Of a stretch of 40,000 nt of DNA, positions 1 through 40,000 are shown piece by piece. Positions within the stretch are counted from its first letter, which is position 1; each line of letters opens with the position of its first letter. Below the pieces are notes generated by a model. The model did not search any database, was not told the DNA's origin, and saw nothing but the letters and a program-made list of their open reading frames with translations. A program made the position numbers and the translations under genes. Where the stretch lies: the NCBI RefSeq assembly GCF_032113415.1, contig NZ_CP134946.1, forward strand, positions 1,614,333 to 1,654,332, given 5' to 3'. This DNA is from Halobellus marinus. Lineage in GTDB: Archaea > Halobacteriota > Halobacteria > Halobacteriales > Haloferacaceae.

Positions 1-17
1 GCAGTGTCAGTCCGCCG

Positions 18-1034
18 TTACTCGTCGAGTTCGTCGGCGAGTTCGTCTGCGTCGACGTCGACGTCCTCGATCGCCTCTTCGAGGTCCTCGGGCGCAGCGC
101 CGCCGCCTCCGCCCATCATTCCGCCGAGGCCGCCCATCATCCCGCCCATCCCTTCGATGGTCTCCTGGACGATGACGCGATCGAGATCCAGGCGATCCAT
201 CACGTCCTGGGCGATCTGCTGTTTCGAGAACATCCACTGCTGGTTCATCGTCATCTGCGGCGTCGCCTCGATGTACAGCGTCTCTTTTTCGACTTCGACC
301 GTCTCGGTCTCAGGTTCGGCCTCTTCGTCTTCCTCCTCGTCCTCGTCGGGCTCGACGACCTGTTCTTCTTCGACGGTGTCGGTCTCGATCCAGACCTCGG
401 GGGCCTCCTGGAGGTACATCTCCAGCATACTGGCGGCCTGCTCCTCGCGGTCCTCGACCACTTCGAGGATCTCGTACTCGTATTCGAGGTCCTCGCCCGC
501 GAGCGGGTGGTTGAAGTCGACGCGGGCGCGGCCGCCGACCATCGTCACGACCCGGCCCTGGTCGCCGTCGATCTGGACCTGCGCGCCCGGGTAGCGCTCG
601 TCCTCGTCGATCTTGTTGGCGCTGACGGTCCGGACCTCGTCGTCGTCGTACTCCCCGAACGCCTCGGCGGCAGAGACCTCGACGGTGCCTGAGTCGCCGA
701 CCTCCGCGCCGAGGAGCGCCTCGTCGACGCTCTCGAAGACGTGCCCGGCGCCGACGACGACGACCCGCGGCTCGAACTCGTACTCCTCGGTGTCGATATC
801 GGCTTCCTCGGCCGTCTCCTCGTCCGTGGTGTCGACGACGGTGCCGTCGTCTGCGGTTCGGAGCGTGTAGGCGAGGCGGACGAAGTCACCGTCGCTGATT
901 CCGTCCTCGGTGTCGCCCTCCGCTTCTGCGACATCGTCCGCTTCGGCGACGTCCTCGTATCCTTCTGTCTCTTCCTCTGGAGCGTCGGCGTCAGCCTGCG
1001 ATTCGTCGGCGTCTTCCCGCTGTTCGTCACTCAT
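18..1034 (-). CDS. FKBP-type peptidyl-prolyl cis-trans isomerase (long archaeal FKBP/SlyD-like form) with very acidic extensions and a Gly/Met-rich tail
   Basis: ORF 18..1070. FKBP-like core segments 'VVVVGAGHVFESVDEALLGAEVGDSGTVEV' and 'RVDFNHPLAGEDLEYEYEILEV'. Start moved to the internal ATG at 1032-1034 (MSDEQRED...). C-terminal 'GMGGMMGGLGGMMGGGGG'. GC-rich third codon positions. Confidence 0.8.
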   Translation of the reverse strand: MSDEQREDADESQADADAPEEETEGYEDVAEADDVAEAEGDTEDGISDGDFVRLAYTLRTADDGTVVDTTDEETAEEADIDTEEYEFEPRVVVVGAGHVFESVDEALLGAEVGDSGTVEVSAAEAFGEYDDDEVRTVSANKIDEDERYPGAQVQIDGDQGRVVTMVGGRARVDFNHPLAGEDLEYEYEILEVVEDREEQAASMLEMYLQEAPEVWIETDTVEEEQVVEPDEDEEEDEEAEPETETVEVEKETLYIEATPQMTMNQQWMFSKQQIAQDVMDRLDLDRVIVQETIEGMGGMMGGLGGMMGGGGGAAPEDLEEAIEDVDVDADELADELDE

Positions 1035-1206
1035 ATCCGAACCATCACCCGTGCGACTCTTAAGAATCACGTTTCGGTCCGCGCCCGTACTGCGGCCGAT
1101 CCGGCGGCTTTCGGGCCGAAATACCTCGGCTGGGGCTATGGACGGCGCTACGGTCGCGACGAAGATTTATCACGAACGAACAAGATGCATATAGTGGTGT
1201 GTTCCC

Positions 1207-1644
1207 ATGGCACAGACGATGCTCCTCGTGAGCTTCCTCCTCGGGATCGGTCTCGTGGTGGGGCTCGTCGTCCTGCTCACGCGCGGGCGATACCATCACT
1301 CGGCTGATCTTGCAGGATCCGGAAATCTCGCGCAGCGCCTCGGGCGGGCGACGCGCAAGCCGGCGGTATGGGCCGCCACGTTCGTGCTCCTGACCCTCCT
1401 GGCCGGTGGTGCGACCGTCCTCGCGGTCGGCGGGTACGGCGTCTCTACGGACGTCTCCGCCGGAGCGACTACCCTGCTCGCCACACTCGGGACGGTCCTC
1501 GTGGTCGGGTACGTCTTCTACGGGACGTTCGTCGCCGCGCGCGCCAGGGGACTGCACGCGGCGCAGGCTGCCGCGTTCGGGTCGTGGGCGCTCGGACTGT
1601 TGGTGCTTGTCGCCGTCGCCGCGAGCCTGCTCGGGTTCGCCTGA
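1207..1644 (+). CDS. small integral membrane protein (~4 TM), function unknown
   Basis: 145-aa ATG ORF with four hydrophobic segments (e.g. 'LLVSFLLGIGLVVGLVVLL', 'WALGLLVLVAVAASLLGF'). Its stop lies 3 nt before the next ATG, suggesting an operon. Confidence 0.6.
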   Translation: MAQTMLLVSFLLGIGLVVGLVVLLTRGRYHHSADLAGSGNLAQRLGRATRKPAVWAATFVLLTLLAGGATVLAVGGYGVSTDVSAGATTLLATLGTVLVVGYVFYGTFVAARARGLHAAQAAAFGSWALGLLVLVAVAASLLGFA

Positions 1645-1647
1645 CCG

Positions 1648-3039
1648 ATGGTCGGCGCCCGGGAGCTCCGCCGACCGCTGTCGACTGCTATCGCCGGTGT
1701 GCTCGCGACCGCGCTGCTCGCTGATCCGGCCGTCGCACACGCCGGATCTTTCGGCACCACTCGGACCGCCCCCATCCCGTCTTGGCTGGTTATCGGGACC
1801 GGCGTGGGCGTGGTCGGGGCGTCGTTCCTGTTCACGAGCCTGCTGACCGACCGGACGCTCGTCGAAGCGGTCCCGCGGCGGGCCCGGTCGTCACAAGCGG
1901 TCCGGTGGCTGGCACCGATCGCCCCACCCGCTCGGACGCTCCTCAGATGGGCGGCGGTGGGTGTCGTGGTCGTCGCCGTCGCGGTCGGCATCGTCGGTCC
2001 CGAATCCCCGCGGGCGAACCTGCTCACGCTCGGGGTCTGGATCGTGTGGTGGGCCGGGTATACGGCGACAACGTATCTCGTCGGAAACAGCTGGCCGGCG
2101 GTGAACCCCTGGCGAACGGTCGCGTCAGTCATCCCGAGCGAACGGCGGTCGCTCCCCGACAGCGTCGGGGTGTGGCCGAGCGTCGTTGGCCTCCTCGCGC
2201 TCGTCACTGCGGAGGTGTCGAGCCCGCTGGCGGCCGACTCCCGACTCCTCGCGCTCGCCGTGGGCTGTTACTCTGCGGTCACAGTCGGTGGTGCGGTCGT
2301 CTTCGGCGACGCGTGGTTCGAGCGCGTCGATCCGGTGGCGCGGACGTTCCGCTGCTACGGGCTGCTTGCGCCGGTTCGCCGGTCTGGAACCGGCCTTGAT
2401 CTCGCTCTCCCGGGGACGGGGCTGATCCGCGAGTCGACCGTCTACGACCGCGGCGAGGTCGCGTTCGTGATCGCGCTCGTGTGGGCGACGACGTTCGACG
2501 GGCTCGTCTCGACGGCCGCCTGGGGACGAGTGGCGACGGCCGCGGCGGGCGTCGGCGTTCCCCGGGTGGTGCTCACGCTCCTTGCGCTCGGTGGCGGGTT
2601 CGGCTGCTTCGCGGGGCTCTACTGGCTCGCCGCCCGCGCTGTCAGACGAACTGCGCCGACGTACGTCACGACGCGGTACCTCGCGGGGTGGTTCGCCACG
2701 GCGCTGATCCCGATCGCGGCCGGCTACCACCTCGCGCACTTCGCCGGCTATCTCCTCTCTTTCGCGCCGACGGTGCTTTCGGTCGCCGCGGCGCCGCTTG
2801 CGCCGCCGGCAGCCCTCACCGTGCTGTCGCTGCCGCCCTGGTTCGGCGCGGTGCAGATCATCGCCGTCGTCGTGGGTCACGTCGTCGCCGTCTGGGTCGC
2901 TCACGCCCGCGCGTTCGCGTTGTTCGCGGGCCGGGTCCAGCCGGTCAGGAGCCAGTACCCATTCGCAGCTGTAGCCGTCTGCTATACGGCGACGAGCCTC
3001 TGGATCGTCGCACAGCCGACCGCGGCCGGACTCGCGTAG
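1648..3039 (+). CDS. polytopic integral membrane protein (>=10 TM), function unknown
   Basis: 463-aa ORF with an N-terminal signal-like segment '...LATALLADPAVAHAGS' and many hydrophobic helices. His-containing helices 'AAGYHLAHFAGYLL' and 'VVGHVVAVWVAHARAF'. Tightly packed with its flanking genes. Confidence 0.65.
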   Translation: MVGARELRRPLSTAIAGVLATALLADPAVAHAGSFGTTRTAPIPSWLVIGTGVGVVGASFLFTSLLTDRTLVEAVPRRARSSQAVRWLAPIAPPARTLLRWAAVGVVVVAVAVGIVGPESPRANLLTLGVWIVWWAGYTATTYLVGNSWPAVNPWRTVASVIPSERRSLPDSVGVWPSVVGLLALVTAEVSSPLAADSRLLALAVGCYSAVTVGGAVVFGDAWFERVDPVARTFRCYGLLAPVRRSGTGLDLALPGTGLIRESTVYDRGEVAFVIALVWATTFDGLVSTAAWGRVATAAAGVGVPRVVLTLLALGGGFGCFAGLYWLAARAVRRTAPTYVTTRYLAGWFATALIPIAAGYHLAHFAGYLLSFAPTVLSVAAAPLAPPAALTVLSLPPWFGAVQIIAVVVGHVVAVWVAHARAFALFAGRVQPVRSQYPFAAVAVCYTATSLWIVAQPTAAGLA

Positions 3040-3040
3040 T

Positions 3041-3337
3041 ATGTCCCGAACGCCACCTCCCGAGACCGCGCTGCCGGACGACGAATCGGTGGGCGACGAA
3101 GCGGCGGTCGCACGCTGCCCGTACTGTGACCGGCCGTTCGTCACCGACCGCCAGCGCGCCATCCACGTGGGGGAGCGACACGACCCGGCCGCGGCCGAAC
3201 AGCAGGCCTACGAGCGCGCCCGGCGCGAAGAGAGCGACGAACTGTTCCGCCTGCACCTGCGGGTAGTCGTCGCGATCGGCCTGCTGTACGCCGCGTTCGT
3301 CGTTGCCGGGGTCGTGGCGTTCAGCCTCCCGGGCTGA
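3041..3337 (+). CDS. C2H2-type zinc-finger protein with C-terminal transmembrane anchor
   Basis: 98-aa ORF starting 1 nt after the upstream TAG. 'CPYCDRPFVTDRQRAIHVGERH' fits C-x2-C-x12-H-x4-H. The C-terminal 'VVVAIGLLYAAFVVAGVVAF' is hydrophobic. Confidence 0.65.
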   Translation: MSRTPPPETALPDDESVGDEAAVARCPYCDRPFVTDRQRAIHVGERHDPAAAEQQAYERARREESDELFRLHLRVVVAIGLLYAAFVVAGVVAFSLPG

Positions 3338-3342
3338 ACGAT

Positions 3343-3361
3343 CGGCGGCTTGTCGCCGCCG
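3343..3361. terminator. GC-rich hairpin between convergent genes (possible bidirectional terminator)
   Basis: 'CGGCGGC-TTGTC-GCCGCCG', a 7-bp stem with a 5-nt loop, lies between the + stop at 3337 and the - stop at 3372. The terminator function is inferred only. Confidence 0.3.
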
Positions 3362-3371
3362 CGGTGCGGAC

Positions 3372-3575
3372 TCAGACTCCGTGTTCCTCGCCGCCCTCGG
3401 GTTCGGGGGCGCGGGCGACGACGGCGGTGAGTACGCCGACGCCGCCGACGACGACGGCCCCGAAGACGGCGACGATCGCCGTCCCGAGGCCCATCGCCTC
3501 CGCTGTGAGCAGTGCCGCCAGCCCGCCCACGACGAGCGCGACGGCGACCGCGAGCGCGAGAGTCGTTCCGTTCAT
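3372..3575 (-). CDS. small membrane protein (2 TM), function unknown
   Basis: Part of ORF 3372..3665. Start taken at the internal ATG 3573-3575 (MNGTTLALAVAVALVVGG...). Almost all codons end in G/C. The region upstream of this ATG is basic and not protein-like. Confidence 0.5.
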   Translation of the reverse strand: MNGTTLALAVAVALVVGGLAALLTAEAMGLGTAIVAVFGAVVVGGVGVLTAVVARAPEPEGGEEHGV

Positions 3576-3740
3576 CGTCGCCGGATTGGTGCTCGGCCGT
3601 GGTAAATGTTGACGTTTAACTGACCCCGACTGCTGCCGGTGACGTTCCTGGAGCCTCCTTATCATCCGTCACTCACCGTCTCGGCGACTACCGCACACCA
3701 TCCTGAGGACCCGCCACTTCCGGTTCCAGTGAACTGTCGC

Positions 3741-3968
3741 TCACGTCTCCGTCGAACCGCCCACGCCGATGGCGACGACGAGGACGAACACCGCAGCCGC
3801 GAGCACGATGCTCGGCGCGAAGACGATCGGGTCCACGGGTCGGGAGCCGGTCACCTGGAGCAGCATCACCGCGACGCCGACGCAGACGGGGAGCGAGAAG
3901 ACGAGCGCGTACCCGAGGACGACCCGTCTGCGCGAGTCCTCGGAGTCGGTGCGATCGGCGTCGGTCAC
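3741..3968 (-). CDS. small membrane protein (2 TM) translationally coupled to the cox subunit-IV-like gene
   Basis: C-terminal 75 codons of track ORF 3741..4232. A GTG start overlaps the upstream TGA stop (GTGA). 'VVLGYALVFSLPVCVGVAVMLL' and 'IVFAPSIVLAAAVFVLVVAIGV' are hydrophobic. GC3 is very high. Confidence 0.5.
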   Translation of the reverse strand: MTDADRTDSEDSRRRVVLGYALVFSLPVCVGVAVMLLQVTGSRPVDPIVFAPSIVLAAAVFVLVVAIGVGGSTET

Positions 3969-4225
3969 AGGATCGAGTACGACGCCGCGAGGGTCAGTGC
4001 CAGTGCCGCCGCGAGCCCTATGAGGACGACGTACGTCAAAGAGCGGGGCTCGTACCGGAGATGCTGGAAGTACGCCGCCACGAGCACGGCCTTGAACGCC
4101 GAGAGCGCGACGATGATTCCGAACGCCGTCCAGTAGGCCAGTCCCGCGAACTCGACGAGCACCTGGATCGTCGCCGAGACGAATAGGACCGCGAACACCG
4201 CCGTGTACAGTTTCGTGTTTGTCAT
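3965..4225 (-). CDS. cytochrome oxidase subunit IV-like small membrane protein (prokaryotic CoxD/CyoD-like)
   Basis: 86 aa with 3 TM; 'FKAVLVAAYFQHLRYE' resembles the oxidase subunit IV family. A strong Shine-Dalgarno-like 'GAGGTGA' lies between the coxA stop (4234) and this ATG. Confidence 0.7.
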   Translation of the reverse strand: MTNTKLYTAVFAVLFVSATIQVLVEFAGLAYWTAFGIIVALSAFKAVLVAAYFQHLRYEPRSLTYVVLIGLAAALALTLAASYSIL

Positions 4226-4233
4226 AGGTCACC

Positions 4234-6942
4234 TCACAGGATGTAGAACAGCGGGAAGAGGAACAGCCAGACGATGTCCACGAAGTGCCAGTAGAGCCCG
4301 AAGTACTCGACCGGCCGGTGGTCCGTCAGGTAGGACCCGCCGATCGCGCGTCCGAGGAGATACAGCGTCCCGATTAGCCCCGCGATCACGTGCGCGGCGT
4401 GCAGCCCGGTCGTCAGGAAGAACGTCGAGGTCCGGACCGTCGCGGTCGGATCGACTCCCTCGTGGAACAGGTGCTGCCACTCCAGGGCCTTGTTGCCGAG
4501 GAACCCGACGCCCAGGACGAACGTCACCGTCAGGCTCGCGATCAGCCCGCCCCGGTGGCGCTTCTGAGCGGCGACCAGCGCCAGGATGACGGTGAAACTG
4601 CTCGCGAGCAGGATGTACGTGTTCACGAGTCCCGGGATCGGGTCGGCTGGGACCGGCTCCCATCCGGTCCACCCGGCCGCGACGCGGGTGAAGACGTACG
4701 CGCCGATGAAGCCGCCGAAGAGGACGACGTCGGAGGCGAGGAAGATCCACATCCCGACCTTTCCGTTTTCGATCCCGTCGAACGGCCAGGCCTCCCCGAA
4801 GCCGCCCTCGGGGGCCTCGAAGGGCTCGATCGCCCAAGCGACGAGCGATCCGAGAACGATCACGCCCCCGGCGAGGGCGGCGAAGGCGTAGGCCGTGCCG
4901 GCCATCCCCTCGACGAGCGATCCCTCGCGGACGCCCGAGAGGCCCAGGAAAAGCAGGAACGCCCCGACGCTGACCGCGAGGGGCCAGACGCTGGTGTGGT
5001 CGCCGTGGGCGTGGTCACTCGCGTGAGCCTCCGCTGTGGCCCCGCCATCTGCTCGCGGCGACGCGGCCGTGTCGCCGTCGGCCGTCCCCGTACTCCCGCC
5101 GTCGGCGGCATCACGCCGGAACGAGAGCTGTCCGCCGCTGTAGGACGGCACGCCCGGGAAGTTCCCCGCGGGGGGCGGTGAGGGGACTGCCCACTCGGCG
5201 GTGCGGGAGAACTCCCAGGGTTTGTTGCCGACGCGCTCGCCGTCGAAGGCGCTCTTCGTCAGGTTGTACACCATCAGGATGAACGACAGCCCGAGGATGA
5301 ACGCGCCGACGGTGGCGAGTTTGTGCCAGGGAGCCATCCACGCGTCGTACTGGAAGACGCGCCGCGGGGTCTCCCAGGCGACGAACATCGGGAAGTAAAG
5401 CAGGTTGAAGCCCACGAAGTACGCGACGAAGTGCGCCTTCCCCAGGAACTCGTCGTACATCCGCCCGGTGATCTTCGGGAACCAGTAGTAGAGGCCCCCG
5501 ATGAGCGCGGTGACGCCGCCGACCATCACGTAATGGAAGTGGGCGACGACCCAGTAGGTCCCGCGGAACTCGTAATCGAGGACAATCGCGCCCAGGAAGA
5601 CACCCGTGATCCCCCCGAGGATGAAGAGCAACAGGCCGCCGAAGGAGAACAGAAACGGCGTCGTAAACCGGATGCGTCCCTTCACGAGCGTGTAGATCAG
5701 CGAGAACACCATCAGGTCGAAGGGCAGGGAGATTCCGATCGTGGTCACCATAAACAGCGTCTTGATCTGGAGGTTGATCCCGGTCAGGAACATATGGTGC
5801 ATCCAGACGACGAAGCTCTGGAGCGCGACGAGCACCATCGCCGCGATGAACCACTTCCGGCCGACGATCCGGCGGCCGGTGAACGTCTGGAACACCTCGG
5901 CCATCACTCCCAGCGCGGGGAAGAAGACGATGTACACCTCGGGATGGCCGAAGAACCAGAACAGGTGCGTCCACAGGAGCGATCCCCCGGCCGTCTCCTG
6001 GACGAAGTAGGCGGTGCCCAGGATCCGGTCCGACGAGAGGATGAGCAGCGCGGCCAAAAGCGCCGCGAAGGCGAAAAGCATCATCCAGACGGTGAGCAGG
6101 ATCGACCACGTGAAGATCGGGAGCCGTCTGAGCGTCAGTCCCTCCGCACGCATCCGGTGCATCGTCGTCAGGAAGTTCACCGACGAGACGGTGACCGAGG
6201 CGACGAAGAGAACGAGCGCGAGGATGGCGGTGTTTGCGCCCACGTCCGGGGTGAACGTCGGGAGGTTCAGCGGAGCGTACATCGTCCACCCGCCGGCGAA
6301 GGTCCCACCCTGGAAGAAGGAGGCGACAAACAGGAGCCCGGAGGCGAGGTACAGCCAGAAGCTCAGGGCGTTCAGCCGCGGAAACGCGAGGTCGTCGGCG
6401 CCCATCTGCAAGGGGACGACGTAGTTCGCGAAGCCGAACGCGAACGGCGAGAGGAACCAAAACACCATTATCAGCCCGTGTGCCGAGACCGCCTGATTGT
6501 ACGCCATCGCGCTGAGGACCCCCTCACCGACCGCACGGGGCTCCCACATCTGGATCCGCATCAGCCACGCGAGCAGCCCGCCCAGAAACAGGAAGAAAAC
6601 CGAGGTGACGATATAGAGGATGCCGACGTCCTTGTGGTTCGTCGTCGTCAGCCAGTAGCGGACGCTCTCCCGGGAGGGGTAAGAGCCCTCTGTGACGGCT
6701 CCCGGGACGGGCTCTTCTCCCGTCAATCCCTCCGGGGAGACTGTTCCGCCGTCGGGGGTTCCCTCGGACCTTCCAGTGGCCGTTCCGGCGTCGGCTTTCG
6801 CCTCATCGGCCCCTCCAACGGCTGTTCCACCGTCGGGTTTCGCCCCGTTGGAGCCCTCGTCGTTCGTCGCCCCGTCGGCGGCCGCCGTCTCGCCGTCGGG
6901 CGCTCCAGTGCCAGTCCCGTCTTCTTTGTCTCTGTCCGTCAT
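4234..6942 (-). CDS. coxA: cox-type terminal oxidase, fused subunit I + subunit III
   Basis: 902 aa. Subunit I hallmarks: 'WLTTTNHKDVGILYI', 'WFFGHPEVYIVFFPALG', 'VVAHFHYVM'. C-terminal subunit III hallmarks: 'FFLTTGLHAAHVIAGL', 'GLYWHFVDIVWLFLFPLFY'. Low-complexity N-terminal extension and I/III linker. Confidence 0.95.
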   Translation of the reverse strand: MTDRDKEDGTGTGAPDGETAAADGATNDEGSNGAKPDGGTAVGGADEAKADAGTATGRSEGTPDGGTVSPEGLTGEEPVPGAVTEGSYPSRESVRYWLTTTNHKDVGILYIVTSVFFLFLGGLLAWLMRIQMWEPRAVGEGVLSAMAYNQAVSAHGLIMVFWFLSPFAFGFANYVVPLQMGADDLAFPRLNALSFWLYLASGLLFVASFFQGGTFAGGWTMYAPLNLPTFTPDVGANTAILALVLFVASVTVSSVNFLTTMHRMRAEGLTLRRLPIFTWSILLTVWMMLFAFAALLAALLILSSDRILGTAYFVQETAGGSLLWTHLFWFFGHPEVYIVFFPALGVMAEVFQTFTGRRIVGRKWFIAAMVLVALQSFVVWMHHMFLTGINLQIKTLFMVTTIGISLPFDLMVFSLIYTLVKGRIRFTTPFLFSFGGLLLFILGGITGVFLGAIVLDYEFRGTYWVVAHFHYVMVGGVTALIGGLYYWFPKITGRMYDEFLGKAHFVAYFVGFNLLYFPMFVAWETPRRVFQYDAWMAPWHKLATVGAFILGLSFILMVYNLTKSAFDGERVGNKPWEFSRTAEWAVPSPPPAGNFPGVPSYSGGQLSFRRDAADGGSTGTADGDTAASPRADGGATAEAHASDHAHGDHTSVWPLAVSVGAFLLFLGLSGVREGSLVEGMAGTAYAFAALAGGVIVLGSLVAWAIEPFEAPEGGFGEAWPFDGIENGKVGMWIFLASDVVLFGGFIGAYVFTRVAAGWTGWEPVPADPIPGLVNTYILLASSFTVILALVAAQKRHRGGLIASLTVTFVLGVGFLGNKALEWQHLFHEGVDPTATVRTSTFFLTTGLHAAHVIAGLIGTLYLLGRAIGGSYLTDHRPVEYFGLYWHFVDIVWLFLFPLFYIL

Positions 6943-7637
6943 GAGCCGGATGTTGTCGTGTTAGCGTACCACTCGTCGTACTCGTCGGGTTCCATCACGA
7001 CGACAGTCGCCGTCATATACGAGTGGCCGCTACCGCAGAGTTCGTAACACTGTGCCGTGTAGTTCCCCGTCTCCTCGGCCTCGAACCAGGTTGTCGTGGT
7101 CTGACCGGGGACGGCGTCGCTTTTCACGCGTAACTCCGGCACACCGAAGTTGTGGAAGACGTCACTCGACGTAACGCGGAGCCGGATCACCTCGTCACGC
7201 GGGACCCGGAGAACGCCGTCGGTCTGGTGGCCGTTCGGGTAGGTGAACTCCCATCCGAACCGGTAGCCGTCGACCTCGACTTCCATCTCCGGCGACGGCG
7301 GGTCTTCCACGTAGAGCAGCGTTCCGTAGGTCCAGGCGACAAGCGAGACGACGATGACGGTGCTGAGCGCGAAGGAGGTGAACAGCTTCCGACCGCCGCC
7401 GCTTCCGCCGGGAAGCTCTCCGAGTTGGGGAGGGTCGAAGTCGTGGTCGTGCGATGCCCCCTCTCGGTACTTGTAGGCGTTGTAGACCATATACGCGACG
7501 ACCACGACGCCGACGAGCGTTCCGAGGAGGAGAAACACCTCGAAGATGCGGCCGAAGACGGCCGTTCGCGTCCCCCGGGGGATCAGCCCCGCCTGTGCGA
7601 TCCAGCCCGCGACCGCCCCGGCGACGTGTGTGTACAT
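6939..7637 (-). CDS. coxB: cox-type terminal oxidase subunit II (CuA subunit)
   Basis: CuA motif 'CYELCGSGHSYM' plus 'FHNFGVPELRVK'. ATGA overlap with the coxA start. The track start (7673) is a TTG. I prefer the ATG at 7635-7637 (MYTHVAG...), which lies ~22 nt downstream of an 'AAATATT' box. Confidence 0.9.
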   Translation of the reverse strand: MYTHVAGAVAGWIAQAGLIPRGTRTAVFGRIFEVFLLLGTLVGVVVVAYMVYNAYKYREGASHDHDFDPPQLGELPGGSGGGRKLFTSFALSTVIVVSLVAWTYGTLLYVEDPPSPEMEVEVDGYRFGWEFTYPNGHQTDGVLRVPRDEVIRLRVTSSDVFHNFGVPELRVKSDAVPGQTTTTWFEAEETGNYTAQCYELCGSGHSYMTATVVVMEPDEYDEWYANTTTSGS

Positions 7638-7756
7638 CGATACCACACCACTCGCAATATTTGTCTTGAACAATACTTATAGATTGTGTGGGTAGACCCC
7701 GGGCGAAGCGACGCCCGGGCCGGGAACCCCACACGACTCTCGCCGCGTGGACGGTG

Positions 7757-8272
7757 TCAGACGTCGTGCTGTGGAATCCCGGTCGTTCTCGTCAGAACGT
7801 AGCCCAGCGTGAGTCCGTAGACCCAGTGCCCTGCCAGGGAAAACACGAGGAACGCGGCCCCCGTCGCCAACCCCGCCCCGGGCCAGAACGCGGGGACAAA
7901 CCCGGTCCAGAACATCGTCGCGAACGCCACGCCACGGAGATACCGCGGCGACTCCGGGGGGAGAAACGCCCCAACGACGAGGAACGTCAGCGGGAGCAAG
8001 ATTGTTCCGCCGAGGGCGAACAGGACGAGGCCGAGGGTGACGGTCGGTTCGATCCCGAAGAACTCCGCGAACCCGGCGAAGTTCGTTACCGGTTCGGTCC
8101 TGAAGAGGCCCAGAAAGCTGGGAACGCCAACGATAACGGGCAGCATCGCTACCGTCCCGAGGAGGCCGCCACCCATCGCGGCGAACACGACGCGGCCGGT
8201 GATCGGTATCTCGAAGGAATCGACCAGTTCCTCATCAACCGTCGTCGTTGGTTCCGACGTTTCGCCGCTCAT
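7757..8272 (-). CDS. integral membrane protein (~4 TM), function unknown
   Basis: C-terminal 171 codons of track ORF 7757..8902, starting at ATG 8270-8272 (MSGETSEPTTT...). An AT-rich TATA-like 'TTTATCATTAT' lies upstream. The upstream part of the long ORF is antisense to the CYTH gene. Confidence 0.6.
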   Translation of the reverse strand: MSGETSEPTTTVDEELVDSFEIPITGRVVFAAMGGGLLGTVAMLPVIVGVPSFLGLFRTEPVTNFAGFAEFFGIEPTVTLGLVLFALGGTILLPLTFLVVGAFLPPESPRYLRGVAFATMFWTGFVPAFWPGAGLATGAAFLVFSLAGHWVYGLTLGYVLTRTTGIPQHDV

Positions 8273-8356
8273 TGTTCTGTGATACCGTTTCGCAATCCAT
8301 AATGATAAATGGTAATGGTTTTTCGCGGTGTCGACCGGCCGGAGCCTTCCGAGGGT

Positions 8357-8432
8357 CACTCCGCAGATGGGACGGTTTTTCCCCGGGCGGATGGGCCGCT
8401 TGCCACTCCGCAGATGGGACGGTTTTTCCCCG
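8357..8432. repeat. two perfect 29-bp direct repeats (period 47 bp) in a divergent promoter region
   Basis: 'CACTCCGCAGATGGGACGGTTTTTCCCCG' occurs at 8357-8385 and 8404-8432. A degenerate third 'GGTTTTTCGCGG' lies near 8320. Confidence 0.9.
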
Positions 8433-8452
8433 CGCGGACGGACTGTCGGCGT

Positions 8453-9052
8453 ATGTACGAGGTCGAGATCAAGGTCCCCGCGTCCCACGATGCCGTCCGC
8501 CCGGCCCTGCTCGACGCCGACGCCGAGCGGGTCGAGCGGGTCAGACAGGTAGACACCTACTACGACGCTCCCCACCGCGATTTCGCCGAGACCGACGAGG
8601 CGCTCCGACTGCGTCGGGAGATGCGCGAGTCGGACTCCGGATCCAACGACGGACCGAACAGCGACGCCGAAACGGCGATACTCACCTACAAGGGCCCGCT
8701 GGTCGACGCGGACTCGAAGACGCGGGAGGAACACGAGACGGTCGTCGCCGACGGCGACGGCGCCGCGGCGGTGTTCGACGGCCTGGGCTTCGAGCCGGCG
8801 GCCGTCGTCGAGAAGGAGCGGGAGTTCTTCGCCCTCGACGGCTACACGGTCACCCTCGACAGCGTCACCGACCTCGGCGAGTTCGTCGAGATCGAAGGGC
8901 ACGCCGAGGACAGCGCGGACGTCGCCGCCGTCAGAGATGGCGCGGCGGGGGTCCTCAGACGGCTCGGGCTGGAACCGGCCGATCAGATCAGGACCTCGTA
9001 CCTCGGTCTGCTGCTCGACGGCGAGAACTCGGAGTCACCGGGCGGCGAGTGA
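8453..9052 (+). CDS. cyaB: CYTH-domain protein / class IV adenylyl cyclase (CyaB-like triphosphate tunnel metalloenzyme)
   Basis: The N-terminal 'MYEVEIKV' carries the ExExK CYTH signature; also 'LRLR', 'LTYKGP' and 'GEFVEIE'. Start set at the in-frame ATG 8453 rather than the track start 8309. Confidence 0.8.
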   Translation: MYEVEIKVPASHDAVRPALLDADAERVERVRQVDTYYDAPHRDFAETDEALRLRREMRESDSGSNDGPNSDAETAILTYKGPLVDADSKTREEHETVVADGDGAAAVFDGLGFEPAAVVEKEREFFALDGYTVTLDSVTDLGEFVEIEGHAEDSADVAAVRDGAAGVLRRLGLEPADQIRTSYLGLLLDGENSESPGGE

Positions 9053-9158
9053 GTCGACCCCGCTGGCCGGGAGGCGACTCTCGCATACACTCGGGTTATA
9101 ATATCTGGATCGAAATTTTCCGCAAGTTATAGAACACGCGGGACAGAAGGCCAGCACA

Positions 9159-10364
9159 ATGACTGAGCGGAACATTACGATCGAGGCTGCAGACCGGGAC
9201 GCCGTCGAGGATCAGGCGGTGGAGATCGTCGAGCGGAAGGGCATCGGCCATCCGGACTCGATCTGCGACGGGATCGCAGAGCACGTCTCGCGGGCGCTCT
9301 CACAGCTCTATCTCGACCGCGTCGGCCGCGTCCTCCACTACAACACCGACGAAACTCAGCTGGTCGCCGGCGAGTCGGCGCCCCGCTTCGGCGGCGGTGA
9401 GGTCGTCGAACCGATCTACGTCCTGATCGTCGGCCGCGCGACGAAGAGTTACGACGGGCAGCGGCTTCCGATCGACGCGACTGCTCTCTCGGCCGCCCGC
9501 GAATATCTCAACGAGCACGTCCCCGAACTGGATGTTGGAACCGACATCGTCGTCGACACCCGCATCGGCGAGGGCTCCGGCGATCTCCAGGACGTCTTCA
9601 GCGAGGACAGCGCGGAGGTCCCGATGTCGAACGACACATCCTACGGCGTGGGTCACGCGCCGCTGACCGAAACCGAGGAGATCGTCCGGACCGTCGAGAC
9701 CGAACTCAACGGGCCCTACGCGGCCGACAACCCGGAACTCGGCCCCGACGTGAAGGTGATGGGCAAGCGCGAGGGTGAAAAGATCGACATCACGGTCGCG
9801 GCAGCGATGGTCGACACCCACATCGCGGATCTGGATGCGTACGACGACGCCGTCGAGCGCGTCCGCTCACACGTCGGCGACGTCGCCCGGGGGCTCACCG
9901 ACCGCGAGGTCCACGTCGACGTCAACACCGCCGACGACTACGACGAGGGATCGATCTACCTCACGGTGACCGGCACCAGCGCGGAGATGGGCGACGACGG
10001 CTCCGTCGGCCGCGGCAACCGCGCCAACGGACTCATCACGCCAAACCGGCCGATGAGTATGGAGGCGACCTCGGGGAAGAACCCCGTCAACCACATCGGG
10101 AAGATCTACAACCTGCTTTCGACCGACATCGCCGAGGCCGTCGTCGCGGAGGTCGACGGCATCCGCGACCTGCAGGTCCGACTCCTCTCACAGATCGGTC
10201 GTCCCATCGACGAGCCGCACGTTGCCGACGCGAAGGTCGTCACGGAACCGGGCGTCGACCTGGCGGCGATCGAACCGGAGATCCACGCGATCATCGACGA
10301 CCGGCTGGCCAACGTCACCGACGTTACGCGCCGCGTGATCGACGGCGACCTTTCGACGTTCTGA
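9159..10364 (+). CDS. metK: archaeal-type S-adenosylmethionine synthetase
   Basis: 401 aa. '[18 protein letters not shown]' and the overall sequence are typical of archaeal MAT. A TATA-like 'TTATAG' lies ~30 nt upstream of the ATG. Confidence 0.95.
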
Positions 10365-10446
10365 TACTGTCTGTCGTCGTCTCTCCGCAGTGCTCGCCGC
10401 TACCGGAGGGAGCGAGCACCCGAAAAAGGTACAACAGTCAGTATGA
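10362..10446 (+). repeat. 79-bp structured inverted-repeat element, copy C (TGA-flanked)
   Basis: TGA(10362-64)-[TACTGTCTGTCGT...GTGCTCG-CCGCTACCGG-AGGGAG-CGAGCAC...GAAAAAGG...ACAACAGTCAGTA]-TGA(10444-46). The 5' TGA is the metK stop codon. Same 79-bp core length and fold as copies A and B. Confidence 0.8.
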
Positions 10447-10471
10447 AGCGATTCGGCCTCCAACGTCGAGT

Positions 10472-11665
10472 GTGACGAACTCCTCGGATGCCACTCCGGA
10501 CGCGAACGGCCCGAACGCGGTCCTCGTCGGGTACGGCGACTTCGGAGCGAAGAGCAGCGGCGTCCGCGCGAAGATGGCAGAACGCGTCGCGGGCGAAATC
10601 GAGGCTGCGCTCGCCGCTGCCGGGATCGACGCGACGGTCGAGCGGCTGTGGTCACGGGTCGTGATACGGACTGATCGGCCGACTGACGCCGCGCAGATCG
10701 CCGCAACCCTCCCCGGTGTCTCCTTTGCTCGCCCGGCGGTCGCCGTCGACCCGCGATTGCCCGCGATCAGCGCGGCGGCCCGGCGGCTGGCGGCGGACGC
10801 ACACCCGCCCAAAGAGTCCTATGCGATCGACAGCGACCGGATCGGCCCAGCGGCGACACACGACTTCTCGAACCGCGACCTGAAGGTCGAGGTGGGACGC
10901 ATCGTCGGCGAGGCAACCGGTGCATCGGTCGATCTCGACGACCCGGACCGGACGTATCGGATCGAGGCACGGGAGACGGAAGCGTTCGTCTCCGCCCGTC
11001 GATTCGACGGTCCGGGTGGGCTGCCGGTCGGGACGCAGGGGCGCATCGCAGTCCTCGTTAGCGGCGGGATCGACTCCCCGGTGGCGATGTGGCGGCTGCT
11101 CCGCCGCGGCTGTGTCGCGATCCCAGTCTACGTTGATCTCGGCGAGTACGGCGGGGCCGATCATCGCGCGCGAGCAGTGGAGGTGATCGACACACTCGCC
11201 GAGCGGGCCCCACGAGCGGACCTCCGGCCCCGGGTTGTCGACGGCGCCGACCTGGTTGAGCTGGTCGTCGAATCCACGACGGCCACGCGAATGCTCTCGC
11301 TCCGGCGAGCGATGCTCGCGGCCGCCGAGAGTGTCGCCGAAGCAGAGGATGCTCACAGCCTCGCGACGGGCGAGGCGCTGGGCCAGAAGTCCAGTCAAAC
11401 CGCCCCGAACCTCGCAGTCACCGAGGCCGCCGTCCCGCTGCCCGTCCACCGACCGCTTTTGACCGTCGACAAGCCCGAAATCGTCGCGGAGGCGCGTGAT
11501 CTCGGGACCTACGCGGATGCGACCCTGCCGGTGGGTTGCGATCGAATCGCGCCGGCGCATCCGGAGACGAACGCGACGCTCGCGGCCGTCCGCGACGCTG
11601 AGCCGGACGATCTCCTCGAACTGGCGCACGCGGCTGGCGGGCAGGCCGAAATAGTATCCCGCTGA
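10472..11665 (+). CDS. thiI: tRNA sulfurtransferase ThiI (THUMP + PP-loop ATPase), no rhodanese domain
   Basis: 397 aa. PP-loop 'AVLVSGGIDSPVA'. The N-terminal 'VLVGYGDFGAKSSGVRAKM' is typical of a ThiI start region. GTG start with no in-frame upstream ATG. Confidence 0.85.
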   Translation: MTNSSDATPDANGPNAVLVGYGDFGAKSSGVRAKMAERVAGEIEAALAAAGIDATVERLWSRVVIRTDRPTDAAQIAATLPGVSFARPAVAVDPRLPAISAAARRLAADAHPPKESYAIDSDRIGPAATHDFSNRDLKVEVGRIVGEATGASVDLDDPDRTYRIEARETEAFVSARRFDGPGGLPVGTQGRIAVLVSGGIDSPVAMWRLLRRGCVAIPVYVDLGEYGGADHRARAVEVIDTLAERAPRADLRPRVVDGADLVELVVESTTATRMLSLRRAMLAAAESVAEAEDAHSLATGEALGQKSSQTAPNLAVTEAAVPLPVHRPLLTVDKPEIVAEARDLGTYADATLPVGCDRIAPAHPETNATLAAVRDAEPDDLLELAHAAGGQAEIVSR

Positions 11666-11669
11666 GCGC

Positions 11670-11794
11670 CTCTCAGTCGGGATCGTTCAGAGACCTCTCG
11701 ATCAGGCGCGTCTGACCGCCGTCCGATCCGGACCGCACAGACGTCTCTCAGTCAGGCGCGTCCGACCGTCACCTGATCTGAGCCGTGTGAACGT
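11670..11794. repeat. imperfect tandem repeat (two ~50-bp units plus a 25-bp partial) carrying a dyad-symmetric word
   Basis: Units start at 11695 and 11745 ('CTCTCGATCAGGCGCGTCTGACCG...' versus 'CTCTCAGTCAGGCGCGTCCGACCG...'). A partial unit starts at 11670. The dyad 'TCAGGCGCGTCTGA' is at 11702-11715. Confidence 0.7.
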
Positions 11795-11835
11795 GTACCG
11801 ACTGACGTTGTGTGTCTGTTCACCTTCCCTCGCGA

Positions 11836-11849
11836 GATCGTTAACGATC
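11836..11849. promoter_or_regulatory. perfect 14-bp palindrome upstream of a small Zn-protein gene (candidate operator)
   Basis: 'GATCGTTAACGATC' is its own reverse complement and lies ~67 nt upstream of ATG 11916. The regulatory role is inferred. Confidence 0.35.
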
Positions 11850-11915
11850 GATACTATCTGTGTGAAAGACCGGGTTGAAATGGATTTAGGTACTTCCAGG
11901 CCCTACGTTTGTTTG

Positions 11916-12185
11916 ATGTCAAAGACGTGCCGTCCCTCCCCGTCGACCGTCGACGCGGAGTGGACCGTGAGGCAAGTGGTCCCGCGCTCCGACTGGGACG
12001 CCGCTGTCGAGCCGTGCCCCACCTGCGGCGACGATGTCGACCGCCGCGAGTCGCACTATCAGGTCGAACTCGATCGCAAGCGGACGCCCGGACAGGAGAT
12101 GAAACTGACGCGGGAGCGGCGACTGCTCTCCTTCTGCGATGAGGCCTGTGCGACAGCGTGGCTCGACAGTGCCGCGAGCCCCTGA
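11916..12185 (+). CDS. small zinc-binding protein (CxxC ... FCxxxC, TRASH/zinc-ribbon-like)
   Basis: Internal ATG of track ORF 11787..12185, giving 89 aa (MSKTCRPSP...). Motifs 'CPTCGDDV' and 'SFCDEACATAW'. A TATA-like 'ATTTAGG' lies ~30 nt upstream. Confidence 0.55.
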   Translation: MSKTCRPSPSTVDAEWTVRQVVPRSDWDAAVEPCPTCGDDVDRRESHYQVELDRKRTPGQEMKLTRERRLLSFCDEACATAWLDSAASP

Positions 12186-12267
12186 TACTGATTACTCTCA
12201 CTTGTTACCGTCGAGCACCGCCAGCGGGGATGCGCTCGGCGGGAAAAGACGAGAGTAATCAGTATGA
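12183..12267 (+). repeat. 79-bp structured inverted-repeat element, copy A (TGA-flanked)
   Basis: TGA(12183-85)-[TACTGATTACTCTC AC TTGTTA CCGTCGAGC A CCGCCAGCGG GGATGC GCTCGGCGG GAAAAGAC GAGAGTAATCAGTA]-TGA(12265-67). The outer stem is 14-15 bp and perfect. The 5' TGA is the stop of the upstream gene. Confidence 0.85.
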
Positions 12268-12338
12268 GTCCCGCAGTTCTCCGCCGTCTCCTCTCCCGCA
12301 CCGCAACCGATATATGAGTTCCTCTCTCCAGCACAACC

Positions 12339-12797
12339 GTGACGCGGGTCTGTTTCGTCGGAGCGCCGGACGTCAACGTCCAGTACGAACTGCTCTCCCG
12401 TGAGACGGCCCGCGAGGCGCTCTCCACGTACGAGCGGCACACACCTTTCGAGAACTCGCTTGCCGTCGATACGGTGAGTCTGGGTGCGGCCGTCTCGCTG
12501 TGTAACGACCTGAACTGGTACCTCGTTCGGTTCGTCGATCTCACGCTCGTCCGCGAGCCGAGCGTCGCGGCCGACGAGTGGCTGAGCCGCTCGCTCGCGA
12601 CGGCGATCCGCGATGGCGACGTCCAACCCGAGGAGACCGGCGAGCTGCTCGCGGTCTACGGGCTGGAGGGCGGCCGCCCGGTCGAGCCGATGTACGTCAC
12701 GCGTCGCCCCGACGGCACCGTCCCCGCCTACGATCTCCGCCCGGTCGAGGAGACGGTCGTCGTCCGCGTGACCGAAGCGGAGTTCGACGCCGTCTGA
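12339..12797 (+). CDS. conserved-looking hypothetical protein, function unknown
   Basis: 152-aa ORF with a GTG start ~27 nt downstream of a 'GATATATGA' TATA box. Acidic, globular-looking composition and high GC3. Confidence 0.6.
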   Translation: MTRVCFVGAPDVNVQYELLSRETAREALSTYERHTPFENSLAVDTVSLGAAVSLCNDLNWYLVRFVDLTLVREPSVAADEWLSRSLATAIRDGDVQPEETGELLAVYGLEGGRPVEPMYVTRRPDGTVPAYDLRPVEETVVVRVTEAEFDAV

Positions 12798-12941
12798 CGT
12801 CGGGTTGCCGTCGCCGTTTTGACCCGCGAAACCGGGCCATTTGTCCCGTCTGACGCCTGTCAGCCGTCTCCGATCCCATCGCGGCAGCTCCGGGGTCGTT
12901 CGCAGCGAACAATTAAGATGCACGCTCCCGACCATCGGCAT

Positions 12942-13259
12942 ATGGACGAAACCCCACAGAAGATGACCAACCTCGTCGGCCGCGAGGTGTACTCGAACGA
13001 AGGCGTCTTCGTCGGCGAGGTCGCCGACGTCAGGCTCGATCTCGTCGATCGACAGGCGGTCACCGGACTCGCGCTCACGCAGGTCAACAACGAACTGTTC
13101 GGCGATCTGGTAACCTCCGAGAAAGGCGTCATCCTCCCGTACCGGTGGATTCGCGCCGTCGGCGATGTCATCCTCGTCAACGACGTTACCCTCCACGACG
13201 TCATCGAGGAGATGTCCGGACCAGTCGGCGACCCCGACGAGGACTCCGCAGTCGCGTAA
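12942..13259 (+). CDS. PRC-barrel domain protein
   Basis: 'LVGREVYSNEGVFVGEVADVRLDL' is a PRC-barrel-like pattern. Start chosen at ATG 12942, ~27 nt downstream of 'AATTAAG'. ATG 12918 is an alternative. Confidence 0.7.
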   Translation: MDETPQKMTNLVGREVYSNEGVFVGEVADVRLDLVDRQAVTGLALTQVNNELFGDLVTSEKGVILPYRWIRAVGDVILVNDVTLHDVIEEMSGPVGDPDEDSAVA

Positions 13260-13361
13260 CCGGTTCGTCCCCGTCCTGGCTTCCGGGCTGTCTCTTCTCG
13301 TGGCTGATCGATCCCACCGCCGACCAACAGCCATTTGCGGGGGGAGACTGAACTCAGGGGT

Positions 13362-13811
13362 ATGTCGGACGACACAGACGACCCCGCCGAGGGGAACGAT
13401 GCCGAGGAAACGCCGGACGCCGAGAAAGCGTCGGACGCCGAGTCCGAAGCCGAGGAGAAATCCTTCCGCGAACGCGTCGAGGAGATCCGCGAACGGCGCG
13501 AGGAGGAACGCGAAGAAGGCGACCGCCCCGACCCCGAGGAGATGATGGGCGGCGGTGGCGGCGGCAACCCCTTCGCACAGATGATGAGCGGAATGATGGG
13601 CGGCGGTGGCGGCCCGCCGGGGATGGGCGGCGGTGGCGGCCCGCCGGGAATGGGCGGCGGTGGCGGCCCGCCGGGGCGAAGCGGCCAGGAGGAAAGCGGC
13701 GCTGACAACGAGGAACTCGTTCGCGAGGTCCGACAGCTCCGTGACGAGGTCCGCGACGCGACGCGACAGCTCCAGCGGATCGCGCAAGCGGTCGAGGACC
13801 TCGACGACTAA
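13362..13811 (+). CDS. acidic protein with central Gly/Met/Pro-rich repeats and C-terminal coiled coil, function unknown
   Basis: Internal ATG of ORF 13335..13811 (MSDDTDDPAEG...). Central 'MMGGGGGGNPFAQMMSGMMGGGGGPPGMGGGGGPPGMGGGGGPPG'. C-terminal 'LVREVRQLRDEVRDATRQLQRIAQAVEDL'. Confidence 0.65.
   Translation: MSDDTDDPAEGNDAEETPDAEKASDAESEAEEKSFRERVEEIRERREEEREEGDRPDPEEMMGGGGGGNPFAQMMSGMMGGGGGPPGMGGGGGPPGMGGGGGPPGRSGQEESGADNEELVREVRQLRDEVRDATRQLQRIAQAVEDLDD
13596..13676 (+). repeat. near-perfect 27-bp tandem repeat x3 inside a CDS (encodes MGGGGGPPG x3)
   Basis: 'ATGGGCGGCGGTGGCGGCCCGCCGGGG' occurs at 13596, 13623 and 13650. The units differ at one nucleotide only. Confidence 0.9.
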
Positions 13812-13842
13812 GTTCCGCTCCCGTCTTCTGCCCGTCCGCTGA

Positions 13843-14979
13843 CTACTCGGCGACCGGCCGAGTGCGGTTTTTGCCGACGACCCGCTCGTAGAGTGCCGAC
13901 AGTTCGTCGACCGCGTGTTCGACGCTCATCTCCTCGCGACGGTCCAGACAGGCCGCCGAAAGCGCTGCCCGTTCGTCGAGGACGCGATCGATCGCCTCGC
14001 GACAGGCCGCGACGTCGCCGGGGTCGTAGTGGTAGCCCGTAACGCCGGATTCGACCGTGTTCGAGAGCGCCCCGGCGTCGACAGCGATGACGGGCGTCCC
14101 GCAGGCGTTCGCCTCCAGGGCGACGAGCCCCTGCGTCTCGACCGGACTCGGGAAGACGAACGCGTCGAGCGCGGAGTAAAACGCGGGCAACTCCTCGCGC
14201 GGCAGGAAGCCGAGGAAGCGTGCGTCGAGGTCGAGGTCGGCCGCGAGCGCTTCGAGGTCGTCCCGCGCAGGGCCGTCACCGCCGACGACGACCGTGGCAT
14301 CGATCCCGGCGGCGGCTCGCAGAAACTCCGAGAGGTTCTTCTCGTACCCGTGCCGGCCGGTATAGCCGACCAGCGGTCCCGCAGGGAGGTTGTGGCGATC
14401 CCGGAACGGTTCCGGATCCGTCGGGCCGAAGAAGTCGATATCGACGCCGTTCGGAACGACGACCGCTGGCGTGTCGGGGTCGAGTTCGTCGGCGACCCGG
14501 GCTCTCGTGTCCTCGCTGGGACAGACGACCGCATCGGCACGGGAGAGGAACCACTGCTCGTACCGCTCGGCAAGCCGTTCGATGCCATACTCGACGCGCG
14601 GGCGGGAGGTGAGATAATCCGCGTATTCGGCGGTCGGGGTGTGATAGGAGGTCACGAGCGGCAGGTCCTTCCTGCGGGCGAGCCGGACGCCGCCGAGGCC
14701 GACCGCGAAGGGCGTGTGCGCGTGGACGAGGTCGACGTCCGTCGCCGCAGACGGAATATGGGGGGTGCCGAGGCGGAACCCCTCGTACATCGGAAACGGG
14801 AGGCTCCGAACGGGATACTCCCCGCTGTCGGGATCGTAGTCGTCGCTCGCGGGGTAGACGACTCGCATCGTCCCGCCGCGGTCCTCCCAGCGGTCGCGCC
14901 ACGTCTGGACGGTGTAGGACACGCCGTTGACAGTGGGGAGATAGGTGTCGGTGAACGCGGCGACCGAGACGGGTGCCAT
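13843..14979 (-). CDS. glycosyltransferase, GT4 (GT-B fold) family
   Basis: 378 aa. The N-terminal 'FTDTYLPTVNGVSYTV' and C-terminal 'FPSPVETQGLVALEANACGTPVI' (E-x7-E-like motif) are typical of GT4. A 'GATTAAC' box lies ~27 nt upstream of the ATG. Confidence 0.85.
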   Translation of the reverse strand: MAPVSVAAFTDTYLPTVNGVSYTVQTWRDRWEDRGGTMRVVYPASDDYDPDSGEYPVRSLPFPMYEGFRLGTPHIPSAATDVDLVHAHTPFAVGLGGVRLARRKDLPLVTSYHTPTAEYADYLTSRPRVEYGIERLAERYEQWFLSRADAVVCPSEDTRARVADELDPDTPAVVVPNGVDIDFFGPTDPEPFRDRHNLPAGPLVGYTGRHGYEKNLSEFLRAAAGIDATVVVGGDGPARDDLEALAADLDLDARFLGFLPREELPAFYSALDAFVFPSPVETQGLVALEANACGTPVIAVDAGALSNTVESGVTGYHYDPGDVAACREAIDRVLDERAALSAACLDRREEMSVEHAVDELSALYERVVGKNRTRPVAE

Positions 14980-15036
14980 CGGCGGCGATTCACGGACGCG
15001 GGGTTAATCAGTTGCGGAACCGGCGTCGGAGTCGAC

Positions 15037-15132
15037 GGTGCGGCCGTCCCGTATGGTGTCGGGGTCTACCGGCCGGCCTGCATAGTGTCAGGTCTACCGG
15101 CCGGCCTGCATAGTGTCAGGTCTACCGGCCGT
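15037..15132. repeat. 28-bp tandem repeat (2 perfect units, 1 partial unit overlapping a stop codon, 1 degenerate unit)
   Basis: 'GGTCTACCGGCCGGCCTGCATAGTGTCA' occurs at 15063-15090 and 15091-15118. A partial unit at 15119-15132 includes the TAG stop (15122-24) and last codons of the GT gene. A degenerate copy lies at ~15037-15062. Confidence 0.9.
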
Positions 15133-16228
15133 CACAAACGGTGTCGAGGTCGACCGACCGACCCGCCCGCACGGCGTCGTGCACCTCGCGGTACAGGGCG
15201 GCGAGCTGGTCGCCGACGCGGTCGAGGCTGTGCTCCAGCGCCGTCTCTCGGGCGTTATTACCCAGCCGCTCCCGGAGGGCGTCGTCCTCGGCCAGGCGTT
15301 CGACTGCCTCGCGGAACTCCGCGGTCGTGTCGCACTTGAGACAGTCGTGACCGTCGGTGTAGAACTCCTCGAACACCGGGATGTCGCGGAGGACGACCGC
15401 CTTCCCGCAGGCCATCGCTTCGAGGACGGCGATCCCCTGGTTTTCGTTCTTCGTCGGGAAGAGGTAGACGTCGCCGGCGCCGTAGGCGCCGCGGATGTCG
15501 TCGACCCAGCCGGTGAAGGTGACGTTCTCGGGCGGATCCGAGGTCCACCGGCGCACGGCTTTCGAGGCGTGCGGCCCGGTGTCGTAGGGGCCGAACCACG
15601 CGAAGTCGTACGGCGTCGCCTCCGCGACCCGACAGAACGTCGTCAGTCCCTTCCGCTCGAAGACGTTGCCGACGAGGAACACGACCGTTCCCGAGAGGTC
15701 GTAGCGCTCGCGATACTCCTCGCGGAGGTCCGCGAACCCCGCGAGGGCGTCGACGTCGACGCCGTTCGTGATCGGGCGGATCGGCGCGTCGACAGGGTAC
15801 GATTCGAGGACGTCTTTCGTGTACTCGGAGGGACACAGCACCAGATCCGCCTGCGAGTAGAACCACCGAAGGTAGCGGCCCAATGCGGGAGCGACTGTCG
15901 TCGACCCGCGGAACGACTCCGCGAAGTCCTCTCGGGTGACGTGCGTGTGGAGAACGAGCGGGATCCCGTTCCGCTTTGCGTGCCTGGCGACCGCGAGCGA
16001 CCCCGGCCCGACGAGGTTGCAGTGGGCGACGTCGTACTCCCGGAAGACGCCGTCGCCGGTCGAAAGCGAGCGGAGCGCCGAGAGCGGCGCACCGCCCTGC
16101 CACGGCGAGGTGACGACCTCGACGTCGGTCCCGTCGAGTGCGGCCCGCTGGTGGTCCGCAGCGGTGCCGATGCCGCTTCGCTGGAGGTGGGATTCGAGTT
16201 CGAGGTAGTTGAGGACGCGGAGAGACAC
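15122..16228 (-). CDS. glycosyltransferase, GT4 (GT-B fold) family
   Basis: 368 aa. 'SGIGTAADHQRAAL' and 'FPTKNENQGIAVLEAMACGKAVV' are GT4-like. GTG start ~28 nt downstream of a 'TATATATA' box. Confidence 0.85.
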   Translation of the reverse strand: MSLRVLNYLELESHLQRSGIGTAADHQRAALDGTDVEVVTSPWQGGAPLSALRSLSTGDGVFREYDVAHCNLVGPGSLAVARHAKRNGIPLVLHTHVTREDFAESFRGSTTVAPALGRYLRWFYSQADLVLCPSEYTKDVLESYPVDAPIRPITNGVDVDALAGFADLREEYRERYDLSGTVVFLVGNVFERKGLTTFCRVAEATPYDFAWFGPYDTGPHASKAVRRWTSDPPENVTFTGWVDDIRGAYGAGDVYLFPTKNENQGIAVLEAMACGKAVVLRDIPVFEEFYTDGHDCLKCDTTAEFREAVERLAEDDALRERLGNNARETALEHSLDRVGDQLAALYREVHDAVRAGRSVDLDTVCDGR

Positions 16229-16347
16229 GTCGTAGGGCGTTCTGCGTGAACCTATATATACCGTTGCCTTCGCGGCGACGGGAGGTCTGCGGCCTATCCC
16301 CGACGCGCGGCCAACCAGAGATGGGCCCAGGGGACGTTATGCCGCCG

Positions 16348-17196
16348 TTAGCGCCCCCGAGCGGATTCCGGCGGGATCAGGAGAACGTTGTTGTTGCCGC
16401 GGGCGACGACGGATTCCGAGACGCTCCCCAGGAGGAGCCGCCGGAGGCGGCTCTGCCCGCGCGTCCCCAGGAGCGTCGTCGTCGCGTCGACCCGGGTCTC
16501 CTCCGCGCGAATCTCCTCTGCGGGATCGCCCTCGCGGACGTTGATGCCCGCCTCGATGCCCATCTCCGACTCGACTTCGGCGGCGAGGTCTTCGAGCTGT
16601 GCCGTGGCGTCCGACACCGACGTCTGACTCTTTCCGGACTTGACGTACAGGAGATCGACAGCCTGCGTGGCGCCTTCGAGCCGCGGCAGGTACTCGAACG
16701 CCCGTCGGGCGTTCTCGGAGAAGTCGGTCGCCACGAGCACGTGCTCGAAGAGGTGTTCTTTCACGACCGCCTTGTCCGACTCCGGCGGCGCGATGCGCTC
16801 GACGAGCAGCGGCCGCCTCGTTGTTCGGGCGATGTTCCGCGTCGTGCTGCCGACGAGTCGGTTCGAGAGTGCACTCTCGCCGCGGGAGCCGACGATCACC
16901 ATATCCGCGTCAAGCCGGTCGGCGAATCCGGTGATCCGTCGGTGTGGCGTCCCGCGGGCGACGTGCGTCTCGACGGCGAACCCGGCGGATTCGAAGACCT
17001 CACGCTGTGGTTTCAGCGCCGTCCGAGCGTCCGCCGCGGTGTCCATCCCCGGGAGACCGCTGGAGACGTTGTCCGGGACGACTGTCACCAGGTGGACCTT
17101 GGTGACGCCGATGTTGTCGAGACAGTCGAGACAGGTCCGCGACCGGATTGCTGCCTCGTTCGCGTCCGAAAGGTCAGTGGCGAATACAACGCGCAT
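16348..17196 (-). CDS. universal stress protein, tandem UspA domains
   Basis: 282 aa with two Usp repeats. The first is 'MRVVFATDLSD...MVIVGSRGESALSNRLVGSTTRNI'. The second is 'HVLVATDFSE...LLGTRGQSRLRRLLLGSVSESV'. Confidence 0.85.
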   Translation of the reverse strand: MRVVFATDLSDANEAAIRSRTCLDCLDNIGVTKVHLVTVVPDNVSSGLPGMDTAADARTALKPQREVFESAGFAVETHVARGTPHRRITGFADRLDADMVIVGSRGESALSNRLVGSTTRNIARTTRRPLLVERIAPPESDKAVVKEHLFEHVLVATDFSENARRAFEYLPRLEGATQAVDLLYVKSGKSQTSVSDATAQLEDLAAEVESEMGIEAGINVREGDPAEEIRAEETRVDATTTLLGTRGQSRLRRLLLGSVSESVVARGNNNVLLIPPESARGR

Positions 17197-17300
17197 ACGT
17201 CCGCTTCGTGCTCGACAGTTTAATATTGTGCGGTAATCCCAATAATATGAGACAGCAAAAGATCCGGAACGTCTTTACTCGCCCGTGGTGGTCTCCCGGT

Positions 17301-17582
17301 ATGGACATCCCGGCCGAACGCATCGAGCGACTGCACGCACTCGCTCGGGCCGCGACGGCCGATGGCGACGTCGACCGCGGTCGGGAGTACGTCCGCCTCG
17401 CGCGCCGGATCGCCGAGCGAAACCGATCCGGCCTCCCGCGTCGGTTCCGCCGGTTCGCCTGCGACGACTGCGACGCGTACCTCAGGCCGGGAGCGACCGC
17501 CCGCGTCCGTCTCCAGTCCGGGCACGTCGTCGTCAGGTGTCTGGAGTGTGGCGCGACGAAGCGGTACCCCTACGACGCTTGA
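17301..17582 (+). CDS. rnp4: RNase P protein component 4 (Rpp21/Rpr2 family)
   Basis: Internal ATG of ORF 17148..17582, giving 93 aa. 'ERIERLHALARAA...YVRLARRIAERN' plus the zinc ribbon 'CDDCDAYL...VVRCLECG'. Confidence 0.85.
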   Translation: MDIPAERIERLHALARAATADGDVDRGREYVRLARRIAERNRSGLPRRFRRFACDDCDAYLRPGATARVRLQSGHVVVRCLECGATKRYPYDA

Positions 17583-17588
17583 TTTGCT

Positions 17589-17625
17589 CCCCGCGCTGAA
17601 GCGCAGGGCTGTCTCCTCGGTTTTC
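17589..17625 (+). terminator. hairpin followed by a T-run downstream of rnp4
   Basis: 'CCCGCGCT-GA-AGCGCAGGG' (stem with one bulge) is followed by 'GGTTTTCC'. T-runs act as archaeal termination signals. The function here is inferred. Confidence 0.4.
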
Positions 17626-17708
17626 CGTAACGAAGACGAGGCAAGAGACCGATTCCGATCCGTCGGCAGTCTTAAGTTTCAAACCGTATGCCTCCGTAGC
17701 GGGTTCGT

Positions 17709-17957
17709 ATGGACGAAGAGGAGTTGCGGAAGCAGGCCCACGACCTGGACGTTACCGTCTGGGTGGGCAAGGGGGGAATCGATCCGGTCGTCGAGGAGGC
17801 GTCCGATCAACTCGCCGACCGCGACCTGATCAAGGTGAAGTTCCTCCGGGCGGCCCGCGGGGGGACGACCGTCGAGGAACTGGCCGACGAACTGGCCGAT
17901 CGCACCGACGCAAGCGTGATCGAGACACGGGGTAACACGGGGGTTCTCTACCGATGA
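17709..17957 (+). CDS. YhbY-like RNA-binding protein (CRM/CRS1-YhbY domain)
   Basis: 82 aa. 'VWVGKGGI' and 'LIKVKF' are characteristic of YhbY. A 'CTTAAGTTT' box lies ~30 nt upstream. Confidence 0.85.
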   Translation: MDEEELRKQAHDLDVTVWVGKGGIDPVVEEASDQLADRDLIKVKFLRAARGGTTVEELADELADRTDASVIETRGNTGVLYR

Positions 17958-18868
17958 TCGGGGGCGCAACTCTGCAGGTCGGCACCGGCCTGAGCGGATC
18001 GATCGCCCGCATCCTCACCAGTATCGGGATCCCCGACACGATCGCCGGGTTGCTCGGCCAGGTGCTGGCGTTCCTCGTCGTCTTCATCGTCGTGTACGTG
18101 GTCGGCCGGAGCGTACTGATCCCGGTCGTGAATCGGATGATGAACTCCCGGGGACTGGAGGCGCACGCCCGGCGACCCCTCCGGCGGATCCTCCTTGTCG
18201 TCGTCGTCTTCGTCGGGATCACCGCTGCCTTCGGCGCGGCGGGCTTTCCCGACTTCCTGCGCTCTTTGGCGACGATCGCCGCCGCTGCGACGCTGGCAAT
18301 CGGCTTTGCGATGCAGGACGTCCTGCAGAACTTCGTCGCGGGCATCTTCATCTACACCGACAAGCCGTTCAAGATCGGCGACTGGATCCAGTGGGACGGC
18401 AACTCGGGCGTCGTCGAGGACATCAGCTTCCGCGTCACGCGCGTCCGGACCTTCGACAACGAACTGCTGACAGTCCCGAACTCACAGCTCACCGACGGCG
18501 TGATCAAGAACCCGGTCGCGAAGGACAAACTCCGCCTGCAGGTCCCCTTCGGGATCGGCTACGACGACGACACCGAGAAGGCCACGGAGATCATCGTCGA
18601 GGAGGCAGAGGCCCACGAAGAGATCTTGGAGGATCCCGCGCCGACGGTGCGGCTTACCGAACTGGGCGACTCGTCGGTGACGCTCACCTCGCGCGTCTGG
18701 ATTGCGGACCCCAACCGGTCTGACTTCGTGAAGACGCGCGCGGAGTACGTCCAAAACGTCAAACAGCGGTTCGACGAGGAGGGGATCGACATCCCGTACC
18801 CCAACCGGACGCTCGGGGGGGAACTCACCGTCGCTGGGTTCGAGGAGATTTCGCCCGACGACGACTGA
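17954..18868 (+). CDS. mechanosensitive ion channel, MscS family
   Basis: 304 aa with 3 N-terminal TM, then 'IGFAMQDVLQNFVAGIFIYTDKPFKIGDWIQ...GVVEDISFRVTRVRTFDNELLTVPNSQL'. ATGA overlap with the yhbY-like stop. Confidence 0.9.
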   Translation: MIGGATLQVGTGLSGSIARILTSIGIPDTIAGLLGQVLAFLVVFIVVYVVGRSVLIPVVNRMMNSRGLEAHARRPLRRILLVVVVFVGITAAFGAAGFPDFLRSLATIAAAATLAIGFAMQDVLQNFVAGIFIYTDKPFKIGDWIQWDGNSGVVEDISFRVTRVRTFDNELLTVPNSQLTDGVIKNPVAKDKLRLQVPFGIGYDDDTEKATEIIVEEAEAHEEILEDPAPTVRLTELGDSSVTLTSRVWIADPNRSDFVKTRAEYVQNVKQRFDEEGIDIPYPNRTLGGELTVAGFEEISPDDD

Positions 18869-18907
18869 TACTGACTGTCGCGAGACGGGCCGTACTCTCC
18901 GGGCGGC
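18866..18907 (+). repeat. possible truncated copy (D) of the 79-bp element: 5' arm only
   Basis: 'TGATACTGACTGTCG' starts at the mscS-family stop codon (TGA-TAC-TGA). It is the exact complement partner of copy C's 3' arm 'ACAGTCAGTA'. No 3' arm is present, and the remainder fills the 39-nt gap to the convergent stop at 18908. Confidence 0.35.
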
Positions 18908-19720
18908 TCAGAGTTCGATCCGCTCGACCAGCCGATCCTCGGCCTTCGTATTGACCGCGACGATTCGAATGTGGTTTTCGAGCCCGGAGCCGTCGAGTTT
19001 CGCCTTCAGCAGATTGTCGACCTGATAGACGCCTGCGGCGTTCACCATCTCGATCTCGACGAGGACTGGGCTGCCGTCGCCAGGTCTGAGTGAGACGCTC
19101 TCGATCGCCTGACTCGACAGGGTGTTGATGCCGCGACCACCCTTCTCGTAGGGGATGCGCGAACGGCCCCGCTCCATATCGAGGGCGTCGGCGACCCGGA
19201 TGACGCCGGCCTCGGTCGTCAGCGGGTCCTCCTCGGTGTGGTGACAGAGGATCGCGTGAAGCACCTCCGCCTTCATCCGGACGGCCTCGCTCGCGTCGTA
19301 GAACCCGAACTCCGGGAGCAGCCGGTCCAGCAGGTCCGCTGCCAATGGAATCGAGTAGTAGACGTGCTCGTCGCGGTGAACCACGTGGCCGATGTCGTGC
19401 AGCGTCGCCGCCAGTGCGATGATCACCGGTTCGTCCGCCTCGTCGAGATCCTGGTCCCTCGCGCCGTTGAACCCGACTTCGCCGCCTTTCAGCAGGTCGT
19501 ACAGGTTCAGCGCGCGGTTGCGGACGATCTCGACGTGCTTCGTGCCGTGGTCGTTGTAGCCCTTTCTGGTGACAGCGTTGACGTTCTGTGCCTCCAGGTA
19601 GGTCGTGATCTCGGGATCCGAGAGAAGGTCCGGGAGAATCGCGTTGAGGCGTTCGTCCGGGAAGTTGTGCGCTGCCGCCGGCTCGTACTCCCGGCCGCCG
19701 GTTTGGTCTGCGTCGGTCAT
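18908..19720 (-). CDS. HD-domain metal-dependent phosphohydrolase
   Basis: 270 aa. 'HGTKHVEIV' and 'ATLHDIGHVVHRDEH' form an HD motif. Confidence 0.8.
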   Translation of the reverse strand: MTDADQTGGREYEPAAAHNFPDERLNAILPDLLSDPEITTYLEAQNVNAVTRKGYNDHGTKHVEIVRNRALNLYDLLKGGEVGFNGARDQDLDEADEPVIIALAATLHDIGHVVHRDEHVYYSIPLAADLLDRLLPEFGFYDASEAVRMKAEVLHAILCHHTEEDPLTTEAGVIRVADALDMERGRSRIPYEKGGRGINTLSSQAIESVSLRPGDGSPVLVEIEMVNAAGVYQVDNLLKAKLDGSGLENHIRIVAVNTKAEDRLVERIEL

Positions 19721-19833
19721 ACCCCCGGCTACCCCGGCGACGGCAAAGAGGGTGCCGCCGTGATCCGGCGGCTTCGCGAACCCCGGGATCCGCCCTCACT
19801 CCCCGTCGCACGACACGAGCGAAGAGATAGCGT

Positions 19834-20313
19834 CTATTTCCGAGCGTCTTCGGCCGCCTCGGCGACGGCCCCGTAGTCGGGTTCGACGCCGGGGTCGTCG
19901 CTCACCCATTCGTAGGTGACCGTGCCGTCACCGTCGACGACGAAGACCGCCCGCTTTGCGACGTTGCGGACGCCGAGGTCCGCGAAATCCATCGAAACGT
20001 CGTAGGCGTCGACGAGTTCGCGGTTGGTGTCGCTGATCAGGCCGAAGTTCAGGTCGTTCTGGTCGCGGAACTCGTTGAGCGTAAACGGCGTGTCGATGCT
20101 GATGCCGTAGACTGTCGCGCCGACGTCCTCGAAGTTGGTCATCCGGTCGCGGAAGGTGCACATCTCCGTCGTGCAGGTGCCGGTGAACGCCGCCGGGAAG
20201 AACGCGACCACGAGCGGTGCCTCGTCGAGGTGTTCCGAGAGGGTGAACGAGTCGACTGAGCCGTCTGCGAGCGGTGCCGTGAAATCAGGTGCGTCGTCGC
20301 CGACTGAAACCAT
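19834..20313 (-). CDS. peroxiredoxin (AhpC/TSA, Bcp-like thiol peroxidase)
   Basis: Internal ATG of ORF 19834..20388, giving 159 aa. 'APDFTAP' and 'VVAFFPAAFTGTCTTEMCTF' carry the peroxidatic Cys context. Confidence 0.85.
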   Translation of the reverse strand: MVSVGDDAPDFTAPLADGSVDSFTLSEHLDEAPLVVAFFPAAFTGTCTTEMCTFRDRMTNFEDVGATVYGISIDTPFTLNEFRDQNDLNFGLISDTNRELVDAYDVSMDFADLGVRNVAKRAVFVVDGDGTVTYEWVSDDPGVEPDYGAVAEAAEDARK

Positions 20314-20443
20314 ACTCCCGCTTCGGGGGCATCCGGGTTCAGTGTTGTTGTTTCTGGTCCCCCATATGTCTGCGACGCCCAATTTCACGCGAGTGTGCGG
20401 AGCAAAAAGCCTATAATTGCGACTGAGTTAGGTGCTGGTAGTG

Positions 20444-20704
20444 ATGTTCGGAACCACCACCCCACTGTTCCCGGGGCTGCCGGGCGGGCCGGAAGTACTC
20501 GTCGTGCTGCTCATACTGGTGTTGCTGTTCGGCGCAAACAAGATCCCGAAACTCGCCCGGTCGACAGGTCAGGCGATGGGCGAGTTCAAGCGCGGCCGCG
20601 AGGAGATCGAAGAGGAGCTCAGCGAACTGGAGGACGACGAGGAAGCCGAGGAGACCGAGACCGAGGCCGAAACCGAGACCACGACGTCGACTGAATCCAA
20701 CTGA
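20444..20704 (+). CDS. tatA: twin-arginine translocase subunit TatA/E
   Basis: 'LVVLLILVLLFGANKIPKLARSTGQAMGEFKRG' is the TatA TM plus amphipathic-helix signature, followed by an acidic tail. ATG 20444 lies ~30 nt downstream of 'CTATAAT'. The track start 20432 is a GTG. Confidence 0.85.
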   Translation: MFGTTTPLFPGLPGGPEVLVVLLILVLLFGANKIPKLARSTGQAMGEFKRGREEIEEELSELEDDEEAEETETEAETETTTSTESN

Positions 20705-20793
20705 GCTGTTCTCCCGCCCGCCTCGTTTTCCCCTGCTCGGCGGTTTTCCGGGAACCGTATCTGTTTAACCGCTGACTTCGCTACCCCACGGTG

Positions 20794-20867
20794 GGACGTG
20801 TGGCCTAGTGGATCAGGGCGAGGGGTTCCTAACCCCTAGAGCGCGGGTTCGAATCCCGTCACGTCCG
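20794..20867 (+). tRNA. tRNA-Arg (anticodon CCU)
   Basis: Hand-folded cloverleaf. Acceptor GGACGTG/CACGTCC, D stem GCCT/GGGC, anticodon stem AGGGG/CCCCT with loop TTCCTAA. Variable loop of 5 nt, T arm GCGGG-TTCGAAT-CCCGT, discriminator G. No encoded CCA; followed by TTTT. A 'GTTTAAC' box lies ~30 nt upstream. Confidence 0.9.
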
Positions 20868-20956
20868 TTTTCCGCCGCGCGACAGCGAGGCGTGAAAACG
20901 ACACTGCGGGATTCGAAGCAGGGAGGTCGCGCGCAGCGGAGCGAGCACGTCCGACC

Positions 20957-20984
20957 GTGGTTCGAATTCCGTGACGGTCGTCCG
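20957..20984 (+). other. degenerate copy of the tRNA-Arg 3' end (T-arm/acceptor-like fragment)
   Basis: 'GTGGTTCGAATTCCGTGACGGTCGTCCG' versus the tRNA 3' end 'GGGTTCGAATCCCGTCACGTCCG'. It does not fold as a T-arm and no 5' half was found. Confidence 0.4.
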
Positions 20985-21073
20985 CCCCGCTCACTTCCCC
21001 GACAACTGCTCGCTCCCTCCGCTCGCGGGCTTTCTCTCACGCCAGTCCATCTCCTGAGCGACGGCCGTTCCGA

Positions 21074-21964
21074 CTACAGATCCACGCGGTCGCCGATCTC
21101 GACGATTTCGAGCGTCTCCGGGTACGCGTAGCTCCGTGCGTGGTGGTGCAGGACCTTCGGATCGGCGGTCAGCCCCTTCCACATATCCCAGTGGCTCGGG
21201 AGGTAGCGATCGAACTGCAGATCCGACGCCATCTCGATCGCCTCGTTCTCGGTCGCATACCAGCGGGTTCGCTTCGGTTCGCCCGTCTCCTTGTCGTCGA
21301 TGTTGCCGACTGCGCCGAATGCGAGCACGCCCAGGTCGATGTCGTAGCGCTCGCCGACGGCGTCGAACTCCTCGTGGGGCTTCGTGTCGCCGCCGTGGAA
21401 GAACGTGCCCGTGTCGTGCTCGAAAACGTACGAGACCGGATGCGTCGAATCCGGGTCGTTCGAGATCTCGACGTGGACGGTGAACTCCCCGACATCGACT
21501 GTTTCGCCCTCGGCGACCTCGTGGAACTGAGATTCGTCGACGTCATACTCGCCGATCCACGCCTCCTCGTCGAGCGCCACGGACAGGGAGTCGTCGGGGG
21601 CGTAGAAGGTCGCCCCGGTGTTCTCTAAAATCGGCGCCTGACTCGGGCCGTGGGTGTGGTCGGTGTGCTCGTGGGTGGCGAAGACGGCGTCCATCTCCGT
21701 GATGTCTTCCGGGGTAAATGGGACCGGGATCATCCGGACCGTCCGCGGCGGATCGCCCGTCCCGATGTAGGGGTCAATCGCAACCGTCGTTCCGTCGCGA
21801 CCCTTCAGGATGAATCCGTTACAGCCGAGATACCAGATCGCCACGGTGTCCGGATCCGCCGATTCGACCGCACGCGGCAGCCAGTCGCTCCAGTCGCTCT
21901 GCGTCATAGGTTCGGGTGCGGCCGGCCGGGGACTAAGTGTTCCGGAGAAGGCTGCAGCGGTCAT
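21074..21964 (-). CDS. MBL-fold metallo-hydrolase
   Basis: 'ATHEHTDHTHG' (HxHxDH motif) and 'FHGGDT'. The start is uncertain: ATG 21964 (MTAAAF) is preferred and 21907 is an alternative. The track start 22027 uses AT-rich codons atypical for this genome. Confidence 0.8.
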   Translation of the reverse strand: MTAAAFSGTLSPRPAAPEPMTQSDWSDWLPRAVESADPDTVAIWYLGCNGFILKGRDGTTVAIDPYIGTGDPPRTVRMIPVPFTPEDITEMDAVFATHEHTDHTHGPSQAPILENTGATFYAPDDSLSVALDEEAWIGEYDVDESQFHEVAEGETVDVGEFTVHVEISNDPDSTHPVSYVFEHDTGTFFHGGDTKPHEEFDAVGERYDIDLGVLAFGAVGNIDDKETGEPKRTRWYATENEAIEMASDLQFDRYLPSHWDMWKGLTADPKVLHHHARSYAYPETLEIVEIGDRVDL

Positions 21965-22101
21965 TCGAGGGGTCTCCCCCGGTCGCTGATCGTGAATCTC
22001 TCGTGCGAAGACTGGATATATACACATATAATGAGTACTGAGACGACCAAAGGCAGGAAATTCGGCCTAGGAACGTGACGTCCTTCCACAGAAGATATTT
22101 A

Positions 22102-22121
22102 TATCGGAGCACTCTCCGATA
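22102..22121. promoter_or_regulatory. perfect 8-bp-stem palindrome inside an AT-rich intergenic island
   Basis: 'TATCGGAG-CACT-CTCCGATA'. The flanks extend the dyad imperfectly (ATTTAT...ATAAAT). It lies in the ~220-bp AT-rich gap 22028-22250. Confidence 0.4.
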
Positions 22122-22250
22122 AATTGCTATGTCATCCCATAACAGGGAAACCGCCACGTTCTCACAGATGGATGCCGCGATGCGGCAGTGCAGTTCGTGG
22201 CGCCCCGGATCAACCGCCGATTCCGCCTGAGTTGATGGTGCCTCGCCCCC

Positions 22251-22700
22251 CTACTCGGCGTCGAGGTTCCCGAACGCCTGGTCGACTAACTCGCCGGTGT
22301 CAGCGATAATTTCTGCCATCGTCTCGTCGTCCGGCGCCATCCCGGCAAGTCGTGCGATGCGCATAATGCTCACGTGATAGACGGTCTGGACGCCCGGCTC
22401 CTCCTGCCAGATCACGACGTTACACGGGAACAGTGCGCCGATCCGCTTTTCGCTCGCGTCGAGGGCGCGGTCCGCCATCGTGGGGTTGCACGCGCCGAGG
22501 ACGTAGTACGGGTCGCGGCCGGCGTCGACCTTCTCGTTGAGCATCTCCGACGCCGAAAACTCGGTCGCGACGCCGAATCCGGCGTCCGTGAACGCCTCGC
22601 GGACGTGTTCGACTGCCGCCTCGTGCTCCATATCGAGCGTCGCGCGCTCCTCGCCGATATCTCCCGCAGCAACTGCCTCCGGATCGATGGGTAGTGTCAT
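22251..22700 (-). CDS. DUF302-like small alpha/beta protein
   Basis: Internal ATG of ORF 22251..22826, giving 149 aa (MTLPIDPE...). 'YYVLGACNPTMADRAL' and 'LFPCNVVIWQEE' resemble the DUF302 family, identified from memory of the family. Confidence 0.7.
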   Translation of the reverse strand: MTLPIDPEAVAAGDIGEERATLDMEHEAAVEHVREAFTDAGFGVATEFSASEMLNEKVDAGRDPYYVLGACNPTMADRALDASEKRIGALFPCNVVIWQEEPGVQTVYHVSIMRIARLAGMAPDDETMAEIIADTGELVDQAFGNLDAE

Positions 22701-22770
22701 CGTGGCCCCCTTCGCTCTCCATCTATGAAAACCCGCGGGGGCCGGAAAGAGAGGAACGGAGAGGAGAACC

Positions 22771-23460
22771 TCAGAGCGGAACCGGCAGCCAGCGCAGCGC
22801 GGCGAGGACCCGCTCCGGCGGCACAACCGGATCGTGGAGGACGAGCCAATCGAGCAGCGTCAGGCCGAGTCCGTGGGCCACGATCGACGGCAGCAACGAC
22901 TGGCTGTGGTAATCGAAGGCCCCGAAGAGCACGTCCGTCGGGGACGAAAGCAGCAGTTCGATCGGCGGCTTCCCGACGTGGTGGAGGGCGTAGACCGCCG
23001 GACTGATGAAGACGCTCTTGAAGCCGAGTTCCTCGCTGACACCGACACACAAGAGGCCCCGGTAGTACGTTTCGGCGGCGATCACGACGATAAGTTGCTG
23101 GATCGTATGCGGGAGAAACGCGGTCAGCGCCGTCGACGTCTCCCACATCGGATAGTACGCCCGGATGCTCGGTAGCGACGACCCGACAAGGTAGAAGGGG
23201 ACGACGAACGCGGCGAGGACGAGCGTATCGCGGAGCGCCGCCCGATCGACGTGGAAGCCCAGATCACGGCCGTGCGTGACTGCGAGCCCACCGGGAACGA
23301 CCAGAAACAGCACTACGTCGCGGACGACACGAGCAGTGAGGTCGGTCGGCGGGACCGTCCACGTGCTCCACAACGCCGAGAGAACGAGGCCGACGATAAG
23401 CGACCGCTGGAGCCAACTCGTACCGACTGCGAGGTCGCGGATCCGGGTGTGGGCGGACAC
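22771..23460 (-). CDS. CPBP-family intramembrane glutamic endopeptidase (CAAX protease-like)
   Basis: 229-aa polytopic protein. 'AAETYYRGLL' (EExxxR-like), 'FISPAVYALHH' and 'LPSIVAHGL' match CPBP motif spacing. GTG start. Confidence 0.75.
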   Translation of the reverse strand: MSAHTRIRDLAVGTSWLQRSLIVGLVLSALWSTWTVPPTDLTARVVRDVVLFLVVPGGLAVTHGRDLGFHVDRAALRDTLVLAAFVVPFYLVGSSLPSIRAYYPMWETSTALTAFLPHTIQQLIVVIAAETYYRGLLCVGVSEELGFKSVFISPAVYALHHVGKPPIELLLSSPTDVLFGAFDYHSQSLLPSIVAHGLGLTLLDWLVLHDPVVPPERVLAALRWLPVPL

Positions 23461-23476
23461 CGTCCTCAGCGGCCCC

Positions 23477-23758
23477 TTACTCCGTCTTGACGGGGCCGTC
23501 GCCGACGACGTCTTCGAGGAGATCGACGAACGACTGCCGGGAGTCGATGTACGTCTCGTCGATCTCGTCGAGGACGTCCGCGAGCGTCTGCGGGCCGGAC
23601 GGCGTCCGGATCACACTGTCGCCTTCCTGTTCTTCGATCCGGCTCACTTCGTGGGGCCAGGTCAGCCGAGCGGCGACGCGCGCGAGCGGTTGTCCCTCGA
23701 CGGATGTCTCCTCGCCGAGTTCGACGACCGGTCCCTCGGCTTCTTCCTCGTCTGTCAT
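23477..23758 (-). CDS. small acidic hypothetical protein
   Basis: 93-aa ATG ORF with acidic composition and high GC3. Located 16 nt upstream of the CPBP gene, suggesting an operon. Confidence 0.6.
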   Translation of the reverse strand: MTDEEEAEGPVVELGEETSVEGQPLARVAARLTWPHEVSRIEEQEGDSVIRTPSGPQTLADVLDEIDETYIDSRQSFVDLLEDVVGDGPVKTE

Positions 23759-23939
23759 ACCCGCGGGTTGGCAATCCCGGCCAATAATCCCTTCGACCCG
23801 GCTATCGTAGCGGTTGCACGTCTTCGTTCACACGATCGCACGAAAGCAAGCGATCGGATGGCCAATCAGTTGCAAACGCGGCTATTCGTCGTGCATCTGT
23901 CTGACGTACCGTTTTGTGTCGCGGGTCCGAAGGGCCCGT

Positions 23940-24938
23940 ATGACCAGTCTCTCGGAGGTCTACGAGGGGAAACAAAGGGGGCCGAGCCTCCGGCGACTGC
24001 TCTTCGGGTTGGCGCTGTTTCTCGCCGGGGCGATACTGGTCGTCGCCGGGATAGTCGTCGCCACGACCGACGTCCTCTACGGGAGCGAACTGGCGGCGCT
24101 GACGGCCAAACGACAGCTCGGCGGCGTCCTCGCTGGCGTCGGCGTCCCCGCGGTATTCCTGGGCATCTTCGCCGTCCTCCCCTCGGGGCGACTCACCAAG
24201 GCGGCTGGGGTCGTCGGCGCTGGCATCGCCGTGATGGGCGTCGCGCTCTTCACCTACGCGTACCCGTGCCGTTGGTCGGGATCGCTCTGCGGTGCCGGCA
24301 AGCCGGATCTGACGCTTTTGACCGTCGGCATCTACTTCCTCGGCGCGATGCTCACCTTCTGGGTGCTGTTCGTCGGGGTTGCGAACTTCAAAACGCGAAA
24401 CGACCCCGGCGGCACCGCGAAAGTGAACGTCACGCGAAAACACGAGACGAAGTACGTCCCCGTCGAGCGCTCCCGCGGCGGATTCGGCGGCATCGGCTTC
24501 TTCGGCGGGACGCCGGACGGCGAGGTCGAAACCCAGACCGGCGGTGGCTCGAAGCCAACAGGTGCGTCCAGTCGGGCCTCCGACGGCGGCACCGACGCCG
24601 AATCCATCACGTCGCCGCTCGACGGGTCGAGTACTGCCGCGAACGGTGGCGCACCGGCAACAGCGAACGGCGGTACGCGGTCGCCCCGTTCCTCGCGCTC
24701 GTCGGCCAGCGCTTCGACCACCACCGACGCCTCCGAATCGCACGCTGCGGCCGGTGACGGGGCCCGCGACTCCGCGGGGGCACCCTCTCCCGGCGACACC
24801 TACTGCGGCAACTGCGCACACTTCGAGTACGTCCGCACGGACGCAGGAATCCAGCCGTACTGTGGTGCGCACGAGGAACTGATGGACGATATGGATCCCT
24901 GCGAAGACTGGGCTTCGCGGCGGAAGAACCGTCGCTGA
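23940..24938 (+). CDS. membrane protein (4-5 TM) with Ser/Gly/Ala-rich linker and C-terminal Cys4 zinc-ribbon-like domain
   Basis: Internal ATG of ORF 23814..24938 (MTSLSEVYEGK...). TM helices such as 'LLFGLALFLAGAILVVAGIVVA'. C-terminal 'YCGNCAHFEYV...PYCGAHEELMDDMDPCEDW'. Confidence 0.65.
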   Translation: MTSLSEVYEGKQRGPSLRRLLFGLALFLAGAILVVAGIVVATTDVLYGSELAALTAKRQLGGVLAGVGVPAVFLGIFAVLPSGRLTKAAGVVGAGIAVMGVALFTYAYPCRWSGSLCGAGKPDLTLLTVGIYFLGAMLTFWVLFVGVANFKTRNDPGGTAKVNVTRKHETKYVPVERSRGGFGGIGFFGGTPDGEVETQTGGGSKPTGASSRASDGGTDAESITSPLDGSSTAANGGAPATANGGTRSPRSSRSSASASTTTDASESHAAAGDGARDSAGAPSPGDTYCGNCAHFEYVRTDAGIQPYCGAHEELMDDMDPCEDWASRRKNRR

Positions 24939-25002
24939 TCGTCGGTTTCCTCTTCCCGCTGGTCCCCTCCCATTTCGCCGTTATCGTCGCTGATCGTCGG
25001 TT
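24930..25002. repeat. 18-bp perfect direct repeat, 55-bp spacing, between convergent genes
   Basis: 'CGTCGCTGATCGTCGGTT' occurs at 24930-24947, including the TGA stop at 24936-38, and again at 24985-25002. Confidence 0.85.
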
Positions 25003-25006
25003 CACC

Positions 25007-25501
25007 CTAAATCTCCGCGAGCGTCGCCGCCACGTCGTCCCAGTGACTCCCCTGCCAGAATACCTGTCCGCACGCTCGACAGCGCCAGCAGTCGGTCTCG
25101 GCCGGGTCGGGCGCGTACTGTGGCAGCGACTCCTCGGGGTCGACTGCGCGGAGTTCACCGTTGCAGGCGCCGCATCTGACCGGCGGGTCAGCCAGCGAGA
25201 GATCGTAGCCGGCCTCGCGGACCTCCCGGAGTTGCTCGCGGAGGTCGCGTGACGACAGGAGGACAGCGTCTGCGGCGCGGCCCGCGAGGTCGACGTCGCG
25301 GGTGAAAACCGTTCGGCCGGATTCCCGCGCCCACTGCAGGATTTCGTCGTCGTTCGGGTCGTCTTGAGGCGGCGGAGTCGCCTCCTCACGTCCCCCTTCC
25401 CGTGCATCCAAGACGTACGCCGCGTCGTAGCCGCACATCCGGAGATACGTCGCCAGTTTGCCGAGCATCGCATCGAGAAGGAGCCGATCGGTGTCGGACA
25501 C
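25007..25501 (-). CDS. Mut7-C RNase domain protein (PIN-like nuclease + zinc ribbon)
   Basis: 164 aa. 'LLLDAMLGKLATYLRMCGYDA' is the Mut7-C N-terminal signature. 'CGACNGEL...CWRCRACGQVFWQGSHW' is the zinc ribbon. GTG start 3 nt after the polX stop. Confidence 0.8.
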   Translation of the reverse strand: MSDTDRLLLDAMLGKLATYLRMCGYDAAYVLDAREGGREEATPPPQDDPNDDEILQWARESGRTVFTRDVDLAGRAADAVLLSSRDLREQLREVREAGYDLSLADPPVRCGACNGELRAVDPEESLPQYAPDPAETDCWRCRACGQVFWQGSHWDDVAATLAEI

Positions 25502-25504
25502 GGG

Positions 25505-27259
25505 TCAATGGAGGAACGAGCGGAGCGCCTCGGTGTCCCACGCGTTCAGCACGTCGTCGGCCTCGCACCATCCGCGACGGGCCGTGTGAACACCGTACCG
25601 TGCGTAATCGAGAGAATCTGGCGCGTGTGCGTCGGTGTCGACGGCGATCACCGCGCCGGCCTCGGTGGCGACGCGGACGGGGTCCCCGTGGAGGTCCAGG
25701 CGCGCGGGATCGGCGTTGATCTCCAGGGCGGTTCCCGCGTCCGCGGCGGCCGCAGCGAGTCGCTCGATGTCGAGTTCCATTCCCTCGCGCTCGTTGATCC
25801 GCCGGCCGGTAGGGTGGCCGAGAATGTCGACGCTCGGATGTTCGGCGGCCCGAATCAGCCGCTTCGTCGCTGTTTCGCGGTCCTGCCGCAGCGCGGCGTG
25901 CGGCGACGCGACCACGACGTCGAGTTCCGCGAGGAGGTCGTCGTCCGTCGAGAGGTCCCCCCCGGCGCCGATGTTCGTCTCGACGCCGTGCAGCAGCGTC
26001 AGATCCGGGTCGACCTCCCGGCGAACCTCGTCGATCGCGTCCATCTGCTCCCGTAGGTCCTCGTCGTCCAGACCGACGTCGCCGACCATCCCCGGGCCCG
26101 TAGCGTGGTCTGTCACCGCGTAGTAGTCGTACCCACGCGCTTCGGCGGCGGTGACCATCTCGGCCAGTTCGGCACGGCCGTCGGACCAGTCCGTATGCGT
26201 GTGGAGGTCGCCGCGGAGGCCGCCCGGTTCGATCAGGTCCGGAAGCGTTCCCTCGCGGGCGGCCTCGATTTCGCCATTCCCCTCGCGGAGTTCCGACGGA
26301 ATTAGCGGGAGATCGAGCGCCGCGTACATCGATGCCTCCGTCTCGCCGGCGATTCGTTCGCCGACGCGCTGGCCGGCGTCCGGATCATCGACGTCGGACA
26401 CGTCGAAGACGCCGTACTCGTTCATCTTGAGGTCCCGTTCGATCGCGACGTTTCGGAGTTCCACGTTGTGGTCTTTGCTGCCGGTGAAATACTGCAGCGC
26501 CGCGCCGAACTCCTCGGGCACGACCACGCGGAGGTCCACGCGAATGCTGTCGGCGCGGACGCTCGCTTTGTGCTCCCCGGCCTCGATGGTGTCTGTCGCG
26601 GCCGGCCATTCGACGAAGGCGTCGACGACGCGCTCGCTGGCCTCGGAAGCCACGAGGACGTCCACGTCGCCGATGGTATCGCGCCAGCGACGGATCGAGC
26701 CGGCAACCGACGCCTCCGCGACGGCGTCGACGTCTCGGAGGTACGCGAGGAGGTCGTCCGCGAGCGGCCGTGCGTCGCCCAGCCGTTCCCGCTCCCCCGC
26801 TTCCCGAGCGAATTCGACGTTCTCTCGGATGTTGTCCTCCGTCTTCGCGCCGAAGCCCCTGACCTCGCGGATCTCCTCGTTCTCGGCTGCCTCGGCCAGT
26901 TCGTCGAGGGTCGTGATTCCGAGTGCGTCGTAGAGTTTCCCGACCGTCTTCGGACCGACCCCCTCGACGCGCGTCAGCGCCGCCATATCGACCGGCAGGT
27001 CCTCGCGGAGCGCTTCCAGTTCCTCGATCTCCCCGGTTTCGACGTACTCGACGATCTTCCCGGAGATCGCGTCGCCGACGCCGTCGATCCGCTCGACTGC
27101 TTCGGCGCCCTCTGCGGCCAGGCCTTCGATCGGTTCTGGATGCTCGCGGACGTTCTCGGCGGCCCGCCGGTAGACGTTCGGCTTGTACTCGACGCCGTCG
27201 GCTTCCAGCAGATCCGCGAACGCTTCGAGCTGCCGCGCGACCTCGGCGTTGCGGCTCAC
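25505..27259 (-). CDS. polX: DNA polymerase X family with C-terminal PHP phosphoesterase domain
   Basis: 584 aa. HhH 'IDGVGDAISGKI' and 'VEGVGPKTVGKLY'. Pol-beta-like core 'GSIRRWRDTIGDVDVLV'. PHP 'GDLHTHTDWSDG'. Confidence 0.95.
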   Translation of the reverse strand: MSRNAEVARQLEAFADLLEADGVEYKPNVYRRAAENVREHPEPIEGLAAEGAEAVERIDGVGDAISGKIVEYVETGEIEELEALREDLPVDMAALTRVEGVGPKTVGKLYDALGITTLDELAEAAENEEIREVRGFGAKTEDNIRENVEFAREAGERERLGDARPLADDLLAYLRDVDAVAEASVAGSIRRWRDTIGDVDVLVASEASERVVDAFVEWPAATDTIEAGEHKASVRADSIRVDLRVVVPEEFGAALQYFTGSKDHNVELRNVAIERDLKMNEYGVFDVSDVDDPDAGQRVGERIAGETEASMYAALDLPLIPSELREGNGEIEAAREGTLPDLIEPGGLRGDLHTHTDWSDGRAELAEMVTAAEARGYDYYAVTDHATGPGMVGDVGLDDEDLREQMDAIDEVRREVDPDLTLLHGVETNIGAGGDLSTDDDLLAELDVVVASPHAALRQDRETATKRLIRAAEHPSVDILGHPTGRRINEREGMELDIERLAAAAADAGTALEINADPARLDLHGDPVRVATEAGAVIAVDTDAHAPDSLDYARYGVHTARRGWCEADDVLNAWDTEALRSFLH

Positions 27260-27702
27260 AGCTGACCTCCGCCCGCCGTGCTGTTGACGTCCTCGTGGCC
27301 CAGCGCCTGCTGGAGGAAGTTCATCCAGCGCTTGCGGTCTGCAGTCTCTTGCACCGCTGACTCCTGTTCGAGATCGACGGGTCGGAGCTGTTCGAGCGCG
27401 TTCAGGGCGCGGTCGATACCGATGATACTCTCGGCGAGGCGTTCGCCCTCCTCGTAGGACACCTCGCCGTCCTCGATCCGTCCGAGGCGCTCCAGTCGCT
27501 CGCGGCGGAGGTTCTTCTTCGCGCGGTCGACCCGGTCGCGTTCGCCCGCTGGGATGGTGTCGCGCCGTTTGATCTCGAAGACGAACTCGCGGAGTTCGAC
27601 CTCCTCGCCCTGTACCTCGATCGCGTCGGGGATCTCCGCGCCGACCGTCGCGGCCTCGCGGTTGACGCGCTCCAGCAGCTGCTTTCTCTCGAACTCCTTC
27701 AC
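27256..27702 (-). CDS. coiled-coil hypothetical protein, first gene of the polX operon
   Basis: 148 aa, GTG start, charged and helical. Its stop overlaps the polX ATG by 4 nt. Confidence 0.65.
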   Translation of the reverse strand: MKEFERKQLLERVNREAATVGAEIPDAIEVQGEEVELREFVFEIKRRDTIPAGERDRVDRAKKNLRRERLERLGRIEDGEVSYEEGERLAESIIGIDRALNALEQLRPVDLEQESAVQETADRKRWMNFLQQALGHEDVNSTAGGGQL

Positions 27703-27880
27703 GGCTTCGTCACTTCTTGGGCCGGCGCCTACTTCGCTCCTTCGCCGTGCGTTCCGGAGCGAACGGGGGGCTCTCTCCCCTCGAGGACGTCTCCCCGCCT
27801 CGAAGAGCCGAGTCGTCCGAGACGCCGGCAGATGGCGCGGAGACGAAACTTCTTATGCCGCTGCCCCGGAAACGGACGGT

Positions 27881-29236
27881 ATGGGATTGTTCGACCGACT
27901 GCGCGGCTCGGATCAGCCGCGCGTCGCTTTCATCGGTATCGACGGCGTCCCCTACAGCCTCCTCGCCGAGCACCCCGACCGGTTCCCTAACTTCGCGGCC
28001 ATCGCCGAGGAGGGCAGCGCGGGCCCGATCGAGAGCATCGTCCCGCCGGAGTCGTCGGCGTGCTGGCCTTCACTGACGACCGGCGTGAACCCGGGGGAGA
28101 CCGGCGTCTACGGCTTCCAGGACCGCGAAAACGGTTCCTACGATACGTACGTGCCGATGGGTCGGGACGTCCAGGCGACCCGCCTGTGGGACCGCGTGAC
28201 CGACGCGGGCCGGAAGGCAAGCGTGCTGAACGTCCCCGTGACCTTCCCGCCACAGCGGAACGTCCAGCGGATGGTCTCCGGCTTCCTCTCGCCGGGCGTG
28301 AAGAAGGCGGCCCACCCCGAGAAGTTCCGGGACGAACTCAAGGCGCTGAACTACCGCATCGACGTCAACGCCAAACTCGGCCACGACGACGACAAAAGCG
28401 AGTTCATCGAGAACGCCCACGAGACGCTCGACCGGCGCTACGAGGCCTTCTCGGACGTGATCGGCCGCGACGACTGGGACCTCTTTTTCGGCGTCTTTAT
28501 GACCACCGACCGGGTGAATCACTTCCTGTTCAAGGACTACGAGGAGGACGGTGAAAACAGAGAGGCGTTCTTCGAGTTCTACGAGGCGGTCGACGAGTAC
28601 GTCGGCAAACTCCGCGAGTCGCTTCCCGAGGACGTGACGCTCGTCGTCGCCTCCGACCACGGCTTTACCTCCTTGGATCACGAGGTCCACTGCAACGCCT
28701 GGCTCGAAGAGCAGGGGTGGCTCTCCTACGAGGACGACGACCACGATGAACTCGGCGACATCGCCGACGACACCCGCGCGTACTCGCTGATTCCCGGGCG
28801 GTTCTACATCAACCTCGAAGGGCGCGAGCCGCGCGGCAGCGTCTCACAGGATGAGTACGAAAAGACGCGCGCGGAACTCAAAGCCGAACTCGAAGCGCTC
28901 GAAGGTCCCGAGGGTCGGAAGGTGGCGGACCGCGTCGTCGAGAAAGAGGAGGCGTTCCGCGGCGACCACGACGACATCGCACCGGATCTGGTGGTCGTCC
29001 CGAACCACGGGTTCGACCTCAAATCCGGGTTCAAGGGCCACGACGACGTGTTCGGCTCCGGCCCGCGCAACGGAATGCACAGCTTCGACAACGCCTCGCT
29101 GTACGTCGACGATCCGGACGTCGACATCGAGGGCGTCACGCCCGACCTCTACGACATCGCGCCGACGGTCCTCGATCTGATGGACGTCGACTACTCCCGT
29201 GCGGAGTTCGACGGCGCGAGTCTTCTCAAAGGATAG
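27881..29236 (+). CDS. alkaline-phosphatase-superfamily enzyme (type I phosphodiesterase / nucleotide pyrophosphatase family)
   Basis: Internal ATG of ORF 27554..29236, giving 451 aa. 'FIGIDGVPYSLL', 'PPESSACWPSLTTGVNPGETGVYGF' and 'VVASDHGF'. Confidence 0.8.
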   Translation: MGLFDRLRGSDQPRVAFIGIDGVPYSLLAEHPDRFPNFAAIAEEGSAGPIESIVPPESSACWPSLTTGVNPGETGVYGFQDRENGSYDTYVPMGRDVQATRLWDRVTDAGRKASVLNVPVTFPPQRNVQRMVSGFLSPGVKKAAHPEKFRDELKALNYRIDVNAKLGHDDDKSEFIENAHETLDRRYEAFSDVIGRDDWDLFFGVFMTTDRVNHFLFKDYEEDGENREAFFEFYEAVDEYVGKLRESLPEDVTLVVASDHGFTSLDHEVHCNAWLEEQGWLSYEDDDHDELGDIADDTRAYSLIPGRFYINLEGREPRGSVSQDEYEKTRAELKAELEALEGPEGRKVADRVVEKEEAFRGDHDDIAPDLVVVPNHGFDLKSGFKGHDDVFGSGPRNGMHSFDNASLYVDDPDVDIEGVTPDLYDIAPTVLDLMDVDYSRAEFDGASLLKG

Positions 29237-29240
29237 ACCG

Positions 29241-29250
29241 CTTTTTCTCC
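29241..29250 (+). terminator. T-run immediately after the stop codon
   Basis: 'CTTTTTCTCC' lies 5 nt after the TAG at 29234-36. T-runs act as archaeal termination signals. The function here is inferred. Confidence 0.35.
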
Positions 29251-29270
29251 TCGGCGACAGGCCGACAGCG

Positions 29271-30353
29271 CTACAGTAGACTGTCGAGGTCGTCGTTGGT
29301 CCACTGGTCGGCGGGGTCGTCGCCGCTGAGGTCCGTCTCAGCCGCTTGGGCCTCCTGTGCACGCTCCATAAACGTCTCCAGTCGATCCGAGCGCTCGACC
29401 CCGCCGAGCAGGACCAGCGTCGCCAGCCGATCGCTCGACAGCGGAAAGTCGCCGCCACGGACCTGGAGGCTCCCGGTCTCCTCTTCGACCCAGCGTCTGG
29501 CCCGCTCGACCCCCTTCCGCGGGATGCTGTCGTTGTCGCCGGCCACGATCAGCAGAGCCGCGTCCGCATCGGTGGCGTCGGGCAGGCTCGATCCAGTCAG
29601 GAGGGCACGTCTGGCGTTGCTCATCACGGTGTTGATGTTCTCCTCCGGATCAGAAGCCGCTTCCGCGGAGGCGTAGCCGATGGCCGCGATGCCGCCGTCC
29701 CGGAGAGTGTTGATGATCTCCGAGGAGTCGACGACGCTCTCGGCGACGCCGTCGACGACTTCGCCAGCTGCGAGCAGCAGGCCGACTCGCTTGGCGATTT
29801 CCTCGTTGATCGCGTCGAAGCCCTCGGTGAGACTCTCGCCCGTCGAGCGGAACGCGTCGTTGTCGACAAGCAGGAGGGCGTCGGCCTCGCGGGCGAACGT
29901 CTTCAAAGACCGCCCCGCGTTGACCTGGTACAATGCGCCTTCGTCGCGGCCGGGGAGGATCCCGAGGCCGTAAACTGGGACGTCGTAGATCCGCTTCAGT
30001 TCCTTCGTGAGGACGGGAGCGCCACCGCTGCCGGTGCCGCCGCCGAGTCCGGCGACCACGAAGATCGATTCGGTGCCGGCCGTGATATCGCCCTCGAGTG
30101 CTGAGAGCACCTCGCGGCTGTCGGACTGCATCACTTCGGCACCGAGTTCGTTGTCGCCGCCGACGCCCTGGCCCTTTACGCGGTCCTGTCCGATCAGGAC
30201 GGTCTCGAACGGCAGCTCACGGAGGTCGTTTTTCGCGGTGTTGACCGCGACGGCGCCGCGGACGGCGTCGAATCCCATCCGCTCGTCGTACTCGACCAGT
30301 TCGCGGGCGAGTTTCCCGCCGGCCTGGCCGACGCCGATCAGGACGGACTTCAT
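29271..30353 (-). CDS. cetZ: tubulin/FtsZ-superfamily GTPase, CetZ-type
   Basis: Internal ATG of ORF 29271..30698, giving 360 aa. 'MKSVLIGVGQAGGKLA', the tubulin signature 'VAGLGGGTGSGGAPV', and 'LLLVDNDAF'. It lacks an FtsZ-like C-terminal peptide and has an acidic tail. Confidence 0.8.
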   Translation of the reverse strand: MKSVLIGVGQAGGKLARELVEYDERMGFDAVRGAVAVNTAKNDLRELPFETVLIGQDRVKGQGVGGDNELGAEVMQSDSREVLSALEGDITAGTESIFVVAGLGGGTGSGGAPVLTKELKRIYDVPVYGLGILPGRDEGALYQVNAGRSLKTFAREADALLLVDNDAFRSTGESLTEGFDAINEEIAKRVGLLLAAGEVVDGVAESVVDSSEIINTLRDGGIAAIGYASAEAASDPEENINTVMSNARRALLTGSSLPDATDADAALLIVAGDNDSIPRKGVERARRWVEEETGSLQVRGGDFPLSSDRLATLVLLGGVERSDRLETFMERAQEAQAAETDLSGDDPADQWTNDDLDSLL

Positions 30354-30394
30354 ATCTTGTGAGAGAACGAGACGCACCTTCAACGTTGGTGCCG

Positions 30395-30431
30395 CCGGAG
30401 GTTTATAACTAAAGCCGCGGCCACGGCCGGT
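30395..30431 (+). promoter_or_regulatory. promoter/leaderless-start module P1 (TATA + conserved CGCGGCCA box)
   Basis: 'CCGGAGGTTTATAACTAAAGCCGCGGCCACGGCCGGT' directly precedes ATG 30432. The TATA lies at -30..-24 and CGCGGCCA at -16..-9. Confidence 0.7.
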
Positions 30432-31184
30432 ATGCCGACCGATCCCACGGGCACGGACGCATTCGCAGCCAGTCTCGATCCGGTCGAACGCGCAGTCGAC
30501 GACGCCCGGACTCCCGAGAGGGAGCCGTCGTCGCCGACCGAGACAGCCCAGCAGTCGACTGCCGGTGATCAGATGAACTCGGGGCAACAGCTGTCGACTG
30601 CTGGTGATCAGATGAACTCGAGCCAGCAGGCGTCGGCTGCTGACTCCCAGATGGACGACGCCCAGACAGACCAAACCAAAGACGACACCAGGGCTCACGA
30701 GGAGCGGCTCTCGGAACTCGAACGTCGCGTGACCGCCATCGAAGCCGAACTCGAATCAGTGCGCGGGATGCTGGACGGCGTCAACGCCATCGACGAAGCC
30801 GTCGAGCGGCGAGCGTCGGTCGCTCTTGCGAAGGTCGAGACGCTCGAACGGGCGTTCGACGACGGGCGAAAAGGCGACCCGCGATCCGCAACTGCAGCCA
30901 CCCAACGCGACGGATCCGCCCCGAGTGAGCAAACACGCCGGACAGAGCGGGAGGACACACGACCGCCGGATTCCGGCGGGCGACAGCCAGCACCGGATAC
31001 TGATGAGGAACACGCCGCAGGTGCGGATCGCGGCCGAGGAGTGTCTGCGGGCGGATATCCTCGGGTGAGAGACAGTACCAGTCACAGCAGCGGAGCGTCG
31101 GTCGGTGGGGGATCCGATTCCCAACTACAGGAAGATAGCGAGAGCGACTCCCTCGCGTCGCGGCTGCGCAGCGCCTTCCAGTGA
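30432..31184 (+). CDS. acidic, largely disordered protein with central coiled coil; first gene of the T4P-like cluster
   Basis: 250 aa with 13-aa repeats 'TAGDQMNSGQQLS/TAGDQMNSSQQAS'. Coiled coil 'HEERLSELERRVTAIEAELESVRGMLD'. Leaderless-type promoter P1. Confidence 0.65.
   Translation: MPTDPTGTDAFAASLDPVERAVDDARTPEREPSSPTETAQQSTAGDQMNSGQQLSTAGDQMNSSQQASAADSQMDDAQTDQTKDDTRAHEERLSELERRVTAIEAELESVRGMLDGVNAIDEAVERRASVALAKVETLERAFDDGRKGDPRSATAATQRDGSAPSEQTRRTEREDTRPPDSGGRQPAPDTDEEHAAGADRGRGVSAGGYPRVRDSTSHSSGASVGGGSDSQLQEDSESDSLASRLRSAFQ
30558..30665 (+). repeat. 39-bp in-frame tandem repeat (2 units plus a degenerate third)
   Basis: Units at 30558-30596 and 30597-30635 ('ACTGC(C/T)GGTGATCAGATGAACTCG...'). 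A third, diverged unit starts at 30636. Confidence 0.85.
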
Positions 31185-31651
31185 TCCGGCTGGTTATCGC
31201 CGCGGTCCTGACGCTGGCGACGGTCGCTGCCGCGACACCGGCAGTCGATCACGCGCGGGCCACTCGCACCGATACGATGATCGAGGGGACTGTCGATCGG
31301 CTCGAACGGGCGGGAGCGCGTCTCGCCGCCGGCTCGGACGCGATACCGACCCGGCGACGGGCTGCGGTCCGGCGCGTCAGCGTTCGATACCCCTCGGAGT
31401 CGCTGACGGCCGCGAGACCGGCCTTTCTCGCTGTCGGGGGCCGACCCGGAGGACCGGGGAACCGCTCAGTCGTCGCCTACGCTCTGGAGTCATCGCCGAC
31501 GCGCCGCCGGACGCTCTCGTTTCCGGTGCCGATCCGGACCCCGGACGGGCCCGTGGTCTTCCGGGACGACGGACGCTATTCGGTCTCGATCGCGCTCGTC
31601 GCCGAGGCGGGTCGCCCGACGCTCGTCGTCTCGCGTTCGGAATCACCGTAG
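31181..31651 (+). CDS. small protein with N-terminal hydrophobic anchor/signal, function unknown
   Basis: 156 aa. The GTG start overlaps the upstream TGA (GTGA). N-terminal 'MIRLVIAAVLTLATVAAATPAV'. Confidence 0.6.
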   Translation: MIRLVIAAVLTLATVAAATPAVDHARATRTDTMIEGTVDRLERAGARLAAGSDAIPTRRRAAVRRVSVRYPSESLTAARPAFLAVGGRPGGPGNRSVVAYALESSPTRRRTLSFPVPIRTPDGPVVFRDDGRYSVSIALVAEAGRPTLVVSRSESP

Positions 31652-31690
31652 CTCCGTGGGGTCGGCACGGATCGCAGGGGGCCGAACCCG

Positions 31691-31727
31691 CCGGAGGTTT
31701 ATATACGAGTACGCGGCCAGCCGCGGT
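31691..31727 (+). promoter_or_regulatory. promoter/leaderless-start module P2
   Basis: 'CCGGAGGTTTATATACGAGTACGCGGCCAGCCGCGGT' directly precedes ATG 31728. The first 13 nt and the CGCGGCCA box are identical to P1 at identical spacing. Confidence 0.7.
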
Positions 31728-33950
31728 ATGCTTCCGAACAGCGATGGTCCTTCGAACGACGAGGGAACGGCGAAAATTTCGGATGTACGGGGCGCTCTGG
31801 CAGCCGTCACATCGTCGCTCGCGGGCGTCGACTCCGTGTTTGGCAGTCCGGACCGGAAAGCAGGGAATCCATCCCCGGACGGCGGCGTCCCGGCCGACGC
31901 CTGTAAGTGTCAGTCCTCCATCGAGCGGCCGCAGGGAACCGGGATCACGGATCGCCGGGAACTCGTTGTCGACGCGACTGCTTGCCCAGGCGACGGCGAC
32001 CTCGCAGCCGCCCCCGCCTGTCGATCGACCGTGATATCGGCGCTCGCAGACCGTGACGCGGACGTCGTTCGGACGCGGAGCGACGGCCGGGAGCGGACGT
32101 ACGCCGAGGAGTCGATGGGGCTCCTCCTCGCCGCGGGTCGCTTCGTCGAGCGTGTCGGGTTTCACGACGACTCGCTGGCCGAGCGGGCGCGCCGAGATCC
32201 CGTCGCCGCAGCGCACAGAGCAACCGGGCGAGCAGGAGCAGTCGCTCGCATCGCGGCCGAAACCGGCCTCACGGAGGGTGCCGCCCGCGTCGTCGGAGAG
32301 GCGACGGCGACCGGGAAGACCGACTCTACGCCGACCGGCGGCGACGCCTCCGTCGACCACCTGCCGCCGGGAAACGAAGACGCCTCGGTCGGCCGCCCGT
32401 CGCCGAGAAACGAAGACGCCTCCGTCAGCCACCTGTCGTCGAAGGACAGCGACGCCTCCGTCGATTACGACGATGTCCTGCGCGCCTACGTCGGACCGAC
32501 GCTATCCCGATGTCGGGTATCCCGCCGGCCACCGGACGCCCCGATCCGTGAGACCCGCGATCTCGAAACCGGCGCGACGGTCCGGATCGTCGAAGCGACG
32601 GATGGGCCCCGATATCACCTTGCTCCCGTCGCCCACGAGCTCGACGCCGACGCGACGGCGACACTCGCGGCCGCCTACGATGTCCTCGCGAACGGCTCCG
32701 TCGGCGGCGGTGACCGGGCCGCGGGACGGGCGATCAGGCGCGTTGCTGACACGGATGATCCGATGGAGACGCTAACTGCGGTCCTCGAACGGCACACCCG
32801 CGGGTTGGGCGTCCTCGAGCACCTCTTCGCCGATGCACGCGTCTCTGAGGTCGTGGTCTCGGCGCCGGTAACGGACTCGCCAGTCAGAGTCGTTATCGAC
32901 GGCGACCGCGTTCCGACGAACGTCCGGCTGACGCCCGACGGCGCCGCGTCCCTCGCCTCGCGCTTTCGACGGGAGAGCGGCCGCGCCTTCTCCCGCAGTT
33001 CCCCGACGCTCGATGCCGCGGTCGTCGCCGAGACCGGTCGACAGATCCGCGTCGCGAGCGTGACGGCGCCAGCCAGTGACGGTGTCGGATTCGCGTTTCG
33101 CGTCCGCGACGAGACGGCCTTCACGCTCGCGAGACTCGTGGCTGTCGGGTCGCTATCGCCCGCGGCGGCGGGGTTCCTCTCTCTCGTCGTCCAGCGCGGT
33201 GCGGCGACGATCGTCGCCGGCACGCGCGGCGCCGGCAAGACGACCCTCCTGGGAGCGCTCCTCTGGGAACTCCCCGAGTCGACGCGCCTGGTGAGCATCG
33301 AGGACACGCCGGAACTCCCGATCGAGGCACTCCGCGAGCACGGGCGTGACGTTCAGGCGCTTCATACTGATGTCGGGGAGGGAATCGAAGCGGCTGACAG
33401 CGCGGCCGGAGACGGGCGTGCGTTTTCGCCGACCGATGCCCTCCGGACAGCACTCAGACTCGGAGACGGCGCGCTCGCAATCGGCGAAGTCAGGGGCGAA
33501 GAGGCCGCCGCCCTCTACGAGGCGATGCGGATCGGTGCCCACGGCCACGCCGTCCTCGGGACAATCCACGGCGACTCCGCGGCCGCGGTCCGGGAGCGGG
33601 TCGTCTCGGATCTCGGCGTGCCGCCAGCCTCCTTCGCTGCGACGGACATCGTCGTCACCTGCGCCCACGACGGGGACTCCCGCCACGTCGCTGCAATCGA
33701 GGAGGTCCGTTCGACCGACGACGGGACGACCTTCGTCCCGCTGTACGAACGCGAGAACGCGAAGCTACACCCGACAGGCGTCGTGGCTCGCGGAGACAGC
33801 GCGGTCCTGGAACGGCTCCGTGCGAGCGGGGAATCATACGGCGACCTCCTCTCGCTACTGGAAGGGCAACGAAGGCGTTTCGAGCGGCTCGCGAGCGTCG
33901 GGCTGACCGCTCCCGGGGATCTCGATCGCTCGCACAGCGAGAGCCGATGA
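31728..33950 (+). CDS. type II/IV secretion system ATPase family (PilB/FlaI/TadA/VirB11-like) with ~390-aa N-terminal extension
   Basis: Walker A 'VAGTRGAGKTTLL', Walker B/Asp box 'RLVSIEDTPEL', 'IGEVRGEEA', His box 'LGTIHGDS'. Start set at ATG 31728, in frame with track ORF 31656 and 27 nt downstream of the P2 TATA. Confidence 0.9.
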   Translation: MLPNSDGPSNDEGTAKISDVRGALAAVTSSLAGVDSVFGSPDRKAGNPSPDGGVPADACKCQSSIERPQGTGITDRRELVVDATACPGDGDLAAAPACRSTVISALADRDADVVRTRSDGRERTYAEESMGLLLAAGRFVERVGFHDDSLAERARRDPVAAAHRATGRAGAVARIAAETGLTEGAARVVGEATATGKTDSTPTGGDASVDHLPPGNEDASVGRPSPRNEDASVSHLSSKDSDASVDYDDVLRAYVGPTLSRCRVSRRPPDAPIRETRDLETGATVRIVEATDGPRYHLAPVAHELDADATATLAAAYDVLANGSVGGGDRAAGRAIRRVADTDDPMETLTAVLERHTRGLGVLEHLFADARVSEVVVSAPVTDSPVRVVIDGDRVPTNVRLTPDGAASLASRFRRESGRAFSRSSPTLDAAVVAETGRQIRVASVTAPASDGVGFAFRVRDETAFTLARLVAVGSLSPAAAGFLSLVVQRGAATIVAGTRGAGKTTLLGALLWELPESTRLVSIEDTPELPIEALREHGRDVQALHTDVGEGIEAADSAAGDGRAFSPTDALRTALRLGDGALAIGEVRGEEAAALYEAMRIGAHGHAVLGTIHGDSAAAVRERVVSDLGVPPASFAATDIVVTCAHDGDSRHVAAIEEVRSTDDGTTFVPLYERENAKLHPTGVVARGDSAVLERLRASGESYGDLLSLLEGQRRRFERLASVGLTAPGDLDRSHSESR
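32343..32474 (+). repeat. 36-bp in-frame tandem repeat x3.6 within the ATPase N-terminal extension
   Basis: Units start at 32343, 32379, 32415 and 32451 ('GACGCCTCCGTC...'). They encode 'DASVDHLPPGNE / DASVGRPSPRNE / DASVSHLSSKDS / DASVDYDD'. Confidence 0.85.
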
Positions 33951-35704
33951 CTGGATCGCACGCCCGCATCCACAGGCTCGCACGCGGGCTGGCGAAGTGG
34001 TATCCGAGATCAGTCGAGCCGACGACGGAGCTTCGCCGCTCGCTTTCCTTTCTCGAAAGCGACCTCCGAGCGGAGACTGTCGTCCGCGCGGGCTACGTAG
34101 CCGCCCTCCCGAGCGCGCTACTGGTTATCTGCGCCCTGTCGGTCGCCGTCCCCTCGCTTCCGCTCGCGGCCACGCTCCCGGCAGCCGCCGGAATCGGCCT
34201 CGGGACGACGCACGCCCTGCACCGACTTCCGGTCGCGGCTGCGACACTCCGGCGGACCCGGGCGCTCGGTGACGCCCCCGGACTCGTCGCCCGCGCTGCG
34301 CTCCGGCTCAGACTCGATGCGACCCCCGAGCGCGCAGCGATATTCGCCGCCAGGACCGGCGACGGCCCGCTTGCCCGCAGCCTCGCAGCGCACGCGGATC
34401 GAACTCGCCTCGGCCCGGCAGCCGGGTTCGAGGCCTTCGCCGACGAGTGGCAGCCGTGGTTCCCCGCGCTCGAACGCTCGGTTTCGCTGCTTTCTGCCGC
34501 CGTCGAGGCGCCGACCGGCGAGCGGGAGAGCGCACTCGATCGCGCACTGGAGACGATCCTCGACGGCGCCCGGAGCGAGATGGCCGACTTCGCCGGCAAC
34601 GTCCGCGGACCGGCGAGTGGGATCTATGCGTTCGGGGTTCTCCTGCCCCTCGCGCTCGTCGGCGTGTTGCCCGCGGCCCGTGCCGCTGGCGTGGTCGTCC
34701 CTGCGACAGTGTTCATCGTACTCTACGACGTCGTCCTGCCGGTCGCACTCGTGGTTGCTGGCGTGTGGCTCCTCCTGCGCCGTCCGATTGCCGTGCCCCC
34801 GCCGCGGGTGACGAGGGCGCATCCCGACGTTCCATCGGGAGTGGCGCGCGGCATCGGCGCCGGGATCTGTGGGCTCGGCGTCGGGGCCATAGCTGGCTCG
34901 CTGGTCGCGACTTGGGCCACGCCGGTCGCCGCTGCGGGCCTTGGGACTGGCGCCGCGCTCGCGGTTCATTACCGTCCGATGCGGGCGGTACGTCGGGAAG
35001 TCCGGGAGATCGAATCCGGACTCGCTGACTCGACGGCGGTGGTCGGTCGCCGCGTGGGCGCCGGAGAATCAGTCGAGACGGCCATCGGAGCAGCCGCCGA
35101 GGCCACGACGGGACGGACTGCGGAACTCTTCGAATCCGCGGCTGGCGTCCAGCGTCGGCTGCGTGTCCCCATCTCCCGGGCGTTCCTCGGCGATCACGGC
35201 GCGCTCAGCGAGGTACCGAGCCCCAGGGCCCGTGCGACCGCCGAACTCTTTTCTGTCGCTGCCAGGGAGGGCCGTCCGTCCGGGCCGACACTCGTTACGC
35301 TGGCGGATCACCTGACAGAGCTCCGGCGAGTCCAGGCCGATGCACGCCGGGAGCTTGCGGCGATTACTGGTACACTCGCCCATACGGCGGCGCTGTTCGG
35401 GCCGCTCGTCGGCGGTGCGACCGTCGCGATGGCGACTCAGATGGCCGCGACGGAACCGACAGCCGTCGAGAGCGCCTCGCTGGGTGGCACTGCTGCACCG
35501 GGAGCCGCAACGCTCGCGCCGTCGACGCTCGGGATTGCCGTCGGCGTCTACGTGCTCGCGCTCGCGGTGATCCTCACCGCGGTGGCGACGGGCCTCGATC
35601 GCGGTCTCGATCGCTCGCTCGTCGGGTATCGCATCGGGCTGGCGATGTGTTCGGCGACGGCGGCGTATCTCGTGGCTTTCCTGGGTGCGTCGATGCTGTT
35701 CTGA
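33947..35704 (+). CDS. polytopic platform protein, T2SSF-like (PilC/TadB-C/FlaJ family)
   Basis: 585 aa with ATGA overlap to the ATPase stop. Two helical-domain + TM modules. The second fits the T2SSF pattern: 'GLADSTAVVGRRVGAGESVETAIGAAA...LVTLADHLTELRRVQADARRELAAITGTLAHTAALFGPL'. Confidence 0.75.
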   Translation: MTGSHARIHRLARGLAKWYPRSVEPTTELRRSLSFLESDLRAETVVRAGYVAALPSALLVICALSVAVPSLPLAATLPAAAGIGLGTTHALHRLPVAAATLRRTRALGDAPGLVARAALRLRLDATPERAAIFAARTGDGPLARSLAAHADRTRLGPAAGFEAFADEWQPWFPALERSVSLLSAAVEAPTGERESALDRALETILDGARSEMADFAGNVRGPASGIYAFGVLLPLALVGVLPAARAAGVVVPATVFIVLYDVVLPVALVVAGVWLLLRRPIAVPPPRVTRAHPDVPSGVARGIGAGICGLGVGAIAGSLVATWATPVAAAGLGTGAALAVHYRPMRAVRREVREIESGLADSTAVVGRRVGAGESVETAIGAAAEATTGRTAELFESAAGVQRRLRVPISRAFLGDHGALSEVPSPRARATAELFSVAAREGRPSGPTLVTLADHLTELRRVQADARRELAAITGTLAHTAALFGPLVGGATVAMATQMAATEPTAVESASLGGTAAPGAATLAPSTLGIAVGVYVLALAVILTAVATGLDRGLDRSLVGYRIGLAMCSATAAYLVAFLGASMLF

Positions 35705-35786
35705 TACTGATTACTCTCATCTCTGACCGCCGAGCGCCGCCAACGGGGATGGAGCTCGGCGGGGAAAAGTGAGAGTAATAGTATGA
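35702..35786 (+). repeat. 79-bp structured inverted-repeat element, copy B (TGA-flanked)
   Basis: TGA(35702-04)-[TACTGATTACTCTCA...CCGCCGAGC G CCGCCAACGG GGATGGA GCTCGGCGG GGAAAAG TGAGAGTAAT-AGTA]-TGA(35784-86). ~85% identical to copy A. The 5' TGA is the platform-gene stop. Confidence 0.85.
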
Positions 35787-35815
35787 CTGAGCTCTCACTC
35801 CGGCGCCAGTATCGT

Positions 35816-35852
35816 CCGAGCGTTTATATACGGGGACGCGGCCAACCGCCCT
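35816..35852 (+). promoter_or_regulatory. promoter/leaderless-start module P3
   Basis: 'CCGAGCGTTTATATACGGGGACGCGGCCAACCGCCCT' directly precedes ATG 35853. Same TATA and CGCGGCCA spacing as P1 and P2. Confidence 0.7.
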
Positions 35853-36332
35853 ATGTTCGACCTGCCGCTCGAAGCGTGGTACGGCTGGATCGGGCTGTCA
35901 CTGGCGGGCGTCGCGCTCGTCGGCGCGGCAGCCGGGCTCCCGACAGCACCGCCGCCGGACGCCGAAGCCGTCGCCGGGACGGTCGACCGCGTCGCGGCCG
36001 CCGAGTACACCGCGACCGGGGAGCATCCGCTCGAAGCCGACGAGATTCGGCTCGGGGTCCGTCGAATCGGGCTCCGCTCGGACGCTGGCACGGCGCACGC
36101 GACGCTGGCGTTCGGCCCCGTCACGCCCGTCCCCGTCGGCGACTCGCCGCTCCGAGACGTCCTGTATGGCACGTCCCCGAGCCGGGTCTTTGATTCGCCA
36201 CAGGCGTTCCGGGAAGCGATCGTCGGGGCGCGGGCCGATGGTCAGGACGCCACCTGGCGAGAGGTCGATCGAACGCTGATCGTCCGACGCGTCACCTGGG
36301 AGGGAGTGGATGTCGTCCTCGTCGATGCGTGA
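35853..36332 (+). CDS. N-terminally membrane-anchored protein, function unknown (cluster component)
   Basis: 159 aa. N-terminal 'WYGWIGLSLAGVALVGAAAGL' followed by a soluble domain. Leaderless-type promoter P3. Confidence 0.65.
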   Translation: MFDLPLEAWYGWIGLSLAGVALVGAAAGLPTAPPPDAEAVAGTVDRVAAAEYTATGEHPLEADEIRLGVRRIGLRSDAGTAHATLAFGPVTPVPVGDSPLRDVLYGTSPSRVFDSPQAFREAIVGARADGQDATWREVDRTLIVRRVTWEGVDVVLVDA

Positions 36333-36777
36333 GGCATCTCCGCGGGAACCCTGCAGGTCCTCTCGCGCATTCTCCACCCGCTCCCGAGCACAGACGACGC
36401 CGGTCGTGGCACTGATCGCTCTCCTTGCGGTCTGTACCGGCGTCTCGCTGTATGCTACCTCACTCGGGGCTGTGGTGCCCACGGGGACCGACAACGCGCT
36501 CGCCGAGCCGACGCTCGATCGCGTGTACGATGCTGTGAGTGAGGGCGGGGTGGTCTCGCCGGTCGGCCTCTCTCGTGCCGAGACCGTCGCGCCCGATGGG
36601 CATCATCTCGCAGTCGTGGTCACGACGCCCGATGGTCGCTGGACGAACGGACGGATGTCTCCCGCAGGAGCAGGTTCTCCCGAGACGGCTGTCGATACCG
36701 CCGATCGCCCGGTGAGTGTCGCGCTCGGCGACGGCAGCGTCGTCTGGGGTCGGCTCCGCGTTTACGTGTGGCGATGA
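36310..36777 (+). CDS. pilin-like protein candidate (basic N-terminus, then a hydrophobic helix)
   Basis: 155 aa. 'TRSRAQTTPVVALIALLAVCTGVSLYA' resembles a class III signal peptide ([KR][GA] followed by a hydrophobic stretch). An SD-like 'GGGAGGGAGTGG' precedes ATG 36310. Overlaps the upstream gene by 23 nt; ATG 36325 is an alternative start. Confidence 0.6.
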   Translation: MSSSSMREASPREPCRSSRAFSTRSRAQTTPVVALIALLAVCTGVSLYATSLGAVVPTGTDNALAEPTLDRVYDAVSEGGVVSPVGLSRAETVAPDGHHLAVVVTTPDGRWTNGRMSPAGAGSPETAVDTADRPVSVALGDGSVVWGRLRVYVWR

Positions 36778-37721
36778 ACGCGGCGATCGATGCGGTGCTG
36801 TGCCTGCTACTCATCTCGGCGGCCGTCGTCGGACTCGTCGGGGTCGACAGCCCGTCGACGGAAGACCCCGGACGGGCCGACGCCGTCGCGGCGACGCTTG
36901 CGACCACGACTGCGCAGGTCAACTACTCACTCGCGCCCGGACTCGAAGCCGCACGGGACTCCGAGAGGACACCGGGCAACCGGAGCAGCGCAGCGAGGAG
37001 TGGCTCACGGACCGGTGCGGCTGATTCGCCCGAACTCGATCGGACGGCACACGGTAGCCTCGGCGGACTCCTCGCGCGCGCCGCGACCGCAAACAGCGGT
37101 CTCGCCGGGAGTGGGATCACAGATGCGAACGGAACGTCCGCTGTGTCGGAACGGACGCCACTCACGCGAACCCGGATCGACTTCCGTCGCGCTGTTCGCG
37201 ACGCGGTACGAGCCCGAACCGGCGCGCGGATCCGCATCGATGCGATCTGGCGACCGTATCCTGGAGCCCCGATCGGCGGCAGAGCCACCGTCGGCCCCGA
37301 GCCCCCGTCCACCGGGGTGGACGCCGCGACGCTCACGGTTCCCACTCGCGCCGATCCGGTCTCCGAGTCGGCGACGACCGATTTCGATGCGCTCGGGGCC
37401 GCGGTCGCAAACCGGACCGTTGCCGTCCTCGTGCCGCCCGGTCCCGCGCGGATCACGCTCCGTGGTGACGACCCGACCGCTGCCCTGGTTCGACATCGAT
37501 ACGACCGACTTGCAGCCGTGACGAACACCTCGCTCTCGACGCCGCTTGCGACTGAAGACACGGACGCGGCGAACGCTCGGCTCGCAGACGCGCTTGCGCC
37601 GCGGATGGCCGCGGACCTTCGGAATCGGTACGACGGCCCAACGGCGGCGGCCGAGAACGTCTCCGTCTCGTCGGTCCGGATCGTCGTCCAAACGTGGGAC
37701 GCCGGTGAGGAGGCCCGCTGA
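36774..37721 (+). CDS. N-terminally anchored protein, function unknown (cluster component)
   Basis: 315 aa from the ATG at 36774, which forms an ATGA overlap with the upstream stop; the track start 36768 is a GTG. N-terminal 'MNAAIDAVLCLLLISAAVVGLVGV'. Confidence 0.65.
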   Translation: MNAAIDAVLCLLLISAAVVGLVGVDSPSTEDPGRADAVAATLATTTAQVNYSLAPGLEAARDSERTPGNRSSAARSGSRTGAADSPELDRTAHGSLGGLLARAATANSGLAGSGITDANGTSAVSERTPLTRTRIDFRRAVRDAVRARTGARIRIDAIWRPYPGAPIGGRATVGPEPPSTGVDAATLTVPTRADPVSESATTDFDALGAAVANRTVAVLVPPGPARITLRGDDPTAALVRHRYDRLAAVTNTSLSTPLATEDTDAANARLADALAPRMAADLRNRYDGPTAAAENVSVSSVRIVVQTWDAGEEAR

Positions 37722-40000
37722 TGCGTCTCGCTGACGACGACCGCGCGCGGGTCCCGTTCGCGCTGATCGGCGTGTTGCTCCTGGTCGGCAGTTCGACCTT
37801 CGCAGCCTCGCTTGCGACGACAGGCCCCGCTCCGGTCGATCGATCGGCCGACGTCACGGCCGATCGCGTGGACGCCGAGGCGACGGCGGCACTCAGAACG
37901 GCAGTCCGTGACGCTGCCCGAGCCGCCGCCCGCGAACCGGTCACTGCCGCCGCGGAAAGTGAGGCGGGAGGGGCGTTGGCGGGAGCAAACACCTTTCGTC
38001 GATATCTCCGGCTCCGAATTTTCCTCGCCGCGCGGGACGCGATGGCGACCGTCGAACACCGGCGCGGGACGGCCCGGGCGCGCGTCTCCCTCGGGGAATC
38101 CGTCGACACCGTCCCGGAGGCGCTCCGTCACGTTTCGATATCGGGCGTCGACGACGGGACGGCGCTCCGCGTGACGATCCGCAATCTGACGATGACAATC
38201 GAGGAGAATGGCCGGGTGGTCGACAGAGAACGCGTGAATCGGACCGTCACCGTCGGTGTGCCCGTGCTGGCGCTGCACGACCGCACCCAGCGGTTCCAGT
38301 CCCGGCTCGACGCCGATCCGATCGAGTCGCCCGGGCTCGCGCGTCGACTGACGGTCGGCGTGACCGCAATCGCACAGGCGCGAGGACTCGGACAGTACGG
38401 CGGGCTTCCGATCGAGAACGTCCTCGCCAACCGACACGTCGCGCTCTCGACGAACGCGGGACTCCTCGACGCCCAGCGGGCCGCGTTCGGCCGAAGCGAC
38501 CCCGACGCGGCGGCCGGCGTGCGCAGGGCGACGCTTCAGACGGGCGTCACGGACGTGTTCGACCCGCGGACGAACTCCCAGGTCGTGTCCGCAGCGACGG
38601 GACAACTGCCCGATCCGAACGCGCCCGAGCGGCGCGACGACGCAGACAGCGGAGCGCTCCCGGCGACGCGGACGATTTCGGTGGGCGTCAACGGGACCGC
38701 TGACCAGGCGTTTCTGGGACTGCTCCGCGGTGAGAACGGAGACCAGAGCCTCGAATCGATCAAGCGCGACGGCTACACCGCGACTGTCTCCGTCGGCGCC
38801 GACGTTTCGACCGTCCGAAACGACCACCCACCGTCGCCGCGCGCACCCGGCGAGAACTGGACGCTCGTCTACTCTCACACCTCGATTGACGTCTCGGTCG
38901 AGGGTAGCGGGCGCCGAACCGACGTCGTCCGGGCTGGGCTCGGAGAGAGACGCCTTTACACCGCAACCCGACGGGTCGTCGAGCGTCACACCATCGAACG
39001 GACGTGGGTGAAGGTCAACGAGACGCCGCGGACGACGACTGCATCCTGGCGCGACATCTCCCGCGTCCGGGTGACTGTCCAGGGTCGCCTCAGTGACGTT
39101 CCGGGCCCGTCTGAACCTGTCCGCCCGGTTTTCGAGTCTGCCGGTCCGCTTTCCGGCCCCAACCTCAGAGAGGGGGATGCAGCGAGTCGCCGTCTGGTGT
39201 CGGACCTCGGCGGTGCCGACGCCATCGCCCGGCGGGCAGTGACCGGTGGGCGAACGAGTGCGTCGACGACAGTCACTGGGGATCGACCGCGGGATCTCAA
39301 GCCGTGGGTCTACGAGGACCTCACAGATCTCCGCGACCGCGTCAGAGAACTCTCCGTCGAGGTGCCCGCCAGCGACGCCGCTACCGGTCGCGTCAACGGT
39401 GCAGCCCGGCTCGCCGCGCTCGTTCGCGAGCGGCGTGCGGAACTGATCGATGCGCCATCCCGGTACGACGGCGTGGCCGATCGGACCCGCGTGGCTGCCC
39501 GGGCGGCGTATCTCGATCGGGTCATCGCTCGTCTCGACGCCCGTGCGGAACAGACCCGCGAGCAGAACGCCGGCATCGGTCGCGCGTTCGACGCGAAGGG
39601 GATCGCCGCCTCGCGTGCAAATAAGCTCGCGGATCTCACGCCCGATCCGCCATCACCGGAAAAAGAGTTCGGCAGTCGATCGGGCGTGCGCGGGGAGACC
39701 ACGCTGGTCCCGGACGGCGATCCTGCGTACCTCTCATCTGAACCGGTCGACGGCGCGCTCGTCGATGGCATCGCGGACGACGAGCAGTACGTCGGGCTTG
39801 CGGTCCGGAACGTGAACCTCTTCGCCGTTCCCTACGGCGACACCGCCGACATCGTCACCCGGACGCTCCTGGGAGATCCGGGACGGGTCTCGCTGCGCGC
39901 CGCTGGCCAGTCGCTCATCGCCGCCGGTCGAGCGCTTGCGTCGTCGTCGAACGCGACGCTCCGGGCCCGCAGAAATCACCTGCAAACGAAAGTCGCCGAC
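37721..40000 (+). CDS. large N-terminally anchored protein, 5' partial (>760 aa, continues beyond the window), function unknown
   Basis: Not in the ORF track because it has no stop in the window. By hand translation, frame 2 is open from ATG 37721 to position 40000. The ATG overlaps the upstream TGA (TGATG), with SD-like 'GGTGAGGAGG' 10 nt upstream. N-terminal 'MRLADDDRARVPFALIGVLLLVGSSTFAASLA'. High GC3. Confidence 0.7.
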   Translation, partial: MRLADDDRARVPFALIGVLLLVGSSTFAASLATTGPAPVDRSADVTADRVDAEATAALRTAVRDAARAAAREPVTAAAESEAGGALAGANTFRRYLRLRIFLAARDAMATVEHRRGTARARVSLGESVDTVPEALRHVSISGVDDGTALRVTIRNLTMTIEENGRVVDRERVNRTVTVGVPVLALHDRTQRFQSRLDADPIESPGLARRLTVGVTAIAQARGLGQYGGLPIENVLANRHVALSTNAGLLDAQRAAFGRSDPDAAAGVRRATLQTGVTDVFDPRTNSQVVSAATGQLPDPNAPERRDDADSGALPATRTISVGVNGTADQAFLGLLRGENGDQSLESIKRDGYTATVSVGADVSTVRNDHPPSPRAPGENWTLVYSHTSIDVSVEGSGRRTDVVRAGLGERRLYTATRRVVERHTIERTWVKVNETPRTTTASWRDISRVRVTVQGRLSDVPGPSEPVRPVFESAGPLSGPNLREGDAASRRLVSDLGGADAIARRAVTGGRTSASTTVTGDRPRDLKPWVYEDLTDLRDRVRELSVEVPASDAATGRVNGAARLAALVRERRAELIDAPSRYDGVADRTRVAARAAYLDRVIARLDARAEQTREQNAGIGRAFDAKGIAASRANKLADLTPDPPSPEKEFGSRSGVRGETTLVPDGDPAYLSSEPVDGALVDGIADDEQYVGLAVRNVNLFAVPYGDTADIVTRTLLGDPGRVSLRAAGQSLIAAGRALASSSNATLRARRNHLQTKVAD

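Follow-up and report, generated by a model that had tools for sequence, protein, structure and literature searches.

What occupies the ends of several genes in the 40,000-nt stretch of Halobellus marinus DNA analysed here (the window), where the same 79-bp hairpin begins directly behind the stop codon? It could be a selected 3′-UTR structure or a mobile element, and in the second case its position on stop codons calls for an explanation. An earlier note on this DNA had described three full copies (A, B and C) flanked by TGA on both sides, the 5′ TGA being the stop codon of the upstream gene. The coordinates and the core length were confirmed, and the ORF ends matched the proximal TGA at all three copies and at a remnant, D, as follows:

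10362-10364, plus strand: proximal TGA of copy C, stop codon of the AdoMet synthase gene 9159-10364
10365-10443, plus strand: core of copy C, 79 bp, second subfamily (C-type), outer stem beginning with TACTGTCTGTCGTC, inner stem GTGCTCG/CGAGCAC
10444-10446, plus strand: distal TGA of copy C, followed by AGC as after the single TGA in empty-site relatives
12183-12185, plus strand: proximal TGA of copy A, stop codon of ORF 11787-12185, a small protein with a weak DUF7576 match
12186-12264, minus strand: core of copy A, 79 bp, A-type subfamily, with asymmetric arms read on the minus strand and the 14-bp terminal inverted repeat TACTGATTACTCTC / GAGAGTAATCAGTA
12265-12267, plus strand: distal TGA of copy A, the target duplication
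18866-18880, plus strand: remnant D, consisting of the stop TGA that closes the MscS gene 17954-18868 and, behind it, 12 nt from a C-type arm, TACTGACTGTCG
35702-35704, plus strand: proximal TGA of copy B, stop codon of the T2SSF-like gene 33947-35704
35705-35783, plus strand: core of copy B, 79 bp, A-type, arms on the plus strand, with 1 nt deleted from the 3′ inverted repeat
35784-35786, plus strand: distal TGA of copy B, about 40 nt upstream of a promoter-like box, TTTATATA, of gene 35853-36332
36330-36332, plus strand: vacant target TGA, the stop of gene 35853-36332

With its filters switched off, a covariance model returned exactly these three full copies within the 40 kb, and TGATACTG occurred four times in the window versus 0.20 times expected. 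All copies had been assigned to the plus strand, but copy A proved to be inverted relative to B and C, because its asymmetric internal loops score better on the minus strand (76.9 bits versus 62.1 on the plus strand); B and C scored higher on the plus strand (82 versus 52.1 and 66.9 versus 39.4 bits, respectively). The TGA-TAC-TGA pointed out before in A, B and D was read correctly, and represents the duplicated target followed by the first bases of the element, TACTGA; at 18866 remnant D reads TGATACTGACTGTCG, with the remaining element deleted.

The element is 79-81 bp long in 96 of 99 copies, too short for a transposase gene, and consists almost entirely of one long imperfect palindrome, laid out as a 14-bp terminal inverted repeat (TACTGATTACTCTC; degenerate form TACTG(A/G)NNNCTCTC), an asymmetric internal loop, a 12-bp inner inverted repeat (CCGCCGAGCGCC) and a 12-nt centre. 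The terminal inverted repeats begin at the very first base, with each terminal position 88-100% conserved among 78 copies, and the outer helix is 93.9% paired across the subfamilies. Predicted hairpin energies were −44.5 and −45.7 kcal/mol for copies A and B (z about −7), and very stable hairpins were predicted for both strands (−42 to −46 kcal/mol, z −7 to −9). The pyrimidine-rich internal loop previously placed opposite a conserved GAAAAG is present in B and C, while the GAAAAGAC of copy A is the complement of that loop and not the counterpart of GAAAAG. Copy C differs from the A-type in its outer and inner stems, with termini, internal loops and apical loops identical.

Stem covariation, also claimed previously, held between A/B and C, where both sides change in 18 of 26 pairs, a value reached by none of 500 shuffles. 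It failed within the A-type family, in which 98 resident copies carried 210 pair-breaking single changes and only 16 compensatory doubles, versus 17.4 in shuffles. Stems thus covary only between subfamilies, and resident copies decay without compensatory change. In addition, the 12-nt centre occurs in both orientations inside otherwise identical arms (flip/flop, 64:23). Orthologous copies diverge no more slowly than the DNA around them: window copy A had accumulated three derived changes in 79 nt, set against an overall identity of 98.4%.

At each of four sites compared, one or more relatives had a lone TGA where the occupied genome has TGA-element-TGA (TGA-remnant at D), in agreement with the suspected 3-bp TGA duplication. 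At the metK end, the window and H. ordinarius read TTC TGA, 79 bp, then TGA AGC/TGC, while H. litoreus and H. salinisoli read TTC TGA AGC with no element, and H. rubicundus and an H. clavatus-like contig have a single TGA and no element either. These four other species are likewise empty at the MscS site and at the small-protein site, where the orthologues of ORF 11787-12185 end in a single terminal TGA. Orthologous copies were located in H. ordinarius for copy C (L076, 6079-6158) and for copy A (L076, 7850-7929, and JGI contig L213), and at the MscS stop, where the window retains only remnant D, this TGA is occupied in H. ordinarius by a complete A-type element. Copy B is lineage-specific, its site being unoccupied in H. 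limi and in H. ordinarius, whose T2SSF gene is 97% identical. Conversely, a Halobellus metagenome-assembled genome (L072) has the element, flanked by TGA on both sides, exactly at the counterpart of the vacant stop 36330-36332. Taken together, these occupied and empty sites point to a mobile element rather than a conserved RNA. Separately, one copy was seen to coincide with a synteny break between two close species.

Two other descriptions of the insertion were discarded. The 2-bp TA duplication offered earlier as an alternative (IS630/Tc1-like) is ruled out by the empty sites, which lack TA at the insertion point; an integron attC-like cassette-end site is rejected as well, the insertion being 82 bp only with no cassette, and the element ends are unlike attC core sites.

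The target was then defined on 99 unique full-length copies from Halobellus genomes. Perfect repeats flanked 78 of them, TGA/TGA in 41 and TCA/TCA in 37; the imperfect ones were mostly one mismatch away, and neither TAA nor TAG repeats occurred. The preferred target was C-TGA-G, with C before the repeat in 78% of copies and G after it in 62%, compared with a background of 46% and 32% at stop codons. Copies located off stop codons shared this bias (C 85%, G 62%). The arms were oriented at random relative to the TGA strand (38:40).

The prediction of a large genomic family was borne out: at least 80 full-length near-identical copies, the majority immediately after a stop codon, were found in the sampled part of H. 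ordinarius, about 12 on the 398-kb plasmid of H. limi and two in 21.7 kb of its chromosome. Overall, 112 copies with unique flanks were collected at unrelated loci, with presence/absence differences between relatives. Among the matches listed by a pattern scan, 62 of 79 loci belonged to H. ordinarius, and the others to H. clavatus, H. rarus, two haloarchaeal metagenome-assembled genomes and three chance bacterial matches; named isolates with the family, among these matches, were found here only in the haloarchaeal genus Halobellus. A metagenome scan retrieved a further short family of about 75-125 bp, on contigs of 55-58% GC, which shares the 5′ repeat, is preceded at its 5′ end by a TGA and encodes no transposase.

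Short non-coding sequence, terminal inverted repeats reaching the tips, a direct duplication, many copies and presence/absence variation are the features of miniature inverted-repeat elements. The family therefore very likely represents non-autonomous DNA transposons (MITEs) that insert at and duplicate TGA, their anchoring to stop codons arising partly through selection. A transposase supplied in trans, most likely of the DDE type, would bind both element ends and make cuts staggered by 3 nt in the near-palindromic 5′-C-TGA-G-3′, and repair of the gaps would duplicate the TGA. This cutting and repair step is suggested by the combination of terminal repeats, 3-bp duplication, symmetric target and random orientation. 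The mover is probably a DDE transposase; since no autonomous element with these termini was encountered, we infer this assignment from the features of the insertions.

The search for a related full-length IS with the same termini, suggested in the earlier note, came back empty for about 1.2 Mb of Halobellus DNA and for a metagenome scan in which the inverted repeat had to lead into an interior unlike the MITE. When all loci were compared with one another, no multi-copy segment of ≥250 bp emerged, only segments common to pairs of loci from different genomes, which were read as orthologous. Paired TACTG...CAGTA ends lying 300-4000 bp apart with matching duplications were neighbouring MITEs only. 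Ten low-GC ORFs encoded an integrase, TnpB and unrelated proteins but no IS5-family transposase, the sequence beyond truncated copies bore no sign of an IS, and viral contigs, scanned with the 14-mer, yielded nothing beyond chance matches in low-GC phages.

The position of the copies on stop codons was then quantified. About 60% of copies lie exactly on a stop codon versus 7-14% expected, the latter being the stop share among tolerated TGA, CTGA or CTGAG sites according to a crude gene map based on GC at third codon positions, in which intergenic DNA is overcounted. The flanking TGA ended a coding-like ORF in 57 of 99 copies, versus 4% among all TGAs, and six of the 12 copies on the annotated H. 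limi plasmid coincided with annotated CDS stops. Thus, of the two preferences looked for, that for stop codons was found and that for gene orientation was not. Of the perfect-repeat copies, 29 of 77 lay off stop codons; most non-stop copies were within tens of nucleotides of a gene 3′-end, and at genes ending in TAA or TAG the element sat a few nucleotides downstream, at the next TGA.

The share of copies at stop codons rose with copy age, namely from 39% in copies with 0-2 differences from the consensus to 69% with 3-5 and 79% with 6 or more (Mann-Whitney p = 0.016; n = 77 copies, retrieved by a pattern favouring intact arms), so survival at stops contributes to the bias. When the TGA of a stop codon is the target, the proximal duplicate would preserve both reading frame and stop, while everything downstream would be shifted by 82 bp, and such insertions should be close to neutral for that reason; insertions into coding sequences or promoters would be lost. 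Once in place, the copies decay as neutral DNA does. Stop anchoring would then result in part from TGA target specificity plus purifying selection, rather than from recognition of a translation signal.

The youngest copies are already enriched at stops, however (39% versus 7-14%), so that selection alone may not explain the bias. The same MITE could instead be directed to TGA stops by its transposase or a host factor, for instance through a structural or compositional signal at the boundary of coding and non-coding DNA, in which case the bias would be made at insertion. Besides the young copies, one MscS stop codon struck by two subfamilies in two sister lineages fits such active targeting, as does the commonest context, GAC-TGA, found at 14 of 37 stop sites. 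On the other hand, the climb from 39% to 79% requires filtering after insertion, copies elsewhere occupy the same C-TGA-G context, genes with TAA or TAG stops are struck at a nearby TGA and not at the stop itself, and the expected value behind the enrichment is uncertain owing to the crude gene map. We consider targeting of gene ends as such unlikely, and retain target specificity combined with selection, to which some preference for gene ends may add.

REPINs and REP elements, which are mobilised by RAYT, are hairpins of 70-110 nt present in hundreds of copies at gene 3′-ends; they are bacterial and RAYT-associated, have a conserved GTAG-type motif and show no terminal duplication. Their hairpin size and position resemble those of the Halobellus family, and a single-strand HUH element, derived from REPIN/RAYT or IS200/IS605, might leave its site as single-stranded DNA and re-enter 3′ of a TGA, bringing a terminal TGA of its own, in which case no real duplication would have taken place. 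Such an origin would accommodate an element that is entirely one hairpin of REPIN-like size, subfamilies that conserve structure and loops rather than stem sequence, and a centre that exists in a flip as well as a flop state. These genomes also contain IS605-type TnpB genes (L067), palindrome-associated elements derived from IS605-type transposons abound in Haloquadratum (PMC3119063), and a DDE partner was not found in the sequences searched. Elements of this kind, however, insert with fixed polarity, whereas the arms here point forward in 38 cases and backward in 40 with respect to the TGA strand, and the target is symmetric around TGA, as for a dimeric double-strand enzyme. Moreover, the inverted repeats reach the element tips instead of forming subterminal hairpins with unrelated ends, and the Halobellus DNA examined showed neither a RAYT nor a TnpA gene with copies on its flanks. 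An HUH origin is accordingly quite improbable.

The other origin put forward for the family, a selected 3′-UTR RNA hairpin that serves to end transcription, to shield the 3′-end of the mRNA or to bind a protein, and whose spread would be secondary, is very improbable. It draws on the very stable hairpins of both strands, on the many copies starting at stop codons with most others near gene 3′-ends, and on stems that covary between subfamilies while loops are conserved; a symmetric hairpin would also function in either orientation. Yet four further Halobellus species lack the element at the corresponding gene ends, and even in H. ordinarius site B is empty. Random orientation means that no strand-specific RNA motif can lie in the conserved asymmetric loops; compensatory changes are not in excess among resident copies, orthologous copies diverge no more slowly than their surroundings, and more than a third of the perfect-repeat copies are off stop codons. 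An intrinsic terminator is rejected, as no hairpin plus T-run was found: a terminator scan returned 0 terminator-like sites, no U-tract followed the hairpin, and the T content at 15 positions downstream of copies was 3-24%. A known RNA family is likewise rejected, Rfam giving no match at the gathering score and, with E up to 1, nothing beyond a best E of 0.36, far below that score. A secondary effect of the hairpins on transcripts could still be exerted.

As MITEs, the Halobellus copies have close counterparts in other haloarchaea. Catalogues of Halobacterium salinarum (MITEHsal1-14, ISH2; PMC7002104) and of Haloquadratum walsbyi (HqIRS MITEs; PMC3119063) list small elements that encode nothing, end in terminal inverted repeats and duplicate their target, the duplication, where quoted, measuring 7 bp in MITEHsal2 (PMC7002104) and 8-9 bp in HqIRS39 (PMC3119063). 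As described there, these families resemble the present one, as interpreted here, in being multicopy, mobilised in trans and different between close strains, but they were assigned to known ISH classes via shared termini. The Halobellus family is set apart by its strict 3-bp TGA duplication, its length of 79-81 bp, its almost wholly palindromic sequence and the lack of a parent IS in the searches above. Also similar is HqIRS41 of H. walsbyi, with 79-80 bp, an inverted terminal repeat of 17/21, no transposase, no related transposon known, strain-specific intergenic insertions, six copies in one strain and reportedly no target duplication (PMC3119063). The two agree in size and in the missing parent IS, and only the Halobellus family has a 3-bp duplication. 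The host of HqIRS41 has about 48% GC.

Tourist/PIF-Harbinger elements duplicate 3 bp that conform to TNA. Within the IS5 family, the IS1031 group has a 3-nt insertion site (PMC2516522), and IS5 and Harbinger transposases are related (PMC12730594). The Halobellus family shares a 3-bp duplication with IS5 (IS1031 and IS427 groups) and Tourist/PIF-Harbinger; its own also conforms to TNA, but is TGA/TCA only, within C-TGA-G, and not TTA/TAA. Neither an IS5-family transposase nor a matching inverted repeat was found in the DNA examined, and membership of the Halobellus family in IS5/PIF-Harbinger is a lead only.

Correia elements of Neisseria are abundant hairpin MITEs of about 100-150 bp without a known cognate transposase, with a short sequence-specific duplication and variant internal regions, and are co-transcribed with neighbouring genes. 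They are bacterial, duplicate TA, have 26-bp repeats with promoter and IHF sites, and are not anchored to stop codons. The Halobellus family shares with them the hairpin form, the short specific duplication and the variant interior, and differs in target, repeats, host and stop anchoring. A published Halobellus MITE or a stop-codon-targeting archaeal MITE was not found in the literature searched, and the family is apparently undescribed, though otherwise an ordinary kind of element.

Plain cut-and-paste transposition does not predict two of its features, i.e. the stem complementarity kept between subfamilies with conserved loops, and the centre occurring in both orientations. A folded hairpin intermediate would explain the complementary stems and conserved loops of the diverged subfamilies as well as the flip/flop centre. 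It is rather doubtful that the family goes beyond a passive MITE in this way, combining a C-TGA-G ‘safe haven’ specificity with propagation via a folded hairpin. If the safe-haven part were true, insertion would regenerate the stop codon and hundreds of copies would be tolerable in a compact archaeal genome; if the hairpin-intermediate part were true, the responsible transposase or recombinase would represent an enzyme type so far without a link to archaeal MITEs.

For annotation, hairpins behind stop codons may be mistaken for terminators, small RNAs or conserved 3′-UTR motifs, and the A-TGA junction creates spurious start codons. For genome evolution, the copies place long palindromes at gene ends. 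The strict duplication of TGA, by which the stop codon is restored, illustrates how target choice and selection together yield a seemingly ‘functional’ position, and the age trend offers a way to separate the one from the other.

The 79-bp Halobellus repeat is a real and apparently undescribed family of MITEs (non-autonomous DNA transposons with terminal inverted repeats). The three full copies claimed in the earlier note (A, B and C), each flanked by TGA on both sides, were matched base for base in the window, and the left TGA proved each time to be the stop codon of a real-looking upstream gene. The covariance-model scan proposed in that note, run without filters on a model of 13 family members, recovered exactly these three full copies in the window, and four occurrences of TGATACTG were counted against 0.2 expected.

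Element copies and adjoining genes in the window (strand, best-scoring)
9159-10364: AdoMet synthase gene (metK, Pfam E=1.7e-174); stop is the left TGA of copy C
10365-10443, plus: copy C core, 79 bp, TGA either side
11787-12185: small-protein gene; stop is the left TGA of copy A
12186-12264, minus: copy A core, 79 bp, TGA either side
18866: remnant D, the fourth TGATACTG, after the MscS channel gene stop, then only 12 nt of arm
33947-35704: T2SSF-like pilus platform protein gene; stop is the left TGA of copy B
35705-35783, plus: copy B core, 79 bp, TGA either side

Hairpins of A and B were at about -45 kcal/mol (z about -7) on both strands. All copies had been placed on the plus strand, which holds for B and C, but A scored best on the minus strand (76.9 versus 62.1 bits) and is thus inverted relative to them; since A is inverted, the pyrimidine loop opposite GAAAAG described as common to the copies is partly an artefact of palindrome alignment. 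The element's last base, A, together with the duplicated TGA creates an ATG at each 3′ junction (35783-35785, 12264-12266 and 10443-10445), which at B opens a spurious 136-codon ORF (35783-36193) in a frame different from that of the real gene downstream (35853-36332), the latter having its own TTTATATA box.

The family extends well past these loci. Searching PLSDB with copy A by blastn gave matches on the 398-kb Halobellus limi plasmid only, at 17 places, and about 12 copies were located when this annotated plasmid was taken whole. A flank-neutral pattern scan, with one genome per species, yielded at least 79 loci; among the matches listed, 62 belonged to H. ordinarius, others to H. clavatus, H. 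rarus, a Halobellus metagenome-assembled genome and one labelled Haloquadratum sp., and three bacterial loci were evident chance matches. A profile search over these loci and other DNA gathered gave at least 116 matches, with 112 unique flanks and 99 of full length. Copy density is strongly lineage-specific, because the 21-kb syntenic loci of H. litoreus, H. salinisoli, H. rubicundus and an H. clavatus-like contig held no copies bar one decayed relic. In H. rubicundus (L091:17205-17282) this relic, ...CCGCCGAGCGTC...GTGAGAGCCAGTA, immediately follows the TGA with which the Rpr2 gene ends, the family being otherwise absent from that region.

Empty sites were compared along the conserved Halobellus synteny metK-thiI-small protein-DUF5804...MscS-HD. 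The window MetK is ∼100% identical to that of Halobellus marinus, and the window DNA is 95% identical to H. ordinarius ZY16 contigs and 98.4% to a JGI metagenome contig. At the metK stop (site C), the window, H. ordinarius and the JGI contig read ...TTC TGA (79 bp) TGA AGC/TGC..., while H. litoreus, H. salinisoli, H. rubicundus and the H. clavatus-like contig have a single TGA and no element, the junction in the first two being ...TTC TGA AGC.... The small-protein stop (site A) is occupied in the same three and empty in the same four; the MscS stop (site D) is occupied in the window (remnant) and H. ordinarius (full copy), and again empty in those four. The T2SSF stop (site B) is occupied in the window only and empty in H. 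ordinarius (T2SSF 97% identical) and H. limi, homology of the downstream sequence resuming at the base after the distal TGA. The window TGA at 36330-36332 is itself an unoccupied site: at the matching position, the Halobellus metagenome-assembled genome (L072) has TGA-element-TGA. Direct repeats flanking the full-length copies were TGA/TGA in 41 and TCA/TCA in 37 (78/99), the remainder being mostly one base off; TAA or TAG repeats occurred in none of the 99. These comparisons, proposed in the earlier note, show an insertion with a 3-bp TGA duplication, the MITE-like reading given there, and exclude its 2-bp TA alternative, since no TA stands at the empty-site junctions.

At the MscS stop, the window has a C-type arm remnant (18866-18907) and H. 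ordinarius an intact A-type copy (L064:6557-6642), A-type (copies A and B) and C-type (copy C and remnant D) being subfamilies with different stem sequences. Synteny ends exactly there, with the HD gene next in the window and unrelated sequence in H. ordinarius, which suggests a recurrent insertion hot spot or an element-mediated rearrangement. Elsewhere, window 1077-8446 (∼7.4 kb), holding COX1/COX2/COX4 cytochrome oxidase genes by synteny, is missing at the orthologous H. ordinarius position, where L076 joins 1076 to 8447 with ∼40 bp between; H. litoreus and H. salinisoli have these genes, and H. rubicundus and the H. clavatus-like contig lack them. Other ∼82-bp palindromic repeats, unrelated in sequence to the family, recur near H. 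ordinarius copies (L018:2510-2595 and the flanks of L035, L043, L048 and L070), match each other in both orientations and may be further MITE-like families. In H. ordinarius, an IS605-type TnpB gene (L067:3858-5177; OrfB_IS605 and Cas12f1-like TNB domain) that has typical hairpin ends adjoins pieces of a C-type and an A-type arm (5370, 5448), so one mobile element may have inserted into another. The window also has tandem coding repeats: three 27-bp Gly/Met/Pro-rich units (ATGGGCGGCGGTGGCGGCCCGCCGGGG) at 13596-13685 in the gene after DUF5804/PRC, a similar Gly/Met-rich repeat on the opposite strand at 100-150 in an FKBP-type gene at the left window end, and three to four 36-bp units at 32329-32463 in the long ORF 31656-33950, which precedes the T2SSF-like pilus gene.

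With copies oriented by the duplicated TGA, 78% had C just before it and 62% had G just after its distal copy. Copies off stop codons were biased alike (85% C, 62% G), and ordinary TGA stops in the same DNA had 46% C and 32% G, which rules out a codon-usage effect; the target is thus the near-palindrome C-TGA-G. The asymmetric arms ran in either direction relative to the TGA strand (38:40). Such random orientation and symmetric target fit a dimeric double-strand transposase, and argue against both strand-specific HUH-type insertion and a strand-specific RNA motif. Between the inner inverted repeats lies a 12-nt centre whose two states are inversions of each other (64:23) and independent of the arms: GCCAACGGGGGT and its complement ACCCCCGTTGGC are found between otherwise identical arms (e.g. 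L020:4657-4736 versus L021:3649-3728), and window copies A (12186-12264) and B (35705-35783) have opposite arms but, read on the plus strand, agree in the orientation of the centre. This flip/flop could stem from in-place inversion, by template switching in the hairpin, or from two co-amplifying lineages.

The earlier note had also offered a selected 3′-UTR hairpin acting as terminator, stabiliser or protein-binding RNA. Comparison of A-type, C-type and further types in L012, L054 and L063 bore out its co-varying stems on a conserved architecture: 18 of 26 pairs were changed on both sides, equalled in 0/500 shuffles, with termini (TACTG), internal loops and an apical CCCCGT/ACGGGG motif conserved. 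Within 98 A-type copies, in contrast, there were 210 pair-breaking single changes and 16 compensatory doubles versus 17.4 in shuffles, and copy A differs from the 98.4%-identical relative by three derived changes over its 79 nt, at least one weakening a stem pair. Resident copies thus speak against a selected hairpin; lacking a compensatory excess, the palindrome is a property of propagating founder copies that is not kept up in residents, as expected of a transposon and not of a functional RNA. A terminator or known RNA failed likewise, with no Rfam match and no terminator-like site found for the element, and a REPIN or IS605-derived element failed on polarity and tips.

The element has every defining MITE feature except an identified parent. 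In the Halobellus DNA examined, no repeated IS-sized segment, long-range pair of matching ends or DDE gene was found, nor did the suggested search of the DNA return a related full-length IS with the same termini. Scanning metagenomes for the repeat with a non-MITE interior behind it revealed only one other short element, in contigs of 55-58% GC (L221:6220-6303, minus strand; L222:12608-12740; L223), ∼75 bp long, or ∼125 bp in orthologous contigs. Its 5′ repeat, TACTGATTACTCTC, is identical and preceded by TGA; the 75-bp version has CAGTA at its 3′ end and then TGA, and after the 125-bp version comes TTA. This suggests that the ends are common to more than one non-autonomous family; they also appear common to other haloarchaea. 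Within the IS5 family, which is related to PIF/Harbinger (PMC12730594), the IS1031 group is characterised by a 3-nt insertion site (PMC2516522); for the Halobellus element this link is a lead, not membership.

By class, the closest match to the element is the set of haloarchaeal MITEs and small mobile repeats in the catalogues of Pfeiffer, Dyall-Smith and colleagues (PMC7002104, PMC3119063). HqIRS41 of H. walsbyi, compared by its published description, equals it in size (79-80 bp) but is reported there without a duplication. In accordance with the earlier note, which had not recognised the repeat, no Halobellus MITE or stop-codon-anchored archaeal MITE was found described in the literature searched; a 2024 review of prokaryotic MITEs names as archaeal examples only Sulfolobus, Halobacterium, Haloquadratum, Desulfurococcus and ‘several other’ genomes, stop codons being unmentioned.

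The preference for stop codons is pronounced. The flanking TGA ended a coding-like ORF (≥60 codons with high third-position GC) in 57 of 99 copies, versus 4% of all TGA triplets, and on the H. limi plasmid six of the ∼12 copies sat exactly on annotated CDS stops (lpdA, ccdA, alcohol dehydrogenase, glyA, triose-phosphate isomerase and a hypothetical gene). When the criteria were loosened a little, 62% of perfect-repeat copies (48 of 77) were on a stop. For TGA, CTGA or CTGAG sites at stops or outside predicted genes, the expected stop share was 7-14% (binomial p ∼4e-29), a lower bound because the crude gene map overcounts intergenic DNA. Many non-stop perfect-repeat copies lay no more than a few tens of nt from the end of a gene, and in genes ending in TAA or TAG the element stood at a TGA a few nt beyond the stop. 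Tabulating strand and stop distance, as had been proposed, gave enrichment at stops and no preference in arm orientation. The stop share rose with divergence from the consensus, from 39% (0-2 differences) to 69% (3-5) and 79% (6 or more; Mann-Whitney p=0.016), a signature of differential survival. The earlier note had suggested that the element targets, or only survives at, stops; 29 of the 77 lay elsewhere. Insertion into a TGA stop restores the stop and alters nothing else, so that such copies persist, and the youngest class, at 39%, still allows for some extra insertion bias. Target specificity for TGA and selection together account for most of the stop-codon position.

Follow-up and report, generated by a model that had tools for sequence, protein, structure and literature searches.

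A CetZ2-adjacent gene cluster of Halobellus marinus as a probable subclade 4F type IV filament system headed by three promoter-like motifs

The window, a 40-kb stretch of Halobellus marinus DNA, contains a CetZ gene on the minus strand that is divergent from a tightly packed cluster of eight genes on the plus strand. We judge it likely (probability about 0.8) that this locus represents, in Halobellus, the haloarchaeal subclade or subsystem 4F type-IV-filament cluster, known in the Haloferax literature as the pilB2/pilC2 regulon, and that it encodes a surface-filament assembly machine. The pairing of cetZ2 with a pilus cluster is already known: a haloarchaeal type IV pilus "subclade 4F" was described with an ftsZ-like neighbour (Makarova 2016), the pilB2/C2 regulon was reported to adjoin cetZ2 (Brown & Duggin 2023), and a 2026 preprint places subsystem 4F next to cetZ2. 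The module had been called an orphan in the first-pass annotation, but its component set and cetZ neighbour are those already described as 4F or pilB2C2. What is new in this analysis is that the cluster appears to comprise three transcription units, each headed by the same promoter-like motif, which is absent from cetZ2.

Gene content and order of the locus

First in the cluster come the genes for a coiled-coil protein and a small anchored protein, then those for a PilB/TadA-type ATPase and a PilC/TadC-type platform, and last those for four proteins with an N-terminal anchor:

29271-30353, minus: cetZ2, tubulin-superfamily CetZ of the CetZ2 subfamily, 360 aa (PF21011 CetZ_C, 2.6e-66; PF00091 Tubulin, 7.6e-30)
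30432-31184, plus: DUF7310 coiled-coil protein, 250 aa (PF23991, 8.5e-15); no transmembrane segment, acidic, N-terminal part disordered
31181-31651, plus: DUF7311 protein, 156 aa (PF23993, 1.4e-41); transmembrane residues 4-22
31728-33950, plus: PilB/TadA/FlaI-type secretion ATPase (PF00437 T2SSE, 2.7e-21); ORF open from GTG 31656
33947-35704, plus: PilC/TadC-type polytopic platform, 585 aa (PF00482 T2SSF, 9e-6); at least six hydrophobic segments
35853-36332, plus: DUF7283 protein, 159 aa (PF23954, 1.2e-56); N-terminal helix and alpha/beta head
36310-36777, plus: DUF7285 protein, 155 aa (PF23956, 1.1e-33); class III signal
36774-37721, plus: DUF7284 protein, 315 aa (PF23955, 3.3e-86); N-terminal anchor
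37721-40000, plus, cut by the window end: DUF7286 large surface protein (PF23957, 4.7e-261)

All gene positions and junctions given in the first-pass annotation were borne out when the window sequence was read again. The divergent gap between cetZ2 and the cluster is 78 bp (30354-30431), and coupling within the cluster takes the form of a GTGA overlap between DUF7310 and DUF7311 (31181-31184), ATGA between the ATPase and the platform (33947-33950), a 23-nt overlap of DUF7283 with DUF7285 (36310-36332), ATGA between DUF7285 and DUF7284 (36774-36777), and TGATG between DUF7284 and DUF7286 (37719-37723). A hydrophobicity scan found at least six transmembrane segments in the platform protein, none in the coiled-coil protein, and one, at the N-terminus, in each of the five proteins earlier said to be anchored. 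The cluster is flanked by cetZ2 on one side and, as seen in the closest relative, by suf genes on the other.

The profile searches that had been proposed, with PF00437, PF00482, and PF00091, all gave matches, and the CetZ_C and Tubulin profiles uphold the original reading of a CetZ-type tubulin. Its product scored 534 bits against PDB 4B45 and 330 bits against 4B46, which are CetZ2 and CetZ1 of H. volcanii, respectively (PMC9856176); by this comparison, the window CetZ is a CetZ2 orthologue.

The ATPase has an N-terminal extension of ~330 aa followed by a C-terminal catalytic domain. The extension carries a C-x-C-x24-C-x11-C motif (codons 31902-32021), whose four cysteines are kept in 98% of 46 orthologues, and in the catalytic domain the sequence shows an intact Walker A (GTRGAGKTT), Asp box (LVSIEDTPEL), Walker B (ALAIGEVRGEE), and His box (GHAVLGTIHG). 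The best NCBIfam matches were the TadA family and FlaI, both far below the cut-off, and the best PDB matches were 2OAP, CpaF, and FlaI; by the PDB matches, the protein is related to archaeal GspE2, CpaF, and FlaI. The T2SSF match of the platform was barely over threshold, at 26.1 bits against a cut-off of 25.2. The intact-motif ATPase, the polytopic platform, and the pilin-like anchored proteins together sustain the earlier description of a type-IV-pilus or Tad-like module.

The 4F assignment was made from diagnostic features and the literature. A coiled-coil component is unique to the halobacterial 4F systems, and their ATPases have an N-terminal Cys-rich domain (Makarova 2016); the Halobellus cluster likewise has a coiled-coil protein, an ATPase with a Cys motif, and, in CetZ2, an ftsZ-like neighbour. 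Against it, one paper lists H. volcanii PilB2 in 4C and not in 4F.

The gene for the DUF7310 protein includes a 39-nt tandem repeat at 30549-30653. DUF7310 is a candidate for arCOG07564 of Makarova 2016. The anchored proteins had been considered unrecognisable; in fact, they and DUF7310 all match Pfam families (DUF7310, DUF7311, DUF7283, DUF7285, DUF7284, and DUF7286), among which, or to Pilin_N, no relationship was detectable. The DUF7311 anchor begins MIRLVIAAVL, lacking a class III cleavage motif, and MIR[VL]V[LV]AA is kept in 27 loci. DUF7283 has no presequence (MFDxPxDAWYxWxGL), nor does DUF7284 in Halobellus marinus (MNAAIDAVLCLLL), although DUF7284 orthologues in Halorientalis, Halorussus, and Natronomonas start R-[AG]-[IV]-S-T-V-L-D; DUF7284 also has six N-x-S/T sequons. 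DUF7285 carries a canonical class III signal (..R-[GA]|Q-[VT]-[ET]-P, then a hydrophobic stretch) that is kept in ~54 loci, making it the best pilin candidate of the cluster on sequence grounds. The DUF7286 ORF matches its 1000-position profile over positions 1-753. In Halobellus ordinarius, the closest relative, the complete protein has 1019 aa, the full-length orthologue in locus L003 (1148 bits) has no C-terminal anchor, and the conserved N-terminus reads M-R-L-A-D-D-x-R-[AG]-R-V-P-F-A-L-V-G-V-L-L-L-V. Orthologues of DUF7285 and DUF7286, and some of those of DUF7284, keep class III signal motifs; the two N-termini originally singled out as class-III-like are conserved across more than 50 orthologues. 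AlphaFold2 models of DUF7283 (pLDDT 87.4) and DUF7285 (pLDDT 73.3; helix 32-52 and an alpha/beta head) both show an N-terminal helix and a globular head. These heads resemble no solved pilin, having no PDB fold match in Foldseek (best E 0.14 and 0.05, respectively; TM 0.32 or lower).

Promoter-like motifs and predicted transcription units

Four upstream elements were recognized:

30377-30387, minus: conserved element upstream of cetZ2, CCTTCAACGTT on the plus strand and AACGTTGAAGG on the cetZ strand, 24-34 nt before the ATG
30402-30434, plus: promoter-like motif P1, TTTATAA-N-CGCGGCCA-N7-ATG, ending on the DUF7310 start codon
31698-31730, plus: promoter-like motif P2, TTTATATA-N-CGCGGCCA-N7-ATG, ending on ATG 31728
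35823-35855, plus: promoter-like motif P3, TTTATATA-N-CGCGGCCA-N7-ATG, ending on the DUF7283 start codon

P1 and P2 have GCCGGAGGTTTATA in common. The cluster motif has three matches in the window, against 0.02 expected, and these are P1, P2, and P3; in related loci, 62 of 63 strict matches lie at the same three positions. In almost all of the 57 loci examined, the P3 region has a TATA-like box at -30/-31 and, at constant spacing, ACG(G/C)G(A/G)CCA. Read in this way, the cluster is a set of three predicted promoter-headed units and not one operon, in place of the single tightly coupled cluster first described; the units would probably be leaderless, their promoters having one common cis element. 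The true start of the ATPase is most likely ATG 31728 and not GTG 31656, because P2 ends exactly there, and the 716-aa length of the H. ordinarius ATPase agrees with translation from the corresponding ATG of L003 (motif 5998-6030). On metagenome contigs, the motif is also found in front of unlinked, stand-alone genes for Pilin_N and DUF7382 proteins and in front of a small pseudoknotted RNA.

The element upstream of cetZ2 lies at the same distance in most Haloferacaceae loci, and Halorientalis has AATCAAAG at the equivalent place. It is probably the cetZ2 core promoter, and it does not match the motif common to the three cluster promoters.

Adjacency to cetZ2

Most of 58 loci, drawn from at least 13 genera, have the same eight genes in the same order. 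The synteny survey that had been suggested found cetZ2 next to the cluster, in divergent orientation, in 29 of 42 informative loci; in the other 13 the cluster is kept and cetZ2 is absent from the site (all Natronomonas, both Halegenticoccus, and several others). A flanking phosphodiesterase gene stays in place with or without cetZ2, often abutting the cluster directly when cetZ2 is absent; in Halegenticoccus soli, an unrelated membrane-protein gene fills the cetZ2 position.

It is conceivable, if rather doubtful, that CetZ2 is a working partner that positions, scaffolds, or times 4F assembly at the cell edge, possibly via DUF7310, the divergent pair then reflecting this coupling. The possibility was raised by Brown & Duggin and by the 2026 preprint. 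The loci with adjacency span genera whose DUF7283 proteins are only ~50% identical, and a different type IV pilus system of the Thermococcales also adjoins cetZ, in what looks like an independent case (Brown & Duggin 2023; Makarova 2016). However, a single ancestral insertion beside cetZ2 followed by vertical descent gives the identical pattern. Against a partnership are also the 13 loci without cetZ2 at the site, the occurrence of cetZ2 without the cluster in Natrialbales (Brown & Duggin 2023), and the absence of the cluster motif upstream of cetZ2; in addition, pili go unmentioned in the CetZ2 functional study.

Filament assembly and the major subunit

In the filament-machine reading, a hexameric PilB-type ATPase with an N-terminal four-cysteine domain would drive the PilC/TadC membrane platform, which would take hold of the N-terminal hydrophobic helices of pilin-like proteins and draw these proteins out of the bilayer, stacking them into a surface filament or a short pseudopilus. 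PibD, the prepilin peptidase, encoded elsewhere, would cut DUF7285 and, if its probable class III signal is real, DUF7286. DUF7283 and DUF7284 (helix, no presequence), DUF7285, and the ~1000-aa DUF7286 would most likely form a minor-pilin-like priming or tip complex, with DUF7310 (cytoplasmic coiled coil) and DUF7311 (membrane-anchored) as accessory proteins on the cytoplasmic and membrane sides. The bulk subunit would probably be a stand-alone PilA/Pilin_N pilin from another locus. Counting against the filament-machine reading, a PilA/Pilin_N major pilin and the peptidase were absent from the window ORFs searched and from the 20-kb H. ordinarius locus, and the profile search of the other selected window ORFs found no Pilin_N, archaellin, FlaF/G/H, or prepilin peptidase, in line with what had been noted at the outset.

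Rather unlikely is an arrangement with no extended pilus, in which a short pseudopilus or membrane-anchored surface complex, comparable in principle to the type II secretion pseudopilus or the Sulfolobus bindosome, displays or exports the large DUF7286. The cluster is without a major pilin; in Halobellus marinus a canonical class III signal is seen in DUF7285 alone, and of the five anchored proteins, three (DUF7283, DUF7284, and DUF7311) have no cleavable one and look like uncleaved anchors. The ATPase also weakly matches, among others, the model of the bindosome ATPase BasE (1.2e-13, far below the cut-off). The visible pili of H. volcanii are solely those of PilB3C3, the other loci having no known role (2026 preprint); no filament is known to have been attributed to the 4F locus, in agreement with the initial remark that no counterpart has been experimentally characterised. 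However, because the cluster motif lies upstream of stand-alone Pilin_N genes in metagenomes, the major subunit may be supplied in trans, and in H. volcanii different PilB/C pairs have been shown to use one another's pilins.

That the cluster is a horizontally acquired passenger, silent or decaying and without current function, with cetZ2 a neighbour by accident of insertion, is very improbable: its third-position GC is lower than that of the flanking genes (0.69-0.82 vs 0.84-0.88), a horizontal origin of the ATPase/platform pair and an element-like distribution have been proposed (Brown & Duggin 2023; Makarova 2016), and no phenotype is known (2026 preprint), but eight intact ORFs, their order and overlaps, the signal and four-Cys motifs, and the three promoters are kept in 13 or more genera whose proteins share 35-60% identity, which is unlike decaying DNA.

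Products of the cetZ2 locus

The CetZ gene and the eight plus-strand genes divergent from it were found where the first-pass annotation had placed them, and the ORF listing and translation bore out all of the junctions it had described (GTGA, ATGA, a 23-nt overlap, ATGA, and TGATG). Pfam searches recovered the tubulin, T2SSE, and T2SSF domains that had been read from the sequence, the last of these marginally.

Features of the cetZ2 locus, with Pfam E values
29271-30353, minus strand: cetZ2, 360 aa (ORF listing and translation); Tubulin (PF00091) 7.6e-30, CetZ_C 2.6e-66
30354-30431: divergent gap of 78 bp between cetZ2 and the cluster
30432-31184, plus strand: first cluster gene, DUF7310 (coiled-coil region, PF23991), 8.5e-15
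31181-31651, plus strand: second cluster gene, DUF7311, 1.4e-41
31656-33950, plus strand: third cluster gene, ATPase, T2SSE (PF00437), 2.7e-21
33947-35704, plus strand: fourth cluster gene, platform, T2SSF (PF00482), 9e-6 (26.1 bits against a cut-off of 25.2, marginal)
35853-36332, plus strand: fifth cluster gene, DUF7283, 1.2e-56
36310-36777, plus strand: sixth cluster gene, DUF7285, 1.1e-33
36774-37721, plus strand: seventh cluster gene, DUF7284, 3.3e-86
37721 to window end, plus strand: eighth cluster gene, DUF7286, 4.7e-261

The products other than the ATPase and platform had been called unrecognisable, which proved incorrect: all six match curated Pfam families well above threshold, and these DUF names went unmentioned in the papers found by literature search. 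The nearest genome is that of Halobellus ordinarius ZY16, at 89-98% amino-acid identity over the region, and homologues place the window in Halobellus. Only positions 1-753 of the 1000-position DUF7286 profile are matched, and the gene is thus cut by the window end; in the closest relative its product has 1019 aa, and sufD, sufB, and sufC come next, on the opposite strand, indicating that the cluster ends at DUF7286.

One N-terminal hydrophobic segment was detected by a hydrophobicity scan in each of five proteins, and at least six in the platform; the same scan found no transmembrane segment in the first, coiled-coil protein. Class III signals were judged by eye against a FlaFind-type consensus, and N-termini were compared across related loci. 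The DUF7285 presequence is short and basic, ends in R-[GA], precedes Q-[VT]-[ET]-P and a hydrophobic stretch, and is kept in about 54 loci; judged by that consensus, it is a textbook class III signal. DUF7286 has a nine-residue presequence ending in R-[AG] that is as conserved as that of DUF7285 (DDxR[AG]RVPFALVGVLLLV); its start is conserved as R-[AG]-R-V-P-F-A-L-V-G, the Arg at +1 being atypical. The proposal that two N-termini carry prepilin-type signals agrees with this comparison, in which DUF7285 and DUF7286 have conserved class-III-like N-termini. No cleavage motif is present across loci in the N-termini of DUF7283 (MFDxPxDAWYxWxGL) or DUF7311 (MIRVVLAA). DUF7284 starts R-[AG]-[IV]-S-T-V-L-D in Halorientalis, Halorussus, and Natronomonas; in the Haloferacaceae, including the window, its hydrophobic domain runs from the very start and the presequence is missing.

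AlphaFold2 gave confident models of DUF7283 (pLDDT 87.4) and DUF7285 (pLDDT 73.3), in each of which an alpha/beta head comes after an N-terminal helix; this predicted architecture is pilin-like, and Foldseek returned no solved structure resembling either head. No match to Pilin_N (PF07790) at E <= 10, or to any other pilin family, was found for DUF7311, DUF7283, DUF7285, DUF7284, or DUF7286, and these five anchored proteins are pilin-like in architecture only. Their origin by duplication of one pilin could not be shown, since hhalign comparisons among the five and DUF7310 gave probabilities of at most 5.4%. As four tightly coupled genes of rising size, DUF7283, DUF7285, DUF7284, and DUF7286 most likely encode a minor-pilin-like set, of which DUF7286, the largest, would be the distal surface protein; the major pilin would then be provided in trans, as Makarova proposed.

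The other window ORFs selected for Pfam analysis comprise FKBP, cytochrome oxidase, SAM synthetase, glycosyltransferases, Usp, MscS, peroxiredoxin, PolX, DUF5788, and a type I phosphodiesterase; none is an archaellin, a prepilin peptidase, or any pilin, in line with the first reading. Neither the window nor the 20-kb related loci yielded a gene for the prepilin peptidase (PibD/FlaK), which normally sits elsewhere in the genome.

Assignment to subclade 4F and conservation of the cetZ2 neighbour

The window CetZ scored 534 bits against PDB entry 4B45 and 330 bits against 4B46, which are Haloferax volcanii CetZ2 and CetZ1, respectively (Brown & Duggin, PMC9856176); on these scores it is a member of the CetZ2 subfamily. 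The catalytic motifs of the ATPase are intact in translation (Walker A GTRGAGKTT, Asp box LVSIEDTPEL, Walker B ALAIGEVRGEE, and His box GHAVLGTIHG), and the platform gene overlaps the ATPase gene via an ATGA start/stop. The closest solved relatives of the ATPase are Archaeoglobus GspE2 (2OAP), CpaF, and FlaI, yet it lies far under the equivalog cut-offs for FlaI (76 bits against 550), TadA, PilB, and GspE and is therefore neither an archaellum nor a bacterial-type motor. Its close homologues are all haloarchaeal and generically named, and H. volcanii is absent among the best 120 listed. The N-terminal 348 aa have no Pfam match at E <= 10. Within them are four cysteines, C-x-C-x24-C-x11-C, at residues 83, 85, 110, and 122 of the 764-aa ORF (window 31902-32021), which are kept in 98% of 46 aligned orthologues from related loci. 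By sequence, this motif is the diagnostic N-terminal Cys-rich domain of 4F ATPases, and it is probably a metal-binding module. The tetracysteine motif of bacterial GspE/PilB sits in the C-terminal domain, whereas the one described here is N-terminal.

Subclade 4F was defined as a type IV pilus system present in Halobacteria and in some Methanomicrobia, and the coiled-coil protein arCOG07564 is unique to its halobacterial form (Makarova et al. 2016, PMC4858521); a 2026 preprint names the system subsystem 4F (10.64898/2026.04.22.720090). The first cluster product fits this cytoplasmic component (PF23991 at 8.5e-15, without a transmembrane segment), although we infer the equivalence of the Pfam family and the arCOG. 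The ftsZ-like (CetZ2) neighbour gene of 4F is likewise present, 78 bp away on the opposite strand, and the cluster also shares with 4F the N-terminal Cys-rich ATPase, the TadC-like platform, a pilin-like set, and a large surface protein (PMC4858521; 10.64898/2026.04.22.720090). The pilB2/pilC2 regulon of H. volcanii has the same cetZ2 adjacency and the same neighbours, including the arCOG01377-type phosphodiesterase (PMC9856176), and the three Haloferax species in our survey (L021, L022, and L025) are laid out in this way; orthology to H. volcanii PilB2 rests on that paper and on these species. Because one paper puts PilB2 in 4C, not 4F, the label 4F rests on the diagnostic features and two other papers.

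The window module is thus another 4F member with nothing substantive to set it apart, an assignment based on diagnostic features and on the literature. The first-pass annotation was right to see an experimentally uncharacterised type-IV-filament assembly module beside a CetZ gene, but both the component set and the cetZ2 pairing had already been published. Indeed, it has been recognised since 2016 and 2023 that in two lineages of archaea a tubulin-like cytoskeletal gene recurs beside type IV pilus loci, and the window contributes one more orthologous copy rather than a novel type of system. The present analysis adds an arrangement of three promoters that have a cis element in common, a correction of the ATPase start, the conserved four-Cys motif, and clear cases of the cluster persisting with no cetZ2 next to it. 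The three shared-motif promoters, the presequence loss in DUF7283 and DUF7284, and the lineages without cetZ2 at the site are undescribed in the 4F papers.

Other systems are less similar. The PilB3-PilC3/PilA1-6 system of H. volcanii (euryarchaeal clade 2) shares an ATPase, a platform, and PibD-cut class III pilins that may be encoded apart from the motor genes, much like the core logic of the window cluster, but its ATPase is of another clade, and it is without the N-terminal Cys domain, the DUF7310, DUF7311, and DUF7283-7286 genes, and a cetZ neighbour; it has been shown by experiment to make adhesive pili, unlike the window locus. The clade 1 type IV pilus locus of Thermococcales likewise has a CetZ-family gene within or beside it but differs in ATPase clade, pilin families, and CetZ group, and its association with cetZ appears independent of the haloarchaeal one. 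Among bacterial models, the ATPase is nearest TadA/CpaF (TIGR03819 at 5.2e-34, below cut-off; CpaF structures at 1.7e-16) and the platform is TadC-like, but the likeness to Tad/Flp stops at the motor: Flp pilin, secretin, TadZ, and TadD/G are lacking in the cluster, whose pilin-like proteins belong to archaeal DUF families. The archaellum (ArlI/ArlJ with ArlF/G/H/X or C/D/E) has a homologous motor pair and, similarly, accessory monotopic membrane proteins; however, neither an ArlI equivalog nor archaellins, ArlF/G/H, or ArlCDE/X were found in the cluster or window.

A DUF7283 profile built from a 12-sequence alignment retrieved 58 loci from species-representative genomes, onto which the window proteins were mapped by tblastn. 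The order DUF7310-DUF7311-ATPase-TadC-DUF7283-DUF7285-DUF7284-DUF7286 is kept in most of them, across Halobellus, Halopelagius, Halogeometricum, Halogranum, Halegenticoccus, Salinirarus, Salinigranum, Haloferax, Haloplanus, Halorientalis, Natronomonas, Haloarchaeobius, and Halorussus; there were no Natrialbales genomes among the 58. This distribution can be set beside the report that cetZ2 adjoins the pilB2/C2 regulon in most Haloferacales and Halobacteriales, not Natrialbales, with a phosphodiesterase arCOG (arCOG01377-type) among its conserved neighbours (Brown & Duggin 2023, PMC9856176). Four Halorussus genomes (L027, L028, L044, and L058) have the DUF7283-7286 module apart from the ATPase/platform pair, and in two of these (L027 and L058) it adjoins the phosphodiesterase gene, with cetZ inverted nearby. 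At locus L036, about 1.3 kb of extra DNA separates the platform gene and DUF7283, and at L050 the tblastn match to the platform gene ends about 0.9 kb before DUF7283; either an insertion or divergence of the platform C-terminus could explain this gap.

A divergent CetZ2-like gene (65-95% identical) was detected within 3.5 kb of the ATPase gene at 29 of the 42 loci with enough upstream sequence. At the remaining 13, which include all informative Natronomonas, both Halegenticoccus species, Halobellus salinus, and a few others, it is missing from the site, and in several the phosphodiesterase gene abuts the cluster directly. In Halegenticoccus soli an unrelated gene for a 386-aa multi-pass membrane protein (L010:3729-4889) occupies the cetZ2 position between the phosphodiesterase gene and the cluster, and in H. 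tardaugens (L018) the two flanks directly adjoin; cetZ2 has been lost or replaced at the site in both. The adjacency is therefore common and old yet dispensable, and a single ancestral insertion beside cetZ2 accounts for it as well as functional coupling does. The proposed functional tie to CetZ is unproven and is somewhat weakened by the lineages without cetZ2 and by the distinct promoters described below.

A shared promoter-like motif

In nearly all of the 57 loci examined, the sequence ahead of the DUF7283 gene has a TATA-like box at -30/-31 and, at constant spacing, the conserved box ACG(C/G)G(A/G)CCA at about -17 to -9. The composite motif has the form TTTATAWA, a short spacer, CGCGGCCA, 7 nt, and ATG; it matches the 40-kb window exactly three times, against 0.02 matches expected, always on the plus strand and within the cluster.

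Promoter-like motif copies in the cluster
30402-30434, plus strand: P1, ending on the DUF7310 ATG (30432)
31698-31730, plus strand: P2, ending on an ATG (31728) within the listed ATPase ORF
35823-35855, plus strand: P3, ending on the DUF7283 ATG (35853)

P1 and P2 also have GCCGGAGG in common directly 5' of the TATA box. The strict pattern matched 63 times over both strands of 1.09 Mb of related loci, and 62 of the 63 lie at P1, P2, or P3 positions. The cluster would accordingly be read as three units with a common cis element, namely DUF7310-DUF7311, ATPase-platform, and DUF7283-DUF7285-DUF7284-DUF7286, and the spacing between TATA box and ATG suggests that their transcripts are leaderless. 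P2 bears on the ATPase start: the ORF opens at GTG 31656, and the motif falls within its first 24 codons, just past the DUF7311 stop. Because P2 ends on ATG 31728, this is probably the true start, and the annotated 716-aa ATPase of Halobellus ordinarius fits a start at the equivalent ATG in its locus (L003), as placed by the motif.

The cluster motif was not found upstream of cetZ2, which has another conserved element, AACGTTGAAGG, at -24 to -34 from its ATG. On account of that element, a bidirectional TATA box shared by cetZ2 and DUF7310 was rejected. Together with the missing motif, the element also argues against cetZ2 being simply co-regulated with the cluster, though short of excluding it. 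A cis element that is shared within the cluster and leaves out cetZ2 makes co-regulation directly testable and provides a handle for pilins encoded in trans.

When metagenomes were scanned with a stringent version of the motif, at least 120 contigs matched. Among the matches listed, the genes behind the motif include those for the 4F ATPase, DUF7283, and DUF7310-like proteins, but also stand-alone genes with housekeeping genes as flanks. Directly behind the motif are Pilin_N pilins (MASRGVSPLVGV...; PF07790 at 1.7e-10) at L079, L094, L121, L137, and L148, and DUF7382 Ig-like proteins with a class-III-like RGIEGLP signal at L064, L071, L100, L127, and L166. Both are candidate trans-encoded 4F subunits, and the motif ahead of such unlinked pilin genes is a lead to the missing major subunit. 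A pilus-specific regulon is nevertheless ruled out: the motif also precedes, among the matches listed, TctA, DUF3006, NucS-like, Cas4-like, and DUF7096 genes, as well as a small RNA, and it therefore marks a promoter class or a broader regulon.

Small RNA behind the motif
L091:356-485, L134:2397-2526, L124:9400-9529, and about 40 other metagenome loci: family of a roughly 90-nt RNA (alignment A5)

At least about 43 distinct motif copies among the metagenome matches listed precede this RNA, which would be transcribed from the promoter class of the cluster. It starts RTG-NNN-TGA, a two-codon start-stop, ends in CTGTTCGCC, and is followed by heterogeneous genes. Two strongly covarying helices form a pseudoknot; 85.6% of cells are paired, compared with 65.8% in shuffles (0 of 500 shuffles were as high), and compensatory changes occur in 14 of 16 pairs. 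No Rfam family matched at gathering thresholds.

How the 4F apparatus relates to CetZ2 may be considered in light of recent work. Visible pili in H. volcanii come only from pilBC3, the role of the other loci is unclear, and no filament has been reported for a 4F-type locus (2026 preprint, 10.64898/2026.04.22.720090); the machine being uncharacterised, the locus is a legitimate experimental target. [quoted passage not shown] With a probability that we put at roughly one in ten, the 4F apparatus could be, not an ordinary adhesion pilus, but a CetZ2-coupled stationary-phase envelope machine or surface organelle within a wider promoter-defined programme. The machine would be active when CetZ2 is induced and patrolling the cell edge, and the programme would be marked by the TATA-N-ACG(C/G)G(A/G)CCA-N7-start class, which would also drive the unlinked pilin genes and the previously undescribed pseudoknotted small RNA. 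If true, this would be a cytoskeleton-coupled surface organelle with its own regulon.

Further features of the window

Third-position GC is 0.69-0.82 in the cluster genes (30432-40000) as against 0.84-0.88 in cetZ2, phosphodiesterase, DUF5788, and PolX (25505-30353), which is compatible with a foreign origin of the cluster or with weak codon bias. Two in-frame tandem repeats lie within the cluster. One, at 30549-30653 (39 nt x 2.7), encodes TAGDQMNS.QQ.S units in the disordered N-terminal region of DUF7310, and the other, at 32343-32463 (36 nt x 3.4), encodes ..DASV.. units in the linker of the N-terminal extension of the ATPase. About 2 kb at 10364-12318 is without an ORF of convincing coding composition, its sole ORF being a weak one of 177 aa at 11655-12185 with no Pfam match. 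At 4234-6960 on the minus strand, a 908-aa stop-to-stop translation matches subunit I of cytochrome oxidase over residues 112-555 and subunit III over residues 701-907, and looks like the product of a fused COX1-COX3 gene.
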